From Candidatus Saccharimonadales bacterium (lineage in GTDB: Bacteria; Patescibacteriota; Saccharimonadia; Saccharimonadales; EFPC-124), in the NCBI GenBank assembly GCA_050730875.1, contig JBOHNX010000001.1, positions 230,620 through 294,619 of the forward strand: a stretch of DNA of 64,000 nt, read 5' to 3'. Below, piece by piece: positions 1-64,000 of this stretch. The notes beneath the pieces were generated by a model. The model worked only from the letters and a program-made list of their open reading frames with translations. It searched no databases and had not been told where the DNA came from. The position numbers and the translations under genes were made by a program. Numbering within the stretch: the stretch's first letter is position 1; the number at the start of each line of letters is the position of its first letter.

Positions 1-87
1 TGACCCATCGCAGGCGATTGGCGCTAGCTTGAGCGGTGCTTCAGCCGACGAGAGTATTAAAAAGTGGACAAAAGACCACTGCACTGA

Positions 88-657
88 ATGATCTACGATC
101 CTTACGTTTGGTTCACACCCGCTTATATGATTCAGTGTGGCGTTCAGGCACAAAAACAGTTCCGAGAGCAGGGGGTTAAAGTGTCGTCAGAAATGCGCGA
201 TGCCATAAACGAATCTCGCGCGACGGCCATAGCTTGTTTGGGCTTTAACAAGCTTATGGACAATGAGTTTCGATTGCAGCTCGTAGACCCAAAGCAGCAA
301 AGTCCTGATATACGGGTCGCATACGAAGTGCCCGCTCCAGAGGGGTCAAAACATGATGAGTGGCTTAATTACTGGGATATTGAAATAGTTACCTTGGACG
401 AACATAGCCCAGAGCAGAATGTCGATGACTTTCTAAAGCGCACCAAATTTGCCGCCACCAAGGCTTACGACAAAGAAACCATCATATTGTGTTACATCAA
501 TAAGGACATCGTGCATGGCAAACTCTGGAAGGATGTCAATAAAGAGCTTGCCAAACTCACACCACAAAACAACACAACACATTCTTGTTGGCGCGTACAC
601 ATCCTACAGAGTTTACCTATTACTTGGCACGCGTACATCCTCGCCTTGATTCGTTAA
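88..657 (+). CDS. hypothetical protein (no family recognised); last ~25 codons look non-protein-like, possible shift into overlapping frame 585..794
   Basis: ATG ORF of 189 codons with protein-like composition for ~160 aa; no catalytic motif recognised. Confidence 0.35.
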   Translation: MIYDPYVWFTPAYMIQCGVQAQKQFREQGVKVSSEMRDAINESRATAIACLGFNKLMDNEFRLQLVDPKQQSPDIRVAYEVPAPEGSKHDEWLNYWDIEIVTLDEHSPEQNVDDFLKRTKFAATKAYDKETIILCYINKDIVHGKLWKDVNKELAKLTPQNNTTHSCWRVHILQSLPITWHAYILALIR

Positions 658-771
658 TCGACATTAACGTGCCCGAAGATGCTAAAAAGACATATAAAAA
701 ATCGGGTGGTACGCTTTTTGTAAACCTTGCCCTACCGAACCAGAGGACAACTCGTGAGCAAAGAAGTGGTA

Positions 772-1260
772 TCAATCCTTTTTTAGAAGATTAGCGTTCG
801 AGTTAAGTTTGCAGATTACTACCAGACTCCCTTTAGGCATCCATGCCGTAATCAAATGCAGTTTTTCTCGGTCGATCCCGCAAGTAATGTAAATCGTCCT
901 GCAATCTGGTGCCCAGCGTAGTAGTTGGTCAACGGTAGCGATATAAACGTCGCCAATATGCTCGTCGGGCGGGTACTGCATCGTAAACTTCAAATTCTGC
1001 ATATAACCTATAATGCTGGTTAGCTCGCTAATCCTTACGGCACTAAGCGTACTAGAGCGCTCTCGCTGTACCTTGCGTGTTAACTTGAGCCACTGTTTAC
1101 GCAAAGGGCTCATAACGGAAAATGGTTTATCAACCACGATTACCACTTTGCCATAATACATGCGGGTATATAGGTGACGGGCTAGGTCTTTTGAGCCAGG
1201 GTTAGCGCCAAAAGAACCCTCCTCACGGATTAAACCATGCATCTGTTCCCACCTTTCCAT
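772..1260 (-). CDS. hypothetical protein
   Basis: 162-codon ORF; GAGG 6 nt upstream of ATG; 38-nt overlap with upstream ORF 1223..1528 suggests translational coupling. Confidence 0.4.
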   Translation of the reverse strand: MERWEQMHGLIREEGSFGANPGSKDLARHLYTRMYYGKVVIVVDKPFSVMSPLRKQWLKLTRKVQRERSSTLSAVRISELTSIIGYMQNLKFTMQYPPDEHIGDVYIATVDQLLRWAPDCRTIYITCGIDREKLHLITAWMPKGSLVVICKLNSNANLLKKD

Positions 1261-1528
1261 ATAGAGCCTCGGCTTCTAGCTCGCGGCGCTTGCGTTTTCT
1301 TCGCTCCACAGCAATAAAGTCAGCCCAACCCACTATTAACAGTTCGACCTCCGAAAAATGGGAGACGCAAGCAAAGGCTTGCTGATTATCGGCATCGAAT
1401 AGGCCAGCAGTGGCTTTGGAAAGCAAGAGATTCACGCGACAGATCGAACAAGCCAAAGGGATTTGTGCCTGTAAGATTTCTGGCAGCTCAACAATCGCCA
1501 TCGTGACTCCTGGCTGGGAAAAGGGCAA
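1223..1528 (-). CDS. hypothetical small protein, first gene of a two-gene minus-strand unit
   Basis: 101-codon ORF with basic RRKRKRRE stretch; overlaps downstream ORF. Confidence 0.3.
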   Translation of the reverse strand: MPFSQPGVTMAIVELPEILQAQIPLACSICRVNLLLSKATAGLFDADNQQAFACVSHFSEVELLIVGWADFIAVERRKRKRRELEAEALYGKVGTDAWFNP

Positions 1529-1796
1529 AAATAAATACAGCCATGACGACTGTATGGTGTCGTTTAGTCATAATTTTAGCTTGGATTTATTCGAGAAACA
1601 CAGAACCCGCCGTCAGCGGGCTTGCGCCCCATGACCCTTTCGAGCCATGACCAAGCTAGGAGCTGAACGACGGGTTCAGTACCTAGCTTGGATTTAAAAC
1701 CATGCCTTTGCAAGCAAAGGGTTAGGTCTAGTGTATAGGTCTTACAAATGTAGGACTTAACAGTAGTGTAGCATGTAGATTTTTACTCTGCAAGGT

Positions 1797-1810
1797 CGTA
1801 CATATGTACG
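1797..1810. promoter_or_regulatory. 14-bp perfect palindrome CGTACATATGTACG, candidate operator for the adjacent XRE regulators
   Basis: perfect dyad 38 bp upstream of HTH gene 1848..2072, in a divergent intergenic region that also carries tagcttggattta direct repeats and ccaagctagg/cctagcttgg inverted repeats. Confidence 0.35.
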
Positions 1811-1847
1811 TGGACGATTTAATCTGTAAAAAGTACGCTTAAAAGTA

Positions 1848-2072
1848 ATGGCCAAAGGGATAGACACAATATACGCAGAAATCGTCAAGCGCTTAGTTAA
1901 AGAACGCAAGCGCCAAAACATAACCCAAGAAGAACTTGCTAGGATTAGCAGTGTTGACCGTACTCATATGGGTTCTATCGAGCAGGGTCGACGTAAACCA
2001 ACGCTTGCAACTATCTATAAGATTGCCAAAGTCCTCAAGATGCCCCTTGAACATTTATTCAAGGGAATGTAA
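1848..2072 (+). CDS. XRE-family helix-turn-helix transcriptional regulator
   Basis: 74 aa; ITQEELARISSVDRTHMGSIEQGRRKPTLATIYKIAKVL is a classic Cro/C1-type HTH. Confidence 0.75.
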   Translation: MAKGIDTIYAEIVKRLVKERKRQNITQEELARISSVDRTHMGSIEQGRRKPTLATIYKIAKVLKMPLEHLFKGM

Positions 2073-2291
2073 TTAGTCTTTAAAAACGAAAAGTACGTAT
2101 AGCTCTACATCGAGCACTTGGGCGATTATTTCCAACATAGGGACGGTTGCCGTCTGTACGCCGCGTTCGATTTTGGCGTAAGTGTTGGTGTTAATATCTG
2201 CTTTATTAGCTACCGTAGCTTGTGTAAGATCTTTCTCGTGTCGGAGGCGCTGAATATTCAAACCGATTTTTTCTTGAGTTGTCATTAACAT
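2073..2291 (-). CDS. XRE-family helix-turn-helix transcriptional regulator
   Basis: 72 aa; LTQATVANKADINTNTYAKIERGVQTATVPMLEIIAQVL HTH; convergent and abutting the previous regulator. Confidence 0.7.
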   Translation of the reverse strand: MLMTTQEKIGLNIQRLRHEKDLTQATVANKADINTNTYAKIERGVQTATVPMLEIIAQVLDVELYVLFVFKD

Positions 2292-2330
2292 GTCCTGCTT
2301 GACTTATTATTCACATTATATCATTAGTTA

Positions 2331-2807
2331 TTAAATATGGCGTTCAATGCCCACAAATCTGACCATATCCTGCGCCATTTGCGGTGAACTTATCCGACGC
2401 ATCACCTCACAACTTTGCCCATAGGAAAGTATATTGAGACTGCCTTCCCAAAGAACCGTGCGGTCAATGATGGCAAGCTTCCTGTGATGGCCACCAGTAA
2501 ACAGTACGATTACACCGATCTTCTGTAACAACGAAAGCGCAATCTCAGATTCGCTTTTCAAGTATTCTTCATGTTCCCCTGGTTGTCGAGTATTAACAAC
2601 GATTTTAACGCCACGACGAACCAGCTTCTCAAATGAAGGCAGCATGATATTTAGACGGCGAGTTGTAAGAAATGGGCTTTCGATAATTAGCTCAGTTTTA
2701 CAGTAAACGATATCCCTTAAGAACTTTTGATAAAAAGTCTTTTCGTTAAAGAGTTGAGACGTAACTAGGTCTTGTGATGCGCTCTGACGGAAAAATGGCC
2801 ATCTCAT
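2331..2807 (-). CDS. phospholipase D-family nuclease, single HKD domain (Nuc/BfiI-like)
   Basis: 158 aa; GGHHRKLAIIDRTVLWEGSLNI contains HxK(x4)D; start overlaps stop of upstream small ORF (ATGA). Confidence 0.7.
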   Translation of the reverse strand: MRWPFFRQSASQDLVTSQLFNEKTFYQKFLRDIVYCKTELIIESPFLTTRRLNIMLPSFEKLVRRGVKIVVNTRQPGEHEEYLKSESEIALSLLQKIGVIVLFTGGHHRKLAIIDRTVLWEGSLNILSYGQSCEVMRRISSPQMAQDMVRFVGIERHI

Positions 2808-2983
2808 TGCTCGTCCTCCAGCAAATCCTTGATCCGTTCGATATTTGCTTCATTCGGCGTTTTATTAAATAGCTCTCGCTCTGCGAACCGTATCCCCAGC
2901 CATGACTTGTTCTCAATCAGTTTGGAATTGAGGGTAAGTCGAGGTAAAGCATCAATGGATTTCGACGCAGTTTTCCAACACAT
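2804..2983 (-). CDS. possible small protein upstream of the PLD nuclease (uncertain)
   Basis: internal Met of track ORF 2804..3220; protein-like C-terminus ...ANIERIKDLLEDEQ; 4-nt overlap with PLD gene start; conflicts partly with opposite-strand gene. Confidence 0.2.
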   Translation of the reverse strand: MCWKTASKSIDALPRLTLNSKLIENKSWLGIRFAERELFNKTPNEANIERIKDLLEDEQ

Positions 2984-3749
2984 ATCAAAGCAGATGATTA
3001 TTGATTTTGATAGGGCCAGAACCCTTAGCAGGCACCCAGGACTTAAGGGGGACAGTGCTGAGTCTATCGTTAGGGAGTTTTTAAGATTATATCTGCCTAT
3101 GAATTTAGAAATATCTTCCGGCCAAATTTTTGATACTAACGGCAACATATCTAACCAACTCGATATTATTATTTCTGATAAAAGCAGCACGCCTACTCTA
3201 TTTCTCGATAAAGAACACAAGACCCGCCTCTTGCCAGTAGAGTGTGTCTACTCTGTCATCGAGGTGAAAGCCAAGCTTGATAAAAGAGAGCTTATCAAAG
3301 AGCACAGCGGGGTATTTGAAAACATGTTGAGTGTACGTAAGCTTGAAAAGAAGGCTTTCTACCCCAGCGGCGATATAGTTCACAACACCACAAACTACGG
3401 TTGCGAATGGACAGACTGGCCGATTAATTATTTTGTTTTTGCGTTTGATTCTACTGGCCTTGCCACCCTGAAAACCCATATTAATGACTATCATATTCAG
3501 CGCACTCTGCCTCCCGAAAAAAGAATTGACTGCGTATGCATCCTTGGCAAAGGCATAGTGCTCAATAAATATGCTGACGGAAATTTTGGGGCCTGCCCTA
3601 CAGGCGACTCCACGCTCGTATATGTGGAAAGCCAAAAGGAACTCATTCTTTTTTATACATTAATTTCCCATTACCTTCTGCAGACAAAGATGAGAACATT
3701 TCGTTTTATAGAATATACGAGAAACATACAGTTCGGCACCGCGTTTTAA
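2955..3749 (+). CDS. PD-(D/E)xK restriction-endonuclease-fold protein
   Basis: start taken at internal ATG 2955 with GAGG 10 nt upstream; QLDIIISD ... VECVYSVIEVK matches a D...(E)xK nuclease core. Confidence 0.5.
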   Translation: MDFDAVFQHISKQMIIDFDRARTLSRHPGLKGDSAESIVREFLRLYLPMNLEISSGQIFDTNGNISNQLDIIISDKSSTPTLFLDKEHKTRLLPVECVYSVIEVKAKLDKRELIKEHSGVFENMLSVRKLEKKAFYPSGDIVHNTTNYGCEWTDWPINYFVFAFDSTGLATLKTHINDYHIQRTLPPEKRIDCVCILGKGIVLNKYADGNFGACPTGDSTLVYVESQKELILFYTLISHYLLQTKMRTFRFIEYTRNIQFGTAF

Positions 3750-4015
3750 GGTCGTCGGGCGAGTTCCTTTTCGAGCCTGGACAAAAGCGCAAAGAAATCT
3801 ATAAGCCCATCGCCAATTTCTTTCGCCTCTTCAAGAGAGTAGATTCTCCTATTCTGTTTTTCTAGAATACGGCGAAGCCGTTCGTAAGTTTCGTCACTAA
3901 TCCCGCTTATAACCAACCTCACAAAACCCGGTTTGGAAAGTTTGGAGTAAGTTCGTCTTCCTCAGTCAAGGTATTATTATAGAATATATTCTCCACTTGT
4001 AAAGTTTTGTCTTTG

Positions 4016-4042
4016 TGGGGTTCGAATCCTCCGAGGTCTAAA
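4016..4042 (+). other. 3' fragment of a tRNA gene (T-arm plus acceptor 3' strand), att-site-like scar
   Basis: GTGGGGTTCGAATCCTCCGAGGTCTA contains canonical T-loop GGTTCGAATCC with flanking stem; no D or anticodon arm can be folded upstream, so not an intact tRNA. Confidence 0.35.
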
Positions 4043-4136
4043 ACTAGGAGATGTGCGCCTATAAAAAAACGCTCGCCGTGTTCTTTTCGTTTGAGACCCA
4101 ATTAACCTAAGGCTGCCCTGCTACTATTAATAGCGT

Positions 4137-4547
4137 ATGGAAAAGCCTATTAAGCACGCGATTTCGGTAGTTATTCAGAATCAAAAGGGCGAAACATTGT
4201 TTGCACAACGTTCTCCGCATAAAAAGGAATTTCCTTTGGTATGGAGCTTGCCGTCGCACTTTGTTAATGAGGGTGAAAAGCCTGAAGATACAATCGTAAG
4301 GATTGGCTTGCATAAGCTTGGGATCAAACTTAAACTGGTTCGCTTGCTTAACGAAGGCTACGGGGAGCGCTCTGACTTTCGGCTTTTTATGCATGATTAC
4401 GCTGTAGAGATTGTGAGTGGCGAGCCAGAGATAGTCTCTGAGGATTTTGTAAATCTAAAATGGGCTAAGGCTGAAGAATTTCTTCCTACTATAAAGATAA
4501 AAGGAGATTGCACGCGTCTGTATGGTGAATACCTGGCTCGAGGCTGA
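4137..4547 (+). CDS. NUDIX hydrolase
   Basis: 136 aa; ...SLPSHFVNEGEKPEDTIVRIGLHKLGI resembles a Nudix box with typical N-terminal beta strands. Confidence 0.55.
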   Translation: MEKPIKHAISVVIQNQKGETLFAQRSPHKKEFPLVWSLPSHFVNEGEKPEDTIVRIGLHKLGIKLKLVRLLNEGYGERSDFRLFMHDYAVEIVSGEPEIVSEDFVNLKWAKAEEFLPTIKIKGDCTRLYGEYLARG

Positions 4548-4643
4548 CACGCTATTAGGAATTTTCAAGTAGGTCATTAAGCCCAAGTTCCTCTAACTTC
4601 TTCTTTCATACTTTTTAGCATATAGGTCTGCTATGCTAATGGT

Positions 4644-5012
4644 ATGAGCGAACAAGCACGCAATATCAAGACCTACGTATCAGCTTGGAATGAATCAAGC
4701 GAAGATGCAATTGAACAAGCATTGGCGGGTTGTGTAACGAGCGATGTACGCTACTGCGACCCATTTAAGGATGAGATCCAAGGAGTTGATGCACTTGCTA
4801 GGGTTATGAACGAGGTAAACCAGGACTTTCCGGGTGTCGTGCATGAACTTGTCGGTGAACCGCTTATTCACCACAATACCGGCACCTACGATTGGCTGGT
4901 TAGAATGGCGGATGGCAAAGAAATCCCAGGTGTCGATTATGTGGAGTTTGGTTCCGATGGTCGTATTAGCCGAGTGGTCAGCTTTACGAAAGAAGCAGAC
5001 TGGGCGCCGTGA
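4644..5012 (+). CDS. SnoaL/NTF2-like family protein
   Basis: 122 aa; composition and length typical of ketosteroid-isomerase/SnoaL-like small proteins. Confidence 0.5.
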   Translation: MSEQARNIKTYVSAWNESSEDAIEQALAGCVTSDVRYCDPFKDEIQGVDALARVMNEVNQDFPGVVHELVGEPLIHHNTGTYDWLVRMADGKEIPGVDYVEFGSDGRISRVVSFTKEADWAP

Positions 5013-5466
5013 AGGCTAGTATGTGGCAGGGTCGACTGGGGCCCCTTACTTTACCCCGGCCAACGAACTGACGGACAGCAGATACCGAGGCTGGTCGACG
5101 ACCAGACGGCAGTAGCTGTTAGTGACGGTGGATATATGGCCAGCGTCATGATGAGACGGAAGAGGTGGCGAGAGCATGGCTGCTACATCCTTTCGCCGCC
5201 ACACCCAAGTCAACGGAAAGGCATCTTCGCGCAGTGGCAACTTACATTCCTGCGTGCTAGGCCAAGATTGAATGCCTCTTTGACTACCTTAAAGAGCGTT
5301 TACCCCTCGTCACTTCGTTTCCGAGGAGTGTGTAGGGCTACGCCCCTGTACTACATCCGTACGCTACTGACGTATCAATTACTGGCAGGTTCCGGGATTC
5401 AGGTTAAGGGGTATTGATTTTTTACTGCTTTTATGTTATTATTATAGAATAATTAATTCCAAAATC
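5013..5466. other. GC-rich non-coding-looking segment (possible structured RNA or gene remnant)
   Basis: ~450 bp GC-richer than its flanks; the only ORFs are arginine-rich and not protein-like; local hairpins such as CTGGTCGACGACCAG. Confidence 0.3.
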
Positions 5467-6453
5467 ATGAAGCGTTTTTCTGTATTAGTTACGAACCATC
5501 TGGTACCAGAAGCTATTGAACAGCTGAAAAGTAGATACGATATAACCGAGAACTACGGTATCTCTGTAAAAGACCTGGAAGCGGTAATTGGCCACTACGA
5601 TGTCCTCCTTTGCCGCGGCGCAACAAACGTTACGAAACAAGTAATAGACGCTGCTTCGCGTGGTCGTCTTAAGCTGATCGTCTCAGCTACCTCGGGCTTG
5701 GACCACATAGATTTAGAGAGTGCCCAGCAGTCCGGGATTACCATTTGTCATACACCAGATGCTGTGACTAATGCCAACGCGGAATACAACATAAGTATGA
5801 TCATTGCACTGAGCCGTAAATTACGGCAGGCAACCGAACAGGTATGCTCGGGTGCTTGGGACCAACAGGCAATATTGGGCGATGAAATTAAGGGTAAGAC
5901 ATTGGGCCTGATCGGATTCGGTAGGATCGGCCAGCTGACTGCAAAATATGCCTCTGTTTTCGATATGAATATCCTTGCATACGACCCATACGTTGACCCA
6001 AACATCTTCTTGGAGCATAACGTCACATCAAAAACGTTAGAGTCACTTTTGAGCGAGTCGGATTTTGTGATTCTTAACTTGCCGCGCACGAGTGAGACAA
6101 AAAATCTTATAACCAAGCGCGAACTAGCCCTCATGAGGTCTACCAGTCATCTCGTACAGGTGTCGCGGGGAGGAATTGTAAACGAGGAGGATCTTATTGA
6201 CGCTTTGCAACAAGGACAAATTGCCGGCGCATGCATCGATGTATTTGAGCGTGAGCCGGATGTTGACCCTCGCTTCAAGAAATTACCAAATGTTATGCTA
6301 TCACCCCATATGGGCTGCTCTACTTACGAATCACGTTACAATGCGGGCATGTTGGCCCTCCAGCAGATCAATCAATTTTTTGCCCGTGAACCCTTGCTAC
6401 ACCTCGCAAATTACTCGCTCAAACCACGACCAACAGCCTTGACCAAGATATAG
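5467..6453 (+). CDS. D-isomer-specific 2-hydroxyacid dehydrogenase (NAD-binding)
   Basis: 328 aa; GKTLGLIGFGRIGQ Rossmann motif; catalytic region ...VSRGGIVNEEDLIDAL... Confidence 0.85.
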   Translation: MKRFSVLVTNHLVPEAIEQLKSRYDITENYGISVKDLEAVIGHYDVLLCRGATNVTKQVIDAASRGRLKLIVSATSGLDHIDLESAQQSGITICHTPDAVTNANAEYNISMIIALSRKLRQATEQVCSGAWDQQAILGDEIKGKTLGLIGFGRIGQLTAKYASVFDMNILAYDPYVDPNIFLEHNVTSKTLESLLSESDFVILNLPRTSETKNLITKRELALMRSTSHLVQVSRGGIVNEEDLIDALQQGQIAGACIDVFEREPDVDPRFKKLPNVMLSPHMGCSTYESRYNAGMLALQQINQFFAREPLLHLANYSLKPRPTALTKI

Positions 6454-6522
6454 ACTTCTTCGGCTATAATTTTTAGGTCTCTAAAAGAGAAACTATGAAT
6501 AAAATAACGATGCACCCCACCG

Positions 6523-6600
6523 GACGTAAGCTACTGCGATCCGTTCAAAAACGAGATCCAGGGGATTGCTAATAGGGTTGGTGCTCCGCACGAGCTACTG
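6523..6600 (+). pseudogene. decayed fragment of a SnoaL-like paralog (YCDPFKNEIQGI...)
   Basis: ~80% nucleotide identity over ~45 nt to codons RYCDPFKDEIQGV of gene 4644..5012; no start codon; overlaps merR 3' end. Confidence 0.4.
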
Positions 6601-6991
6601 AGGTTTGCTCAATCGCCTTTAGAAGCGGGCAATCTTTTCTGTGGTCATCGCCGTGGCAACTGCCAAGCAGTTGTTCGAGTGCGGCTTTAATAGCTAGCAG
6701 ATCGCGGATTTTTTCATCTACCTCCCCAACCTTCTGGTCGGCGAGCGTTTGTACTTCTTTGCAACTGGCGCGCCTATGTACTGATAGCTCGAGCAACGTC
6801 TTGATTTCTTGCAGGGTGAAGCCGAGTTGTTGAGCTCGCTTAATAAAGCGAACGGTTCGCACGGCGTCAGCGCTGTATACGCGATAGCCAGACTGTAGGC
6901 GTTTGGGCGGTGCCAAAAGTCCTTTGCGTTCGTAAAAACGTAAGGTTTCGGTATTTACGCCGGCTCGTTTAGCGACTTCACCTGTTAGCAT
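6569..6991 (-). CDS. merR: MerR, Hg(II)-responsive transcriptional regulator
   Basis: 140 aa; N-terminal MerR HTH (LTGEVAKRAGVNTETLRFYERKGLL) and metal-binding cysteines in RRASC...GSCHGDDHRKDCPLL matching the MerR Cys79/Cys114/Cys123 pattern. Confidence 0.85.
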   Translation of the reverse strand: MLTGEVAKRAGVNTETLRFYERKGLLAPPKRLQSGYRVYSADAVRTVRFIKRAQQLGFTLQEIKTLLELSVHRRASCKEVQTLADQKVGEVDEKIRDLLAIKAALEQLLGSCHGDDHRKDCPLLKAIEQTSVARAEHQPY

Positions 6992-7018
6992 TATATTTTT
7001 AGCTTAACACAAAAGTGC

Positions 7019-7050
7019 TTGACCTCGTACTTTAGTACGGGGTTTATAGT
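7019..7050 (+). promoter_or_regulatory. MerR-type operator/promoter: -35 TTGACC, 19-bp spacer carrying dyad TCGTAC-TTTA-GTACGG, -10 TTATAG/TATAGT
   Basis: architecture matches the Tn21 Pmer (TTGACT-CCGTACATGAGTACGG-TAAGGT) with an elongated 19-bp spacer; AAGGAG RBS 6 nt before the merA ATG. Confidence 0.7.
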
Positions 7051-7125
7051 AAATCGTGTAAGAATAAATGAAGAGGAAAAATGTACCGGCTATTAGCAAA
7101 ACTCTGGAAAGTGTAAGGAGTTCTT

Positions 7126-8533
7126 ATGACCAAAAGGTACGATCTAGCAATCATCGGCGGCGGGGCTGGCGCCTTTGCTGCTGCAATTAAGGCGAACGAG
7201 TTGGGCGCAAAAACAGCGCTCATTAACGATGGCTTGCCGCTTGGCGGCACCTGCGTGAACGTTGGCTGCGTGCCGTCAAAGGCATTGCTTCACGCCGCAG
7301 AAGTTGTGCATACCGCTCGTAGTCATGGTATCCCTGGTATCAACTTTGAGCTTACGCCACTAGATTTTGGGAAGGTTGTCCAGGACGAGCTGAACTTGGT
7401 TGATAGTCTGAGACATGAAAAATACGAACAAGTACTACATAACCTGTCACACGTTACCCATATTAGAGGTCGGGCTAGCTTTACTTCGCCTCGAACAGTG
7501 CAGGTGAACGGCCAAACCGTAGAGGCAGAAAAGTTTATTATTGCGACGGGCTCGACTGCTACTGTGCCACCGATTGATGGCTTGCAAAAAACGGGCTTCC
7601 TTACCCACATCGAAGCGCTCAAACGCAAACAATTACCGAAAAGCCTGGCCATCATCGGAGCCGGGCCCCTGGGGCTGGAGTTTGCTCAAATGTACGCCCG
7701 ATTTGGCTGTAAGGTAACAATTTTGCACAAGGGGCCTTCTATCGCGCCCCAAGCTGAACCTGTGTTGTCGCAAAAATTGCACGATATTCTTTCCCGCGAA
7801 GGTATTGATATTCAAACCAATGTTGAGGTTCAAGGTGTACAAACCCAAAGCAGTTCAAAAATAGTGCGTTACCTGAGCGCAGGGCAATCGTCACTGCTCG
7901 AAGTCGAAGAAATACTGATCGCTGCTGGCAAAACCGCCAATACTTGGCAGCTCGATCTGGATAAAGCGGGTGTCGCCATCGACGAACATCAGGCAGTCGT
8001 AACCAAACCTAACCTGCAAACTTCGCAAACAAATATCTACGCTGTTGGCGATGTTACGGATTTGCCAAAACGGTTAGAAACGACTGCTGGACATGAGGGT
8101 ACGTTGGCGGCGGAGAATGCCTTAAGCAGTACTGGCCAGTACATCAATTACGACTACGTCCCCTACACTATCTTCACTGACCCGCAATTAGCGTCCGTAG
8201 GCCTGACAGAAGCTGAACAGATGAGTCGCAGCGGCGTCTGTGCCTTGCCGTACCGTATCGTTTGCGCAACTACCCCGGGGCATCATCAACCGCCGCACCG
8301 AAGGGCTCATTAAAATGGGTATCGATCCGCGCACCAAACGAATTGTTGGCATCCACATTTTGGCGCCTCAGGCAGGCGAACTCATTGCTTACGCCATGAC
8401 GCTCGTACAAAATAAAAACACCATCGATGACGTTGCCAACTCGCTACCAATGTTCCCGACCATGGCCGAAGCGATTAAGATCGCGGCACTCTCGTTTACA
8501 AAAGATATCAACAAACTTAGCTGCTGTGTTTAG
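7126..8533 (+). pseudogene. merA: mercuric reductase MerA (no N-terminal NmerA/HMA domain), interrupted by a single-base frameshift near 8236-8242
   Basis: FAD site GGTCVNVGCVPSK with redox-active CxxxxC; C-terminal KLSCC in the second frame 8240..8533; the two ORFs overlap and together give ~469 aa. Confidence 0.8.
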
Positions 8534-8614
8534 GAGGTCGGTATGAGAATCGAAGGCAGCAATCATTGTTTGGCTGAGTAAAGTATATAAAATATAGAAG
8601 AAGGAGCAAATCAA

Positions 8615-9142
8615 ATGGCAAAACAAGAATCTTACTTACCCCGCACAGGCCCTGTTGGACGGCTAGCGCGAGTTTTTTTGTTCGCCTTGCTAGTGTGGCT
8701 GCTTTACAACACGCTTTCGGGTGGCATACATAAGTATGAGGGTTTTGGAACCGACACTGTGCTCTGGGCGCAAACCGGTCTTGCTCTGTTTGTCTTAAAG
8801 GATGCGCTGGGCATGCTCTGGCCGCGAATAGGGTTTAAGCTTTGGTTGTGGGGCGTAATACTCGTTGCCTTAGTGGGTGCGGTAAGTGCATTTGCGGTTT
8901 CTGGAATGATTTGGGCTGCACCACTGCCCCAGCTTGTTTGGATCGTGAACGTAGTGGGATTTTCGGTTTTATCCGTGGAGTTCTTGCTAGCGATATTCCT
9001 GGGCACGCCTGGGTGCGAAAAAGGAGTGATTGCCGAACTCCGCGCCCGCTCCCGTGATGAGCAAGTTCCACCCGCGCCTAGCTGCATCATTGGATTGCAC
9101 CACATCGATGCCTGGGAAGCACAGCACCGTCGTTCCAAGTAA
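8615..9142 (+). CDS. hypothetical 4-TM membrane protein
   Basis: 175 aa with four hydrophobic helices; family not recognised; lies directly downstream of merA. Confidence 0.4.
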   Translation: MAKQESYLPRTGPVGRLARVFLFALLVWLLYNTLSGGIHKYEGFGTDTVLWAQTGLALFVLKDALGMLWPRIGFKLWLWGVILVALVGAVSAFAVSGMIWAAPLPQLVWIVNVVGFSVLSVEFLLAIFLGTPGCEKGVIAELRARSRDEQVPPAPSCIIGLHHIDAWEAQHRRSK

Positions 9143-9546
9143 AATATAGGTTCTTGAAGTTGCATTTTGCCTGTAACTGGGTCCCGTTGTATTGGGGAGT
9201 CGCCAAGTGGTAAGTAAAGCAGCCCTTTAAGGGGTTGCTTTTTACGACACAAAGAAGACTGAGCACAAATTGTTTTACTTAGTTTTGTAAATTTGTTTGA
9301 CATCTGTTGTTAAATAATTTATTGTAAGAAGTGTTGTGGCTGTTGCAACGCGCCTAAATGGCGCAGAGCGAGGGTAGAGTCACAACCTACGGCATAAAGG
9401 GGTAACTCTTGGCAGTTTCCCCTGAAAATCCGACTTAGCTGTTCTTATCTTTACAAAACTGCGAAGGCCTTTTGTGCCGCACCTTAACAACTTGATGACC
9501 TCCTAAATAATTCAGACATGACCCAATTTGAAGGGATGGTTAGGCA

Positions 9547-12465
9547 ATGCAGTCGTCCGAAGTGGTCGCCATGCGTCCACGCGTGTTGAACTGGCACCAA
9601 GCGGTGCACTTCTTTTTGCGAGTGGCGCGCTTTGGTATGGTGGGCACCGTGTGCCTGCTAGTGCAGCTCGGCATCATGTGGTTCTTGGTGAATCACGGTA
9701 TCCACGAAAGTCCGGCCAACTCGACCGGGTTCCTACTATCGGCGCAGCTGAACTTTGTGCTGAGTCGCAATTTTACATGGGGGGACAGAACCAAGCAAGG
9801 TCTGCTTCTTGCTAGGCGCTTTGCGCAATGGGTGGCGTTTAATAGCGTCGTCTTGGCAGGGGCAGTCGTCAACTTCCTAGCTTTCGCGGGAGCAACTATG
9901 CTGGATGTACCAATCGTCTACGCCGCAATTGCGGCTGTCGTGCTCGCTATGGGCGTGACGTTCACCTTACACCACTTTGGTGTTTTCAGGCGGCGTCGGC
10001 CCGAGAAAACCGCACTGGTAACCGCCGATCAACTCCGGCAGGTGGCCACTCCACCCGACATGACAAGAGCAAAAGAAGGCGTGGCGTTTTTCATGCCCGC
10101 CTGGAATGAACAGGGCAACATCCGCACTGCTGTGGAGTCGATCCGCAGCGTTCTGAGCGATCTGGGTATGCCGTTCCATGTGTTCGTCATCGATGATGGC
10201 AGCACAGACCTCACGCACGCTGTGGCCAAAGACCTGGCCAAGAAGCATGGCGATGTCACGGCGGTCCATCAGCGCAACCAGGGGTATGGTGGTGCACTGC
10301 GTACCGGGTTCAAGGCCAGTTACGAGAGTGGCTACGGCCTGATCGCCTTCTACGACTCTGACAATCAGTTCCATGCCGAGGATTTCCTGCGTCTACTCGG
10401 TCGCATGCACGAAACCAACGCCGACATGGTGGTCGGCCAGCGAATCAAGCGGGCTGATGGCCTGAGGCGTCTGCTCATGGGCAAGCTCTGGCATTGGCTG
10501 GGGCGCGTCGCGCTGGGCTACAGCGCACACGACGTTGACTGCGGTTTCAAGCTGATGCGGCGCGAGGTGCTGGAGAAGATCCTCCCTCACCTACGCGGCG
10601 AGAAGGCTGCCATTTCACCGGAGCTGCTGGCCTACGCCTGCGGCTTTGGGTTCAATGTGCAGCAGGTCGGTGTGCGGCATCGGCCGCGGCTTAAAGGCGA
10701 ACAGTCAGGTGCAAGCCTGCCTGTCGTCATCGGCTCGATTATCGGGCTCTTCAAGATCCGATCCAATGTACGTAGCGTGCTGCTAGCCGAGGGTATTCGG
10801 AAACACCGACGGCGGCGAATCGATCCGGTGGTGAAAACGGTTGTCGTTCTCGCCAGCTTGCTATCGATCGGCGCGTTCACCTACTTCTACGCACGGGGCG
10901 AGACTCTGGCCTACACGGACAGTATTTCGCACCTGATGATCGCCCGCCGAACTATCGACAGCCCAACACAAGGGCTGGCACAGCTCGGTGGTGTGTGGCC
11001 TCCGTTGCCTCACCTGCTGATGCTTCCCTTCATCTGGAACAACTGGTTGTACTACAGTGGCGTTGGCGGTAGCATTGCTTCGATGCTGGCGTACGTGGTC
11101 GCCACGGTGCTGATATACAAGTTCGTCCGCAGCCTTACGAAGCGAGCGTGGCCAGCGGTGGCCGCGGCCGCTATTTTCGCACTCAACCCGAACGTGCTCT
11201 ACATGCAGGCAACTCCGATGACGGAGATGTTGCTGCTGGCGAGCATCATGGGAGCGGTGTACGGGCTGCTCCGCTGGATCCAGACCAAACACTACCTGTA
11301 CCTCATCGCATCGGCTGGTGCGGCGCTGGGCGCCACGCTTATCCGGTACGAAGGCTGGGTGTTAGTAATCGCGCTGGTGCCGGTTATCGTGTTTGCGGTA
11401 ATTCGGCAACGGCTCGGCCGGGCACAGCTGGAGGGTGCGTTGATCGCATTCCTCACTATGGCCGGCGCCGGCATTGGCGGGTGGTTGCTGTGGAACCAGC
11501 TCATCTTCAACGACTGGCTGGCGTTCCAGCGGGGAGAATACGCAAAGTCATCACTGTGGGTGGGCGCGGGCGAACTGGCGGTTGGCCAGATAGATATCGC
11601 GTTTATGGCCTACACTTGGGCGACGCTAGGTAACGTCACACTGGTGTTCGGTGTCTTGGCCGCAGTCGGGCTCATTGTGTATTTGGTGCGCAGTCGGCTG
11701 TCGGCCGAATCCGCACCTGCGCTGGCGCTGCTGGCGTTCTTCCCCTTCTTCGTGCTGGCACTGTACGCAGGTCAGCGTCCGCTCCACGTTACGCAGATCC
11801 ACAACGACATGTACAACACCAGGTTTGGCCTGGTGATGATTCTGCCGACGGCGGTGTTCGTTGGCTACTTGGTTTCGGTGCTTCGCCGGCCGAAGTGGCG
11901 GGCGTTGCAAACACTATCGCCTATCCTCGCCTGCTGCTTGGCAGTTGGCGTGAGTGCGGCGATGCTGGCAAGCGGAAACACGATTACACTCCAAGATCCG
12001 CTGGCCGAAAAAGCCGAGATTTCCGACCAGTTGGCGCGCGCCGAAGCGGCGTTTTTGCGCGATAACTACACCGGTGGCAAGGTGTTGGTCGAAGCGTTCG
12101 GGAACGAAAGCGTGGTTTTCCATTCTCGCATCCCTCCGGGTGAAGTCATCTACGAGGGAAGTTACCGAATCTGGGAGCCGGCGCTGGCGAACCCGCTGGA
12201 ACACGATATCCAGTGGATCATCATGCGTCGAACGCCCGGGACCGAAGACCTCGTGTACAAGGCCGTTCGAGACACGGCGCGCCTGCAAGGTAACCTTCTC
12301 GACGGCTTTTATGTGCAGGTCTACGCCGACTCAAGCCGACTCATCTTCGCAAGCCCTCAGGCTCAGCGGAAGATGAGCTACGCGCAGGACGGCACTCACC
12401 TGCAAGATGGCGTACCAATCACCTATGTGCCGAAGGAACATTCAAGCCGATCTCCAGGAAGGTAA
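9547..12465 (+). CDS. triple-fusion glycosylation protein: GtrA-like 4-TM domain + GT2 polyprenyl-phosphate sugar synthase (DPM1/GtrB/ArnC-like) + GT-C ArnT/PMT-like multi-TM domain
   Basis: 972 aa; N-terminal GtrA-like helices; GT2 FFMPAWNE...VFVIDDGSTD...YDSDNQF; C-terminal ~550 aa polytopic with YARGETLAYTDSISHLMIARR loop; ~60% GC. Confidence 0.8.
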   Translation: MQSSEVVAMRPRVLNWHQAVHFFLRVARFGMVGTVCLLVQLGIMWFLVNHGIHESPANSTGFLLSAQLNFVLSRNFTWGDRTKQGLLLARRFAQWVAFNSVVLAGAVVNFLAFAGATMLDVPIVYAAIAAVVLAMGVTFTLHHFGVFRRRRPEKTALVTADQLRQVATPPDMTRAKEGVAFFMPAWNEQGNIRTAVESIRSVLSDLGMPFHVFVIDDGSTDLTHAVAKDLAKKHGDVTAVHQRNQGYGGALRTGFKASYESGYGLIAFYDSDNQFHAEDFLRLLGRMHETNADMVVGQRIKRADGLRRLLMGKLWHWLGRVALGYSAHDVDCGFKLMRREVLEKILPHLRGEKAAISPELLAYACGFGFNVQQVGVRHRPRLKGEQSGASLPVVIGSIIGLFKIRSNVRSVLLAEGIRKHRRRRIDPVVKTVVVLASLLSIGAFTYFYARGETLAYTDSISHLMIARRTIDSPTQGLAQLGGVWPPLPHLLMLPFIWNNWLYYSGVGGSIASMLAYVVATVLIYKFVRSLTKRAWPAVAAAAIFALNPNVLYMQATPMTEMLLLASIMGAVYGLLRWIQTKHYLYLIASAGAALGATLIRYEGWVLVIALVPVIVFAVIRQRLGRAQLEGALIAFLTMAGAGIGGWLLWNQLIFNDWLAFQRGEYAKSSLWVGAGELAVGQIDIAFMAYTWATLGNVTLVFGVLAAVGLIVYLVRSRLSAESAPALALLAFFPFFVLALYAGQRPLHVTQIHNDMYNTRFGLVMILPTAVFVGYLVSVLRRPKWRALQTLSPILACCLAVGVSAAMLASGNTITLQDPLAEKAEISDQLARAEAAFLRDNYTGGKVLVEAFGNESVVFHSRIPPGEVIYEGSYRIWEPALANPLEHDIQWIIMRRTPGTEDLVYKAVRDTARLQGNLLDGFYVQVYADSSRLIFASPQAQRKMSYAQDGTHLQDGVPITYVPKEHSSRSPGR

Positions 12466-12471
12466 CTGTCC

Positions 12472-14034
12472 ATGACTGTCACGTTGCACGAGGTAACATC
12501 CACTCCAGTTCGGCGCGACTCGGCCCGGATCGTCATGTCGGGCGGCCAAAAGCTGTTCGCCATGGCGCTGCTGATACTGCTTGGGCTGGATGCGTACTTC
12601 CTGGGCTGGAAGCATCTGCTCATCGTGCTGATCGCTGCATCACAAGTCTTCTACCTGGCATTCGTCGGGTTGAAGTTACTGTTGATGGGGTACTCGTTCG
12701 GTGCGCCAACCGCCGATGGAAAAGGTAGGCTCCCAAGCCTCTACGACCCTGACCTTCCGGTGTTCACCGTTCTTGTGCCGCTCTACAAGGAAAAGCGGCC
12801 CACCATCCTCGGGCTGATCCGTTCGCTGGATAGGCTGCAGTATCCGAAGGATAGGCTGCAAGTCCTCTTGCTGCTCGAGGACCCGAAGGCTGCGCCGGCG
12901 GCAAAGGTTACGCACGAGGCGGTCGATGCCATCGATCTGCCATTAAACGTGCAAAAACTGACGGTGCCGAGCCGGAGCACACGCACCAAACCGGGTGCGT
13001 GCGACTACGGCTTAGCGCGCGCCCGGGGTGATTACACGATCATCTACGATGCCGAGGACCGGCCGGAACCGTTGCAGCTCCTCAAGGCTGTCGCCGGTTT
13101 CCGAAACCTCGGCGAAAACTCCAAGGTCGTCTGCCTGCAGGCGCGGCTAGAGCACTGGAACGTCCGCCGCAACCTCATTACGCGGATGTACTGGGTCGAA
13201 TACGTGTGTCATTTCGAGTTCATCCTTACAGGGCTGGCTAGGCTCGGCCTGGTACCGCCCCTGGGGGGAACTTCGAACATCTTTGTAACTGACGTGCTGC
13301 GCAGAATCGGGCTCCCGCCCGAAGAGCTGCTGCGTGGCGACATGGATCCCGCCGAATTCGCCGGCGCATGGGACCCATGGAACGTCACCGAAGATGCTGA
13401 CATTGCCGGCTGGCTAGCCAGGAACGGCTACCACGTAGCGATGATCGATTCCTTCACGCTGGAGGAAGCCTCACACAAACTCCGCATTGCCGCGAACCAG
13501 CGTGCACGGTGGGGCAAGGGCTACTTCCAGACTGGTCTGGTGCATACGCGCCGACCGCTGAGCGGCATGTGGCAGATGGGACCACGCAAGTGGATCGCAT
13601 ACAATCTGCTGATGCTCGGCACGCCGATCTCCCTGATGATCAACCCGATCTTCTGGGGGCTGACGATCACCTACTTCGCGACACGCTCGACCTTCATCGA
13701 GTCGCTGTTCCCGCCGTGGGTATTCTATGTCGGCGTCATGACCGCTGTCGTCGGCAACTTCCTGATGTTCTATCAGCTCATCATCGCCTGTCTGCACCGC
13801 GACGAGCCTGGGAATGTGAAGTACATGTTCCTGGTGCCGTTGTGGTGGGCGTTCTCGTCGTACTCCATGTGGAAGGGTGTGCTGGAACTGCTGCTTCCGT
13901 GGCTGCGGTTCCACTGGCACGCGACCGAGCATGGGTTCGCTGACGAAACAAGAGAAGAGGAGGCTATCGAGTACCGACTGGCTCTAGCGGTAAAAGCAGA
14001 TGCAGATCGCATCTCGCTCGCTGAAGCCAGCTGA
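12472..14034 (+). CDS. processive family-2 glycosyltransferase (cellulose/chitin/NodC-type synthase) with integral membrane domains
   Basis: 520 aa; DxD in IIYDAEDRPEP and Q(Q/R)xRW in ANQRARWGKG; N- and C-terminal TM helices; separated by 6 bp from the preceding gene. Confidence 0.8.
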   Translation: MTVTLHEVTSTPVRRDSARIVMSGGQKLFAMALLILLGLDAYFLGWKHLLIVLIAASQVFYLAFVGLKLLLMGYSFGAPTADGKGRLPSLYDPDLPVFTVLVPLYKEKRPTILGLIRSLDRLQYPKDRLQVLLLLEDPKAAPAAKVTHEAVDAIDLPLNVQKLTVPSRSTRTKPGACDYGLARARGDYTIIYDAEDRPEPLQLLKAVAGFRNLGENSKVVCLQARLEHWNVRRNLITRMYWVEYVCHFEFILTGLARLGLVPPLGGTSNIFVTDVLRRIGLPPEELLRGDMDPAEFAGAWDPWNVTEDADIAGWLARNGYHVAMIDSFTLEEASHKLRIAANQRARWGKGYFQTGLVHTRRPLSGMWQMGPRKWIAYNLLMLGTPISLMINPIFWGLTITYFATRSTFIESLFPPWVFYVGVMTAVVGNFLMFYQLIIACLHRDEPGNVKYMFLVPLWWAFSSYSMWKGVLELLLPWLRFHWHATEHGFADETREEEAIEYRLALAVKADADRISLAEAS

Positions 14035-14141
14035 GGGAGCTGGGGGCTGGTGTCAAAACCAAGCCCCCACTCCCCTGATAAATGCTTAAGTTTATTGCCT
14101 AAATTGTAAAATGGATATAAGCTGGTAAGAGGGGTAAAGGT

Positions 14142-17100
14142 GTGGGCAGATACGAACATTCCAAGACGCTACGGCCACTTGCATACTTTATATTGGCCGC
14201 TATAACATTCGTGTTGTTGGCGGTAGGCGCAATTGGCGGTAATCGGGCGGCATATGCTGCTCCTCCACCGGACCTTGAACGCACTCCACTTATTACTGGA
14301 CTTAGTGAACCAACGGCTTTCCGGCATTTGCCAGACGGCCGGATTTTAATTGCCGAAAAAGCTGGCGCAATTAAGCTCTCTGCCGATGGGCAACCACTTA
14401 CCACAGTAGTAACGATACCAACCGACCACCGTGAAGAACGTGGTCTTTTAGGGATTGAACCGGACCCCGATTTTGCGACCAATGGGTGGCTCTACGTTGC
14501 TTATACAACGGCAGCCAACTATGACCGTCTTTCGCGCTTTACCATGACTGGCGGTGGTAGCATCGCTTTGGGCTCGGAAATTGTGCTGCTCGAATCAACT
14601 CAATCTGCCGATATATTCCATCATGGTGGCGAGGTGCGTTTTGGGCCGGATGGCAAACTGTACTGGGCAATGGGCATGAATACCTTTAGCCCTAATTCGC
14701 AGGACTTAACGAACATTCACGGTAAAGTTTTGCGGCTCAATAAAGACGGCAGTATTCCGCCGGATAACCCATTTGTTAATACGCCAAATGCAGTTGACCA
14801 AATTTGGGCGTATGGTTTGCGTAATCCCTTCCGATTTACCTTTACGCCAAACGGCAAACTATTTGCCGGCGATGTGGGCGGTGATTCTTGGGAAGAATTG
14901 AATTTTGTGCAGTCAGGCGGCAATTATGGGTGGCCAGCAGCAGAGGGCAATTGTACGGCTTGCCCTTATATTAATCCTACCTATGCTTACCCCCATACGC
15001 CTCCCCCTGCAAAGGCTGGTTCAATTTCTGCAACTATGGTCTACGCTGGCTCGAACTTGCCGGCGCAGTACCAGGATAAATTTTTTATAGGTGATTACAC
15101 GCTTGGCTGGGTGAAGTATTTGACGTTCGATGCTGACTATTCGACCTTTATTTCTGAACATATGTTTGACCCCGAAGCTGGCACTATCGTGCAAATAAGC
15201 CAAGGGCCTGACCAAAATATCTACCAACTTAATATTTATCCGGGCGTTTTATACAAAATTGCACCATCTGGTGGGAACCGCACACCAACTGCTGTGGCGA
15301 CGGCAAATCCGGTGGCTGGGCTGGCGCCGCTGGACGTTACTTTTAGCTCGGCTGGCTCAAACGACCCAGATGGCACACCGCTTACGTACAGCTGGGACTT
15401 TGGCGACGGCACAACATCGACCGAAGCGAATCCGACAAAAACTTACACGATAAACGGGACCTACAACGTAGTTTTAACGGTCAGTGATGGCGACAAGTCT
15501 GCAACTGCAACCGTGAAAGTAACGGTTGGTAACCGTTTGCCAACGGCAACCATTACTGCACCAACCAACGGCGCTAATTATAATGCGGGCGACACAATCG
15601 CTTTTACCGCCACCGGTACCGATCCAGAAGACGGCGACTTGCCCGACAGCGCATTTACCTGGAAGGTCGAATTCCATCACGCCGACCATATTCACCCATT
15701 TCGCGATTCGATTACAGGTAAAACTGGAATGGTTGAACTTGCAACCAGCCCAGATAACAGCAGTACAACATGGTACCGGTTTATCGTGACGGTTACTGAT
15801 TCGGCAGGGCTTACCGATACAAAATCAGTCGATATTTACCCGAACCTGGTTGATATAACCTGGACTACAAATTATCCAGATGCAAAGTTCACGATAGATG
15901 GTATTCCCTACATTGGTTCGCGTACCGAACGCGCGGTGGTTGGAGTGCGTCGGGTGCTCGATGCACCATCGCCGCAATATGTGGCAACTACACAATATGT
16001 GTTTAGCAGTTGGTCCGATGGCCAACCGCAAAATCACACAATAACCACGCCGGCAACCAATACCGCTTACACGGCCAACTTTAGTCAATTCCAGCAACCA
16101 CCAGCGCCGTGGCGATCACAAGATGTTGGTCCGACGGTCGCTACTGGGTACGACTCGTACGATAACGGTACGTACACAGTCCGCGGAGCCGGCGGCGACA
16201 TTTGGGGAACGATTGACGAATTCCATTATCTGCACCAGCCGCTAAACGGCGATGGCGAAATTATTGCCCGCGTTACTTCGCAAGATCGTACTAGCGACTG
16301 GGCAAAATCTGGCATTATGATTAAAGAGTCGGCTACGCCAGGCGCTAAATATGCATTGCTGGCTGTGACCCCAGACAACGGCATTAACTTCCAATACAAC
16401 TTTGATGGCCAGGGTGCTAGTACGCCTTACACTTTCCCGAACGCGTGGTTAAAACTAAAACGAGCTGGCAACGTTTTTACCGCTTATACGTCAGCAGATG
16501 GTGCGACTTGGACACAGCTTGGTGCACCGGTAACAATTGATATGGCATCGAGTGTAACGATCGGCCTCTTTGTTTGTTCGCATCAATACGGCGTGCTCAA
16601 TACGAGCCAGTTCGATAACGTTAGTGTAAACACAGGATGGTCTAATCAGGATATTGGTGAGCCGGGTGTGGCTGGATCGGCTACGCAGGCAGCAGACGGC
16701 ACCTATACTGTCAAAGGTTCTGGCAATGACATTTGGGCCGCGAACGATCAGTTCCATTACGTGTATCAGCCGTTAGTTGGCGATGGTGAACTAAGCGCGC
16801 GAGTAACATCGCAGACCAATACGGAAGGTTGGGCAAAAGCTGGCGTGATGATAAAACAATCTACCACAGCTGGTTCGCCGTATGCTCTTGTGGGTGTAAC
16901 GCCAGACAATGGTGTGAACTTCCAGCATAGTTACAATAGCAACACGGGCGGTGGACCCTACGCTTTCCCGAATGCTTGGCTCAAAATAAAACGCGTTGGA
17001 TCGATCATTACTGGTTACACGTCGTCCGATGGTGTTACTTGGACGGAGGTTGGCACGGCCAATATCACAATGACGCCGGATGCAACTATTGGTCTGTTTG

Positions 17101-17726
17101 TCACCTCGCACAATAACACCGCGCTAAGCACGGCAACATTCGACAATATTCAGCTCGTAACTACTCCTCCACAAAGCACACAACCACCAGCGCCGTGGGA
17201 GGTCCGCGACGTTGGCTCACCGGCTGTGGCTGGTTCTAGCAACTACACCAATGGCGTGTTTACATTGAATGGCGCCGGCGAGGACATATGGGCGCTGACC
17301 GATCAGTTCCACTTTGTACATCAAACATTGCCAGCAAGTGGCGAAATAGTCGCGCGCGTCACATCTCAGGGTACCGAGACCGGTGGCTGGGCAAAATCCG
17401 GCATTATGATTAAGCAATCCACGGCAGCTGGTTCGCCGTATGCCCTGCTTGCGGTAACACCTGATAATGGCATTAATTTACAGCACGATTTTTATAACAA
17501 TACTGCCGGTGGCGCCTACACCTTTCCGGTGTGGTTGAAGTTGACTCGAAATGGCAACATTGTCCAGGCATACAGGTCGACCGATGGCGCCACCTGGACC
17601 GAGGTTGGCACGGTAACGACGACTTTAGGGTCGGGCAGTGTGCAAGCGGGCTTATTTGTCAGCTCGCACAACGGTGCCCAGCTGAATACGTCAACCTTCG
17701 ATAACGTATCGGTTACGCCGTATTAA
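14142..17726 (+). CDS. secreted multidomain protein: PQQ-type soluble glucose/sorbosone dehydrogenase-like beta-propeller + 2 PKD domains + 4 tandem DUF1349-like (concanavalin-A-like jelly-roll) repeats
   Basis: GTG start with AAGAGGGG RBS; signal/TM at N-terminus; HLPDGRILIAEKAG...ERGLLGIEPDPDF propeller; PKD motif WDFGDGTTS; four ~145-aa repeats GxGxDIW...D.FH....L.GDGE..ARV...WAK.G.MIK...WLK..R.G. Confidence 0.75.
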   Translation: MGRYEHSKTLRPLAYFILAAITFVLLAVGAIGGNRAAYAAPPPDLERTPLITGLSEPTAFRHLPDGRILIAEKAGAIKLSADGQPLTTVVTIPTDHREERGLLGIEPDPDFATNGWLYVAYTTAANYDRLSRFTMTGGGSIALGSEIVLLESTQSADIFHHGGEVRFGPDGKLYWAMGMNTFSPNSQDLTNIHGKVLRLNKDGSIPPDNPFVNTPNAVDQIWAYGLRNPFRFTFTPNGKLFAGDVGGDSWEELNFVQSGGNYGWPAAEGNCTACPYINPTYAYPHTPPPAKAGSISATMVYAGSNLPAQYQDKFFIGDYTLGWVKYLTFDADYSTFISEHMFDPEAGTIVQISQGPDQNIYQLNIYPGVLYKIAPSGGNRTPTAVATANPVAGLAPLDVTFSSAGSNDPDGTPLTYSWDFGDGTTSTEANPTKTYTINGTYNVVLTVSDGDKSATATVKVTVGNRLPTATITAPTNGANYNAGDTIAFTATGTDPEDGDLPDSAFTWKVEFHHADHIHPFRDSITGKTGMVELATSPDNSSTTWYRFIVTVTDSAGLTDTKSVDIYPNLVDITWTTNYPDAKFTIDGIPYIGSRTERAVVGVRRVLDAPSPQYVATTQYVFSSWSDGQPQNHTITTPATNTAYTANFSQFQQPPAPWRSQDVGPTVATGYDSYDNGTYTVRGAGGDIWGTIDEFHYLHQPLNGDGEIIARVTSQDRTSDWAKSGIMIKESATPGAKYALLAVTPDNGINFQYNFDGQGASTPYTFPNAWLKLKRAGNVFTAYTSADGATWTQLGAPVTIDMASSVTIGLFVCSHQYGVLNTSQFDNVSVNTGWSNQDIGEPGVAGSATQAADGTYTVKGSGNDIWAANDQFHYVYQPLVGDGELSARVTSQTNTEGWAKAGVMIKQSTTAGSPYALVGVTPDNGVNFQHSYNSNTGGGPYAFPNAWLKIKRVGSIITGYTSSDGVTWTEVGTANITMTPDATIGLFVTSHNNTALSTATFDNIQLVTTPPQSTQPPAPWEVRDVGSPAVAGSSNYTNGVFTLNGAGEDIWALTDQFHFVHQTLPASGEIVARVTSQGTETGGWAKSGIMIKQSTAAGSPYALLAVTPDNGINLQHDFYNNTAGGAYTFPVWLKLTRNGNIVQAYRSTDGATWTEVGTVTTTLGSGSVQAGLFVSSHNGAQLNTSTFDNVSVTPY

Positions 17727-18113
17727 CTATTGCAAAACTGCTAGAACATTGCCGGCTGGGTCTTTAAACCAGGCGATGCTTGGACCATGTTCTGGTGTGT
17801 CGCTGCGCAAGATTCCTTTTTCGTCCTGTTCGGCCGGAAACATATTGTCGTAACGTTCAAACTGAATGCCTTTGGCTTTGAGCTCGTCAACGGCGTCGTC
17901 GATGTCATCGACTGGGAAGTTCAAAATGGTGAACGAGGCTGGTTCGTGATTTTCTTTGGGGTACAAAAATACTTCTGCACCACTACCTAAATGCAGCGAA
18001 AGACCCATGGCGTCTTCGGTTACTTTAAGTCCGAGTGTTTCGCCGTAAAATTCTTTAGCCTTTTGTAGATCGTTAACGGAAAACCCGCTAAATGCTTTTG
18101 AGTCTTTAAACAT
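17727..18113 (-). CDS. VOC-family (glyoxalase/bleomycin-resistance fold) protein
   Basis: 128 aa; [21 protein letters not shown]... Confidence 0.7.
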
Positions 18114-18121
18114 ATTCCCTC

Positions 18122-19060
18122 CTATTTATTGTCGGCGGCTTTTTCCAGGCCTTTAATATCGATTTTCTTCATTTTCAGCATCGCTTCCATGGCTCGGTTT
18201 GAGCGCTCTGTGCCTGAGTCTTCAAGCAGTCTCGGCAACGCTACTGGGATAATCTGCCACGACACGCCGTATTTATCTTTTAGCCAGCCGCATTGTTCGG
18301 ATTCGGGGACGGCAGAGAGCTTCTCCCAGTAGTAATCCACTTCTTCTTGATCTTTGCAATTCACGATGAATGAGACCGCTTCATTGAATGTAAAGTTGTG
18401 CTCCTGCGCGCTGTCCATAGCTGCGAACCACTGGTTCTCAAGCATAAAATCGGCAAACATGACTGTGCCTTCCTTTTCCGGCTCCATGCCTGCTGGGTAG
18501 CGGGCGATTTGCCCCTGCTTCGTATCTTTGAAAACTGAGAGGTAGAAGTTGATCGATTCTTCGGCTTTGCCGCACTTGTCGCCTACAAACATGAGCGAAG
18601 GTATTATGAAAGGCCTTGGCTCACCCTCTGGGCTTGTCAGCATTAGCCGCCAAGACACTCCGTACTTATCCTGGATCCAGCCGTAATGTTCGCTAAAAGG
18701 ATACTTGTCCAGTGCCATCAATGGCGTGCCACCTTCAGACAACTTTTTCCAGGCTGCGTCCAGCTTTTCTCGTGCGTTCTCTACTTGGGATGGATCAAAA
18801 TTAACAATAAAGGAAATGGAAGGGTTGAGCTTGAAAACCGGTCCGGCGTTGAGTGCTATAAAGCCTTGTCCCTTTATCTCAAATTCGACCGTCATCACAG
18901 TGCCTGGCGTCTGGCCCGTAATTTTCTGCCCTGTCTCCGGATAGCGCGTAACCTTACCAACTGCACCATCAAACACCGAGGTGTATAACTGCGCCGCTTC
19001 CTCGGCCTGATTATCGAACCATAAATTTGGGGTAATCTTTTGCATAATACTCTCCCTCAT
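18122..19060 (-). CDS. tandem two-domain VOC-family protein (PhnB-like)
   Basis: 312 aa; [16 protein letters not shown] and a second repeat [10 protein letters not shown]... typical of PhnB/3-demethylubiquinone methyltransferase-like VOC proteins. Confidence 0.7.
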
Positions 19061-19366
19061 ACAACCATCGTAGCACAGGTAGCGTAAGCGGTTTTTACAT
19101 CGGTATTTGACTTATGCTTATTTTTTTATCCTCTTTGTATTTTTAGCTGTGAATGTGTCCCTAATTGTTCTTCGGCGTCGCGATACGCCTGAAAGTCGTA
19201 TGCGCATATCGCCGCATTTTATGCCGTGGGTTGGTGTAATCGCGAGCGTCGCCTTATTGATTGGTCAGTTGGCCGTCACCCTGTCTTCATAAGCCGTTTG
19301 CATCCATTACACATCGTGCTTATACTTATTCCTAGAAATTGTGAGGCAAAAATAAAAGGGTAAAAT

Positions 19367-20863
19367 ATGGCAGCTCGTCTTCCAGTTCCTGGCAGTGATG
19401 ATGGTACTTGGGGAACTATTCTTAACGAGTTTCTCGAAGCTGAGCATAATGCCGATGGCACACTTAAAATCCGTAGCGACGGCACGGTTGTGTCTGCTAA
19501 CCGGCAGATTACACCTGGCACTGGCCTTTCGGGTGGTGGTGATTTAAGCGCTGATCGTACACTTAATGTTACAGACGACTCGACGACTCAAAAGGTGGAA
19601 GTAGCCTCTAGCGGAACGCTTGCCGGCACGCGAAAGCGCATTAATTTTGTTACTGGCGACAACATGACGGTGAGCGCCACAGATGACAGCGCGAATAATA
19701 AAGTAGATGTAACCCTGGCAGCTACCGGTGTTCCCGCAACGGCGTATGGCCAACAACAACTCGCAGCGCAGCGTGCTCAGGCGCTGACACCCTGGACGAC
19801 CGGTTTGGCAAATCGCCACTATGCACGCTGCAATGTAGTTTGTTTAGGAGATAGTATCACCGAAGGCCAAGGTGCGACAGAAGCCGACCGTCGCTGGGCA
19901 GCTCGACTCCGCGATAATTTACGGACACGGTTTCAAACTACAGGTGTCTCGGGCGGTGGCCGTGGCTTTCTTGGTGCAGCAGGGTCTGGCGAATCATCAT
20001 TTACCTGGCCGGCAACCATTGCTGGATCGCCAGCTGTTGCGTCGACGCTTGGCCCAAAAAGTCAGTTTGTGCAGCTCAACGGCAGCGGCCAGTCAATTAC
20101 CTACTCGCTCACTGGCGACTCGGCTGACATCATGTGGACGCAAGTGCCATTTGGAGGCACCTTTAGCTGGCAAGTTGATGGCGGGGCAGCTACAAATGTA
20201 TCGACCAACGGCGGATCGACCGTCGATGGTATACTCACGCACATTAGCCTCGGCGTTGGACAAGGTGCACACACGCTTACGCTAAACTGGGTTTCAGGCA
20301 ATGCTGTGATTGATGGCGTGGTCGAATATAGTGGTGACTACGCGGCGGGTATTCAGGTGCACGATGCTGGACATTATGGTTGGCAAACATCCGACTGGAC
20401 GGGCGCACTGGCAAGTGGTGGTAGCGGACCGGCAGCCGCTATTAATGCGTTGTCGCCGACAGCCCTTGTTATTACGTTGGGTGTGAATGATCAGTATGCC
20501 AATGTTACCCCGGCGACTTTCCAGTCGAACCTAACGAGCATCATCGGCCAACTGCGAGCCGTTGACAGTGCTCCTTATCCGTCAATCGTGCTGAACATGT
20601 TGCCGCCGCGTCAGGGACAATCTGGCTTCACCTACCCTTGGTCGCAATATGTTACCGCTGCCTGGAATGTGGCCGCTGCTGACACTGGCGGTCCTGGCGG
20701 TACATCTTTAGTAACGGTTATGGACTTCACGCTAGGTCCGCGTATGCCGAGTGCCGACAGCGATAGCTATGGCGTCTGGCAATCGGGCGATTTGGTGCAT
20801 CCTTCAAACAAAGGCCACAGTCTTATAGCTGATTATCTAACCAGTTTCCTGCTGCCACTATAA
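19367..20863 (+). CDS. SGNH/GDSL hydrolase with N-terminal beta-rich domain of unknown function
   Basis: 498 aa; CLGDSITEG (GDS block) and DLVHPSNKGH (DxxH block); the N-terminal ~150 aa are S/T/G/D-rich. Confidence 0.65.
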   Translation: MAARLPVPGSDDGTWGTILNEFLEAEHNADGTLKIRSDGTVVSANRQITPGTGLSGGGDLSADRTLNVTDDSTTQKVEVASSGTLAGTRKRINFVTGDNMTVSATDDSANNKVDVTLAATGVPATAYGQQQLAAQRAQALTPWTTGLANRHYARCNVVCLGDSITEGQGATEADRRWAARLRDNLRTRFQTTGVSGGGRGFLGAAGSGESSFTWPATIAGSPAVASTLGPKSQFVQLNGSGQSITYSLTGDSADIMWTQVPFGGTFSWQVDGGAATNVSTNGGSTVDGILTHISLGVGQGAHTLTLNWVSGNAVIDGVVEYSGDYAAGIQVHDAGHYGWQTSDWTGALASGGSGPAAAINALSPTALVITLGVNDQYANVTPATFQSNLTSIIGQLRAVDSAPYPSIVLNMLPPRQGQSGFTYPWSQYVTAAWNVAAADTGGPGGTSLVTVMDFTLGPRMPSADSDSYGVWQSGDLVHPSNKGHSLIADYLTSFLLPL

Positions 20864-21888
20864 TTAGCGCAGTAGTTCAGTTTTGAGCGGAATGTCGAAT
20901 AATTCGGCAGATTGTTTGTCGGTCATGACCACATGGATGTAGCGTACGCGGAGTGTGACTGGCTGGTTGTCGGGCGCTGCTGGGAGCGCTTGTTCTATGT
21001 GTGCGACTTGTTCGGGGTAGATTCTATCTGCTGGCCCATGTACTTCGGCGTATACAACCAGAGCGTTTTCTTGTGGACTAAACACGACATCTATTAAACG
21101 GTCGCCAGTTTGTTTGGCGATTTCCGATTGGAGTACATTGCGCGTTTCGGATTCGTATACTTGCTTGGCAATGGCTGAACGTAAGTTCAGCGTGAGCGCT
21201 ACTGCAAGTATCGCCAGTAGGCTGAGGCTAATAATGCTGCGTATCAGGAATGTTCTAACCGTGGCACCCTCTTTACGTGTCACGCGCCGGAAACCAGCCA
21301 GCCACAGCACAAGGGACATGGCAAATTGGATAGCGACGATGTTTGTTAAAGCTAGAATGAACGCGCCGGTTGCCAATTGGAATTCACCACGCGCTAAAAG
21401 CAAGCCTCCAGCTGTCATCGGCGGTACTAATGCAGTGGCAATGGCCACGCCGACAAATGCGCTAAATAGTTTTGGCGATATGGTTGCGAACGCGCCGGCT
21501 GCGCCACCAGCTAATGCAACCATTAGATCGAGCATGTTTGGCTCGGTGCGGATTAATATTTCGCGAGTTGTGGCTATATCGGCATGTATAAACCCAATTA
21601 CAAACGAAGTAATCACTACGCCGGCAATGCCGCCGATTAGCGTCATAAGGCTGCGTCGCAACAGCCGGTGGTCACTCTCCATAAGGCTAGTGAAATGCCC
21701 ATGAGCGGTCCGAGCAGCAAAGCTACAATCATCGCACCAATAATGACGGCTGGGCTGTTAGCGAGCATTCCGTAGCTGGCAATTACTGCCGCGAGCACGT
21801 TCATTAACAAAAATGCACCGGTAAATTGAGCTCGTTCTTTTATGAGCGCAATGGATTTTTCTTTTTGCAGCGTATTGATGCCGAACAT
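20864..21888 (-). pseudogene. DUF389-family membrane protein, frameshifted near 21650-21685
   Basis: upstream piece carries GAMIVALLLGPLMGISLAL (DUF389 signature); downstream ORF continues ...ESDHRLLRRSLMTLIGG; the two frames overlap 21643..21682. Confidence 0.55.
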
Positions 21889-21952
21889 AAGAATTGTCAC
21901 CAGTATAGCAGGGTTGTGCAGACACAGCATACAACTTATGCTACTTGTAGAT

Positions 21953-22903
21953 ATGAAACCAATCGCCCACAAACCAGTGAGTGATTCACGTGTTGTTGGC
22001 ACGTCGTTTTTAGTGAGCATTTCGGACGTGCTGCTGAACCTGTTGGTGGCGCTGTTTACCGGTAGTGTCGTGATACTCTCGCAGGTGCTGCAAGGCTTGT
22101 CGGATTTGCTAACGGCCGGCATTCTGTATGTTGGCGTGAGTCGTTCCAAGCGCGCGGAAGATGTATTGCATCAGTTTGGCTATGGCCGCGAGATCTTTTT
22201 TTGGGTGATCATTGCAGCCATTTTTATGTTCTTTGGCACAGGCGGGTTGTCGGTCTATTTTGGCTGGGGGCAGTTGCAAAACCCTCAGCCAGTCGAAAAT
22301 ATCTACTTGGCTTTGCTAATGCTGCTGTTTGGCACAACGACCAACGCATATTCGTTTTGGCAAAGTGTGAAGCGGCTGAGCCAGACCGAAGGGAGCCAAT
22401 CATGGTGGCGCCGGCTGTGGTATTCGAGCATGGTAGAAGCAAAGGCGACGTTTTTGATTGATCTGCTTGGTACGCTAGCCGCGGTATTTGGTTTAATCGC
22501 ACTCAGTCTTTTAGTGCTGACTGGTGACACGCGGTTTGACGGTATCGGGGCGATCGTGATCGGGATAAGCATGATGACCAGCGCTATTTTACTCATTAAC
22601 GATGCGCACGGTCTGATCGTTGGCCGCGCGGTGCCGCTACGCGTAGCCGAAAGAATTACCAACGCAGCACTTTCGGTTCAGGGTGTACGCGCGGTGCTTG
22701 ATCTCCGCACCATGTATGCCGGTTCGACGCGGTTGCTCGTGATCCTAGAGGTTCATCTAGTGGACGAACTTACGACTGACGATATCGAACGGTTGACCGA
22801 CCAAATTAAAGAAGCAGTTAGAAGCGAAGTTCCCCATGTGCACCGAGTACAGGTAGAGGTAGAAACGCCGGACCTGGGAGTGATAGCGCGACCGACTGTA
22901 TGA
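21953..22903 (+). CDS. cation diffusion facilitator (CDF) family metal efflux transporter
   Basis: start taken at internal ATG; six TM helices, HQFGYGREI motif, C-terminal cytoplasmic domain. Confidence 0.7.
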   Translation: MKPIAHKPVSDSRVVGTSFLVSISDVLLNLLVALFTGSVVILSQVLQGLSDLLTAGILYVGVSRSKRAEDVLHQFGYGREIFFWVIIAAIFMFFGTGGLSVYFGWGQLQNPQPVENIYLALLMLLFGTTTNAYSFWQSVKRLSQTEGSQSWWRRLWYSSMVEAKATFLIDLLGTLAAVFGLIALSLLVLTGDTRFDGIGAIVIGISMMTSAILLINDAHGLIVGRAVPLRVAERITNAALSVQGVRAVLDLRTMYAGSTRLLVILEVHLVDELTTDDIERLTDQIKEAVRSEVPHVHRVQVEVETPDLGVIARPTV

Positions 22904-23245
22904 ACAATGACTACCCGGCGATTGGCCGGGTTACTGCAAAAACAATACCGCCAATAGCTAGGGCAATCGCAAACACAATGCCTACTACCAGCGCAACGCG
23001 TTTTTTATTGATTGCATGGCCATCGCTATGATGCTCCGGTTGATTACTAGTGTTTTGAGGCGGTGTGATCTGCTCTTCCACGTTAGTTATCTCGATTATG
23101 CTTATTAAAGACTATACCATGCGCGCGTTATTCTACAGGTGAGGATACTTTTACAAGCGGGGCCTTGTTGGGGTTTGGAATCGATTTTGTATGTCGCCGC
23201 CCAGGTGGTCGGGTTGCTGAAGTGCCATTCGCTCGATATTATTAA

Positions 23246-24310
23246 GTGTATAAAGAAAAGCGAGGGATTATGAAGCCACTTATTTTAGGCCCGTTCGCAT
23301 TGCTGATCGGTGTTTTATCGTCATTAATTATTAGTGCGCCAGCACATGCAGCGAGTATGGAGTGCCGCAATAAGTACTTGCAAGTGACGTTATCAGAAAC
23401 GAACCCCACCAAGTACAAAGTGTTCGGCAAGCTGTGCTGGAAGGGTACGCTTAGTGACCGTAAAACCGTGCAGCTACTGACTCATGGCGGTTCGTACGAC
23501 CATCAGTACTGGGATTTTCCTTACCAACCAGCGACCTACTCGTATGTTATGGGTGCAGTGAATAAAGGCTACGCCACTTTTGCCATAGATCGTGTTGGAA
23601 CCGGACTGAGTGACAAGCCACCCGCCGAGCAAGTTACTATGCCCGCACATGCATTTGTAAATCATCAAATTGTCCAGGCGCTTCGCGCTGGTACGTTCGA
23701 TGGTGTTGCATTCCGCAAAGTGCTTGCAGTAGGTCACTCGTTCGGTGGGGGCATTTCGATTCTTGAAGCCGGCAGTTACAGTGATGTCGATGGTGTTGTG
23801 GTCACTGGTTTCTTGCACGACCTTAACCCAGAGGCTATCCCTGGTCTCATTAGCGATAGCTACCCCGCGCAACTTGACCCTAAATTTATGAATGCGGGCT
23901 TGCCGCTTGGCTACCTCACGACGAAACCAGGAGCCCGCAGCAAGTACTTTTACAATACGGCCTTTGCCGACCCTAAAGTTATTGCGCTCGATGAAGAATT
24001 GAAACAAACAATAACCGATGGTGAACTAAGCACTCTCGGCACTATGTTTGACCGCAATGTGTCTCAACAGATACAAGTACCGGTGTTACTTGTCGTAGGC
24101 CAAAAAGATTACTTAATGTGCAATGAATTCGTCGGCTTATCTTGCATGAATAAAGATGCTGTGTTGGCTAGAGAACAAAACGCCTACAGTATGCCGGCAA
24201 AACTGGAAGCCTATGTGCAGCCCACCGCTGGACATAGCAATGCTTTGCATCCCAACGCATGGCAAGGCTACAATGCCATGTTTGATTGGGCTAGCAGGAA
24301 CGGGTTTTAG
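23246..24310 (+). CDS. secreted alpha/beta-hydrolase
   Basis: 354 aa; signal peptide ...SAPAHAAS; nucleophile elbow GHSFGG. Confidence 0.7.
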   Translation: MYKEKRGIMKPLILGPFALLIGVLSSLIISAPAHAASMECRNKYLQVTLSETNPTKYKVFGKLCWKGTLSDRKTVQLLTHGGSYDHQYWDFPYQPATYSYVMGAVNKGYATFAIDRVGTGLSDKPPAEQVTMPAHAFVNHQIVQALRAGTFDGVAFRKVLAVGHSFGGGISILEAGSYSDVDGVVVTGFLHDLNPEAIPGLISDSYPAQLDPKFMNAGLPLGYLTTKPGARSKYFYNTAFADPKVIALDEELKQTITDGELSTLGTMFDRNVSQQIQVPVLLVVGQKDYLMCNEFVGLSCMNKDAVLAREQNAYSMPAKLEAYVQPTAGHSNALHPNAWQGYNAMFDWASRNGF

Positions 24311-24316
24311 AATCGC

Positions 24317-25720
24317 TTACTGTACCAAGCCCTCTTTAATGGCAGTATCTAAGCTTGGTTCAGCTGTTTTTGCAGGTGGTGCAGACAGGTAGAGCTGGGA
24401 AAGCTGACGATAATATTTTGATCCAAAAGCGAGTAGCGTTATGGCGAGACCTATGGCGCTGGCAATAATAAAGACGAGAGCGATACCGCGGTTTTGCCCC
24501 GTGCCAAACCAGCCACCAATAAGATCGACGCCGGCACCAGTGGTCATAAACGGAATGAAAATAAATTGGGCAATTGGTCCGATCATAAATGCGGTTAGCG
24601 GCGAAGCGGATTGTTCGACACTCTGCGCAAAACCGAACACCCTACCCTGCCGCTCGTAAGGAACGACTTTTTGCAAAATGGTTTGCTCGGACGCTTCGAT
24701 ATATGGCATCAAAAGCATGTACATGTACGAACCCGCGGTCAAAAGAATAATCGACGCCTGCAACGGAAAGATAATACTGACTGTCCAAATAATAACGTTC
24801 ACGAACAAGAGTGAACGCACCGGGTTCTTGCCTAGACCAACCTTGGCAATAAGCAAACCGCCAATAATGAAACCTGTACTAAGGAAGCCCCACAAAAAGC
24901 CCCAGACCTGCACCGAAACCAGTGATAACCCGTAGGCGTCCATCAGTGCCATAAATACGCCAGCTAAAAAGTTATTGAATGTCGAAAATAGAATGAGCGC
25001 CAGCAGGCCAGGGCTTTTCCGCACCATTTTGTAAGTTCCGCGCAGGTCAACTTTTTTCGGTCCATCTTCAATATGAGCAATGCCTTTTTCGGGAACGCGT
25101 ACAACAAGGAGGTGAAGAGCCGAGAGTGCCAGCACGCCGATAGCCAACAATAGCGCATAGAACATGCCGCCGGCTGCCACAAGCACACCGCTAATGACCG
25201 ACGTCACCAAAAACGATATGCCTGTTGCGGTACCGACTAGCCCATTGGCTCGGTCGCGGCGATCTTCCGGGATGAGGATTGTCACGAGCGTTGGCATAGC
25301 GATGGTGCGAATATTTCCGGCAATGACGCCAAACATGAGAAGCGTGGTAAATACCCACAAGGTGATGCTCGAAGGGTCTTTAAAGGCACCTGGCGCAGCA
25401 GTTTGGTAAATGGCAAAACACACTAAGTACAGGGCAAACGAAACGGCGCCTGAAACCAGCATCATAGTTTTCTTTTTATGATGATCAACTAGGCTGCCAA
25501 ACCAAATGCCAGTCAGGGCGGTAACTACAAGATAGATGCCGGAAATGATCGCTGTCGCGAAGACCGAACGAGTCTCGAGGTATACAAAGAATGTAATCGC
25601 AAACCAAATCGTAAAGTTAGTCACCGACACCACCAGCGTGTTCGCTAGCAAATGAAAAAACGTTTTCATGTACGGTGCGGTAAGTGGTAAGCCCTTGGAT
25701 TTTTCTTTTTTCATAATCAC
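24317..25720 (-). CDS. MFS transporter
   Basis: 467 aa, 12-14 predicted TM helices, typical MFS loop motifs. Confidence 0.8.
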   Translation of the reverse strand: MIMKKEKSKGLPLTAPYMKTFFHLLANTLVVSVTNFTIWFAITFFVYLETRSVFATAIISGIYLVVTALTGIWFGSLVDHHKKKTMMLVSGAVSFALYLVCFAIYQTAAPGAFKDPSSITLWVFTTLLMFGVIAGNIRTIAMPTLVTILIPEDRRDRANGLVGTATGISFLVTSVISGVLVAAGGMFYALLLAIGVLALSALHLLVVRVPEKGIAHIEDGPKKVDLRGTYKMVRKSPGLLALILFSTFNNFLAGVFMALMDAYGLSLVSVQVWGFLWGFLSTGFIIGGLLIAKVGLGKNPVRSLLFVNVIIWTVSIIFPLQASIILLTAGSYMYMLLMPYIEASEQTILQKVVPYERQGRVFGFAQSVEQSASPLTAFMIGPIAQFIFIPFMTTGAGVDLIGGWFGTGQNRGIALVFIIASAIGLAITLLAFGSKYYRQLSQLYLSAPPAKTAEPSLDTAIKEGLVQ

Positions 25721-25760
25721 TACACTATAGTACTACACCCGATCAGCTATAATAACGCTA

Positions 25761-26060
25761 ATGGTTCGGCATCATCATACGCACTTAATACACAAAAAGA
25801 AGCGAAAAGACCTCTTCGACACGCTAGTCTACTTCTTTACGGTCGCTACTCCCCTCTTCGAGCTGCCGCAGGCAATTGCCATTTATAGCTCAAAAAGCGC
25901 GGAGCACGTTTCTGTTTATACATGGGCATTCTTTTTGGTTGCCGATGTTGTGTGGCTCGGCTACGCATTCCGCCATAAAATCAAACCCTTGATGGTTATG
26001 TATGTGTTTTACCTGGTAGTTGAGACCAGTATAGTCGCAGGGATTTTGCTGTATTCGTAA
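25761..26060 (+). CDS. SemiSWEET/PQ-loop small sugar transporter-like protein
   Basis: 99 aa, 3 TM, PQ motif in TPLFELPQAIAIYSS. Confidence 0.5.
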   Translation: MVRHHHTHLIHKKKRKDLFDTLVYFFTVATPLFELPQAIAIYSSKSAEHVSVYTWAFFLVADVVWLGYAFRHKIKPLMVMYVFYLVVETSIVAGILLYS

Positions 26061-26101
26061 CAAAGTTTTGCTAAGCTAAAAGTATAAGCGGAGTCCGCAT
26101 T

Positions 26102-26833
26102 ATGGAAAATACAAATACAAAACTGAATCTTAGCCTAGACTACCGGCTCATTACGATAATCTTGTTGGTCGTGATAGCTGGCATGTTAGTACTTTGGCGA
26201 CCGTGGGAAGATTCACGCGCGAAGGATAGAACTGTCGAAGTGACTGGTCAAACTACTATTAAAGCGGTACCGGACGAATTTGTATTCACGCCGACTTATC
26301 AATTTAAAAATGCCAATAAAGATGCGGCACTCAGCGAGCTTGCTCAAAAGAGCGAACAAGTCGTCGCTAAGTTAAAAGAACTTGGCGTTGCCGACAATAA
26401 GATTAAGACCAATTCGGATGGTTACGACTACCCTGCTTACAGAGAGGGTAATAACATCCCAACTTATACGCTGCGCCTAACCGTGACTATTGAGAACAAA
26501 GAACTTGCGCAGAAAGTACAAGACTATTTGCTCACCACCTCGCCAACTGGTGCCGTATCGCCACAAGCAAACTTTAGCGATAAAAAGCGAAAAGAACTGG
26601 AAGATAAAGCGCGCGACGATGCAAGCAAAGATGCACGGGCAAAAGCTGAGCAGTCCGCAAAGAACCTTGGTTTTAGTCTCGGCGCCGTAAAATCTGTGAA
26701 CGACGGTGCCGGTTTTGGCATCTACGCCGGACGCGGTGCCGATACAGCTGAAGAAACAGCACAAAAGCTTACTATTCAGCCTGGCGAGAATGAGCTTACC
26801 TACACTGTTACGGTCACCTACTTTGTAAAATAA
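26102..26833 (+). CDS. SIMPL-domain (DUF541) protein, N-terminal membrane anchor
   Basis: 243 aa; TM then TVEVTGQTTIKAVPDEFVF... characteristic of SIMPL/26-kDa periplasmic immunogenic protein. Confidence 0.55.
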   Translation: MENTNTKLNLSLDYRLITIILLVVIAGMLVLWRPWEDSRAKDRTVEVTGQTTIKAVPDEFVFTPTYQFKNANKDAALSELAQKSEQVVAKLKELGVADNKIKTNSDGYDYPAYREGNNIPTYTLRLTVTIENKELAQKVQDYLLTTSPTGAVSPQANFSDKKRKELEDKARDDASKDARAKAEQSAKNLGFSLGAVKSVNDGAGFGIYAGRGADTAEETAQKLTIQPGENELTYTVTVTYFVK

Positions 26834-26884
26834 CCTGTTAGAAATCTAACAGGCAGCAACTTGTATGCTTCGTAGCATAGAAGC

Positions 26885-27688
26885 ATGGATATCAATTCAG
26901 ATGTAACGCTGCAAAGCGGTAATAAAATGCCAGTGCTGGGTTTAGGTACCTGGCAACTGACAAATGATACTGCAGGAACCATAGTGAAAGCATTAGAATT
27001 GGGCTATCGTATGATCGATACCTCGGGCGATTACGGCACGCAACCTGGCGTTGGTGAAGGCATAAAACGCAGTGGCGTCGGTAGAAGTGACTTCTATTTA
27101 GTAACAAAGGTAGAAGAAACCGACGACGCCTACGAAGCGACACGCAAGAATTTAGATGAGCTACAGCTTGAATATGCAGACCTCATGCTAATTCATCGTC
27201 CGCCAAAAGCTGGGCCTGGGCATGAGTTGTGGGAAGGTTTAATCCGCGCCAAAAAAGAAGGCTTAGTCCGTGACATTGGCGTCAGCAATTATTCAATTCA
27301 ACAAATGCAGGAGCTTGCAGACGCAAGCGGTGAAATGCCAGTAGTCAACCAAATCGAATGGAGTCCGTTTGGCCGCAGTGACGAGATGCTAGATTTTTGC
27401 AAGCAGAACGGCATTATTATTCAGGCGTACAGCCCGCTCACGCGGACCAAGCGGCTCGAAGATGAAGCCTTGGTTGCAGTGGCCGAGAGACACCGCAAAA
27501 CTCCGGCGCAGGTGCTAATCCGATGGAGCATGCAGCTTGGCACCGTGCCAATACCCAAGGCGAATCAAATCCCGCACCTGGAAGAAGATATTGACGTGTT
27601 CGACTTTGAGCTAAGTGACGAAGACATGACGACGCTCAATGGCCTCAACGAAGAATATTCGGCGCTCTCGGGTCATCCCTACGTCTAG
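26885..27688 (+). CDS. aldo/keto reductase (2,5-diketo-D-gluconate reductase-like)
   Basis: 267 aa; MPVLGLGTWQ, IDTSGDYG, LIHRP, IGVSNY motifs. Confidence 0.85.
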   Translation: MDINSDVTLQSGNKMPVLGLGTWQLTNDTAGTIVKALELGYRMIDTSGDYGTQPGVGEGIKRSGVGRSDFYLVTKVEETDDAYEATRKNLDELQLEYADLMLIHRPPKAGPGHELWEGLIRAKKEGLVRDIGVSNYSIQQMQELADASGEMPVVNQIEWSPFGRSDEMLDFCKQNGIIIQAYSPLTRTKRLEDEALVAVAERHRKTPAQVLIRWSMQLGTVPIPKANQIPHLEEDIDVFDFELSDEDMTTLNGLNEEYSALSGHPYV

Positions 27689-29238
27689 AATTTATTAATA
27701 ATCTGCAAGATATCTTTGCCGTAAGTTTCGAGTTTTTGTGGCCCGATACCTGGTATGCGTTTTAGGTCTTTTTCGGTGCGTGGTTTACTGGCTGCGAGCT
27801 GCTCGAGTAGGCTGTTATGGGCAACGATGTAAGCTGGTTTGCCTAATTCGGCTGCTTTCTTGGTGCGCCAACTTTTGAGTGCTTCGAATACGGTTTGGTC
27901 AATTGGTAACGTAGCAGCAGCTTTTGCTTTTCGTTCGTTTTCGCCACTTTCCTCGGCGGCCTGCCAGCCTGTAATAAGTTGGGCATGTGCATCGAGCGCA
28001 TGCTCGCTCTTTTGTCGCAGCTCGGCATCGATTTGCCGTGCGAGCGGACTGACGCGCAGCGCCATGCCGTTGAGCCCATCTAAAATTAAATGGTCAATGC
28101 CGCGCACGCGCGAAAGTGCAACGTAGCCCATTCCTTCAACAAACGCCCGGCTTAGATCAATGCGTGCGGCATCGAGTGTCATGCCTTGGCTTTTATGGAC
28201 GGTAATCGCCCAAGCCAGGCGTAACGGTAATTGCGATATTTGAGCGCGGCGTTTATCGCCATCCATAAGCTCCCAGGTTTCTGGCTGCACGGTAATGGTG
28301 CGGCCGTTGTTAAGTTCAATTGTTGGATACTTTGTAACCTCTTCGAAGTCGACAACAACGCCGAGACTCCCGTTCACATACTTGCGGTCTTGGGAATTTT
28401 TAACACACATGACTCTGGCGCCCTTTTTCAGTTGCAATATTTCTGGCGCAAGGCACGAACGTTTTAGCTGTTCGATATACTTTTTGCCACCGGATGCCTC
28501 CATGGTGTACTCGTAAGTCGAGGTGTCTAGTTCGGCCAGGTGTTCGAGGTTGACCGAATCGACGTCGACATTTACGGTGAGCAAGCGCGTGCGTGTGGTA
28601 AACGGATCGTCGATTGCATTAGCACGGTCTTGCAAGGCCTTAAGTTGGCTTTGTCTGAGCACACCAGCGCGAATACCGTTTAAAATATCGGTGTAAAGCT
28701 GATCTTCGCTTTGGCGGAATTGCTCCTGCAGGTAGCAAACGGTAAATAAATCTTGGTCCCACGCTTGCGAGAATGTCACAAAACTTCCCTGCCGACTATC
28801 GCGGCGGTTAATCGGCGGCAGCTGGAAAAAATCGCCGCTCATAACGACTTGTACGCCGCCAAACGGTTCGTCGCTTTCACGTACTGCGCGCAGCACTTGG
28901 TCGACCATATCCAGCCGAAAATCGTGTAGCATGCTAATTTCATCAATCACTAGCACATCGGCTTTATTAATGAGTGTTTGGCGCTGCTGGCTAAGTTTTT
29001 TAATTTGTTGGGGTTCGAGTGTATCGTGCACGCCAATCCCCGCCCAGGCGTGAATAGTGGTGCCGTTTAAATGAGTTGCCGCTAGACCAGTTGTCGCTGT
29101 TATGGCGACGTTTTGGCCCCGCTGTTTGGCACGACGAATAAACTTATTTAATAAGTACGTTTTGCCTGTGCCTGCTGCGCCGGTTATGAGCACACTGCGG
29201 CCGGATTCTAAAATCGCTAACGCTTCATTCTGAGTCAC
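27685..29238 (-). CDS. PIF1/RecD-like ATP-dependent DNA helicase with C-terminal HRDC/HhH-like domain
   Basis: 517 aa; Walker A GAAGTGKT; AAA_30/UvrD_C-type motifs; C-terminal ...VAHNSLLEQLAASKP...IPGIGPQK. Confidence 0.8.
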   Translation of the reverse strand: MTQNEALAILESGRSVLITGAAGTGKTYLLNKFIRRAKQRGQNVAITATTGLAATHLNGTTIHAWAGIGVHDTLEPQQIKKLSQQRQTLINKADVLVIDEISMLHDFRLDMVDQVLRAVRESDEPFGGVQVVMSGDFFQLPPINRRDSRQGSFVTFSQAWDQDLFTVCYLQEQFRQSEDQLYTDILNGIRAGVLRQSQLKALQDRANAIDDPFTTRTRLLTVNVDVDSVNLEHLAELDTSTYEYTMEASGGKKYIEQLKRSCLAPEILQLKKGARVMCVKNSQDRKYVNGSLGVVVDFEEVTKYPTIELNNGRTITVQPETWELMDGDKRRAQISQLPLRLAWAITVHKSQGMTLDAARIDLSRAFVEGMGYVALSRVRGIDHLILDGLNGMALRVSPLARQIDAELRQKSEHALDAHAQLITGWQAAEESGENERKAKAAATLPIDQTVFEALKSWRTKKAAELGKPAYIVAHNSLLEQLAASKPRTEKDLKRIPGIGPQKLETYGKDILQIINKF

Positions 29239-29248
29239 TTTTGTACCT

Positions 29249-29411
29249 TAGCACACGTTCCTTGCTTCGTCACAGCCCCAGATCACACCAGACCGGCTGC
29301 AAGCTTCCAACCCTCACTCGACGTAGCTATGGCTATGCCTCCTTCGGTTTAAAAGCTTTCGCTCGGCCTGGAGTAACCTGGAATTTATGACGAAGCAAGG
29401 AACGTGTGCTA
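29249..29411. repeat. perfect 24-bp inverted repeat pair (TAGCACACGTTCCTTGCTTCGTCA / TGACGAAGCAAGGAACGTGTGCTA) flanking a 115-bp core; MITE-like or long stem-loop
   Basis: arms at 29249-29272 and 29388-29411 are exact reverse complements; lies in a divergent promoter region. Confidence 0.5.
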
Positions 29412-29427
29412 GGGAACTTGGCTTGCA

Positions 29428-29715
29428 ATGCAAGTTACAATGGGTAGTATGGAGCGATGGTCGCAGCAAGTCACTAAGCATAGCAACGCGCTCGATCTAG
29501 ACAAGGGAGTTTTTACCTGGAGTGATCCGCGCAAAATTGCCCGGTCGCTCAAAAAGTCTGCCGAGGCTAGCAAGCGGCGAAAAGGCACGCTGTATCAATC
29601 GGCAATGTCGATGCTCAACTTTTATATAAACCGCGCTGGCCGAAATTTGCCCGACGCGCAAAAACAGGTGTTGCAAAACGCTAAAGCTGAGTTACGACAA
29701 CTGTTTGATAAGTGA
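29428..29715 (+). CDS. DUF3175-like small conserved protein
   Basis: 95 aa; DPRKIARSLKKSAE...SAMSMLNFYINRAG pattern. Confidence 0.45.
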   Translation: MQVTMGSMERWSQQVTKHSNALDLDKGVFTWSDPRKIARSLKKSAEASKRRKGTLYQSAMSMLNFYINRAGRNLPDAQKQVLQNAKAELRQLFDK

Positions 29716-29733
29716 ATGCACTCATGCTATAAT
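29705..29733 (+). promoter_or_regulatory. sigma70-like promoter TTGATA-17-TATAAT upstream of typA
   Basis: consensus-like hexamers with 17-bp spacing, seen directly. Confidence 0.35.
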
Positions 29734-29760
29734 ATAAAAAATTAAGTAGTTTCTATTAAG

Positions 29761-29781
29761 GGCGCTACGGAGCGCTTTTTT
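29761..29781 (+). terminator. GC hairpin (GGCGCT-ACGG-AGCGCT) followed by T6, between the promoter and the typA ATG
   Basis: 6-bp stem, 4-nt loop, U-tract; may terminate the DUF3175 gene or attenuate typA. Confidence 0.4.
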
Positions 29782-29784
29782 AAA

Positions 29785-31623
29785 ATGAACCAAGACCCAA
29801 CCAAAATTCGAAACATCGCAATTATCGCCCACGTTGACCACGGCAAAACAACCTTGGTCGATGGGCTGCTTAAGCAATCCAAAACATTCCGCGACAACCA
29901 AGCCGAAATGAGCCAAGAGCTCATTATGGATAGCGGCGACCAAGAGCGCGAGCGCGGTATTACTATTACTGCCAAAGTAACTGCCGTGCAGCACGGTGAT
30001 TACCGAATCAATATTATCGATACGCCAGGTCACGCTGATTTTAGCGGTGAGGTTGAGCGTACTCTGAACATGGCCGATGGCTGTCTGCTCATTGTCGACG
30101 CCCAGGAAGGGCCAATGCCACAAACCAAGTTTGTGCTGACGAAAGCTTTGGCAAATGGTTTAAAGCCAATCGTTATTATCAACAAAATCGACAAAGACGG
30201 CAGTCGTATTAGCGAAGTTGAAAACGAGCTAGCTGATTTATTTTTGGAGCTTGCAGTCCACGAAGACCAACTCCACTATCCCGTTTATTATGCAGTGGGT
30301 CGTGCCGGTAAAGCTTGGGAGCAGGTGCCAACCGACTTAGAGAATGCCGATGGTTTAGAAGTGCTGTTTAAAGCAATTATCAATGATATCCCAGCGCCAA
30401 AAGTTGAGCTCGATGGGCCGTTCCAGATGCTGGTGACTGCGCTGGCTTGGGATACATTTAAAGGTAAATACGCAATTGGCCGCATCACGCGTGGCCGCAT
30501 TAAAGCTATGGACAGCGTGATGCTGTGCAAAAAAGATGGCTCGCAAACTCGTGCCAAAGTAGGACTGGTATTTATGAGCCGCGGCGTGAGCAAATTTGAA
30601 GTGGCAGAAGGTATCGCTGGTGACATCGTGCAGCTTACAGGTATTACGGATGTTCAAATTGGCGAAACAATCGCCGATGCCGAAAACCCAGAAGCTCTAC
30701 CGGTTATTGAAGTCGAAGACCCAACACTCAAAATTTATTTAGGTCCTAACACCAGCCCGCTTAAAGGCACCGAAGGTGAATTTACAACCTCTCGCCAAAT
30801 TGCCGACCGCCTGAAAAAAGAACTTGAAACAAATGTTGGTTTGCGTATTGAAGAAACTAACATCGGCTTTTTGGTCAGTGGCCGTGGCGAATTACACCTA
30901 AGCGTGCTTATCGAAACCATGCGTCGTGAAGGTTTTGAATTTGAAGTTGGTCGCCCGCAGGTTGTTACAAAAGAAGAAGACGGTAAGATTTTAGAGCCAG
31001 TTGAAGAGCTTATCGTCGAAGTCCCAGCTGAACATGTTGGTGCGGTGCAAATGGAATTGGGCCAGCGCCGCGCTGTTTTGAAGGAGCAATTCGTTGGCCA
31101 AAAAGACACCACAAAGCTGGTGTATGAGTTACCAACACGTGCATTGCTTGGTTTGCGAAACATACTGCTGACCAACACAAAAGGCACTGTTATTATGAAC
31201 AGCCTTATGAGTGGCTACCAACCTTTGGGAGCCGCGCTGCCGCAGCTGCGTAAAGGTGTGTTGATTGCATTCGAAGCTGGCAACACAACACCCTATGCAT
31301 TACAGACAGTTGAAACTCGTGGCACCTGTTTTGTTGGCCCTGGCCAAAAGGTGTACGGAGGCCAAATTATCGGCCTTAACACCCGTCAGGAAGACATGGA
31401 AATTAATGCCTGCAAAGCGAAACATCTTACAAATATCCGCAGTTCATCGAGCGATGGCACCGTGCAGCTGACGCCACCAACAATTTTCAGCCTGGAAGAA
31501 TGCCTGGACTTTATTGAAAAAGACGAACTTTTGGAAGTAACACCAAAGTCATTGCGTCTGCGCAAAGCCGAGCTCGATCCCAACCGCCGCAAGCGCCAAA
31601 ACTTGGCGCACGCTAAGCCGTAG
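29785..31623 (+). CDS. typA: translational GTPase TypA/BipA
   Basis: 612 aa; AIIAHVDHGKTTL, DTPGHADF, NKID G-motifs and EF-G-like domains. Confidence 0.95.
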   Translation: MNQDPTKIRNIAIIAHVDHGKTTLVDGLLKQSKTFRDNQAEMSQELIMDSGDQERERGITITAKVTAVQHGDYRINIIDTPGHADFSGEVERTLNMADGCLLIVDAQEGPMPQTKFVLTKALANGLKPIVIINKIDKDGSRISEVENELADLFLELAVHEDQLHYPVYYAVGRAGKAWEQVPTDLENADGLEVLFKAIINDIPAPKVELDGPFQMLVTALAWDTFKGKYAIGRITRGRIKAMDSVMLCKKDGSQTRAKVGLVFMSRGVSKFEVAEGIAGDIVQLTGITDVQIGETIADAENPEALPVIEVEDPTLKIYLGPNTSPLKGTEGEFTTSRQIADRLKKELETNVGLRIEETNIGFLVSGRGELHLSVLIETMRREGFEFEVGRPQVVTKEEDGKILEPVEELIVEVPAEHVGAVQMELGQRRAVLKEQFVGQKDTTKLVYELPTRALLGLRNILLTNTKGTVIMNSLMSGYQPLGAALPQLRKGVLIAFEAGNTTPYALQTVETRGTCFVGPGQKVYGGQIIGLNTRQEDMEINACKAKHLTNIRSSSSDGTVQLTPPTIFSLEECLDFIEKDELLEVTPKSLRLRKAELDPNRRKRQNLAHAKP

Positions 31624-32710
31624 CCAATTCGACAGACCGAGCAAGCGCGGCACGTGCCGCAAGGAGCTGCCGGCGTCCTAAGCCACAGGCAGCGGCCACG
31701 CCAACCTGACGGTTAAGTTTGTTTTCGACCAACCAGAGTGCCCGCTTCTGTTGGTTGAGGGGCTGAGTTTCTTGAACGATACCTGCATAGAATTGGGTTT
31801 CGTCTGGCAAATGCAAGTTTTGCAGCGGTTGATAAAACCGTTCGTTTTGCGGCGCTGGACCGTTACTGGTAGCGATTGGTGCATGTACATATTTTAGTGG
31901 CTGTCGATCTTTTGGCCATGCGCGCAGCACTGCACGAGCGAGTTTTACAACCGGATCTAGTGTATCCATGGCAGCCTCGGCCCTGTTGTCGAGGCTCCCT
32001 AAGCAAAGATGCAGACCTAATTGAGCGTCTTCTGGTACGGCCATAGCAAGCCGTGCAATGCGCTGCCCCATGATATTTGCAACTAGCGGTCGAAGTGGTT
32101 CGGGCGTCTTTGTCGTGAGGATAAGTTCTGCTGTGGCTTCTATTTGGCAGATAGTACGGTGTGGCTGCCAGTTAGCAATATTGGTAATTTCTCTGGCTGT
32201 AGCCTCGGCAAAAGCATTGTAGTGACGAAGTAAAGCACGGGCATCTTGCACAGTCTGCGGTTTAAAAAGCGTTTTCAGGTCTGGCTGTCCAGCTGGGCCT
32301 ATTGCAATAAATTCCATAGTTGTTGGGCTGGGGATGCTTACTTGATAGGCCAAATCTTCGGTGCGACCGTACTTTCGCGCTGTGTCTTCAAATAGATTCC
32401 AGTTTTTGTGTGCGTACATGGCATATGGAAGTGGTATATCTTCTGCTCGGAGTCTATCCTTCACTCGCAAAATGGTTCGACCCGCGACAGTCGACCAATC
32501 ACCCTCTTGTTTTACTTCAAACGCTTGGCTATGACGCAGTGCTTCAACAATATGCATAACGTAGCCTTGACGCTCACCCGTTTCGCCATCCGGCAAGCTC
32601 CGAAGGTACGGACCGACTGTATCTATCATTTCTGTTATTGCTGCACCTTCATTTTTTGCTGGATAGCTTCCAACTTGGTGGATTGTTCGAAAGTTTGATT
32701 GCTCGCTCAT
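31613..32710 (-). CDS. MetE-like (cobalamin-independent methionine synthase/UroD-fold family) protein, function uncertain
   Basis: 365 aa; CQIEATAEL and LHLCLGS resemble MetE zinc-site motifs. Confidence 0.4.
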   Translation of the reverse strand: MSEQSNFRTIHQVGSYPAKNEGAAITEMIDTVGPYLRSLPDGETGERQGYVMHIVEALRHSQAFEVKQEGDWSTVAGRTILRVKDRLRAEDIPLPYAMYAHKNWNLFEDTARKYGRTEDLAYQVSIPSPTTMEFIAIGPAGQPDLKTLFKPQTVQDARALLRHYNAFAEATAREITNIANWQPHRTICQIEATAELILTTKTPEPLRPLVANIMGQRIARLAMAVPEDAQLGLHLCLGSLDNRAEAAMDTLDPVVKLARAVLRAWPKDRQPLKYVHAPIATSNGPAPQNERFYQPLQNLHLPDETQFYAGIVQETQPLNQQKRALWLVENKLNRQVGVAAACGLGRRQLLAARAALARSVELATA

Positions 32711-32788
32711 ATTCCTCCTAATGTTGCTTACTATGAACCTTAATTATTTTACCAAGCCACAGATTTTGAATTAGTCTATAATCTGAGT

Positions 32789-33448
32789 ATGAACCACACA
32801 CAGCCAGCTGCTGCAATAAAAGTAAAAACGTTCTTTGCTGATTTTCCGCTGCGCCAGTACGATAAAGGAAATATTCTTGTGCATGCTGGCGATGAACCGC
32901 AGGGCGTATTCTATTTACATAAAGGTCAGGTGCGCCAGTACGCTATAAACGACCGTGGCGACGAGATTGTCGTGAATGTCTTTAAGCCTGGTGCGTTCTT
33001 CCTGATGTCTTGGGCAATTAATAAAACGCCGAACCGTTATTTTTTGGATGCATTGGAAGATGTTGAAGTGTACGTGGCGCCAGCCGAGCGAGTTGTGCAA
33101 TTTGTGCAGACAAATCCCGATGTACTTTTTGATCTGCTGCAACGAGTTTACAGCGGTGTGGATGGCATACTGGAGCGAATGGTGCTTTTGATGGGTGGCG
33201 ATGCGCGGAGTCGCCTTATGCTTGAGCTGCTTATATCTGCGCGCCGCACTGGTGTGCCGCGTGGCTCTAACTCACATACAGTGCATTTGACCGAATCAGA
33301 TCTCGCGACTCGTACAGGCATGAGCCGAGAAACAGTCAGTCGCGAAATGCGTCATTTAAAAAAGACCGGTTTAGTCGAAGTTGCATATAAACAAATAACG
33401 TTGTTAGACGTAAGAGCTCTCGAGAAAGCCGTCCGCCCAGAAGTGTAG
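32789..33448 (+). CDS. Crp/Fnr-family transcriptional regulator
   Basis: 219 aa; cNMP-binding beta-roll plus C-terminal HTH (MSRETVSREMRHLKKTGLV); perfect 7-bp hairpin CAGTGAC-GTAG-GTCACTG just downstream. Confidence 0.8.
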   Translation: MNHTQPAAAIKVKTFFADFPLRQYDKGNILVHAGDEPQGVFYLHKGQVRQYAINDRGDEIVVNVFKPGAFFLMSWAINKTPNRYFLDALEDVEVYVAPAERVVQFVQTNPDVLFDLLQRVYSGVDGILERMVLLMGGDARSRLMLELLISARRTGVPRGSNSHTVHLTESDLATRTGMSRETVSREMRHLKKTGLVEVAYKQITLLDVRALEKAVRPEV

Positions 33449-33507
33449 CAGTGACGTAGGTCACTGCATCTAGTGCCATTTTGCGCGTACGCTTTTTGTA
33501 GGAGGAT

Positions 33508-33846
33508 ATGATGGCACATATTCCTACAAGCAAAAGTGTTGCTCTCCGGAAGGCACTCACGCGTTTGGTCGAATTAGAGGCTGAAATGCGGAAGAAATCG
33601 AGTATTGAGCGCGCCGCTAAACGTCCAGTAGTCGCTGTGGGCAGCGCGGTTTGGATTAAAGACGCGCATACTGTTAAAAAAGTGGTTATAGTCCCCAAGG
33701 AGGAAGCTAACCCTTTTACGAACCATATTTCTACCGATTCTCCACTCGGAAGTGCGCTTCTTGGCAAGCACGTTAACGATATCGTGCAGGTAGTGACATC
33801 TTTTAATCGTCATATTTACGTCATTGCTGCAATAAGTATTGTGTGA
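33508..33846 (+). CDS. GreA/GreB C-terminal-domain family protein (Rnk-like)
   Basis: 112 aa; ...VGSAVWIKD...ISTDSPLGSALLGKHVNDIV resembles the Gre FKBP-like domain. Confidence 0.55.
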   Translation: MMAHIPTSKSVALRKALTRLVELEAEMRKKSSIERAAKRPVVAVGSAVWIKDAHTVKKVVIVPKEEANPFTNHISTDSPLGSALLGKHVNDIVQVVTSFNRHIYVIAAISIV

Positions 33847-34417
33847 TATTCCTCACAGCAAATTAACCTCAAGAAGAGCATACTTAGGAGTGCAAGGAGG
33901 CATGAGCGGTATGATGAGGATGATTGACGACCGCGGTGTGCATATGCGCATTATTAGACCAAGCGCTGCCATGCTGCTGATGCGCCTCTTCGCGGTTATA
34001 CTATTGCTTGATACTGCGTATGTACTGGCAATGGCGGCTGTCCTATTTATCTCCGTTGGCGTTGGTTTCGACCAGCTACCCCTGCTTATGCTGTGGGGGT
34101 TATATATACTTAAATTCTTCCTTTCAGTCGTATTGCTCCTTCCCCTATTCATGCGATCACTTGGCACCACTATAGTCATGACTAAAGACCACTTGTGTAT
34201 TGACAAGGGAATGGTTCAGGAAGAAGAGCGAATCTATGAACTTGCCCAACTACAAGCCATTAAGCTCCGACAAGGTTGGCTTGGTAAGCGTCTTAATTTT
34301 GGTGACATCATACTAACGCTTGGTTCGCGCAGTTACACCGAAATAGTTGAGCTGCTCGGAGTATCAGAGCCGCATGAGCATGTCGCGCATATCTCTCGTT
34401 ATCTCAAACCTGTCTAA
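33839..34417 (+). CDS. membrane protein with bacterial PH (bPH_2/YdbS-like) domain
   Basis: two TM helices followed by ...IYELAQLQAIKLRQGWLGKRLNFGDIILTLGS. Confidence 0.45.
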   Translation: MCDIPHSKLTSRRAYLGVQGGMSGMMRMIDDRGVHMRIIRPSAAMLLMRLFAVILLLDTAYVLAMAAVLFISVGVGFDQLPLLMLWGLYILKFFLSVVLLLPLFMRSLGTTIVMTKDHLCIDKGMVQEEERIYELAQLQAIKLRQGWLGKRLNFGDIILTLGSRSYTEIVELLGVSEPHEHVAHISRYLKPV

Positions 34418-34421
34418 GCAA

Positions 34422-37400
34422 CTACTGTACTGCTCGGAAAGCGACCATTTGTGAAAGGTAACGGTGCGCGAGCGCGAAGGTGTTTGTTGAGGCAACTTGC
34501 CCAGCCGTTGGTTGGACCATGTCTTGCGTAAAGAGATCTTCGTTATTGACCGAGTTTCGGTACGTGAATCCTGTGCCAGCGGTGATATCGGTTGTCCCAG
34601 TGTCATCCATAATCGCGCCGAAGATTAAGGCGCCGTTGGCTGTGGTTGTGGCGTTGCCACTCGTGATTGCATCTGTGCCAGTAGTGCCGACGGCATTATT
34701 CATGGATGTGACATCCACAGGGTTCGCTGTGTCGATGCCGCTGTACTCATGAATAACCAGGCGGTGGTATTTGGCCGATGCGCTAAAGCTCACTGTCACC
34801 GTATTTGCGCTAGCTTTCACATTGGTCGCGTAGCAAACCGCAAGCGACTGGTTTTTAGTGCTGTCGTATTGGCGGGTAGCAATTGCGTAGACATTACCTT
34901 GTGTGTCGCTACAAGTTGGGTTTGCGTTGCTGCCCCACGAGAATGCAACCACAATTGTATTGCCGATGGTGTTTGGTGTGTCAAAGGCTTGGCTGATAGT
35001 GGCGGCTGACGAGGTGCCGATAGAGGTAGCGGCGGCGTTTTGAATATGGGCGATAGGACTTGGCACGGGGTCTGCCTCTGTTGTAAAGCTGAAGTCACCC
35101 GAAGCCGCAAGGTTCCCTGCACTATCACGCGAAAGCACACGGTAGTGGTAGGTGGTGTTTGATGCCAGGCCACTTAAACCTGCGCTGTGCGAAGTCGCAA
35201 GCGTGGCATTAAGGGGTGTGCTCGAACCATAGGCGGCTGTGGTGCCATATTCAACCTGTGTGTCGGCAGCCTCGTCGGTCGTCCATGTGATGGTAGCAGC
35301 ATTGGTCGTCACGTTCGAACTGCTCACGGCAGAGATGGCCGGCGGAGTGGCATCTGCCGGAGGGGCTGCTTCGGTTGTAAGTGTGGCGCTTGCCGATGTT
35401 GCCACATTGCCAGCCCCGTCCCGCGAAAGTACCCGGTAATGGTATGTCGTACCCGGCTGCAGGCCGCTTAAGGCGTTGCTATGGCTGGTGGTTAATGCGG
35501 TGTTAGGGGCTGTGACTGAGCCAAACTGGTCAGTTGTGCCGTATTCAACTTGCGAATCTGCAGGTTCATCGGTGTCCCAAGTTATAGTTGCTGAGCTTGT
35601 GGTCGCGTTAGAACTCACGATATTCGATATGACTGGCGGTGTAGTGTCTTGCACTGGCGGCTGGGCGGTTGTAAACGTAAAGTCGCCTGACACAGCACTG
35701 TTGCCAGCGGCATCTTTTGAAAGCACGCGGTAATGGTACGTTGTACCGGCTTGCAAACCGCTAAGGTCCGCGCTGTGGTTTGCCGTCAGGTTGGTGCCGA
35801 GCGGTGTGCTCGAACCGTAGGCGGTCGTAGAGCCGTACTCTACTAGGCTGTCAGCTGGCTCGTTAGTTGTCCACTGCACTGTTGCGCCGGCCGTGGTGAC
35901 GTTTGAGCTTGCGACATTGCTGATGCTTGGCGCAGTGGTGTCGGTCGGCGTGCCAGTTGCGAGATCTTGAATTTCTGCTGCGTCAAGCGCGCGACTGTAC
36001 ACGCGGGCATCGTCAATCTTACCGTCCCATTCGCTCGAGTTGCTGCCGGGGTTGCGGCCGATATTTACGCCAACTGTCGGGTCGGTATCGATGGCGCCTG
36101 TCTTCCCTACCCAGCCGACTTCAGTACCGTTGAGGTAGAGCTTCATGGTGGTGCCATCGTAGCGAGCAACAACATGGCTCCACTGGTTTAGCGGGACGTT
36201 GCCGGTAGTGGCGATGAGCGTTTTTGTGGTTCCGCCAGCTTTTAGGCGGAAGCGGAGCACCGTTTGGGTATCTTTTTTGAAAGTCGAAAGCATCCAGTAG
36301 TGGCTTTGCTCCGAGCTGCCGTTTGCTTTGGAGATGATGCGGTTGTCTTGGTAGCTGCCGGTAAACGAGTCGGGGTTGACCCAGGCGCTGATTGTCATTG
36401 CTTGGCCGCTTACGTCAAATGGTTGGATATTCACGTAGTCATCGGCACCGTCAAAATTGACCGCGTTACCAAAACGCCCTGGCGATACGAAGTTCGCGCC
36501 GAGTTCCAGGGTACCGCCTCGCCCGTTCCCTGAGCTGTCTGCTGCCAAGAGCCCGCTTGCTTCGTCAAATTGCCAGTGTCCTTGAAGCGTTGGTGGTACA
36601 ACGGGTGTCGTAAACGTTTCGTCGGTTGATGTTGCCACATTGCCAGCCCCGTCCCGCGAAAGTACCCGGTAATGGTATGTCGTACCCGGCTGCAGGCCGC
36701 TTAAGCTTGCACTGTGGTCTGCCACCATTGTTGCGTTGGGCGGCGTGCTTTGGCCGTAAGCCGTGGTGGTGCCGTATTCTACTTGGCTGTCAGAGACTTC
36801 GTTCGTATTCCAGGTAATGGTGGCTCCAGTTGCTGTGACGTTGTTGCTGGCAACATTTGAAATGACTGGAGCGGTTGTGTCGGGAGTTGCAGTTGTAAAC
36901 GTCAGGTCCGCGGAGACAGTTTGGTTGCTGGCAGCATCGCTTGAAACAACCCGGTAGTGGTACGTTGTCCCAGGGGCAAGGGCGTCCAGGTTAACCGTGT
37001 GTTGCGTGCCAAAGCCTGCCACGGTTTTGGTGCTGCCGTAGGCGGTGTCGGTGCCGTACTCGACTCTGCTGCTGGCGGCTTCGTTGGTCGTCCAGCCGAC
37101 CGTAGCACTGCTTTGAGTCACGTTGGTGGTAGCGACGTTGCTAACAACGGGTGGTGTGATGTCTCCCCCAGACCCGAGCGGCGTGATGGTCACATTGCCA
37201 TACGTCGCGTCGACATGGTGTGCAACAAGCGCGAGTGAACCGTTGGCCAGGCCGCCTGCCGGCACGGTGTTTACAAGGCTCCAGGTTGCTGGCTCAGGTT
37301 GTCCGGCTTCCCACACCTTCATACTGTAGGTGCTACTACCGTCAGGCTGGGTTTCTACCCGCTGTTTCATGAGATAAGTTGTTCCGACTACAGGAGTAGA

Positions 37401-40400
37401 CGCAACGCCATTATTTATGCCATAGTGCTGGAGCTGTGCAGTAGTTTGGTCAGAATTCCAACGCCACCAGCCGATAGCACCGTTCGGATTCCAGCCGGAT
37501 TTTGGCTGCATGCCGGCAATTGGATCGTCAGTATGGCCAGTCCAGCGCATAATAAGGCCGATAGCCGGACGGCCGCCACTTTGTGATGTTTGTGAACTTG
37601 CAAAGTCGACATTGTGGATGGTAATCGGCACTGTTACTTCGTAATCGGTCCAAGCTTTGTCGCCAATCGCCACTAACCGGTCGTAATCGGGTACGCTTGA
37701 GCGCACGCCTTCTGGGGTGAGCGTCCAGTAGCCATCTACGACCTGGGAGACATCAGAGATTTTAGTTGCTGCCGACCAGTCGGCCGTGTACGGCAACGTC
37801 CAGACCTGATTATTTTGATATTGGACGGTCACATCTTCGGTTACTGTTCCGGCTGCGCTATCGGCGGCAATTATGCGGACAGTATTTGAGCCTGGTACTA
37901 AGTCGGTTATTGCCAGGTCGATATTGAAGTCGCCAGGGCGGGCTAATCGGCGTTCGTCGGCACCGATCGAAAGTTGCTTTGAGACGCCACCGTTCAGTGT
38001 ATAAGACAGGCTGGTAACGGTTGGATCGGCGGTGCCAAGGATATTCACCCAGTTTTGCGGCGTGCCTTTGTCGCCAAACACTTGGTTATTGCCGTACCAG
38101 ACATCTACTACATCTGCCGGTGCTGGCGTGCCCACGATTGAGTCGTTGCGCCACAGACGCACAGTTTGGTAGGTGTCGTAACCTATGCTGACGATTTCTA
38201 AATCGCCATCGCCGTCGAGGTCTGCAGAGCGCGCGCCGTTGTGGCTCTCTTTGCCAGTATCGACGGTGTAACTATTCCAGCTAGCACCTCCGCCGACGTT
38301 TGCCCAAACAACAGTCGCTAAATTACCACCTCGGTGTTCGCCAGTGACGATATCGATTTTGCCATCACGCGTAAAGTCGCCGATATCCATGGATTCGATG
38401 GACCCTAAGCCAGTGGCAATGGTGTGCGGCACCCAACCGCCGGTAGAGGTTTGCTCGTACCAATGTAAGAGGCCCTGTTGCGTGTCCAGGTTGTCCTCGG
38501 TAGCGATGATGTCGGGGAGGCTATCACCGTTAACGTCGGCTACTTCGACGCGGGTCATCTCTGCGGTTGTATCGCCTACGAAGTTTTTTGCCCACGAACC
38601 AGCGCCGGTGCCTGGGTTGTTCCACCAGTTGACCTTTAGGCCTTCGGTGGTGCGGCTGCCATGCCAAGCGCCTACTAGGTCAACCCGGCCATCTTTGTTG
38701 ATATCGCCTGCGGCGATGCCTTCTTGGGTGCCGTCGGTATTAACTTGCACGCGCGGCCATGCGCCAGCCGCTGGATTTGCTGGGATGCTGAAATAGTACC
38801 AGCCTTCGTCGCCGCTAAATACCAGCTCGGGCTTGCCGCCCGGCACAATATCGGCCAGTTCGTAGCCTTGGCTTACGCGGTCACGCGACGTGTTCGGGAT
38901 GGTGCCGATAACAGTGTTGGTAAACGTAGTTGCAGCAGCATCGTTTGGTTTGTGCCAGGTGATGTCGATTGGCGCAGTGGTGCTGCGAGTTTGGGAAATG
39001 ATATCGAGTTGGCCATCGCTATCGACGTCGAGCACCAGCATGGCGTCTTTGCCGGCACCAAGGTCCGTGCGCGTCCACGCGCCGTTCAAATTACTGCCCG
39101 GGTTGCGGTACCAGTAGTGCCCGGCGATAATATCTTTTTGGCCGTCCCGGTTCATATCGCCAAAGTCCAGGCCAAATGCTTTCTCTGTTTTAGTTGAGTC
39201 AACGGTTATGTAGCTCCAAGCATTGGGAGTGCTGCCGCTATTCAGTTCGTTCTTCCAGAGATTGAGGTTGCCTTGGTCCGGTGCTTGGGTGGCACTCCAG
39301 TTGGCGCCGAAAATGTCAGTATCGCCGTCGTTATCGACATCACCCAGCGCAATGTTGTGCGAGCCAGTTGCAGCGATGGTTTGGTGCGTCCAGCTTGCGC
39401 CATTGCTTACACCGTAAAATACACCGACGCGGTCGGTGGCAGATTGGTGCATTTCGGCGTACACAATGTCTAGGTTGCCGTCTTTATCAATATCGTTTAC
39501 GTGGAAGCGGTGGATGTCGTCCATGCTGCCATCCGATACGTCGTGGCGGGTCCACGCGCCGTTGATTGGATCAGTTGGGTTCTCGAACCATGCGAGCGTG
39601 CCGAGACCGGCTTCAGATGGCGCCAGAAGTACGTCCATGCGACCGTCTTTGTTAATGTCGGCCACAGTTGTACTACAGCCATCCGTCCAAAGGGTGATGG
39701 TATAACGGAGCCATGCTGTGCCATCGGTGATGTTGCTTGCCGGCTGCTTCAGCCAGTAGCCGTTACCTACTACATCCATGCGACCGTCGCGGTCGATATC
39801 GGTGAGCGCTGTGCCTTGGGCATAGGGGGCATTATTAAGGCGGAATTTTGTCCAGGTGTCGGCGGTCGCGCCTTGCAAATAGACGTGGGTGGTGCCGAGC
39901 TCACCTACACCGCGGGTGACGACATCGAGTTTACCATCGGCATTCATATCACCAACTTGCAAGTCGTGCGAATTGGCAGTGTCGATGACGTGGTGTGTCC
40001 ACGGGCCTTGTGCATTCCCGCCGCTGCCATGAGGGTTTTCGTACCAAGCGATGCCGCCGTTTACAATGACATCGGTTGCGCCATCGTTGTTGATATCGCC
40101 AACCTGCAGATCGTCATCGCCGCCGAGAGTACCAATTTGAAATTTTGTCCAAGAGGGGTTTTTGTACCAGTAGATATTTGTGCCTTGGCCACCACCGCCA
40201 GTAATGGCATCCAGCAGACCGTCGCCATCGACATCCGCTAGGTTTTTGCCCCAGGGTGCTTGCGCAGCTTCGATGGTTGAAAGCGTGAACGGGACGGTTG
40301 CAGCCTTGGCTGGCAACGCAGCAAGCAGCGGTCCGGCTACTGAAAATACTGCAAACAAAGCTGCAGCTAAACCGTAGTTTAAGCGGCTAAAAGTTTTCTT

Positions 40401-40403
40401 CAT
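34422..40403 (-). CDS. giant secreted protein: FG-GAP/VCBS beta-propeller repeats + LamG-like domain + ~6 fibronectin type III domains + C-terminal domain
   Basis: 1993 aa; signal peptide; repeated DxDGDGxxD/DINNDG motifs; LamG-like NFDGADDYVNI...ISAWV; FN3 repeats PPVISNV...VEYGTT..YG. Confidence 0.85.
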   Translation of the reverse strand: MKKTFSRLNYGLAAALFAVFSVAGPLLAALPAKAATVPFTLSTIEAAQAPWGKNLADVDGDGLLDAITGGGGQGTNIYWYKNPSWTKFQIGTLGGDDDLQVGDINNDGATDVIVNGGIAWYENPHGSGGNAQGPWTHHVIDTANSHDLQVGDMNADGKLDVVTRGVGELGTTHVYLQGATADTWTKFRLNNAPYAQGTALTDIDRDGRMDVVGNGYWLKQPASNITDGTAWLRYTITLWTDGCSTTVADINKDGRMDVLLAPSEAGLGTLAWFENPTDPINGAWTRHDVSDGSMDDIHRFHVNDIDKDGNLDIVYAEMHQSATDRVGVFYGVSNGASWTHQTIAATGSHNIALGDVDNDGDTDIFGANWSATQAPDQGNLNLWKNELNSGSTPNAWSYITVDSTKTEKAFGLDFGDMNRDGQKDIIAGHYWYRNPGSNLNGAWTRTDLGAGKDAMLVLDVDSDGQLDIISQTRSTTAPIDITWHKPNDAAATTFTNTVIGTIPNTSRDRVSQGYELADIVPGGKPELVFSGDEGWYYFSIPANPAAGAWPRVQVNTDGTQEGIAAGDINKDGRVDLVGAWHGSRTTEGLKVNWWNNPGTGAGSWAKNFVGDTTAEMTRVEVADVNGDSLPDIIATEDNLDTQQGLLHWYEQTSTGGWVPHTIATGLGSIESMDIGDFTRDGKIDIVTGEHRGGNLATVVWANVGGGASWNSYTVDTGKESHNGARSADLDGDGDLEIVSIGYDTYQTVRLWRNDSIVGTPAPADVVDVWYGNNQVFGDKGTPQNWVNILGTADPTVTSLSYTLNGGVSKQLSIGADERRLARPGDFNIDLAITDLVPGSNTVRIIAADSAAGTVTEDVTVQYQNNQVWTLPYTADWSAATKISDVSQVVDGYWTLTPEGVRSSVPDYDRLVAIGDKAWTDYEVTVPITIHNVDFASSQTSQSGGRPAIGLIMRWTGHTDDPIAGMQPKSGWNPNGAIGWWRWNSDQTTAQLQHYGINNGVASTPVVGTTYLMKQRVETQPDGSSTYSMKVWEAGQPEPATWSLVNTVPAGGLANGSLALVAHHVDATYGNVTITPLGSGGDITPPVVSNVATTNVTQSSATVGWTTNEAASSRVEYGTDTAYGSTKTVAGFGTQHTVNLDALAPGTTYHYRVVSSDAASNQTVSADLTFTTATPDTTAPVISNVASNNVTATGATITWNTNEVSDSQVEYGTTTAYGQSTPPNATMVADHSASLSGLQPGTTYHYRVLSRDGAGNVATSTDETFTTPVVPPTLQGHWQFDEASGLLAADSSGNGRGGTLELGANFVSPGRFGNAVNFDGADDYVNIQPFDVSGQAMTISAWVNPDSFTGSYQDNRIISKANGSSEQSHYWMLSTFKKDTQTVLRFRLKAGGTTKTLIATTGNVPLNQWSHVVARYDGTTMKLYLNGTEVGWVGKTGAIDTDPTVGVNIGRNPGSNSSEWDGKIDDARVYSRALDAAEIQDLATGTPTDTTAPSISNVASSNVTTAGATVQWTTNEPADSLVEYGSTTAYGSSTPLGTNLTANHSADLSGLQAGTTYHYRVLSKDAAGNSAVSGDFTFTTAQPPVQDTTPPVISNIVSSNATTSSATITWDTDEPADSQVEYGTTDQFGSVTAPNTALTTSHSNALSGLQPGTTYHYRVLSRDGAGNVATSASATLTTEAAPPADATPPAISAVSSSNVTTNAATITWTTDEAADTQVEYGTTAAYGSSTPLNATLATSHSAGLSGLASNTTYHYRVLSRDSAGNLAASGDFSFTTEADPVPSPIAHIQNAAATSIGTSSAATISQAFDTPNTIGNTIVVAFSWGSNANPTCSDTQGNVYAIATRQYDSTKNQSLAVCYATNVKASANTVTVSFSASAKYHRLVIHEYSGIDTANPVDVTSMNNAVGTTGTDAITSGNATTTANGALIFGAIMDDTGTTDITAGTGFTYRNSVNNEDLFTQDMVQPTAGQVASTNTFALAHRYLSQMVAFRAVQ

Positions 40404-40518
40404 ATGGTACCCCCTCTAACTACTTGTGAAAACATCCGTATCATACAGTAAAAAATATAAATATACTAGTAATAAAATATTTCAACTATATTATCAACAT
40501 TAAGTATCCTGCCTACAA

Positions 40519-40551
40519 CAAAAGAACCGGCGATGACCGGCTCTTTTGTTT
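40519..40551 (-). terminator. bidirectional intrinsic terminator hairpin (AGAACCGG-CGATGA-CCGGCTCT) with flanking A/T tracts
   Basis: lies just downstream of minus-strand gene 40587..41276. Confidence 0.5.
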
Positions 40552-40586
40552 GGGGTTTGTTAGCCTAAGCTGTTTTATAGAATAAC

Positions 40587-41276
40587 CTAAGCGTTGCTGA
40601 CTGGTTCGGTTTCAGTAGACTCTACCGCTGGGGTTAGGATTGGGCCGTTGTATGGTGGTGGTGCTGGAGCATCTATGTCTATATCGACATCAATGTCGGT
40701 TTCAGTCTTTTGTTTGGTGATGTTCGTAGTGTCGGCATGTGGTGAGTTGACGTTTACGGTTGTGTTGTTGCTGTTCTGGTCGCCAACAATTGCCTGGTTG
40801 ACGTTTACGTTGATGTTGCTTTTGTCGACTATCTTGGTGTACGACTTGCTTACATTAACGCTGTTGTCGTTGTAAGAATCCTTAATGGTGGTATGCGTTA
40901 TGTTCGTATTGTGAATTTCGGTCTTCTTTATGTGGGTTGATTTGTCGACGTGTTTTTTGACGACTTTTTTGGCGGGTGTACTATCTTGGGATTCTTGGCT
41001 TGTTGTTTGAGCGCTGAGTACTTGCCCTGACCCTCCGACGGCTTGCTGCGGTTCAACGCAGTTGGCTACCGGTGTTTCGGTGCTTGTTGATGATAAGTTT
41101 GCTGTTGGAACGGAGTGCGCAGCTTGCGCAACCTCCTGGCCTACGACTGCTTTTGCAACGTAGACGCTGGTGACGACGGCGACCGGAATCGCTACTAGCA
41201 TTCCTGCGAACGCCGAAATAAATGGAATGAATACATTCCTCTTGCTCTCATCGAAATGAGACTTTATACGTGCCAT
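40587..41276 (-). CDS. membrane-anchored low-complexity S/T/N-rich protein
   Basis: 229 aa; one N-terminal TM; repetitive polar C-terminal region ending in PAPPPYNGPI. Confidence 0.5.
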   Translation of the reverse strand: MARIKSHFDESKRNVFIPFISAFAGMLVAIPVAVVTSVYVAKAVVGQEVAQAAHSVPTANLSSTSTETPVANCVEPQQAVGGSGQVLSAQTTSQESQDSTPAKKVVKKHVDKSTHIKKTEIHNTNITHTTIKDSYNDNSVNVSKSYTKIVDKSNINVNVNQAIVGDQNSNNTTVNVNSPHADTTNITKQKTETDIDVDIDIDAPAPPPYNGPILTPAVESTETEPVSNA

Positions 41277-41389
41277 AATGGTTCCCCTCCGAGGTTGTTA
41301 AAATTACCCCACTATTATTTAAGCACTTAACATAAGCATTTTCAATATTTTTTCACGCTACCCTTTTGAACAGTGGAAATCTTTTTATG

Positions 41390-43129
41390 TTATTGCTGCT
41401 TTTGTAGTTCTGTAAGCGCTGCATCAACTGTTTTTACGGCGATGCCACTTTCTTTGATGATACGAATATGCTGTTCGAATGTTTTAGGGGTTATGGCGAC
41501 GTCGCTCTTCACGCCATCTTCAATATGATGGTAGGTTAAAATTAACCAGCCGTTTTTTGCTTTCGTTTCGTTCAATAATGCTTTGATAAGCTCAGGCGTG
41601 GTATCGGTGCGAATAAACAGGATTGTCAGATTGTGCGCATCAAGATTTTGGCGAGTATTTATACCACTTTCGGTGCCGCGGTGACTCCGGTAGTACTTGT
41701 GTGCATAGGCTAGCACCTCGGGGTCGCTCCGGCCGTACGGTGTTGCAAAGTCTATAGCTTGCAGTCCGAACTCTCGCTGCAAATAGTCGCGGGCTGTCTT
41801 AAGGTGTCGGTCGAGCTCTTGGACATGAACGGCGGTCATGTCGATATGGTCATAGCCGTGCGATGCCAGGTGGTGGCCACGGTTTTTAAGGTCTTCGGCC
41901 ATTTTTATATCAAGAAAATTGACCGCATTAATGGTGCCTGGGTTTATGTAAAAAGTTGCTTTGTAGTTTTGTGCATCTAGTAGGCGCGCTCCATTGTCGT
42001 ATTCGGACAGCCATCCATCATCGAATGTAAATGAAACCAGTGGGCGGTCAAACTGCGGCTTGCCTGGCTTTGTCACGTTGCTTAAAAAATAGTTGTCGGT
42101 ATTGAGCGTGCCGTTTTTGTGAAGAATCAGTAAAACGGTCATCTGCGTGACGCCACTGGGGACATCGACGTATTGCTTTATGCGAGTCCACTCGTTAGCT
42201 GGCGCCATGCTCGCAAGGTGGTCGAATTCGTACTGGCCGTTGGCGTGGACGAATTCGGCAACCACGTCGACGGGTGCGTCGCTTTGATAATCGGCGCTAA
42301 AGTAAAAGTACTCCCCTGCACTTACTGGTAGCGGATCGTACTGCCATTTCGCTTCACCATTTTTGAAGTTTACAACCTGCGCACGAACAAACGTAGTACC
42401 CGCATCGTTGACGTACGAAAAGGCAGTTTGATTAGTTCCTTCGTGGTACATCGACCAGTCCTTTGGCAGTGGACCATCCGCAGCGCTGAAGTCGCCATTG
42501 GGAATTAGGTTGTTAGTTTTTGGAGGCTCGGGCGGTATGTAAATATTTTCAGTTTTTTCCTCGAGGTATGTGTCGTCTAAATCAAGCGAACCATTTGCTG
42601 CGATGCGGTAGACAAACTGAACAGCCTGAATGCTGTCGCCGGTGTCGATTGCCGCACTGATTGTTGACCACGGATCGTCATAATCGATATAGCTGCGGAT
42701 GAGCTCGAGCCGCTGCGAACCATCTTTATAAAAGTAGCGAACTAGCAAGTCGAAGTTGACGGTCGCGATATAGTAACCCTTATACAAATACTTACTAAAT
42801 GGTTTTACACTAACCTTCGGGCTTGCCAGGCTAATATCCCCGCTTCTATAGTCGGTAACTTCTAGCCGGAAAGCATTGCCGGACGCGTATGGTTCTATCT
42901 TGCTTGTCGTATAGCCGAGGTTGCCATTCTTAGTAATGTGCCATCCTTGTGGTGCGCCGGATGGTTCGATGTAATCAAAGCTGGAGTGTGGCAGCATGTT
43001 GTTGGCGGAGGTATTTAAATGACGCGAGGTCTCCAAAAACTGAACCCAACCAAACCACAACAGCCCTACTACTGGTAGAACGACGATGAATGGATTTGCA
43101 AAAAATCTGCGCAGCCGTTTCTTGCTCAT
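41390..43129 (-). CDS. polysaccharide deacetylase (NodB/CE4 domain) with N-terminal TM and beta-sandwich carbohydrate-binding-like domains
   Basis: 579 aa; SFTFDDGW...HLASHGYDHIDM NodB motifs in the C-terminal half; ATGA overlap with upstream GT2. Confidence 0.8.
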   Translation of the reverse strand: MSKKRLRRFFANPFIVVLPVVGLLWFGWVQFLETSRHLNTSANNMLPHSSFDYIEPSGAPQGWHITKNGNLGYTTSKIEPYASGNAFRLEVTDYRSGDISLASPKVSVKPFSKYLYKGYYIATVNFDLLVRYFYKDGSQRLELIRSYIDYDDPWSTISAAIDTGDSIQAVQFVYRIAANGSLDLDDTYLEEKTENIYIPPEPPKTNNLIPNGDFSAADGPLPKDWSMYHEGTNQTAFSYVNDAGTTFVRAQVVNFKNGEAKWQYDPLPVSAGEYFYFSADYQSDAPVDVVAEFVHANGQYEFDHLASMAPANEWTRIKQYVDVPSGVTQMTVLLILHKNGTLNTDNYFLSNVTKPGKPQFDRPLVSFTFDDGWLSEYDNGARLLDAQNYKATFYINPGTINAVNFLDIKMAEDLKNRGHHLASHGYDHIDMTAVHVQELDRHLKTARDYLQREFGLQAIDFATPYGRSDPEVLAYAHKYYRSHRGTESGINTRQNLDAHNLTILFIRTDTTPELIKALLNETKAKNGWLILTYHHIEDGVKSDVAITPKTFEQHIRIIKESGIAVKTVDAALTELQKQQ

Positions 43130-44415
43130 ATCCTACCCGTTAGCACTTCCCGCCCGATGCGTCGGGGCGATACCCATTTTCCACCAACATTTTTTTCTGC
43201 CAGCAATTGTTGTGTCCGCAAAACGCAGCGGATGGCGGCTAGAAATTGCACGACATCCATAATGTAGAAGATGAAATACGCAACCGGTGCATACAGGCTC
43301 ATATAAATTCTGTGTCGGAGTGAGGCATGCTCGTCCCACCAGAGGGTTACAAATGTGTAGAGGGTGATAGTAAGGTATGAACCAAAAAAGAATCCCGGGT
43401 GTTGGTATGCCAGCGTGATGTAGAGCATATAACTCCATATAAATGGGCTGAGCAGAAGTGTAATCTCGCCAAAAATTGCCATCGGGAGACGATACATAGT
43501 AAGCGCGAGTGTATAGCGCGGTTCGAAGTTAGCAATGAGGCGACGATGCTTAATAATGCCCTGCAGGCCGCCGTACTTCCAACGAAAGCGTTGGCGAATA
43601 AGTCCTCTCAAACTATCGACTCCTTCGGTTTTGGCAACAACATCGGCGGCATAGATGATTCGATGTTCGCGATTACCAAGCCGTGCTACCTTTATGCTGA
43701 GGCCAATGTCTTCGGTGACGGTATCGGTGTCGTAAAATTTCGCCTTGCGTAGCACGCTCATTCGGTAGGTCGAGGCCACGCCACCGACAACGTATTCGCA
43801 ATTGGTCAGCGAATAGATTTTCTTGGACCGGTACCCAATCATATGCTCAAACTTTTGCAGGATTCCTAGCACGGTTGGCTCTTCAATAATCTGTACATTG
43901 GCAGCAACGCCTGCGACGCTCGGGTCGGCAAAATACATACAAGCATTTTTAATTGCATCGCGTGTCAGCAGCGAATCGGCATCGAGTGTCATAACAAACT
44001 TACCCCGCGCGTGACGGCGCAGCGCGTAGTTGAGCGCTTCGCCTTTGCCACGGTTTTTACGCCGGCAAACCAGCGTAAGCATAAGGTGCGGGTGCGCTTT
44101 TTTATATTGCCGCACAAGCCTGGCGGTGGCATCTTCGGATCCATCGTCGATCACTATAATCTGTACTTTTCTGACACTACTTTTTCGGATCGATTCTAAG
44201 CAGCGGATTATAACCTTTTGTTCATTGTGGGCAGGTATAAGCACGCTAATCAGCGGTCGTGTCCGGTGACGTCGGGGCTTTCGCATGCTCTGACGTCTGA
44301 ATTGCCACATGTCATAAAAGCTTGCCCCGGTTAGATACAGTCCAAAGTGGAGGACATAGAGTGTGCTTGCCGCAGCAAACAAATAAAAGACGACGCTTTC
44401 TAAGTCTATGTCCAT
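43126..44415 (-). CDS. PgaC/IcaA-like processive GT2 (poly-beta-1,6-GlcNAc synthase family)
   Basis: 429 aa; VLIPAHNE, DADS, QRFRW motifs with N- and C-terminal TM helices. Confidence 0.85.
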   Translation of the reverse strand: MDIDLESVVFYLFAAASTLYVLHFGLYLTGASFYDMWQFRRQSMRKPRRHRTRPLISVLIPAHNEQKVIIRCLESIRKSSVRKVQIIVIDDGSEDATARLVRQYKKAHPHLMLTLVCRRKNRGKGEALNYALRRHARGKFVMTLDADSLLTRDAIKNACMYFADPSVAGVAANVQIIEEPTVLGILQKFEHMIGYRSKKIYSLTNCEYVVGGVASTYRMSVLRKAKFYDTDTVTEDIGLSIKVARLGNREHRIIYAADVVAKTEGVDSLRGLIRQRFRWKYGGLQGIIKHRRLIANFEPRYTLALTMYRLPMAIFGEITLLLSPFIWSYMLYITLAYQHPGFFFGSYLTITLYTFVTLWWDEHASLRHRIYMSLYAPVAYFIFYIMDVVQFLAAIRCVLRTQQLLAEKNVGGKWVSPRRIGREVLTGRI

Positions 44416-44424
44416 TAGCCCACC

Positions 44425-44655
44425 TTACTGTTGGTGCGTGCTGATACCCCCACGCTTCACTCGCCTATGTGCTCGGCGCGCAACGGCCCGAATGGTAAGG
44501 CTTATAAAAACCACCATCCAAGTGATGGCGCTGACGAGTGCTAAAAAAGTGAAAAAATCGGTATTGCGCTTAGATTGGGCGATAGCAAGGTAGATGTATT
44601 GGAGTGTGGTGCCGATGCCGTAATGTAGTGCTTCCATAACCCACGCTCTTTGCAA
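44425..44655 (-). CDS. small 2-TM membrane protein immediately upstream of the GT2 (possible synthase accessory)
   Basis: 76 aa hydrophobic ORF; position only. Confidence 0.3.
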   Translation of the reverse strand: MQRAWVMEALHYGIGTTLQYIYLAIAQSKRNTDFFTFLALVSAITWMVVFISLTIRAVARRAHRRVKRGGISTHQQ

Positions 44656-44767
44656 CTAAGTTTACATACCTAACTAAATTTAATAGTAGCACTAGTTATG
44701 ATTTGATACAACTATTTCACAACATTCAGCGTATGAGGGGTGTATTATGGTTATGTAGGTAAAGTAC

Positions 44768-46522
44768 ATGGAACATTTGTCTGAGCGCCCCCGCCGAATT
44801 ACACGCAAAGAGCTGCTGCGGCTTGGAGCGCTCGGTGTACTTGGAGGAATCTTGCTTGGCTGCAGTGCACCACCTTCTCGGTCAGAGACGGTCATCGCGC
44901 AAGAATCGCACGAAGTGAATCGTGAAATTAATTTATTGGAAAAACAATGGACCTACCTGCCCGGCTCGCAGCGCGAGGCCGCTGGACTACGGATTCAGGC
45001 AAACGATTTTGCAATTGTTGAGCAGGACGGCTCGGGTGGCCAGGAGAATCCTCCGGTTAACTTGTTTGGCACACGACTTGCTGTAAAGGGTGGTTTTGCC
45101 CTGCAGGCACAACTGCTACGGCCAGCGAGCGTTAGCGCGTCACTGCAATTTTATGGTGAGGTTCCACTTGTTGCCGACGATTTTCGTCTCGAGCGCAAAA
45201 GCATCCGTGTGACGGCTGCAAAAGATTCGATAACCGTTAACATGTGGGATGGTTCGCGCCAGGAGCCAGTTGATTCTCGGACCTTCGATTTCCCAGCTCA
45301 AGGCAGGTTGGCACTCCGCATGGAACGGCTAAAGGGTAAGCTTGCTTTTACTGCGAACGGCCAGAAGTTGGGCGAAATGGATGAACGCGGCGTGTTCTCT
45401 GCTGGTCAACTGTGGTTCGGTGCAAACAGCACGAGTGGCAGTTGGTTTCTGTCTGAACTACAAGCCGAAGAGCTTGCTGGTGGTGAATTGCAATTTGTCG
45501 ATACCGCTACTCTAAAAGTGGAACGCGATCCGCAAGGCTTACAAACGCTTGCCCGAGCTAAGCGCAGCGGCTTTACTATTGGCGCAGCAATGGCGCTGGC
45601 GCCCATGGTGTCGGATAATGATTACGCACGAGCTGCTCTGGCCGGCAACTTTGGAAGCATAACCACCGAGAACGCGCTGAAATGGCAATTTGTACATCCG
45701 AAGCCCGACGTCTATGACTTCCACGAGGCCGATGCGCTGGTAGCGCTTGCCGAGCGCCACGCTATGGCGGTGCATGGACACGCGTTGATTTTTGGCGAAG
45801 CAAATCCGCGCTGGGTGCAAGATTTGCCTGCCAACAAAGTCGAAACAACTATGATTGATCATCTCCGTACAACTGCAGCACACTTTAAGGGTCGTGTTGC
45901 CAGCTGGGATGTGATTAACGAACCGCTCATGCCTTACGAAGAAGCCGAACGGCGCGGCATAACAGGTCTACGTAATCATATTTGGTACCGCGCAATGGGA
46001 GAATCGTACATTGTGAAAGCAATGGCGGCTATGCATAATACCGACTCCGATGCGCTGCTCTGCATAAACGAGTATGGACTAGAAGCCGACGACGAACGCT
46101 GGGATGCTTTTATGGCGCTGATGAAGCGTCTCAAACCACAGCTCGAAGCTGCAGGAGTGCCCCGGGAAAAGGTTTGTGTTGGATTCCAGGGGCATGTATA
46201 CGAACCGGCCGATCGGATTGACCCCGAAGTACTGCAGCGTCATATGCAAGCGCTCGGCGAGCTCGGTTTTAAGGTGCGAGTTTCGGAGATGGACGTATAC
46301 GGTTCGTCCGGTGCCGGTGTTCAAGCGCGGCAGTATGCAAGTGTGTTTAAGGCATGTTTTGAAGAATCGAATTGTGTGGGTTGGACAGCCTGGATTCTTT
46401 CAGATAAGTATAATTACTATAAAGATAATAATGTCATTAAACGTGGTGTTGATGGGTTATTTGGCACCGACATGCACCCACGGACGGCACTTAATTCAAT
46501 ACGCGAAGTGCTCGAGAATTAG
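44768..46522 (+). CDS. lipoprotein with N-terminal unknown domain and C-terminal glycoside hydrolase family 10-like catalytic domain
   Basis: 584 aa; lipobox LLGC; GH10 motifs ITTENALKW, WDVINEP, VSEMD. Confidence 0.7.
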   Translation: MEHLSERPRRITRKELLRLGALGVLGGILLGCSAPPSRSETVIAQESHEVNREINLLEKQWTYLPGSQREAAGLRIQANDFAIVEQDGSGGQENPPVNLFGTRLAVKGGFALQAQLLRPASVSASLQFYGEVPLVADDFRLERKSIRVTAAKDSITVNMWDGSRQEPVDSRTFDFPAQGRLALRMERLKGKLAFTANGQKLGEMDERGVFSAGQLWFGANSTSGSWFLSELQAEELAGGELQFVDTATLKVERDPQGLQTLARAKRSGFTIGAAMALAPMVSDNDYARAALAGNFGSITTENALKWQFVHPKPDVYDFHEADALVALAERHAMAVHGHALIFGEANPRWVQDLPANKVETTMIDHLRTTAAHFKGRVASWDVINEPLMPYEEAERRGITGLRNHIWYRAMGESYIVKAMAAMHNTDSDALLCINEYGLEADDERWDAFMALMKRLKPQLEAAGVPREKVCVGFQGHVYEPADRIDPEVLQRHMQALGELGFKVRVSEMDVYGSSGAGVQARQYASVFKACFEESNCVGWTAWILSDKYNYYKDNNVIKRGVDGLFGTDMHPRTALNSIREVLEN

Positions 46523-46575
46523 AGCTCATCTCATTAGTTTTATGATAGGCTGAGTGTAAGGAACCATGCTCGGCT

Positions 46576-47202
46576 ATGCGTTTAACTAATTTTCGTACAC
46601 ACGTTCAGGCGCTTAAAGACTCCGCGAGTACTTTTGACAATCACTGGCACTACCTTTACCGCCGCCATGCGCGTTGGCATGGTGTCAGCAACAAACAAAT
46701 TATTATCAGCCAAATATTTACCGTGGTTGCTTCGGTTGCAGCCGGTTTATTGCTGGACATAACAAAAGAGGGTTTGGCCGTTTTGGTTGGTGGCCTGCTT
46801 TTGCTCCCAGGGATTATCGACCTTGCCGCATCGTTGACTGGTGCAATGAGCGCCAAAATTCATCACCGGCTAGATACGACCGATGTCCCTGCATGGTTGG
46901 TGGTTGTTAACGCTGTGTTGTTTGCGATGTTCGTTGGTATTTTGGCGGGTGCGATGGTTGGCGTGGCGGGAGGTGTTATTGGTGTCCTCTTTTTTGGTGC
47001 TGCGTTTTCCAAAATGGTGCTACTTGCAGTTGTGTCGATGGGCATTATCGGGTTCATAAGTTATCCGTTAATGGCACTGTTTGTGTTGCTTTTGCGCCGC
47101 CTTGGTATAAACCCCGACAATGTGGCTGGTCCTGTTGAAAACTCGGTGGTAGATATGGTCGCGATTGTGGTAGTTGCTGGTGTGGCGAGGCTGCTGGTAT
47201 GA
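46576..47202 (+). CDS. MgtE-type divalent cation transporter membrane-domain protein (half 1)
   Basis: 208 aa polytopic; PGIIDLAASLTGAMSAKI resembles the MgtE TM-domain motif. Confidence 0.4.
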   Translation: MRLTNFRTHVQALKDSASTFDNHWHYLYRRHARWHGVSNKQIIISQIFTVVASVAAGLLLDITKEGLAVLVGGLLLLPGIIDLAASLTGAMSAKIHHRLDTTDVPAWLVVVNAVLFAMFVGILAGAMVGVAGGVIGVLFFGAAFSKMVLLAVVSMGIIGFISYPLMALFVLLLRRLGINPDNVAGPVENSVVDMVAIVVVAGVARLLV

Positions 47203-47729
47203 GCGCGAGACATAATTCGCTTTGGTTTATTGTGCTAACAGTGGCGGCTGCTTCCTCAGTTAGCTTAATTGGTGGTATTGGGCTGCAGGCGGTCGAGTAT
47301 AAATTATTGCCACTGGTACCGTTGGTCATCGCCTTGCCTGCGCTTAACACCATGGTTGGCAATTACGCGACGATTATCGCCGCTCACACTTGTGACCCGT
47401 TTGAACGCAAGCGCACTCGCAAGCAGCTCGCGACTGCTGTGAGCTGGTCGGTACTTATAAATATTGCAGGCGTTGTGGTGTTGAGCTTACTTTTAGCGGC
47501 GCGGCGCAATTTTGCAGTCGATATGTGGTTTGTGACGAAATTTGCCGTGTTTGTTGCAGTCGCCATTATAATTTCGGTCGGTTTTATGTTCCTCATTACT
47601 TATTTGCTCGATAAGGTTTTAGAGCAGCGTAAGTTAAACCCGGATGACGTCTTGATTCCGGTTGTTACTTCGATATCCGACGTCCTGATGCTTGGGTTAA
47701 TTGCGGCCGCTGCCTACTACGCTTTCTAG
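47199..47729 (+). CDS. MgtE-type divalent cation transporter membrane-domain protein (half 2)
   Basis: 176 aa polytopic; PALNTMVGNYATIIAAH motif; ATGA overlap with the preceding gene. Confidence 0.4.
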   Translation: MSARHNSLWFIVLTVAAASSVSLIGGIGLQAVEYKLLPLVPLVIALPALNTMVGNYATIIAAHTCDPFERKRTRKQLATAVSWSVLINIAGVVVLSLLLAARRNFAVDMWFVTKFAVFVAVAIIISVGFMFLITYLLDKVLEQRKLNPDDVLIPVVTSISDVLMLGLIAAAAYYAF

Positions 47730-47772
47730 ATATTGCATCATAAGCAGAATATTGCCATACTTAATAACAATT

Positions 47773-48891
47773 ATGACTGTCAAAGTGGATGTCGATACCA
47801 AAACATTTGTACGCTTTTTATTGGTAGCGAGCGTCTTTGTTGGTGTAGTTTTCCTAGCCTGGAAGCTCTGGCCGGCACTCATGATTATTGCCGTATCGTT
47901 CTTTTTGGCGTTGGCTTTAAATGCACCCGTAAGCGCTCTTAGTCGGCGTCTTCCGGGGCAGAGCCGTATTGTCGCAACCGCCCTTTCTTACCTAGTAGTG
48001 TTGAGCGTTTTAGGTGTGTTTATTTACATTGCGTTGCCGCCGATTATTGACCAAACTGGCCGGTTTATAAATTCTCTACCCGGCTATGTCGAAGAGATTA
48101 GCCAAAATCGTGGTACAGTGTCAGAATTTGTAAATCGGTATAACCTGAACGAGCAGCTCAACGAAGTTGTCCAGGGTGCGCAGGAACAAAGCGCGCGGTT
48201 CGCCCAGGGCGTGGGCAGCTCGGTCGTAACGGGTGTTACTTCTGTTTTGACTGGTTTCATAACGCTTTTAACGGTGCTGGTTTTGACGTTCCTCATGCTT
48301 GTTGAGGGCCCTCGCTGGAAAGAGCGCATGTGGCACGTATATACCGACCAAGAACGGTTAGAGCGGCATCAGCGATTAATACATAATATGTATAAAGTGG
48401 TAACTGGCTTTGTGAACGGTCAGGTGATTGTTGCAACCATTGCAGCTTCGGCCGGTATGCTGGCACTGCTTTTATTGACACAGTTCTTTACGGTACCAGT
48501 TTCAGCAGTCATACCACTGACAGGGGTCATTTTAATAACAAGCCTCATCCCGATGATCGGGGCGACGATTGGCGCTACCATTATTACTGTCGTGTTGCTG
48601 TTTAACGATGTGGGCGCAGCGCTGGTCTTTTTGATCTACTTTATTATTTACCAGCAAATCGAAAACAACCTTATTCAGCCTGTAGTGCAGTCACGTACGG
48701 TTGCGTTGAGTGCGCTCTCGGTTTTCCTCGCTGTCATTATAGGCATCACGTTGCTTGGATTGGTTGGTGGTATTGTCGCTATTCCTGTGGCTGGTTGTAC
48801 CCGTGTGCTCATCTTAGACTACATGGAGCATCGCAAAAACAAGCCGGAACCAAAGCGCGGTCTTCTAGCCAAGCTAACAAACAACACCTAG
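47773..48891 (+). CDS. AI-2E family transporter (PerM/YhhT-like)
   Basis: start taken at internal ATG; 8 TM; characteristic C-terminal conserved block ...IPMIGATIGA... Confidence 0.8.
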   Translation: MTVKVDVDTKTFVRFLLVASVFVGVVFLAWKLWPALMIIAVSFFLALALNAPVSALSRRLPGQSRIVATALSYLVVLSVLGVFIYIALPPIIDQTGRFINSLPGYVEEISQNRGTVSEFVNRYNLNEQLNEVVQGAQEQSARFAQGVGSSVVTGVTSVLTGFITLLTVLVLTFLMLVEGPRWKERMWHVYTDQERLERHQRLIHNMYKVVTGFVNGQVIVATIAASAGMLALLLLTQFFTVPVSAVIPLTGVILITSLIPMIGATIGATIITVVLLFNDVGAALVFLIYFIIYQQIENNLIQPVVQSRTVALSALSVFLAVIIGITLLGLVGGIVAIPVAGCTRVLILDYMEHRKNKPEPKRGLLAKLTNNT

Positions 48892-48892
48892 A

Positions 48893-50311
48893 CTAGATTT
48901 TTGTACGGTACCAAATTGTGCCGAGTGGTGTATCGCGTAGGCCGATCCCCTCTTTGGCGAGTTCGTCACGGATTGTGTCGGATGTTTGGAAGTCTCGGTT
49001 AGCACGGGCAACTTCACGCTTGGTGATCCGATCCTTGACGTCACTGCTAGTATCACGGCTGTCAAGGAGCTGGAGACCGAACATGCCGTCGAGATACCGC
49101 AAGAACGCTTCGAACGCTTGGTTGCTTTCAGGTGCGATGAGGTTATCTTCTGCGGCGGCAGTTAGGTCGCTCAAGGCGGCCAGCGCTTCAGGAGTGTGAA
49201 GATCGTTTCGCAGCTCTGTACGTACCACATTCTGTACTTCAGCGAAGCTGTTGTCGTCTAATTCCCCGCCCTCTTTTAGCTGGAATCGCAAGTCAGCGAA
49301 CGCTTGAAGGTTAAGGCGACGCTGCCGAGCGGCTTCCAGGCCGCCCCACGTAAAGTTGGCGGCACTGCGGTAATGGCTTTGCAGGTACAGCATCCGGAGA
49401 TCAAGCGGGTGAAAACCTTTGTCGACTACTTGATGTAGCGTAATGTCATTACCAAGGCTTTTACTGATTTTGGTGTTTTCAACATTAATAAAGTTGCTGT
49501 GTAGCCAAAACCGTGCAAATGGTTTGCCAGTTGCGCCTTCCGACTGTGCAATTTCGTTTGTGTGGTGCACAGGGATGTGGTCGATACCGCCAGCGTGAAT
49601 ATCCAGCGTTTCGCCTAAGTATTTCATGGCCATGGCTGAACATTCCAGGTGCCAGCCCGGGAAGCCTTTACCCCAGGGGCTGTCCCACTCCATATCGCGC
49701 TGTTTGTCTTTGGGCGAGAATTTCCAAAGCGCAAAGTCGGTTGGGTTATTCTTTTGCTGGTTGTATTCGACGCGGGCCCCAGCTTTAAGATCTTCGGTTT
49801 TGAGCCGCGCGAGCTTTCCGTAGTCGGTTAATTTGCTGGTGTCAAAATAAACGCCATCATCGATGACGTACGTAAAGCCCTTTTCTTCCAGTTTTTTAAT
49901 GAGGTCAATTTGTTCGGCTATGTGATCTGTTGCGCGTACAACTTGCGTGGGCTTTTGGATATTTAGCGCATTGATACTTTCCAAAAAGTCTTTGGTATAA
50001 AAATCCGCTATCTCCCAGGCGGTCTTGCCTTCGCGGCGGGCGCCTTTTTCCAATTTGTCTTCACCTTGGTCGGCATCGCCTTCGTTTTCGCCTGTAAGAT
50101 GGCCGACGTCGGTAACGTTCATAACCCAGTCAACGGCGTAGTTGTTGTCGCGAAGGACCCGTACTAACATATCCCAGCGCACGTATGCGGCCCAGTTGCC
50201 AATGTGCAAGTAGTTGTAAACGGTTGGACCACAAGTGTACAAGCTCACATCTGGTGGGTTGGTTGGTTCGAAGTGGTCGAGTTTGCGAGTGAGCGTGTTG
50301 TACAGCTGCAT
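48893..50311 (-). CDS. cysS: cysteinyl-tRNA synthetase
   Basis: 472 aa; HIGN (HIGH) and KISKS motifs; zinc-binding Cys/His. Confidence 0.95.
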   Translation of the reverse strand: MQLYNTLTRKLDHFEPTNPPDVSLYTCGPTVYNYLHIGNWAAYVRWDMLVRVLRDNNYAVDWVMNVTDVGHLTGENEGDADQGEDKLEKGARREGKTAWEIADFYTKDFLESINALNIQKPTQVVRATDHIAEQIDLIKKLEEKGFTYVIDDGVYFDTSKLTDYGKLARLKTEDLKAGARVEYNQQKNNPTDFALWKFSPKDKQRDMEWDSPWGKGFPGWHLECSAMAMKYLGETLDIHAGGIDHIPVHHTNEIAQSEGATGKPFARFWLHSNFINVENTKISKSLGNDITLHQVVDKGFHPLDLRMLYLQSHYRSAANFTWGGLEAARQRRLNLQAFADLRFQLKEGGELDDNSFAEVQNVVRTELRNDLHTPEALAALSDLTAAAEDNLIAPESNQAFEAFLRYLDGMFGLQLLDSRDTSSDVKDRITKREVARANRDFQTSDTIRDELAKEGIGLRDTPLGTIWYRTKI

Positions 50312-50313
50312 AA

Positions 50314-51315
50314 TTATGATACCTCTTTGTCGTATTCTTGCAGGGCTTTTTCGACAGCGCCAATAAGTTCGGCTTTAACACTGTTTAGATCTTCGCTGTA
50401 CAAACGGAAGCCAGCAGCAAATGGATGGCCACCACCGCCAAAGTACGCGGCTACCGTTTCGGCAATTTTGGCATCGGCATTGGCGCGGATCTTGCCGGTA
50501 ATTTTTTTGTCCGGGTAAGTTTTGAATGCGACTGCCAGGCGCACACCTTCGACCAAACGCATTTCGTCGAGCACTAACATCGACGGATTGTATTGATCGC
50601 TGTAGGTTTCGATTTCATCCCACGGCACGTGCACAACGGCGAGTGCGCCGTCTAAATAGTATTCGATGCGTTGCAATAGACGGCCTTTGTACTCCAGAAT
50701 TTCTGGCGTCTTTTTCATGAACTGGCGGCGACGATTTTCGATAACACTGAGTTTTGCCCCACCTTCTACAAGCTCGGCAACGGTGTGGATGCTTTGCGGT
50801 GTTGTGCCCTCAGTTACGAGGCCAAGCGAATCGGCAAGGATCGAGATTGCCAGATTCTCGCAGGCATCGGCCGGTACTGGCCACTGCAATTCTTTTGCCA
50901 TGCGGTAAATAAGTTCGCCGGTTGCAACGGCATTGGCATCGTTAACCATGGTGAATTCGAAAGGCAGGTCGCTTTCGGTTAGGTGGTGATCAATAACCAC
51001 AATCGGGTGAGCGATAATGCGGCTGAGGTTTCCGGGTGTCAGTGCCCGTTCGAGCAGGGTTGCACTGGCAGTATCGACAATAATACTGAGGTCGAACTTT
51101 TTGGGCAGCTCTGACTCGACTCTGTCCCAGCCTTGTGCATAGCGGAGGTATTTTGGAATTTCGACGGGGCAATAAAGTTTCACATTTTTGCCAAGGTCAC
51201 TCAAAATCGCCTCTAGCGCCAAGCTGGAGCCTAAGCTGTCACCATCTGGGTTTTCGGCTTGGATAACGACAATAGTTTGCGCTGCGTCGACCAGCTTCTT
51301 TGCTTGTTTAAACAT
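50314..51315 (-). CDS. DHH-family phosphoesterase (NrnA-like nanoRNase/pAp phosphatase)
   Basis: 333 aa; DGDSLGS, VIDHH, DHH-associated DHHA1 C-terminus (GGGH). Confidence 0.8.
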   Translation of the reverse strand: MFKQAKKLVDAAQTIVVIQAENPDGDSLGSSLALEAILSDLGKNVKLYCPVEIPKYLRYAQGWDRVESELPKKFDLSIIVDTASATLLERALTPGNLSRIIAHPIVVIDHHLTESDLPFEFTMVNDANAVATGELIYRMAKELQWPVPADACENLAISILADSLGLVTEGTTPQSIHTVAELVEGGAKLSVIENRRRQFMKKTPEILEYKGRLLQRIEYYLDGALAVVHVPWDEIETYSDQYNPSMLVLDEMRLVEGVRLAVAFKTYPDKKITGKIRANADAKIAETVAAYFGGGGHPFAAGFRLYSEDLNSVKAELIGAVEKALQEYDKEVS

Positions 51316-51415
51316 CTGTTTTATTGTACCAGCTTTATCAGAGTTTTAACTCAGCTTGGTGGCGTATACTGGTATTAGGTTCTTTTCGGCGTCAATTGAG
51401 GGGATGATTGTTTTG

Positions 51416-51574
51416 GACAAGAACCTCGAGATTTACAATCTGGCCTTTGCGTATGTAACAGGGCAGATCGCGCGTGAAGAAGCGCTCAAGCAGATCCGCC
51501 CGCTCGTGGGTGACGACGAAGACCCGGCAGAAATCTTGGGACGCTGGGTGCAAGAAGTCTCCAGAGTGGACTAG
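51416..51574 (+). CDS. possible small protein (about 52 aa, TTG start after GAGGGG)
   Basis: protein-like sequence ...YNLAFAYVTGQIAREEALKQIRPLVG; followed by a hairpin terminator. Confidence 0.3.
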   Translation, partial: DKNLEIYNLAFAYVTGQIAREEALKQIRPLVGDDEDPAEILGRWVQEVSRVD

Positions 51575-51599
51575 AAGTCTAGAAGTCGAAGAGGACAAT

Positions 51600-51630
51600 A
51601 CAGCCCCGGTATAGCTGGGGCTGTTCTCTT
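51600..51630 (+). terminator. hairpin ACAGCCCCGG-TATAG-CTGGGGCTGT followed by a T-rich tract
   Basis: perfect 10-bp stem between convergent genes. Confidence 0.4.
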
Positions 51631-52240
51631 ATCTATAGTTTTGACGGCCTTCGAGGGCGTGGCTGAGTGTAATTTGGTCGGCGTATTCCAGGTCTACGCC
51701 AACAGGGAGTCCTCGGGCCAGACGCGTTACTTTGACGTCTCTGTCCCCTATTTGCTTTTGCAGGTAGAGGGCGGTCGATTCGCCTTCGACGCTGGCGTTC
51801 ATAGCTAGGATCAATTCTTTTACTTTATCTTCGTCGATGCGAGTTAACAGTTCTGGAATGTGCAGCTGTTCGGGGCCGATGTTGTCGATTGGCGAAATGA
51901 CTCCGCCAAGCACGTGGTAGGTACCTTTAAATTGGCCAGTTCGTTCAATCGCGACGACATCTAACGGCTCTTCAACAACGGCGACGAGCGTTTTATCGCG
52001 CGCTGGGTCGGTATAGAGCGGCGAAAGCTCTTCGCCCTTTTCGATTAATGCGAAGGTTTTTGGACAGTAGCCAACTCGGTCGTGTAACCCTGCAATCGCT
52101 TCGCTGAGACGGTGCGCAATGCTTGGATTGCGGCGCAACAAATCGTAAGCATAGCGTTCGGCTGTGCGCGGCCCAACACCTGGCAATTTGCCAAGCTCGT
52201 CAATAAGATGCAACAGTGCTTTTGGTAGAATTCCAGCCAC
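51629..52240 (-). CDS. recR: recombination protein RecR (zinc-finger cysteines degenerate)
   Basis: 203 aa; HhH LPGVGPRTAER; Toprim domain; only one Cys where the C4 finger is expected. Confidence 0.85.
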   Translation of the reverse strand: MAGILPKALLHLIDELGKLPGVGPRTAERYAYDLLRRNPSIAHRLSEAIAGLHDRVGYCPKTFALIEKGEELSPLYTDPARDKTLVAVVEEPLDVVAIERTGQFKGTYHVLGGVISPIDNIGPEQLHIPELLTRIDEDKVKELILAMNASVEGESTALYLQKQIGDRDVKVTRLARGLPVGVDLEYADQITLSHALEGRQNYR

Positions 52241-52258
52241 AATAGTAACCAGTAAGAT

Positions 52259-52546
52259 TTAGAGGCCGAGGTTGCCTAGTGACCCCATAAGCGGCTTCAT
52301 TTTTTCAGCAGCGACTTGCTGCGAGCGAACAATCGCTTCTTTTACGGCAGTTTCGATCCAGCGTTCGAGCTCACCGATGTCGTCGAGGTCCACGCTTTCC
52401 GGGTCGATCTCGATCTTCTTAATCTTTTGCTCGCCGGTAATGCGCACGACAACCGCGCCATCGCCGGCTTCGACTTCGATAATTTCGTTGGCAAGTTCTT
52501 TTTGCGCCTTTTTGATTTTCATCAACATTTTGGCCTGATTTAACAT
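52259..52546 (-). CDS. ybaB: nucleoid-associated protein YbaB/EbfC
   Basis: 95 aa; typical YbaB sequence, positioned immediately upstream of recR. Confidence 0.9.
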   Translation of the reverse strand: MLNQAKMLMKIKKAQKELANEIIEVEAGDGAVVVRITGEQKIKKIEIDPESVDLDDIGELERWIETAVKEAIVRSQQVAAEKMKPLMGSLGNLGL

Positions 52547-52594
52547 GATGGTCTCCTTCTTCTACCTATTGTAACAAGTAACTAACAGATCTGA

Positions 52595-54064
52595 CTAGCG
52601 TTGGTACACTCTAAATCGCAGCGCATCTTCGGTGTGGTCGTTTACGATAAGTTCTTTTGGTGCCGATAGAACAACGGGGGCAAGTTTTTTAACCTCACTC
52701 TCGGCAACAATCCAGGTGCCTGCTCGGCCTGTGTTTGCTTGCGAAGGGGGTGTTACCTGTATATTCGGACGAGTTTCGAGTATTTGGTAGATGGGTTGTT
52801 TTTCTTCGGGTGCCACCACGGTGACTGGTTCGGTTGGTTTGGTCTCTGCGATGGTCTGCTGCGCTAAGAATGGATCTGACTGATATACCTTTGCTGCTTG
52901 CGGACTATACAGCATGTAAAAGAAGTAGCGGTCATAGTTAAAATGCAGAATGCTCGCAAGCAAAATAGCGATTGGAAGAAGCCCAAACACGCGTGCATAC
53001 GGATTGCGCGGGAACAGACGGTACCAATATCGAACCAACGAATAGAGGCCAATCGCAACAAGCAGCATAAGTGGTACAAACAGGACGGTTAGGTTATCGG
53101 GGTTAAAACCGATTATCGGGAGCAAAATCGCCAACCAAATAAGTAGCATGTAGGCGCGAACCGAATGAAAATCGGTTAGGAGCCGAATGAGTCCAATCAA
53201 TAAAATCACGGTGACGCCAAGGCTCGTCAGTGGCAACACGAGTTCTGAGGCCGGGACAATAAACGGATTGAACAGTTGGTTAAAGGCTTGCAGTAAGTCT
53301 GCACCAAATTGCAGGGGGTCTGGCAACTGGGCTGGAATGCCCAAGAGGTCGCGAATAACTGTCCAGTTGTTATACACACCCCAGCCAAGCGGTGCCAACA
53401 CTGCTACAAAAAAGAATGTACCAATAGATACGTTGGTGGCGTTGCTCTCACGTAACAAGTAGCGCAGATGTGGTTGCGAAATTGTCGCGAGCAAGGCGGC
53501 CACAAAGAAATATGCCATGAACGGCGTGTACAGCGATAAGGCAGTCGCAAACGCGAAGACAACTTTCCACCATCGCCAACCTTTGGTTTGCTGAGATACG
53601 TAGGTAGCGGTGAGCAGCAAGAGGCTAGTCCAAAAAGGGATCATTATAAACGGTGTGCCTAGGCGCCCAATGCTTAAGAACCAACCGGAAGTGACGATAA
53701 CGCCACTACTGACGATAGCTACATTTGTTGGGAACCAACGTCGCAGGAGAAGGCTCAAAAAGAGTACGGCAAGGCCGGCGAATACCAGGGATGGAAGGCG
53801 CACACCGATTGGGGTGAGCCCGAAGAATTCGACGCTGAGTTTTTGCAGGGCTTGGTATGGGAGATCGATGACATTGGTTGGCGGCTGGTTGAATTGTAGG
53901 TTTGTGGATGTCACGACGCTTTTTGCTTCGTTTTCGCTGAGTCCAGGTGGGATGTGGTTAAGATAGAGTGTCAAAAATAAGGCGGCAATGACCGTTAAGA
54001 TGGCATAACCGATTACGAACCGGTAGCGGTAAAAGGTCCAGTCGGATACAGGGCGTATGTTCAT
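52595..54064 (-). CDS. GT-C fold membrane glycosyltransferase (PMT/ArnT/GT39-like)
   Basis: start taken at internal Met (MNIRPV...); ~12 TM helices; first-loop acidic motif; typical of dolichyl/polyprenyl-phosphate-sugar dependent transferases. Confidence 0.6.
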   Translation of the reverse strand: MNIRPVSDWTFYRYRFVIGYAILTVIAALFLTLYLNHIPPGLSENEAKSVVTSTNLQFNQPPTNVIDLPYQALQKLSVEFFGLTPIGVRLPSLVFAGLAVLFLSLLLRRWFPTNVAIVSSGVIVTSGWFLSIGRLGTPFIMIPFWTSLLLLTATYVSQQTKGWRWWKVVFAFATALSLYTPFMAYFFVAALLATISQPHLRYLLRESNATNVSIGTFFFVAVLAPLGWGVYNNWTVIRDLLGIPAQLPDPLQFGADLLQAFNQLFNPFIVPASELVLPLTSLGVTVILLIGLIRLLTDFHSVRAYMLLIWLAILLPIIGFNPDNLTVLFVPLMLLVAIGLYSLVRYWYRLFPRNPYARVFGLLPIAILLASILHFNYDRYFFYMLYSPQAAKVYQSDPFLAQQTIAETKPTEPVTVVAPEEKQPIYQILETRPNIQVTPPSQANTGRAGTWIVAESEVKKLAPVVLSAPKELIVNDHTEDALRFRVYQR

Positions 54065-54179
54065 ATGCTTACTTGGTAGTAGTATACCGTATTTGGGTGA
54101 AGATTGAGCAATGGACGTGTTTCTTGGATGCTGCTTTTCGCTACAAGGAGTCTCATTGCGCGCTGGCCGCGCGGCCCCC

Positions 54180-55553
54180 TTATGCGTGCTTCTTATCAAT
54201 CGACATAAACTTAGTACGTTCTGGGTGGAAGTACAGCTCGACACTACCGGTAGGGCCGTTACGATGCTTTTTAATCATTAGGTCGGTGATGTGCTGGCGT
54301 TCGGTGTCGGGGTTGTAATAGTCTTCGCGGTACACAAACATCACGATGTCGGCGTCTTGCTCGATCGAACCCGATTCGCGGAGGTCGCTGAGCTGCGGGT
54401 GCGGCGGGTTGCGCGATTCGACGCTACGACTAAGCTGCGAAAGCGCCAAAACTGGGACGTTAAGTTCGCGGGCGATCAGCTTAAGGCCGCGTGAAATTTC
54501 AGAAATTTCTTGCACGCGGTTGTCGCCGTAGCCACGCCCACTGCCGCTCATCAGCTGCAAATAGTCGACTACAATAAGCCCTAGCGGGTGCTCGTGCGCG
54601 GCACGGCGTGCTTTGGTGCGGAGTTCGAGCACGTTTACGCCTGGGGTGTCGTCAATAAAAATTGGAGCTTCGGCCAAAACACCCATGGCGTGGCTGAGCT
54701 TTTCAAAATCCTCGTCACTCAAATTACCGGTACGGATATTCCAGGCATCTACTCCGGCTTCACCGGCGAGCATGCGGTCTACCAGCTGTTCTTTGCTCAT
54801 CTCAAGGCTAAACAACAGTATCGATTGTTTTTCGAGCACGGCAATGTTGTGCGCAAGGTTCAAGGCTAGCGCGGTTTTACCCATAGCTGGGCGAGCGGCC
54901 AGAACAATAAGATCGCTACGCTGCAAGCCGGCGGTTAGGTTGTCGAGGTCGCGGAAGCCGGTGCGGACACCACGGATTTTGGTTTTATCCTTGTGGAGTT
55001 CGTCTAGGCGGTCGAAGCTTTCTGTCAAAATTTGTTCGAGCGAGGTAAGATCCTGGCGGAGTGTTTTGTCGGATACAGCAAAAAGTTCTGCTTCGGCATT
55101 TTCGAGTAACTCGCCGGTGTTTTTATCTTCGTCAAACGCAAGCTCTGCAATGCTGCCAGAGGCAGTAATAAGCCGGCGGCGCATGGCGTTTTGGGTGATG
55201 ATCTCGGCGTAGCTTTCAGCGTGTGCAGCGGTCGGGACCTGGTTGGTCAGCTCGGTTAGATATTCGGTCTTGCCAGCTTCTTCAAGCTCGCCCTTTTTCT
55301 TGAGTTCATCAGAAAGTGTTAATAGGTCAACAGGTTTGTGGTATTCGTATAGGCGCATCATGGCGCCATAAATAAGTGCGTGGCGCTTGTCGTAGAAATC
55401 GTCTGCGGCTAGCTTGTCGCTGACGCGCGTCAGGACGTTTTCGTCAATCAAAACGGCACCAAGGATGCTTACTTCGGCATCGAGGTTTTGTGGTGGGATT
55501 TTACCTTCGGGGAGCTTTGGCTCTGGTGGTTTGCGGTTAGACTGCTTCGCCAT
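54180..55553 (-). CDS. dnaB: replicative DNA helicase DnaB
   Basis: 457 aa; N-terminal DnaB domain; Walker A ARPAMGKT; no intein. Confidence 0.95.
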   Translation of the reverse strand: MAKQSNRKPPEPKLPEGKIPPQNLDAEVSILGAVLIDENVLTRVSDKLAADDFYDKRHALIYGAMMRLYEYHKPVDLLTLSDELKKKGELEEAGKTEYLTELTNQVPTAAHAESYAEIITQNAMRRRLITASGSIAELAFDEDKNTGELLENAEAELFAVSDKTLRQDLTSLEQILTESFDRLDELHKDKTKIRGVRTGFRDLDNLTAGLQRSDLIVLAARPAMGKTALALNLAHNIAVLEKQSILLFSLEMSKEQLVDRMLAGEAGVDAWNIRTGNLSDEDFEKLSHAMGVLAEAPIFIDDTPGVNVLELRTKARRAAHEHPLGLIVVDYLQLMSGSGRGYGDNRVQEISEISRGLKLIARELNVPVLALSQLSRSVESRNPPHPQLSDLRESGSIEQDADIVMFVYREDYYNPDTERQHITDLMIKKHRNGPTGSVELYFHPERTKFMSIDKKHA

Positions 55554-56994
55554 TAATCACTTCTCCCCCACCCATTATCGCTGCAACGCTTGTGACCGCA
55601 GGGTCATCACTTATGACTGGCGGCGTAGCAGTTTTGTCGATCTCTGTCTGAATCATCAGAGTACTGCCTAGCGTAGCGTGAATGGTGCCAGCAAGCAATG
55701 CCTTTTGCTTGGCGTCGTCGAGTTTTTTGCTGTGCAGCTGGTATTTAAATTTGAGTGTCAGTTGTTGAGCGTCGGCATCGAACACTGGCTGCGCTTGCTT
55801 GAGCACACCGTAAAGCGGCGGGCTGGCTTTCTTGACGGCAGCAAGTACTTCACCCCACTGTTTTGCCGAGAGCCCATCAAAGGGTACGCCCTCGGTAGGT
55901 GCTGGTGGTTGAATCTCCTCCTTTTTAGCTGGCTCGGCCGTTTTGGCCTTTGGCGGCGTGGCTGGTTTTTGCGAGATGTTTACCACGGGCTTACTAACCT
56001 GCGTGGCGACGTGCTTTACCTCGTCATCTTTTTTGGGCGGTTTAGCTTTTGGCTGGTCGTCCATAAAAACCATAATGGTGCTGAGTAATTTAAGGCTTGG
56101 ATTGTAGGCGCGCGGCACATCAACTAACTGATCAATTAAATGGTACAGGCGTGAGTTTGTTGGCGCCTGAGCTGCCAGCGCTTGGTTGAGTTGATGAACA
56201 AGCGCGGCAATGGCGCTGCCATTTGCTTCTAATTCGGCCAAGGTTTTGGCGGCAAGGGTCTGATCGCCTTTTGTAATGGCATCGACAAGCTTTTTAAGTG
56301 CAGCTTGCGGCGCAAGGCCAAGTGTACGAGCGACGTCTTCGGCGGTAATTGTTTTACTACTCACATGCCGAAGCTGGTCGAGCAAGCTAATGCTATCGCG
56401 GAAGCTCCCTTCGCCGTGATCGGCGATGAGTAAAAGCGCGTCATCTGTGATATCGACATCCTCTTTGTCGGCAATTGCACGCAAGTGCGCGACCACTTTT
56501 TCTTTGGCGATTGGTCTAAACGAAAAGCGTTGGGTACGACTGACGATGGTTGCTGGCAGCTTGTGCGCTTCGGTTGTGGCCAGGATAAACACCACGTGCG
56601 CTGGCGGCTCCTCGAGCGTTTTTAGCAGTGCGTTAAAGCTTTCACCGGTCAGCATATGGACTTCGTCGATGATGTACACTTTGTATTTTGCGCTTACCGG
56701 AGCAATGTGTACCTTTTCGCGCAGATCACGAATGTCGTCAATGCGCCGGTTACTAGCAGCGTCGATTTCGATAATATCCAACTGTGGCGTGTCGGCGTAC
56801 GGTAATTCGTTAATTTCGTGCGCCAAAATACGCGCGATGCTGGTTTTGCCAACTCCGCGTGGTCCAGTAAATAGATACGCGTGGCTAATGCGCCCGGCTT
56901 TTAGTGCGCGTGCCAGTGTGTCGGTAATATGCTCTTGTCCGATCACCTCTTTCAGTGACCGTGAACGGTATTTTCGGTAAAGCGCTTGCCCCAT
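55537..56994 (-). CDS. dnaX: DNA polymerase III subunit gamma/tau
   Basis: start taken at MGQALYRKYRS (conserved DnaX N-terminus); GPRGVGKT Walker A; overlaps the dnaB start. Confidence 0.9.
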   Translation of the reverse strand: MGQALYRKYRSRSLKEVIGQEHITDTLARALKAGRISHAYLFTGPRGVGKTSIARILAHEINELPYADTPQLDIIEIDAASNRRIDDIRDLREKVHIAPVSAKYKVYIIDEVHMLTGESFNALLKTLEEPPAHVVFILATTEAHKLPATIVSRTQRFSFRPIAKEKVVAHLRAIADKEDVDITDDALLLIADHGEGSFRDSISLLDQLRHVSSKTITAEDVARTLGLAPQAALKKLVDAITKGDQTLAAKTLAELEANGSAIAALVHQLNQALAAQAPTNSRLYHLIDQLVDVPRAYNPSLKLLSTIMVFMDDQPKAKPPKKDDEVKHVATQVSKPVVNISQKPATPPKAKTAEPAKKEEIQPPAPTEGVPFDGLSAKQWGEVLAAVKKASPPLYGVLKQAQPVFDADAQQLTLKFKYQLHSKKLDDAKQKALLAGTIHATLGSTLMIQTEIDKTATPPVISDDPAVTSVAAIMGGGEVINGEAV

Positions 56995-57104
56995 GGTTTT
57001 TATGTGTTGCAACGCCAAAAATTCGTGCGCTGCTTCTCCCCTCCATATTAAATTAAGCTTACCACGCCTGGGCTATTGGCAGCTAGCAAATAACCGGTAT
57101 TGTT

Positions 57105-57138
57105 GCATAAAAAACAGGACTCTGCTGAGTCCTGTTTT
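57105..57138 (-). terminator. intrinsic terminator hairpin ACAGGACTC-TGCTG-AGTCCTGT with flanking T/A tracts
   Basis: just downstream of minus-strand gene 57149..57658 and upstream of the dnaX promoter region. Confidence 0.5.
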
Positions 57139-57148
57139 ACGTTTTAGG

Positions 57149-57658
57149 CTAGAGTCCTGCTTCGATTGCGGCCCACTCGGCTTCTCGGTTGTCTTCGGGC
57201 ACAATAATGCTAATTTGATCGCCGGTTTTTGCTTTAAAGTAGGTTACGCTGGCAAGCAGTACGCGGTATTCTTTACCGCCGGCCTCGACAAAGAAAGTGC
57301 CGTCGTGTTGAACGAGTGTGCCTATAATTTGTTTGCGTGCAACTGGACCGATTTGTTTGTACACAAAACCGCCGTCATCGGCGATAGTGAGCTTAAGAAT
57401 ATCGCCTTCGACAAGCTTGGATTTACTGGCATAGTTGGCCGGTACCGGGTAGGTTTTGCCGTCTGGACCAATCATATTCTGACCATCGAATACGCCTTCG
57501 ATTACTTTACCAGCGACTTCTGCGCCGCCCGCGTGTTCGGCCATAGGCTCTTCGCCAACCAGGCTAATAAGAAGCTCTTTAGCAGCTGCTAAGTTCATTT
57601 CAGCGTCCTGAATCAACGACTTCAAGCGCTTGATCTGTTTTTCTGGTAGCTCTGTCAT
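57149..57658 (-). CDS. hypothetical protein
   Basis: 169 aa, acidic/Gly-rich, no recognised motif. Confidence 0.5.
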   Translation of the reverse strand: MTELPEKQIKRLKSLIQDAEMNLAAAKELLISLVGEEPMAEHAGGAEVAGKVIEGVFDGQNMIGPDGKTYPVPANYASKSKLVEGDILKLTIADDGGFVYKQIGPVARKQIIGTLVQHDGTFFVEAGGKEYRVLLASVTYFKAKTGDQISIIVPEDNREAEWAAIEAGL

Positions 57659-57809
57659 TCCCTACTGGTTCCTTCTCTGTTTGTTTTCGGACCATTTATG
57701 TCGATTACTTGCCTGCAGCATACCATTATGGCGTAAACTGGTCAACAAAGTTGTCCACAGTCACGCTAGATCTGGTGTGTGGTATGTCAAGCGAACACAG
57801 TTTTTACGA

Positions 57810-58937
57810 TTACTTTACTACGCTCGTCTTAGCGGTTTTACGTACTCGAGCTACTGAAGCAACATAGTGTTCAAGCAGCTCATAATACAGTGTCAGCTCG
57901 TCGCGCATAATCCACTCGTCTGCGCCGTGCGAGCCACCGCCGTGCGGTGTGACCAAAACTGTTGGGATGTTCCGCTCGTTAAAGTAACGGGCATCGCTTG
58001 AACCGAAAGAATATGTGAGTTTGGCTGGCTTATTTGTAGTGCGTTCGACAGATGTAATAAATTTTTGTACAAGCGGATGTTCTTGTTGGAGTGTCACAGG
58101 TGGTGCAGCGGCGAGCTCGGTGTACTCCAGGTCGTGGCGACGCGCAAGGTCAACCAAAAAGGCTTTGCAGGCCAGGGTGTCTTGCGGGTCAAATGCACGA
58201 ATATCGAGCTGGGCTTCCGCACGTTCGGGTAGCTGGTTTTGGGCTGCGCCGGACTGGACAACATTTATACTCGCGGTTAACCCAAGTGGGTTCTCGCTCG
58301 GGTATTTAATTGAAATTTCATTGAGTGCTGGCAGGAGTTTCAGGAAAGCATTTTCCCCTTCCCATGGGCGCGACCCGTGCGAGCTCTTGCCAGTAGCTGC
58401 GACCGATATGATTAGCATACCTTTTGCCTTGGCTTCGATTTCCCAATCGCGACCGCCATCCGGAAGAACGGCGATATCGCAGCTCCAACCATCCGAAAGG
58501 GCTTCCTGGGTGCCGTGGTGGCCACCTAGCTCTTCGTCAGTGGTGATCATAAGGCCGATGTCGTAGTCGTCTTTTGTGTCGCCGTATGAATGCAACAGTT
58601 CAAGGTAACATGCAAGAGCGAATTTCATGTCGTATACACCACGGCCAAACAGCTTGGTGTCGGTTGCCTTCATCTCAAAGTGGTCGTCGGTGCTTGGTGG
58701 CACGACGTCGAGGTGCGCGACAAGCATTACTTTCGGGTGCTTAGTCTTCTGAGTAGTAGCCACCAGCCAAGAGTGTTTTTCGCCGCCGAGCGTTATGTGC
58801 AGCCCCATTTCGGCAAGCTCCGTGGCAAGCCCTTTTATGGCAACCGAACAAATACCTATATCTTCGCTGATGGTAGGCATGGCGACCAAGCGTGCAAGCT
58901 GGTCTTCAAGTCGGAGTTGAAGCGTGGGATTTTTCAT
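57810..58937 (-). CDS. M20-family metallopeptidase (ArgE/DapE-like deacylase)
   Basis: 375 aa; LVAHLDVVP, TDEELGG metal-binding motifs. Confidence 0.8.
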   Translation of the reverse strand: MKNPTLQLRLEDQLARLVAMPTISEDIGICSVAIKGLATELAEMGLHITLGGEKHSWLVATTQKTKHPKVMLVAHLDVVPPSTDDHFEMKATDTKLFGRGVYDMKFALACYLELLHSYGDTKDDYDIGLMITTDEELGGHHGTQEALSDGWSCDIAVLPDGGRDWEIEAKAKGMLIISVAATGKSSHGSRPWEGENAFLKLLPALNEISIKYPSENPLGLTASINVVQSGAAQNQLPERAEAQLDIRAFDPQDTLACKAFLVDLARRHDLEYTELAAAPPVTLQQEHPLVQKFITSVERTTNKPAKLTYSFGSSDARYFNERNIPTVLVTPHGGGSHGADEWIMRDELTLYYELLEHYVASVARVRKTAKTSVVK

Positions 58938-58943
58938 GAACTG

Positions 58944-59972
58944 CTACTTTCCGGAAGTGTCTTGACAGCCGGCAATTTCAAGGAGGTAGTTTATACGATT
59001 TGGATCGGCATTGCAACCGGAGATTATGGTGGCGCAGGTTTTGATATTCATATTTTTTACTAAATCGGCGTTTTCAGTTAGCTTCAAAACGCCTGCATAG
59101 CCGAGCGCCCCGGCTGGTTCGACGCGGTATGGAAGCCGTTTGATTGCTCGGCCAAGCTCAGCCGGCGTGACGCGGACAATACCTTCTACGAACTTAGGAT
59201 TGCGAATGGTTTGAAATGGGATTTTACCCACTTCTTTAACCGCTACACCGTCAGCCGTTTTATCGACGGTGTCTAGCCGGACGATTCGCCCTTGTTCTCT
59301 ACTCTGCGCTGCAGAATCACAGCCATCCATTTGCACGCCAATTATGCGGGCGTCTGGGCGCACTGCCTTCACGGCTCTGGCAATACCGGCGATCTTCCCG
59401 CCGCCGCCAATCTGGACCATAATCGTGTCGACATCTGGTAGTTGCTGAATAAGTTCGGTGCCGATTGTGCCCTGTCCGGCTATAACTGCTTCGTCATCGA
59501 ACGGGTGTATGAATGCAGCACCTGCGTCAAAGGCGTATTGCTTGGCGGCTGCGAGTGATTCGTCAACGGCACTGCCTATGATTACAATCTCTGCCCCGAG
59601 GGCTTTGACCGCCCGGATTTTTACCTCGGGAGTGCCTTCTGGCATAAAGATGGTTGCGGTCGTGCCGAGCTCTGCAGCAGCTAACGCAACTCCCTGGGCG
59701 TGATTGCCGGCACTGGCTGCGACCAAGCCTCTATGAAAGCGGTTCGGGTCGGTTTCGCGCAAGTGGCGAGCACGCACATAAGCGCCGCGCAGTTTAAACG
59801 AGCCAACTTCCTGTTGGTCTTCGCGTTTTGCATAAATATCGACACCGGTTGGAGTTGTTTCTGAAAATTCGACAGGTGTTACCTTAGCCACCTCGTGCAC
59901 ATGCCGCTCGGCAAACAAGCGCCACTCGGCTGGCGATAAGATTTCCTGTTGAGGTGTGTATAATTCGCGCAT
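58944..59972 (-). CDS. threonine ammonia-lyase/threonine dehydratase (PLP-dependent, short form without ACT domains)
   Basis: 342 aa; PLP lysine motif GSFKLRGA; glycine-rich loop GGGG. Confidence 0.85.
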   Translation of the reverse strand: MRELYTPQQEILSPAEWRLFAERHVHEVAKVTPVEFSETTPTGVDIYAKREDQQEVGSFKLRGAYVRARHLRETDPNRFHRGLVAASAGNHAQGVALAAAELGTTATIFMPEGTPEVKIRAVKALGAEIVIIGSAVDESLAAAKQYAFDAGAAFIHPFDDEAVIAGQGTIGTELIQQLPDVDTIMVQIGGGGKIAGIARAVKAVRPDARIIGVQMDGCDSAAQSREQGRIVRLDTVDKTADGVAVKEVGKIPFQTIRNPKFVEGIVRVTPAELGRAIKRLPYRVEPAGALGYAGVLKLTENADLVKNMNIKTCATIISGCNADPNRINYLLEIAGCQDTSGK

Positions 59973-59980
59973 AATCCCTT

Positions 59981-60009
59981 AAAACAAAAATCCCCGCATG
60001 GGCGGGGAT
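59981..60009 (-). terminator. intrinsic terminator ATCCCCGC-ATGG-GCGGGGAT followed by TTTTGTTTT on the minus strand
   Basis: 8-bp GC stem plus U-tract ~180 nt downstream of the rplL stop, directly before the RBS of the threonine dehydratase gene. Confidence 0.6.
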
Positions 60010-60126
60010 GCACTGACTTAATTAAAAGGCCGTCAGCCCCGCGGGCGGGTGGTAGCAATAATAATTTGCTGCTGACTTACTTTATGCATGGTTTGCATTA
60101 TCCTCGCCTGCTATGCGGCTGTCAAA

Positions 60127-60160
60127 TAAGAAGAATCCGAGCGCGGGCCCGGATTCTTCT
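60127..60160 (-). terminator. 12-bp stem hairpin AAGAAGAATCCG...CGGATTCTTCTT 30 nt downstream of rplL (no clear U-tract)
   Basis: long perfect stem in the rplL 3' region; may be a processing or attenuation structure. Confidence 0.3.
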
Positions 60161-60189
60161 TGATACATCTGGTCGAATGCGTATTTAAA

Positions 60190-60570
60190 CTAGGCAACTT
60201 CGACAGTAGCGCCAGCTTCTTCCAAAGCTTTCTTGGCAGCTTCTGCGTCGTCTTTGCTAACTTTCTCTTTGATTGCGCTTGGAGCGTTGTCAACGAGACC
60301 TTTAGCTTCACCAAGGCCGAGGCCGGTGAGTTCTTTTACAGCCTTGATGACTGCAACTTTTTGAGCACCTGCTTCCTTAAGGGTTACAGTGAACTCAGTC
60401 TTTTCGTCGGCAGCTGCAGCAGCTTCGCCACCGGCAGCAGGACCAGCAACAGCTACTGCAGCAGCTGCAGGCTCGATGCCGTATTCATCCTTAAGGATGT
60501 TTTTTAGTTCGTTTACTTCCAGAACAGTCAAACCAGTGAGCTGTTCTGCCAATTTCTTCAAATCAGCCAT
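60190..60570 (-). CDS. rplL: 50S ribosomal protein L7/L12
   Basis: 126 aa; [11 protein letters not shown]...Ala-rich hinge...[29 protein letters not shown]. Confidence 0.95.
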
Positions 60571-60592
60571 GTTGTTATTCCTTTACTTAAAA

Positions 60593-61117
60593 TTAGCTTG
60601 TAGCTTTAGCCTCTACACCGTCAAGCAGCGCGTGCAAGTTGCCTGAAAGGCCACTCATGACGTCGTTGACAGGAGATGAGAGGGTTGCAAGTACTTGAGC
60701 GATGAGCTCGTTCTTGCTTGGCAATGCAGCAAGTTGCTTGATGCTAGCTTCGTCGTAGGACATGCCAGCGCCGTCAAAACCACCGGCGAGTTTGAGCGCG
60801 TCGTGGGTTTTAGCGAACTGAGCAAGCGTCTGCGCGGGTGCCACTTCGTCGTCGGTGCTCACAGCGTAGAGCAGCTGACCTTGCAGAAGGCTGTTATCAG
60901 CTTCTTTCAGGTGAGCTACATCTTGCATAGCAACGCGGACCAAACGGTTTTTGACAACCTTGATGGTTACGCCTGCTTCGCGAGCAGCGCGGCGAAGTTG
61001 TTGTAGATCGCCTACAGTCAAACCTTCGTAGTGAGCAAAAGCGGTCATTTTGGCGTTGCCAAGAAGTTCGCCTAAGTCTCGCACGAGGGCTTGTTTTTTA
61101 TCGCGACTAATCGCCAT
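60593..61117 (-). CDS. rplJ: 50S ribosomal protein L10
   Basis: 174 aa; typical L10 N-terminal domain and L7/L12-binding C-terminal helix. Confidence 0.95.
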   Translation of the reverse strand: MAISRDKKQALVRDLGELLGNAKMTAFAHYEGLTVGDLQQLRRAAREAGVTIKVVKNRLVRVAMQDVAHLKEADNSLLQGQLLYAVSTDDEVAPAQTLAQFAKTHDALKLAGGFDGAGMSYDEASIKQLAALPSKNELIAQVLATLSSPVNDVMSGLSGNLHALLDGVEAKATS

Positions 61118-61382
61118 ACTTCACCTCTTCGTTAATTTATTTGTTCGACCAGATTGTTAAACTGCGTATTCGAGAACAAAAGAAAAAGTCTTTGGTTCTC
61201 GCATTACCAAAGACTTGTGGCGGATGAATAAACAAATTGTTTGCTTCATTTCCTCGGTAGCGGATTAAGTTCTTGTTCAGAACGGCTACTGTCTGTGGCA
61301 ATGTTCGTTAGCATTTTATAAAAATATTGTTCGCTCGTCAACACCTCTGCAAAATAAAAGGCAACTATTCCTTGATGTAATG

Positions 61383-61411
61383 TTGCGGTAATGTCATAAA
61401 TATTCTATAAT
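61383..61411 (+). promoter_or_regulatory. sigma70-like promoter TTGCGG-17-TATAAT, only ~15 nt before the helicase ATG (near-leaderless)
   Basis: hexamers with 17-bp spacer; no SD before ATG 61427. Confidence 0.35.
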
Positions 61412-61426
61412 ACCATATTGTTTTTA

Positions 61427-64000
61427 TGGACAAATCTCGTGAGCATCAAGACATCCTCCTCGAAGAGCGTCGTCGTCGCGCTGCAGGCTGGCTAACCGAA
61501 CGGGTTCGACCGGCTGCTCATGTATTGGCTGAAGGTTTAGAGGCGGATCGACCAAGCGAAATAGAGATTCGCGAATATCAGCTCGATGCTTGGATTAATT
61601 TATGGGATGCTCGTCAAGAAGGCAAAAATCGTGCTCTTATTCATTTAGCAACTGGTCTTGGCAAGACCTTTGTGGCAGTTTGTGACGTCATGAAGTTTCG
61701 TGAGGAGTGGGCTGCCGCAAATAGCGACGGTACGACACCCCGAATACTTTTTGTTAGCCACAAAAACGAAATTAACGAGCAGGCCGCAGAAGACTTTTTG
61801 AGCGTCATGCCCGATCTGGACATCGATATGTTCGAGACGCAACGAGAAAGCTTACGGGATGTGGACATTCGCTTTGCTACCTTTCAATCTCTGTTGAGCG
61901 AAAAGGACAACTTTGACCCGCAGGATTATGAATACATCATTTATGACGAAGCTCATCATACGGAAGCCGAGACGTTTAGGGAAATCCGTGATTATTTTGA
62001 CCCATTGTTTGAGTTAGCGCTTACCGCCACCCCCCGTCGCATGGACGAACAGGATATTACAGAATACTTTGGTGTACCTGTTTATAGTAAGGACCTGCCC
62101 GAAGCTATGGCAGAAGGTTTGCTGGCTGATGTGGAATATCACATTATGCTCGATGATGCGGTAAGAGAAACGATTGAGAGCGGCTTCGATCCAAAGACTT
62201 TAGCCGAACTCTATGAGCTAATGCGCGTCATGCCGCGCAATGAGAAAATTGCCGATCATATTCGTGACGAGCAACGTAAACAAGGCGATAAAGTTAAAAC
62301 AATAGTTTTCTGTCAGGACGTAAATCATGTTAATGCAATGGCCGGCGAGCTGGGTGCTGTTGCTTATCATTCGAAGATGTCAAAGAAAGCGCGTCGGCAA
62401 ATCCTTAAAGATTTTCGATCGGGCAAAATCCGTACGGTTTGTACTCGTGACATGTTTAATGAAGGGGTAAACATACCCGATGCCACTATCCTCGCATTTA
62501 CACGTATGACAGGTAGTGAAACGATATACTTCCAACAGCTCGGACGCGGCTTACGTGGGCGTAACAAAAAAGTGACCGTCCTCGACTTCGTGGCAAATGT
62601 TGAACGGATTGCCAAGCTACGTGAATTAAGCGAAACAATTCGTCGCCACGCCGAAGAACTCGGCGATGAAACAAGCGAGTCAGCCGATGATGAGCAGGGA
62701 GGCGATATCGGGCTTCAAGTACAGACGAGCCATACAGAGTTTGATTTTGACAAGTTAGTTGTGGATCTGCTCGAAAAGTTTAATGAATTTAGCTATGATC
62801 CTGCGCCGGAAGGTTATTTGAGTGTCAAGGCAGTCGCCAGAGAATTGGGCATCTCTGAGTCTACGGTAACGAAAATAGCTAATCGTTTGGGGTGGGAACT
62901 ACCTTTATTCAAATTCTATTCGACCGTGGGGCGTGGTGTCAGCCCCGAACAATTATATATGCTTCGGACTGAGGATGAGGTTATAACCGAAAGGGCCACG
63001 CAGGATTTCTTCAGTCTCACTGCCCTGGGCAAATCTTTAAATATTGCGCCAGCTACTTTAGAGGCGAGAATTGACCAAATGGGATGGGAGCTTACATATC
63101 GTAGATTTGGTTCAATCATAGCAAGAGCGATCTCACAATCACAAGTCGATGAATTGCGCCAGCGTTTCCCCGACACTTTCCTCCCGATTATTCCATACGA
63201 ATTAACTAGCGTTCCTGCCGCCGCTAGCGACTTAAGCGTGAGTATCCCGACGCTCACTAAAATAATTACCGAAATAGGCTGGGAACTTCCGCGCTTTAGG
63301 GCTCGATCGGGTAATGTTATTCAAGCCCTAGATACTACACAAATTGAATTTCTAAAGAATCATCCTATGATCAAGACTGAAGTAGGGCAAGGCAATGCCG
63401 TCAGCATTCAAGCGGCCGCCAAAGAGCTCCGCTCAAGCAAGCAAAGGGTGCTAGAGATCGCTGCCGAGCTCGGAATAGAAGTAGTAAACTATAGATTTGG
63501 CTCCCATACAACAGAAGGATTAACGAGTGCTCAAGTGGAGTTGCTCAAAACTCACCCATACTTTGCCAACGTTGCGCCCGAAGGTTATATAAGCATAAGA
63601 AATGCCAGAACTTTATTAAAGGTAGGCCAGGCGAATTTGGAGCGGGTTATTGCTAGTCAGGGCTGGGTTTTGCCTGAGTACAGATTTAAGGGGCAAACAG
63701 CGCTCGCACTCAGTCCGTCCCAGTTTAACCAACTAGCCGAACTTATTGCGCCAAGCGCGCAAAAAGCGCCGGCTAATTATACGAGTGTTGTGGCTTTTGC
63801 GGCAGAGCTTGGTTCTACCCACACAACAGTAACTAAGCTCACTCGAAAATATGGTATACCAGTCGAAAAACACATATACCAGGGTACCCAATTAATCGAT
63901 AGTTTGAGCCCTGATTCCCAAGCTGCACTTAAGGCATTGCCTGAACTCCAAAGAAGGACAGCACCAGAAGGCTATGTAAGCGTATATTCTTTTGCTAAAC
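61427..64000 (+). CDS. SF2 DEAH-box helicase (ResIII/COG1061-like core) fused to a tandem array of at least 7 excisionase/MerR-type HTH (HTH_17-like) modules; partial, runs off the window end
   Basis: open frame of >850 codons not in the ORF track because no stop is reached; motifs REYQ, ATGLGKT, DEAH, TATP, QQLGRGLR; repeats of ...PEGYxSV..xAxELGxSxxTVxKxxxxxGWELPxxRF... Confidence 0.8.

Follow-up and report, generated by a model that had tools for sequence, protein, structure and literature searches.

A fused GtrA-GT2-GT-C protein and a processive glycan synthase encoded in a GC-rich block of a Saccharimonadales genome

Introduction

In the GtrA/GtrB/GtrC systems for O-antigen glucosylation of Shigella and Salmonella phages and in lipid A modification by ArnC/ArnE-F/ArnT, glycosylation proceeds in three steps carried by separate proteins: a GT2 enzyme forms polyprenyl-phosphate sugar at the inner membrane face, a small membrane protein is the proposed flippase, and a GT-C enzyme acts outside. 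GtrA itself is described as "a proposed flippase" (PMC11127046). Gram-positive bacteria use comparable multicomponent systems, namely CsbB/GtlA-GtcA-YfhO/GtlB (LTA/WTA) and GacI-GacJ-GacL (PMC8035078, PMC5836110), in which wall polymers of monoderms are decorated outside the cytoplasm by a GT-A synthase, a GtrA-type protein and a GT-C whose first outer loop carries an acidic motif. Their components are separate proteins, and neither PMC8035078 nor PMC5836110 mentions fused forms. In all characterized three-component systems, the polymer or lipid that is modified is the product of another pathway (PMC8035078, PMC11127046). In the dolichyl-phosphate mannose synthase (DPMS) of Pyrococcus furiosus (PDB 5mlz), a GT2 domain and a GtrA-like transmembrane (TM) domain are already joined in one chain.

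Processive GT2 synthases such as BcsA, class I HAS, PgaC/IcaA/XagB and chitin synthase share the D, DxD, TED and QxxRW motifs and a fold in which a GT-A domain sits on a TM channel. In Streptomyces, the hyphal-tip glycan of CslA-GlxA involves a cellulose-synthase-like GT2 encoded beside an extracellular, membrane-anchored oxidoreductase, with the glycan as its substrate or partner. An actinobacterial precedent for three-component glycosylation is PpgS (Rv3631) with Rv3632 and Rv3779, which we take to be its partners in mycobacteria.

The locus described here lies in a 64-kb stretch (the window) of a metagenome-assembled genome, on a contig with a recorded length of 556 kb. BipA places the host in the Saccharimonadales, its best non-self match (84%) being in the complete Saccharibacteria genome CP023991.1. 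Two genes, ORF A and ORF B, form a GC-rich block and are followed by a third, ORF C (Table 1).

Table 1. Features of the locus, numbered from the first nucleotide of the window
Feature	Coordinates	Strand	Description
Upstream intergenic region	9297..9511	+	AT-rich; two sigma-70-like promoter matches, 9297-9325 and 9484-9511
ORF A	9547..12465	+	972 aa, uninterrupted frame
GtrA-like module, aa 22-148	9610..9990	+	Four TM helices, predicted N-in/C-in
GT-A/GT2 module, polyprenyl-phosphate sugar synthase type, aa 176-415	10072..10791	+	Predicted cytoplasmic; DDGS216, DSDNQ270
GT-C membrane module, aa 426-840	10822..12066	+	About 11-12 helices; invariant D458 in YTDSISH, first extracytoplasmic loop
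Family-specific soluble C-terminal domain, aa 841-950	12067..12396	+	Alpha/beta in model, predicted extracytoplasmic
Shine-Dalgarno-like GGAAGG	12457..12462	+	GGA AGG TAA ctgtcc ATG in sequence
ORF B	12472..14034	+	520 aa, open throughout
ORF C	14142..17726	+	1194 aa: N-terminal membrane anchor, GSDH beta-propeller, PKD/Ig domains, 3x DUF1349 (Pfam)

Architecture of the triple fusion

The initial annotation had reported three glycosylation modules in a single polypeptide, and this was borne out. ORF A is one reading frame with no stop codon or frameshift between modules, and Pfam places GtrA_DPMS_TM, Glycos_transf_2 and PMT_2 in it above their gathering thresholds. The order is a GtrA-like four-TM module, a polyprenyl-phosphate GT2, a GT-C (PMT_2) and a conserved C-terminal domain (AF2 model: mean pLDDT 84.4, pTM 0.69). 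An identical four-module order was found in 48 of 120 database homologues; since the fusion is conserved across many independent genomes, it is not the local assembly artefact that the initial annotation had raised as a concern.

The GtrA-like module matches PF04138 over residues 28-147 (61.7 bits against a cut-off of 26.1; E = 1e-16). Its modeled helices span residues 16-49, 54-77, 88-118 and 123-145, positive charges lie in the loop at 78-87 and after residue 146, and hydropathy peaks and the positive-inside pattern concur. In the GT2 module, Glycos_transf_2 covers residues 182-345 (101 bits), and a family profile matched DPMS (5mlz, 1.4e-32), ArnC (1e-21) and GtrB (2e-15) ahead of other GT2 enzymes (4e-14 or weaker). 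Foldseek ranks 1-22 were all ArnC, DPMS or GtrB, and D217, D270, D272 and Q274 were at least 90% conserved in 20 homologues. Orthology to a named enzyme was rejected, as NCBIfam scores fell far below cut-off for AglJ (53 against 325), ArnC (49 against 529) and PpgS (47 against 370). The weak PpgS match (1.4e-12) is therefore not one of orthology, since that equivalog score is so low.

The GT-C module matches PMT_2 marginally over residues 507-625 (31.5 bits against 26.1), a match that recurs in most homologues. The model has about 11-12 long helices between residues 427 and 840, with nine hydropathy peaks, which falls within the 8-13 TM helices given as a criterion for GT-C enzymes (PMC5836110). 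The charge distribution puts the GT2 module inside and D458 outside. The motif Y456-T-D458-S-I-S-H462 directly follows the TM helix at 427-449, and its Y456, D458 and H462 were invariant in 20 of 20 sequences; the acidic motif is a single Asp, i.e., a modified DxD-like motif. PLPH488 and R600-Y-E-x-W604 were also invariant across these 20 sequences. Foldseek similarity to Stt3 (7oci_F, 2.5e-6) and DPY19 (7zli, 3.7e-6) was modest (whole-chain TMq about 0.3), and a profile search gave no sequence-level match to a solved GT-C. The C-terminal domain matched no Pfam family, has invariant columns G852-N-E854 and E870-G871...W876, and accompanies the GT-C in 91 stand-alone GT-C proteins (cluster representatives).

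ORF A follows the logic of the Gtr and Arn systems but puts the three functions in one chain. Its GT-C belongs to an uncharacterized PMT_2 subgroup with its own C-terminal domain, and ORF A is paired with a processive synthase instead of an O-antigen or lipid A pathway. In contrast to the phage Gtr systems, no phage-borne full-length relative was found, nor was one found on a plasmid, and no plasmid or phage carried the cassette. The Gram-positive systems differ further in having a YfhO-type GT-C (PF09586) instead of a PMT_2 one and in acting on teichoic acids or rhamnan. The TM domain of DPMS lies after its catalytic domain, whereas in ORF A the GtrA module precedes the GT2 and a GT-C is appended. 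We consider it probable that ORF A is a genuine one-chain form of a Gtr/Arn/CsbB-type three-component extracytoplasmic glycosylation system.

Processive synthase, fusion states, and a third partner gene

The processive QxxRW synthase placed 6 bp downstream of ORF A by the initial annotation was supported by both motifs and fold. ORF B begins after a gap at 12466-12471, matches Pfam Glyco_tranf_2_3 and Glyco_trans_2_3, and carries DAED193, TED306 and QRARW343. Across 22 homologues, D193, E195, D196, E307, D308 and R344 were invariant, and Q343, R346 and W347 were at least 90% conserved. Two N-terminal and about four C-terminal TM helices are predicted, and the AF2 model (pLDDT 90.9, pTM 0.91) packs the GT-A domain on a transmembrane channel. 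Foldseek matched it to BcsA (4hg6; TMq 0.58, rmsd 6.5 Å over 494 columns) and to hyaluronan and chitin synthases. JGI annotators label its homologues as XagB or cellulose/PNAG-synthase-like. Direct orthology to cellulose or PNAG synthases was rejected: CelA scored 38 bits against a cut-off of 699, PgaC_IcaA did not match, and ORF B has no PilZ domain. It differs from these processive synthases in being paired with a Gtr-type module in close relatives.

In all close relatives whose flanks are long enough, the ORF A homologue has an ORF B homologue beside it, and the same cassette, variously fused, occurs in many Actinobacteria. GtrA and GT2 are one protein in loci L066, L023 and L026, and all modules are on separate genes in L013. 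Processive GT2 and GT-C are fused in P0075, P0081, P0085 and L066, and fusions of this kind occur in Chloroflexota. In L039, PPGS, a processive GT2 and a GT-C are joined in a single 1534-aa ORF. That the same modules travel together yet differ in fusion state argues that the GT-C decorates the ORF B polymer. The initial annotation had left the acceptor of ORF A open; obligate B adjacency and the Chloroflexota fusions point to the ORF B polymer, although the acceptor is still inferred. The coupling of A and B is clade-specific, as more distant, stand-alone relatives of the GT-C with its C-terminal domain often lack an adjoining B gene. The fusion is not a one-off: a widespread, uncharacterized module recurs in several fusion states, of which this is one. 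It is too common to be a surprise on its own. We found no paper on this module family and no characterized member.

The bounds first given to the block, 9547-14034, capture its GC-rich part, but the conserved unit extends to ORF C, which is not GC-rich and had been missed. ORF C has a single TM segment (residues 13-31) and Pro/Thr-rich linkers such as TTPPQSTQPPAPW. Homologues are present in about 22 of some 40 close loci; in about half of the close relatives, none lies within 6 kb. Frankia, Herbidospora, Glycomyces, Mycolicibacterium, L083 and L084 have the gene order A-B-C or C-A-B. The arrangement may be analogous to that of CslA-GlxA in combining a synthase with an extracellular partner, except that GlxA is a copper radical oxidase, ORF C carries a PQQ-type GSDH beta-propeller, and a Gtr-type decoration module is missing from the Streptomyces system.

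Base composition and phylogeny of the block

The A-B block is compositionally foreign to its host genome. The GC content of about 60% noted initially was reproduced in 1-kb bins (0.59-0.60 across 10001-14000 against about 0.49-0.51 in the flanks), with steps at the ORF A start codon and the ORF B stop codon. GC3 was 0.717 for ORF A and 0.756 for ORF B (z-scores of 4.4 and 5.3) against a mean of 0.511 in 37 neighboring genes (standard deviation, 0.046; range, 0.39-0.60), so that the excess sits at silent sites. RSCU distance was largest for ORF B. The spurious ORFs mentioned in the initial annotation are there as well, with about eleven ORFs of 80 aa or longer, antisense or in another frame, within the 4.5-kb block, as expected of GC3-rich coding DNA. 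We found no mobility genes marking the insertion, no flanking repeats beyond chance, and no tRNA genes in the window.

The nearest named relatives of the block are actinobacterial (Frankia, Streptosporangiaceae, Herbidospora, Glycomyces), in line with the donor group first proposed. In neighbor-joining trees on simple distances, some deeper nodes of which are weakly supported, the GT-C and B sequences formed the same major clades. ORFs A and B grouped with Frankia and a Streptosporangiaceae metagenome-assembled genome (bootstrap 81-87 in the GT-C tree and 100 in the B tree), L018 and L013 with mycobacteria (support of 99 for GT-C but only 30-51 for B), and L026 with L029. Saccharibacterial A-B copies were polyphyletic and interleaved with Actinomycetota; their insertion sites had no flanking genes in common, and their fusion states differed. 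GC3 of A-B was raised in all six low-GC hosts examined and equal to the flanks in actinobacterial and mid-GC contigs. The different placement, different fusion and elevated GC3 of these copies, together with the position of the window genes in the trees, indicate repeated transfer of A-B from Actinomycetota to Saccharibacteria. Actinobacteria are the likely source of the cassette. The initial proposal of recent horizontal acquisition is therefore upheld for acquisition, by foreign composition and incongruent trees, and only in a relative sense for "recent": the nearest sampled relative, L083, is 60-70% identical and the nearest named one, Frankia, 50-56%, and no donor closer than about 60-70% was found among sampled relatives. 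A simple transfer of A-B-C in one step does not account for the native GC3 of ORF C here (0.49) and of its counterparts in L022 and L026.

Putative function and alternative explanations

Taken as a whole, the data are probably best explained by a fused ORF A that decorates the polymer of ORF B, with A-B acquired horizontally. In the proposed mechanism, the cytoplasmic GT2 module would transfer sugar from a nucleotide sugar to polyprenyl phosphate, and the fused four-helix GtrA-like module would carry the lipid-linked sugar across the membrane or hand it on. The GT-C, with its putative catalytic D458 in the first outer loop and its outer C-terminal domain, could then transfer the sugar to an extracellular acceptor. 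ORF B, similar to BcsA and hyaluronan synthase, would polymerize a beta-linked polysaccharide and extrude it through its own channel, and this nascent polymer is the most likely acceptor, yielding an exopolysaccharide or wall glycan that bears side chains. ORF C probably acts outside the cell as a partner with a binding or modifying role. The donor of A-B may have been a mid-to-high-GC, Actinomycetota-like organism, with similar transfers occurring independently in other Saccharibacteria. As no member of the module family has been characterized, the assignment of acceptor and sugar rests on guilt by association.

An alternative hypothesis is that ORF A is a fused Ppm-Pmt-like machine for protein O-glycosylation, using polyprenyl-phosphate mannose or another hexose, with ORF C as its main target and ORF B as a separate neighbor. 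The GT-C indeed falls in a Pfam family named for protein mannosyltransferases, by sequence the GT2 module is closest to a dolichyl-phosphate mannose synthase, and ORF C is often syntenic, membrane-anchored and extracellular, with linkers of the kind noted above. We regard this as unlikely, since it is B that adjoins A throughout the close relatives while C is so often missing, and the fusion of GT-C to a B-type synthase in Chloroflexota is hard to square with an irrelevant polymer. Pfam detected neither PF02366 (PMT) nor a MIR domain in ORF A, and NCBIfam and PDB searches matched no characterized Pmt enzyme. ORF A could also decorate a pre-existing lipid, lipoglycan, teichoic-acid-like polymer or peptidoglycan, as do ArnT, YfhO, GtrC and Rv3779, with ORF B making a separate polymer or glycolipid. 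Such a role would agree with the characterized systems, all of which act on products of other pathways (PMC8035078, PMC11127046), with the distant stand-alone GT-C relatives that often lack B, and with the low-scoring NCBIfam matches that link the GT2 module to PpgS and ArnC. We regard it, too, as unlikely, because A and B are invariably adjacent within the close clade, their trees resolve corresponding clades, and Rosetta-stone fusions occur.

The foreign composition could have other origins than transfer. A sharp step at both ends of the block, in a genome assembled from a metagenome, is what a chimeric assembly or binning artefact splicing in two genes of a higher-GC organism would produce. 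This is barely credible here: the block begins 9.5 kb inside the window on a long contig, consists of exactly two complete genes with AT-rich intergenic DNA of the normal kind on either side, and is immediately followed by ORF C, with which it is usually syntenic. Similar GC3-rich A-B genes between low-GC flanks occur in the complete chromosome CP023991.1 (L018) and four other independent low-GC assemblies. That A-B is GC3-elevated in six of six low-GC hosts and ORF C is not might instead reflect gene-specific selection on a vertically inherited cassette, acting for example on mRNA structure or on the translation rate of polytopic membrane proteins. Such selection is very improbable as an explanation, as GC3 matches that of the flanks in more distantly related members from low-GC CPR and Chloroflexota genomes (for example, 0.29 against 0.25, 0.17 against 0.17, and 0.53 against 0.52) and other membrane-protein genes in the window are not raised (MFS, 0.53; CDF, 0.57; DUF389, 0.50). 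Nor would vertical inheritance fit the polyphyletic, non-syntenic and differently fused Saccharibacterial copies.

Saccharibacteria are epibionts on Actinomycetota. We speculate, with little expectation of being right, that ORF A could be a closed lipid-carrier micro-cycle that branches a nascent polysaccharide, and that Saccharibacteria might have repeatedly copied the cassette from their Actinomycetota hosts. If so, a polyprenyl-phosphate sugar would be made, flipped and consumed by a single polypeptide that is docked to a processive synthase, and the polysaccharide would be branched as it emerges. A surface glycan of host type could then help Saccharibacteria to attach or to evade host defenses.

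Upstream of ORF A, both sigma-70-like matches fit the consensus at 10 of 12 positions; evidence for a promoter is weak because the regional count is no higher than in shuffled sequence, and no Rfam element was found in this region. Between the two genes, the Shine-Dalgarno-like GGAAGG covers the last two sense codons of ORF A and the first base of its stop codon, with its 3' end 9 nt before the ORF B ATG, and from this placement translation of ORF B is predicted to be coupled to that of ORF A.

Predicted architecture of ORF A

The initial annotation had placed a GtrA, a GT2, and a GT-C module in one polypeptide. This was borne out for ORF A, an uninterrupted frame of 972 codons in which three Pfam families score above their curated thresholds (GtrA_DPMS_TM, residues 28-147; Glycos_transf_2, 182-345; PMT_2, 507-625). 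A confident AlphaFold2 model built on 20 homologues (mean pLDDT 84.4, pTM 0.69) has four transmembrane helices at the N-terminus (16-145), an α/β GT-A domain (about 176-415), a membrane bundle of about 11-12 helices (427-840), and a small α/β C-terminal domain (CTD; 841-950). The placement of charged residues agrees with a single coherent predicted topology: the GtrA-like module is N-in/C-in, the GT2 domain with its Arg/Lys-rich linkers (44 K+R in residues 146-426) is cytoplasmic, and the GT-C module has its first loop outside. That loop bears Y456-T-D458-S-I-S-H462, where Y456, D458, and H462 are invariant in 20/20 aligned sequences. A catalytic acidic motif in this loop position is the defining criterion of GT-C enzymes (PMC5836110), and the D458 loop is its predicted location in ORF A.

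The GT2 module belongs specifically to the polyprenyl-phosphate sugar synthase (PPGS) type. Its family profile matched the dolichyl-phosphate mannose synthase of P. furiosus at 1.4e-32, ArnC at about 1e-21, and GtrB at about 2e-15; Foldseek ranks 1-22 for ORF A were all dolichyl-phosphate mannose synthase, ArnC, or GtrB, and the motifs DDGS and DSDNQ are conserved. Profile searches detected no solved relative of the GT-C module by sequence, and its Foldseek matches were to Stt3 and DPY19 (E about 3e-6, modest TM-scores). The CTD matched no Pfam family; its GNE and EG...W motifs are invariant, and it occurs alongside the GT-C module in the 91 stand-alone relatives among the best 150 cluster representatives.

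Features of the window discussed in the text
Feature	Coordinates	Strand	Remarks
LOOT RNA (RF03000)	1618..1728	-	Rfam 79 bits (gathering score 46.4); full model length
MerR-family regulator	6569..6991	-	divergent; adjoins the split oxidoreductase
Pyridine-nucleotide-disulphide oxidoreductase	7126..8313 and 8240..8533	+	two overlapping ORFs, frameshift split
ORF A	9547..12465	+	GtrA-GT2-GT-C-CTD
ORF B	12472..14034	+	processive GT2
ORF C	14142..17726	+	membrane anchor, GSDH-type β-propeller, PKD/Ig domains, three DUF1349
1993-aa surface protein	34422..40403	-	FG-GAP, fn3, LamG, purple-acid-phosphatase-N repeats
Polysaccharide deacetylase and second processive-type GT2	41390..43129 and 43126..44415	-	
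Putative L7/L12	60190..60570		
Putative L10	60593..61117		
Ribosomal protein L10 leader (RF00557)	61173..61316	-	57 bits

ORF B and the A-B junction

ORF B begins 6 bp after ORF A, as initially described, across the junction GGA AGG TAA ctgtcc ATG. A Shine-Dalgarno-like GGAAGG forms part of the 3' end of the ORF A coding sequence and ends 9 nt before the ORF B start codon, a placement that would fit translational coupling of ORF B to ORF A. Pfam assigns ORF B to Glyco_tranf_2_3 and Glyco_trans_2_3. Its model is very confident (pLDDT 90.9, pTM 0.91) and aligns with BcsA (4hg6; TMq 0.58, rmsd 6.5 Å over 494 columns), with further matches to vertebrate and Chlorella-virus hyaluronan synthases and to chitin synthases, so that the predicted fold matches the membrane-embedded processive kind of synthase. 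The motifs DAED, TED, and QRARW are present and conserved, the last agreeing with the processive QxxRW synthase of the initial annotation. ORF B reached 38 bits against CelA (cut-off 699), gave no match to PgaC_IcaA, and has no PilZ domain; it is not orthologous to cellulose synthase or PNAG synthase. Family GT2 comprises inverting enzymes, and from this general knowledge the product should be a β-linked chain.

Fusion states and distribution

Databases already list an identical ORF A protein, from a 'Candidatus Saccharimonadales' MAG. Module HMMs made from our own alignments found the GtrA-GT2-GT-C-CTD order in 48 of 120 listed homologues, among them proteins of Herbidospora, Glycomyces, Actinomadura, Nonomuraea rosea, and an Acidimicrobiales MAG. 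When 1.84 billion cluster representatives were searched exhaustively with HMMER, the window protein proved to be its own 50% cluster representative. Architectures tallied for the best 150 representatives comprised 11 triple fusions (plus 2 truncated), 12 GT2-GT-C, 14 GtrA-GT2, 91 stand-alone GT-C-CTD, 5 processive GT2-GT-C, and 2 PPGS-processive GT2-GT-C proteins. ORF maps and Pfam scans of retrieved loci confirmed this series. In locus L013, GtrA, GT2, GT-C, and B are encoded separately by four genes in a row; in Mycolicibacterium rhodesiae (L023) and a Saccharibacteria MAG (L026), the genes are GtrA-GT2, GT-C, and B; and in Nonomuraea the GtrA part is missing. A Ktedonobacteraceae MAG (L066, 3847..8870) encodes a 1198-aa processive GT2-GT-C followed by a 416-aa GtrA-GT2, and a Ktedonobacterales MAG (L039, 5908..10512) joins a PPGS-type GT2, a processive GT2, and GT-C in a single 1534-aa ORF; both fusions are even larger than that of the window. 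Recurrence across the series excludes a frameshift or misassembly as the source of the window fusion, which is real, recurrent, and one among several fusion states. The initial account was therefore essentially right, except that the fusion is neither exceptional nor unique.

In Frankia sp. CNm7 (L081, 6118..9575), the GtrA part lies in another frame than the GT2-GT-C gene and is annotated as a separate 179-aa gene, and the annotated 950-aa protein has a non-homologous, probably out-of-frame N-terminus. This arrangement is either a genuine split or an assembly frameshift.

The A-B module is widespread in Actinomycetota, Chloroflexota, and Patescibacteria, with Herbidospora, Glycomyces, Actinomadura, Frankia, and Mycolicibacterium as cultured Actinomycetota that carry it. 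Several low-GC MAGs (0.35-0.47; L022, L043-L045, L047, L050, and similar loci) are labelled 'uncultured Gammaproteobacteria/Pseudomonadales'. Their GT-C relatives cluster with Patescibacteria sequences, and the labels may be unreliable.

Proposed function of the cassette

A B homologue adjoins the A homologue in every close relative with enough flanking sequence (L001-L033, L035, L055, L068, L081, L083-L085), and the GT-C and B trees share the same major clades. Together with the fusions of processive GT2 to GT-C, this constitutes Rosetta-stone evidence that the GT-C module works with the processive synthase. The best-supported reading is that ORF A decorates the ORF B glycan outside the membrane. 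ORF B would polymerise and extrude a glycan, while ORF A would make a polyprenyl-phosphate sugar, translocate it itself, and add it to that glycan beyond the membrane. In the main alternative, ORF A would be a Ppm/Pmt-like machine for protein O-glycosylation, with ORF C as its target. We consider this unlikely, as it leaves both the obligate link to ORF B and the fusions with ORF B unaccounted for. Decoration of the ORF B glycan thus adds a probable acceptor to the initial annotation, and ORF C a third partner gene.

ORF C lies before or after A-B in Frankia, Herbidospora, Glycomyces, and Mycolicibacterium, and likewise in those metagenomic contigs that are closest to the window. About half of the close loci lack it within 6 kb, so it is accessory and not obligate; its probable role is to bind or modify the glycan. 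In the mid-GC metagenome contig L085 (5895..10727), the slot after A-B holds a 1610-aa PQQ_2 β-propeller with DUF1349 repeats. The occurrence of a different propeller in the same slot suggests that the DUF1349 repeats are its constant feature.

The window also contains a pair of native composition, a polysaccharide deacetylase and a second processive-type GT2 with DAD, TED, and QRFRW motifs that is 22% identical to ORF B. The pair resembles a PNAG/chitin-type synthase-deacetylase system, and the genome would thus have its own synthase-dependent glycan pathway beside the acquired A-B.

The testable defining features of the GtrA, polyprenyl-phosphate GT2, GT-C, and processive GT2 families are all present in the cassette; orthology to a named enzyme failed in each test. 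To our knowledge, a flippase role for GtrA-type proteins has never been directly demonstrated, nor has the manner in which synthase, flippase, and GT-C of three-component systems physically cooperate been established. The natural single-chain form and its sister forms, in which GT-C is fused to the processive synthase, provide Rosetta-stone evidence for modules acting as one machine and would be useful for questions of GtrA flipping, hand-over, and module cooperation. Functionally, ORF A is of the same type as the three-component Gtr/Arn/CsbB-YfhO glycosylation systems (PMC8035078, PMC11127046, PMC5836110); the window cassette differs in that such a system is joined to a synthase-dependent polysaccharide pathway. 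In full-text literature searches, we found neither the GtrA-GT2-GT-C fusion nor the four-module cassette described. The Actinoplanes 'gsf' GtrA cluster (PMC13390465) was rejected as a precedent, being non-homologous and without GT-C. The uncharacterised cassette, which sequence databases already list in abundance by generic names, defines a widespread, unnamed module for glycan synthesis and decoration.

Composition of the block

The GC-rich block of the initial annotation is real. Four 1-kb bins over A-B have a GC of 0.59-0.60 against about 0.49-0.51 in the surroundings, and at 150-bp resolution the step coincides with the ORF A start codon and the ORF B stop codon, with AT-rich intergenic DNA on either side. 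The difference sits at silent sites: GC3 is 0.717 in ORF A (z = 4.4) and 0.756 in ORF B (z = 5.3), relative to 37 other window genes (mean 0.511, sd 0.046, maximum 0.595), and of all window genes ORF B deviates most in synonymous codon usage. Besides the antisense ORFs reported initially, the block contains long ORFs in alternative frames; the large number of both is an expected by-product of high GC3. A second GC-rich stretch at 35-40 kb (GC 0.555-0.575) holds the repeat-rich surface protein, whose GC2 is raised (0.515) and whose GC3 of 0.595 reaches only the upper end of native values (z = 1.8). We rejected it as a second island, since the effect is mainly one of amino-acid composition.

Origin and proposed transfer

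Assignment of the window to a Saccharimonadales host is sound. The best non-self match of its BipA/TypA (84%) lies on a 1,005,782-bp contig of CP023991.1, a complete Saccharibacteria genome, and hits with a taxon name fall in Saccharimonadales or Patescibacteria. A chimeric assembly is a very unlikely explanation of the GC-rich block, which consists of exactly two complete genes within a 556-kb contig and adjoins its usual partner ORF C; a finished chromosome has the same A-B pattern. The nearest named relatives are those of Frankia (A 50%, B 56% identity) and a Streptosporangiaceae MAG, in keeping with the actinobacterial donor first suggested. In neighbour-joining trees from simple distances, the window and the 5-kb contig L083 cluster with these two (bootstrap 81-87 for GT-C, 100 for B). 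The copy in CP023991.1 (L018) and L013 cluster with mycobacteria (99 in the GT-C tree, only 30-51 in the B tree), and L026 clusters with L029 (98 in the GT-C tree). The other Saccharibacteria copies are unfused (L018, L029) or partly fused (L026), and their retrieved flanks have no flanking gene in common with the window.

In every low-GC host examined, GC3 of A-B exceeds that of the flanks: 0.88-0.90 against 0.53 in L018, 0.76-0.78 against 0.55 in L029, 0.55-0.60 against 0.40 in L026, 0.63-0.66 against 0.54 in L013, and 0.58-0.62 against 0.47 in L022. A-B matches its neighbours in Frankia, Mycolicibacterium, and the mid-GC contigs L084 and L085. A gene-intrinsic GC3 bias was rejected because distant family members in low-GC genomes have a GC3 equal to that of their own flanks, and the pattern favours repeated transfer. 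These results support repeated transfer of the cassette from Actinomycetota-like donors to Saccharibacteria. Donors with the exact composition of the window cassette exist, as L084 and L085 illustrate (GC about 0.57, GC3 about 0.62-0.77). Of the recent horizontal acquisition proposed initially, transfer is upheld by trees and GC3; the closest relative, L083, is 60% (A), 70% (B), and 70% (C) identical, and with the nearest relatives only 60-70% identical, the donor is unsampled and 'recent' is relative. The contrast between 84% identity in BipA and 48% in A-B is insufficient alone as proof of independent acquisition, BipA being unusually conserved; the argument rests instead on tree topology, fusion state, and location. 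Replacement in situ at a site common with CP023991.1 is unsupported, given that the retrieved flanks have no gene in common.

As to a vehicle, no tRNA was found in the window and no integrase near the block, and short repeats in the A-B flanks were at chance level only. ORF A tblastn searches returned only GT2-domain hits in phages and, in the plasmid collection, one full-length hit, to a Nonomuraea replicon of 11.85 Mb that is catalogued as a plasmid; with no other full-length carrier of either kind, a plasmid or phage vehicle was rejected. Upstream of ORF A, Rfam found nothing above noise (9100-9600), and promoter and terminator scans did not exceed shuffled expectation.

Synteny of ORF C with A-B extends across phyla, and in a tree with weak support ORF C groups with those actinobacterial and mid-GC relatives that are also nearest to A-B. 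Its GC3 in the window is native (0.49 vs 0.72-0.76 for the adjacent A-B); it is likewise lower in L022 (0.28 vs 0.58-0.62) and L026 (0.42 vs 0.55-0.60), and intermediate in L083 (0.63 vs 0.72-0.75). ORF C may have entered earlier, with later exchange of neighbouring A-B cassettes; alternatively, it may have ameliorated faster than A-B. PMC10633639 describes cultivated Saccharibacteria as growing on Actinobacteria. Repeated transfer of envelope-glycan genes from host phylum to epibiont bears on how Saccharibacteria build their surface and interact with their hosts.

Other elements of the window

The frameshift in the oxidoreductase falls inside the dimerisation domain, with Pyr_redox_dim positions 1-20 ending the first ORF and 31-109 in the second; the gene is either a MerA-like pseudogene or the result of a sequencing error. 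A LOOT RNA and a ribosomal protein L10 leader were also found. The leader lies upstream of two ORFs that, by leader match and position, are taken to encode putative L10 and L7/L12.

Follow-up and report, generated by a model that had tools for sequence, protein, structure and literature searches.

Gene structure and genomic location

The window, a 64-kb (64,000-nucleotide) stretch of DNA from a Candidatus Saccharimonadales bacterium, ends within a gene that encodes a helicase followed by an array of repeats. The reading frame of this gene opens with an ATG at 61426 on the plus strand, which on reading the sequence is the sole in-frame start after the preceding stop, and it stays open to the window end. 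A preliminary description of the window had placed the start at 61427, but that frame contains many stops and the actual start lies one base upstream. The same description had proposed that the full ORF be obtained from beyond the window, and this was done; the product, P0001, is 906 aa long and has seven repeats in total. An identical protein is present in public data from a Candidatus Saccharimonadales MAG; both a 556 kb contig and an independent 58.5 kb assembly encode it, and NCBI names it 'DEAD/DEAH box helicase' and nothing more. The window misses the last 48 residues of P0001, as the gene ends 144 nt past the window, and the entire gene is contained in the 22.7 kb locus L004 (10001-12721). 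Within the 64-kb window the helicase ORF is the sole repeat-bearing ORF.

A putative promoter, recognized by pattern match only, lies at 61383-61411 on the plus strand, with a -35 element TTGCGG at 61383-61388, a 17-nt spacer and a -10 element TATAAT at 61406-61411. The -10 element is perfect, but the -35 element matches at only three of six positions, and for this reason the site was absent from the list produced by a consensus scan. The leader predicted from this promoter is about 6-9 nt long, without a Shine-Dalgarno sequence. The gene may therefore be near-leaderless, as had been proposed, although the promoter is not the consensus promoter that had been described.

On the longer contig 7.1 kb separate rplA from rplJ and the gene lies in this interval, so its position is as odd as first noted. 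The upstream order is secE, nusG, rplK, rplA, DNMK, DCD and a thymidylate-kinase-like gene, which continues with a 318-aa ORF, a 45-aa ORF, the helicase on the opposite strand, and then rplJ and rplL. Transcription of the helicase is divergent, and rplJ retains its L10 leader (RF00557, 57 bits, 61173-61316 on the minus strand) along with a promoter-like site. Across 80 related loci found via RplJ, the rplA-rplJ gap ranged from 337 bp to 8 kb and the helicase was found in none of the 80; in the closest relatives the gap is occupied by genes of pyrimidine deoxynucleotide metabolism, namely DNMK, DCD, Tmk, ThyA and a dCMP-deaminase-like gene, along with one for a NUDIX protein. The rplA-rplJ gap is a variable spot, and the helicase there is specific to the source genome. 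The GC content of the helicase stretch is slightly lower than that of nearby DNA (0.44-0.47 vs. 0.46-0.54).

The motor and its coupler

P0001 begins with an N-terminal extension (aa 1-45, 61426-61560, plus strand) that has no Pfam match. In the full-length AlphaFold (AF2) model, which has a mean pLDDT of 86.4, aa 5-26 form one long helix with a low-confidence loop after it, and an 'RR..VA.WI' stretch of the extension reappears in the homologue consensus. Pfam detected no nuclease domain in these 45 aa or in the rest of P0001, and no PD-(D/E)xK nuclease was found in the protein.

The extension is followed by an SF2 helicase/translocase core (aa 46-395, 61561-62610, plus strand), which was defined by Pfam, PDB sequence matches, Foldseek and motifs. 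The core is made of two RecA-like domains and is mostly modeled at a pLDDT of 85-96. It had been described from the window as a complete ResIII-type SF2 core, and this was confirmed, with every quoted motif present: the Q motif (IREYQ, aa 48-52), Walker A (ATGLGKT, 75-81), DEAHH (174-178), TATP (200-203) and motif VI (QQLGRGLR, 370-377). Motifs Q, I, II, III and VI are intact in P0001 and invariant in 44 full-length homologues, and both Pfam ResIII (7e-31) and Helicase_C (2e-15) scored above their cut-offs.

When P0001 was compared with PDB sequences using phmmer, SauUSI (7clg) was matched at 1e-37 over aa 45-393, followed by a Vibrio HsdR fragment (3h1t, 1e-25), an archaeal XPB and RadD, and DEAD-box RNA helicases were far weaker matches to the core. 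A Foldseek search with the full-length model returned SauUSI 7clg (9.5e-19), HsdR 3h1t (1.4e-17), XPB (2.3e-17) and RadD (1.1e-15), with chromatin remodellers ranking after these. The P0001 motor belongs to the dsDNA-translocase clade, and it probably translocates as those motors do. Membership in the named families HsdR/EcoAI, XPB and RadD was considered and rejected because the NCBIfam scores fell far under their cut-offs (EcoAI, 119.5 vs. 550; TIGR00348, 35 vs. 285; XPB, 66 vs. 610; RadD, 59 vs. 720).

Between the core and the array lies a segment (aa 396-459, HTEFDFDKLVVDLLEKF; 62611-62802, plus strand) that was delimited by charge, conservation and the model. It comprises an acidic linker, with a net charge of -12 and a pI of 4.2, and a beta-hairpin/helix 'coupler' modeled as two strands (430-433 and 437-441) and a helix (443-456). 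Residues F439, F441 and L449 of the coupler are invariant or nearly so in the homologue alignment. The coupler (FDFD...LLEK) also precedes HNH_repeat arrays and viral HTH arrays in sister proteins.

A seven-copy array of winged helix-turn-helix modules

The array (aa 460-906) consists of seven units of 61-65 aa, starting at residues 460, 525, 590, 655, 717, 781 and 846, of which six full repeats and 13 aa of the seventh are inside the window. The preliminary description had the array begin at about nt 62800, in good agreement with the first repeat at nt 62803, and had counted seven or more repeats of roughly 75 aa. The repeats are statistically significant, but their period is shorter than that and their total is exactly seven. 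Using a leave-out profile, built solely from the repeats of proteins other than P0001, the seven repeats scored 40.6-71.5 bits (E 1e-14 to 3e-24), and the maximum reached by composition-preserving shuffles of the array (n=200) was 2.6 bits. All units are on the plus strand. Repeat 1 (aa 460-524, 62803-62997) scored 71.5 bits and is the best-conserved copy family-wide, with top identity to the first repeats of homologues in three of four comparisons. Repeat 2 (aa 525-589, 62998-63192) scored 46.4 bits and has the same secondary-structure pattern in the model. Repeats 3 (aa 590-654, 63193-63387, 40.6 bits), 4 (aa 655-716, 63388-63573, 49.2 bits), 5 (aa 717-780, 63574-63765, 52.4 bits) and 6 (aa 781-845, 63766-63960, 47.0 bits) were likewise placed by score and model, and repeat 7 (aa 846-906, 63.1 bits for the full repeat) has its first residues, aa 846-858, at 63961-64000. 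No tandem repeat was found at the DNA level within the gene, and mean pairwise amino-acid identity among the seven repeats is only about 25%, so the repeats are old. The consensus of the repeat family is EEAPEGYVSVNAFAKELGISKKTLKKLIEELGIELPRYRFGGRTGRGLSPEQQEQLREAL.

A model of repeat 1, for which the alignment input was 97 diverse repeats, reached a pLDDT of 91.9. It contains a short strand, helices at 8-15 and 19-29, a hairpin at 35-38/41-46 and two further helices, and thus has the beta1, helix, turn, helix and beta-hairpin wing of the MerR/excisionase wHTH fold. Foldseek against the PDB matched the repeat model at a probability of 0.9-1.0 to the RacA DNA-binding domain, BldC, pSK1 Par, the RdfS excisionase, MerR regulators and Pukovnik Xis. 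All seven copies fold alike with high confidence in the full-length model, where the mutual arrangement of the repeats is unreliable (pTM 0.55). Pfam HTH_17 (PF12728), to which the modules had been likened along with Xis-type domains, scored 17.1 bits on repeat 1, below the cut-off of 27, and matched only three of the 97 repeats at E<0.01; the resemblance to the MerR/excisionase wHTH fold holds, but the HTH_17 assignment does not. Each Pfam family was matched by at most five of the 97 repeats, the NCBIfam 'excise' and BldC models gave no match on P0001, and neither Pfam nor NCBIfam has a model dedicated to the unit.

Several features of the array point indirectly to nucleic acid as its ligand. 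The pI of the array is 8.8, compared with 5.0 for the core, though single repeats of P0001 are near neutral (net charge -1 to +3). Among 216 repeats, Lys or Arg dominate positions 13, 24, 37 and 55, and the five most variable positions are 9, 19, 20, 23 and 44. Positions 19, 20 and 23 form the start of helix 2, the second HTH helix, and the wing at 41-42 is also variable. The array may bind dsDNA via helix 2 and the wing, for which the conserved basic positions 24 and 37 and the variable positions 19, 20 and 23 provide indirect support. The repeats could be protein- or RNA-binding modules instead, making P0001 a scaffolded helicase on RNA or in a protein complex. This alternative is considered very improbable. 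The best fold matches of the repeat are DNA-bound MerR-like wHTH domains; CbpM and DafA, which bind protein, and the IF2 N-domain share the fold as well. A search for candidate DNA target repeats in the window and in L004 gave only trivial two-copy matches, and because no repeated target sites were found nearby, the proposal that the protein reads repeated DNA sites stays conjectural.

Distribution of the family and sister architectures

The architecture is not rare. The repeat is present in 51 of the 120 closest homologues, with 1-10 copies in each. A word-indexed protein search gave no match for the repeat profile, so an exhaustive profile search was used in its place for the family count. 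This search found the repeat in 3606 representative proteins or clusters at E ≤ 1e-3, 232 of them matching even at E ≤ 1e-30, and a single protein can have as many as 14 copies. Of 134 new top matches, 103 lack a helicase core and 31 possess one, among them a second, more distant ResIII lineage. In approximately 80 of the 103 core-less proteins, 4-10 repeats follow a ~275-aa N-terminal domain, and this domain had no Pfam, NCBIfam or PDB sequence match and none in the word-indexed search. The occurrence of the repeat with helicase lineages as well as with the ~275-aa domain suggests that the array is a portable module.

Many sister helicases share 45-62% core identity and the coupler with P0001 but end in HNH_repeat or DUF4817 arrays. 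PF18780 (HNH_repeat), for example, is matched by the sister proteins P0016 and P0041 and not by P0001. Helicase-DNA-binding-domain fusions are an already known kind of protein, and the HNH_repeat sister architecture is already catalogued. The claim that the helicase-HTH array itself is not a described architecture was upheld, as no Pfam or NCBIfam model covers the repeat and a literature search gave nothing relevant, with no published description of a helicase-wHTH array or of the repeat being found. The helicase plus wHTH-array design is real and widespread but has yet to be named. With one or more copies in their small genomes, Saccharibacteria thereby gain an uncharacterized DNA-transaction enzyme.

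The copies within an array are maintained separately. In ten-repeat orthologues, copy i is closest to copy i, with diagonal identities of 43-86% compared to about 40% within a protein. These diagonal-dominated matrices show that the copies keep individual identities and are not homogenised. A more far-reaching reading would be that the 64-aa wHTH unit is a modular, position-specific DNA reader, with arrays of 3-14 copies spelling long composite addresses. If this is true, every copy would recognize a different short site through the variable residues with which helix 2 begins, the arrays would be joined to at least three effectors (two helicase lineages and the ~275-aa domain), and the system would be a bacterial counterpart of TALE and zinc-finger arrays, mainly in the candidate phyla radiation. 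This reading is speculative and rather unlikely.

Genomic neighbourhoods and mobile-element relatives

The neighbourhoods of eight family loci were searched for partners. No nuclease or methyltransferase partner, which the preliminary description had suggested looking for, was found beside the gene in any of the eight, and an all-against-all comparison of these loci revealed no shared neighbour gene. Neighbour genes had no informative Pfam match. A conserved downstream partner was considered, since 318-aa ORFs follow the helicase in both L004 and L009, but it was rejected because the two ORFs are unrelated to each other. With no partner in eight loci, a restriction or defence reading receives no support from context.

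That reading would make P0001 a restriction-like or antiphage motor in which the array serves as target recognition, like the C-terminal domain of SauUSI, and the motor either reels in foreign DNA for a nuclease acting in trans or blocks phage replication alone. Both among solved structures and in defence libraries, the core is indeed closest to restriction enzymes (SauUSI at 1e-37, HsdR, and PADLOC mREase_IV at 1e-39). Additionally, copy number varies (1-10 in the closest 120 homologues, reaching 14 in other proteins with the repeat), the start of helix 2 is highly variable, paralogues occur in tandem or a few kb apart (6 kb in the wider case; two of the eight loci have one arrangement or the other), and contexts are variable, with IS1595, Replic_Relax, a Schlafen/AlbA_2 gene (L013) and a PIN gene (L006). 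However, P0001 has no PLD or PD-(D/E)xK nuclease and no DUF3427, and the mREase_IV match is confined to the helicase segment (model positions 237-569 of 945). The repeats hold their position between orthologues and are not shuffled, as the identity matrices above show. Phage helicase profiles also outscore defence profiles, with PHROG phrog_16 'DNA helicase' matching P0001 at 217 bits (9e-64) and the best defence model at 134 bits. A restriction-like or antiphage function is thus judged unlikely.

The phage side of this comparison deserves attention of its own. In annotated phage and plasmid records the array was found in none; the matches were to the core only, and none reached 80% coverage. 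Three IMG/VR contigs of about 40 kb (L014-L016) encode core homologues that are 37-44% identical, with E-values down to 4e-107. These viral homologues have the same coupler as P0001 and then a shorter HTH array, in which at least two or three copies of a ~50-aa unit can be recognized. They adjoin RecT and a RecE-like exonuclease, or an SNF2-type helicase and Sak4. These relatives could indicate that P0001 is the replication helicase of a mobile element, integrated or degraded, and binds its origin or iterons; the array would then attach to iterated origin repeats, and the motor would open the DNA at that site. The replication/recombination modules of the viral-contig relatives, the phrog_16 match and the slightly lower GC of a stretch that varies between genomes are all consistent with this. 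However, around the helicase in L004 there is neither an integrase, primase or terminase gene nor any other phage gene, iteron-like DNA repeats were not found near the gene, the array itself is in no annotated phage or plasmid record, and chromosomal homologues are scattered among ordinary genes. A replication helicase of this kind therefore seems quite unlikely.

Proposed model

The interpretation preferred here, to which a probability of roughly 55% is assigned, is that P0001 is a stand-alone accessory SF2 dsDNA translocase anchored by its seven-wHTH array. The mildly basic array would lie along DNA, its modules using helix 2 and the beta-hairpin wing and lining up head-to-tail as free BldC, Xis or RdfS subunits do. 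With seven linked modules, the protein could be anchored over a site several tens of base pairs in length. Through the acidic linker and the conserved coupler the SauUSI/HsdR/XPB-like motor would stay tethered to the array, and the motor may expend ATP on pulling, looping, opening or clearing the DNA beside the anchor.

Since there is no nuclease in the protein or adjoining it, the output is expected to be DNA remodelling or unwinding and not cleavage. The closest mobile-element relatives are in phage recombination and replication modules, which makes recombination- or replication-type processing the likeliest role. We infer this biological role, like DNA binding and translocation, from the comparisons above. 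The chromosomal copies are outside recombination modules, so the role is extrapolated from the viral relatives, whose repeats are of another type. With modest confidence, a recombination- or replication-type role acquired from mobile elements is favoured over restriction.

Comparison with known systems

The best solved relative of the motor is SauUSI (PDB 7CLG), a type IV ATP-dependent restriction enzyme (PMC7913695). Like P0001, SauUSI combines an SF2 dsDNA translocase with a DNA-recognition part located C-terminal to it (PMC7913695). However, SauUSI has an N-terminal PLD nuclease where P0001 has a 45-aa N-terminus and no nuclease, and it has a single modification-reading C-terminal domain where P0001 has seven wHTH modules. 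A SauUSI-like type IV enzyme was rejected as an identity for P0001, because Pfam found no PLD nuclease and no DUF3427 or SRA-like domain.

HsdR (EcoAI/FtnUII type), XPB and RadD have the ResIII-type motor fold and motifs in common with P0001. These motors act on duplex DNA while held by another DNA-binding part. A type I HsdR subunit was rejected on the basis of sub-cut-off scores, the lack of a nuclease domain and the lack of hsdM or hsdS in the eight loci, where no Bax1-like neighbour was found either. Sister helicases with HNH_repeat (PF18780) or DUF4817 arrays resemble P0001 in that small helical modules are arrayed in tandem at their C-terminus, but their repeat unit is unrelated in sequence to that of P0001. 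The viral relatives are flanked by recombination and replication genes, whereas the chromosomal helicase gene has no such neighbours.

The array is best compared with BldC, RacA, pSK1 Par and Xis/RdfS, which are free subunits of 50-70 aa that form non-covalent oligomers. BldC multimers bind 9-bp direct repeats head-to-tail (PMC5859096), and RdfS forms oligomeric wHTH filaments that recognize long regions (PMC11963761). P0001 differs from these proteins in having seven diverged wHTH copies in one chain, joined to a motor, and its repeats fall under the Pfam HTH_17 and NCBIfam BldC cut-offs. A motor with a single DNA-binding domain is ordinary, but a motor with a long covalent array of MerR/Xis-type wHTH modules is not a described design. 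If the array binds as BldC and Xis filaments do, P0001 would be the natural equivalent, in one chain, of a cooperative nucleoprotein filament, and such arrays may offer modular addressing of long DNA sites.

Genomic setting of the helicase gene

The gap between rplA and rplJ, which spans positions 9693-16815 of the longer locus that contains the whole helicase gene (L004), was compared with the related loci L101-L172. This position varies within the lineage: across the 80 related metagenome loci recovered through RplJ, the smallest gap is 337 bp and the largest about 8 kb. None of those 80 loci carried the helicase gene in the gap, and in the closest relatives the gap is occupied by a cluster of pyrimidine deoxynucleotide genes (DNMK, DCD, Tmk, ThyA, a dCMP-deaminase-like gene and NUDIX). 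Upstream of rplJ, a ribosomal protein L10 leader (RF00557; window 61173-61316, minus strand) scored 57 bits, where the gathering score is 44, and it is accompanied by a promoter-like site, TTGACG-17-TAAAAT (window 61341-61313, minus strand). Because rplJL has its own leader and promoter-like site, it is a unit independent of the helicase gene, from which it points away.

Other genomes carry more than one family member. One locus (L006 8001-13783) contains a tandem pair of 1092 aa and then 906 aa that are 57% identical, and another genome has two copies 6 kb apart (L005 8001-11282 and 17195-19282), the second of which belongs to the more distant of the two helicase lineages that carry the repeat. 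The family therefore undergoes paralogue expansion. In a further genome (L013 2509-5897) the genes directly ahead of one family member are those for a Schlafen/AlbA_2-HATPase protein, an IS1595 transposase and Replic_Relax, which hints at a mobile or island setting there.

Elsewhere in the window, a 1993-aa ORF (34422-40403, minus strand) was inspected by eye only. Its start resembles a signal peptide, FG-GAP/VCBS-like DxDGDG repeats are numerous, fibronectin-III-like TTYHYRV modules recur, and one segment is lectin-like. On this reading the product is probably a surface protein of giant size.

Possible coupling element, repeats and viral relatives

In the full-length helicase (P0001), residues 396-459 (window 62611-62802) comprise a strongly acidic linker (net -12) and, after it, a hairpin-helix element whose sequence, FDFD...LLEKF, is conserved. 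Since this element is present in all sister helicases regardless of the repeat type downstream, it may be a coupler joining motor to array. The 64-aa repeat also occurs in a second large family, which comprises P0123, P0134, P0171, P0184, P0203 and roughly 75 further proteins. There, 4-10 copies follow an N-terminal domain about 275 aa long with the conserved motifs PRLKTxLFxLxNEF and LVCDEEGNxTFVF. This domain had no matches in Pfam, NCBIfam or PDB sequences.

Close homologues of the helicase core are encoded on IMG/VR viral contigs, at L014 4572-8640, L015 2873-7722 and L016 234-1733. The one on L014 adjoins an SNF2-type helicase and Sak4, and the one on L015 adjoins RecT and a RecE-like exonuclease. 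The HTH repeat of these viral homologues is about 50 aa long and differs from that of P0001.
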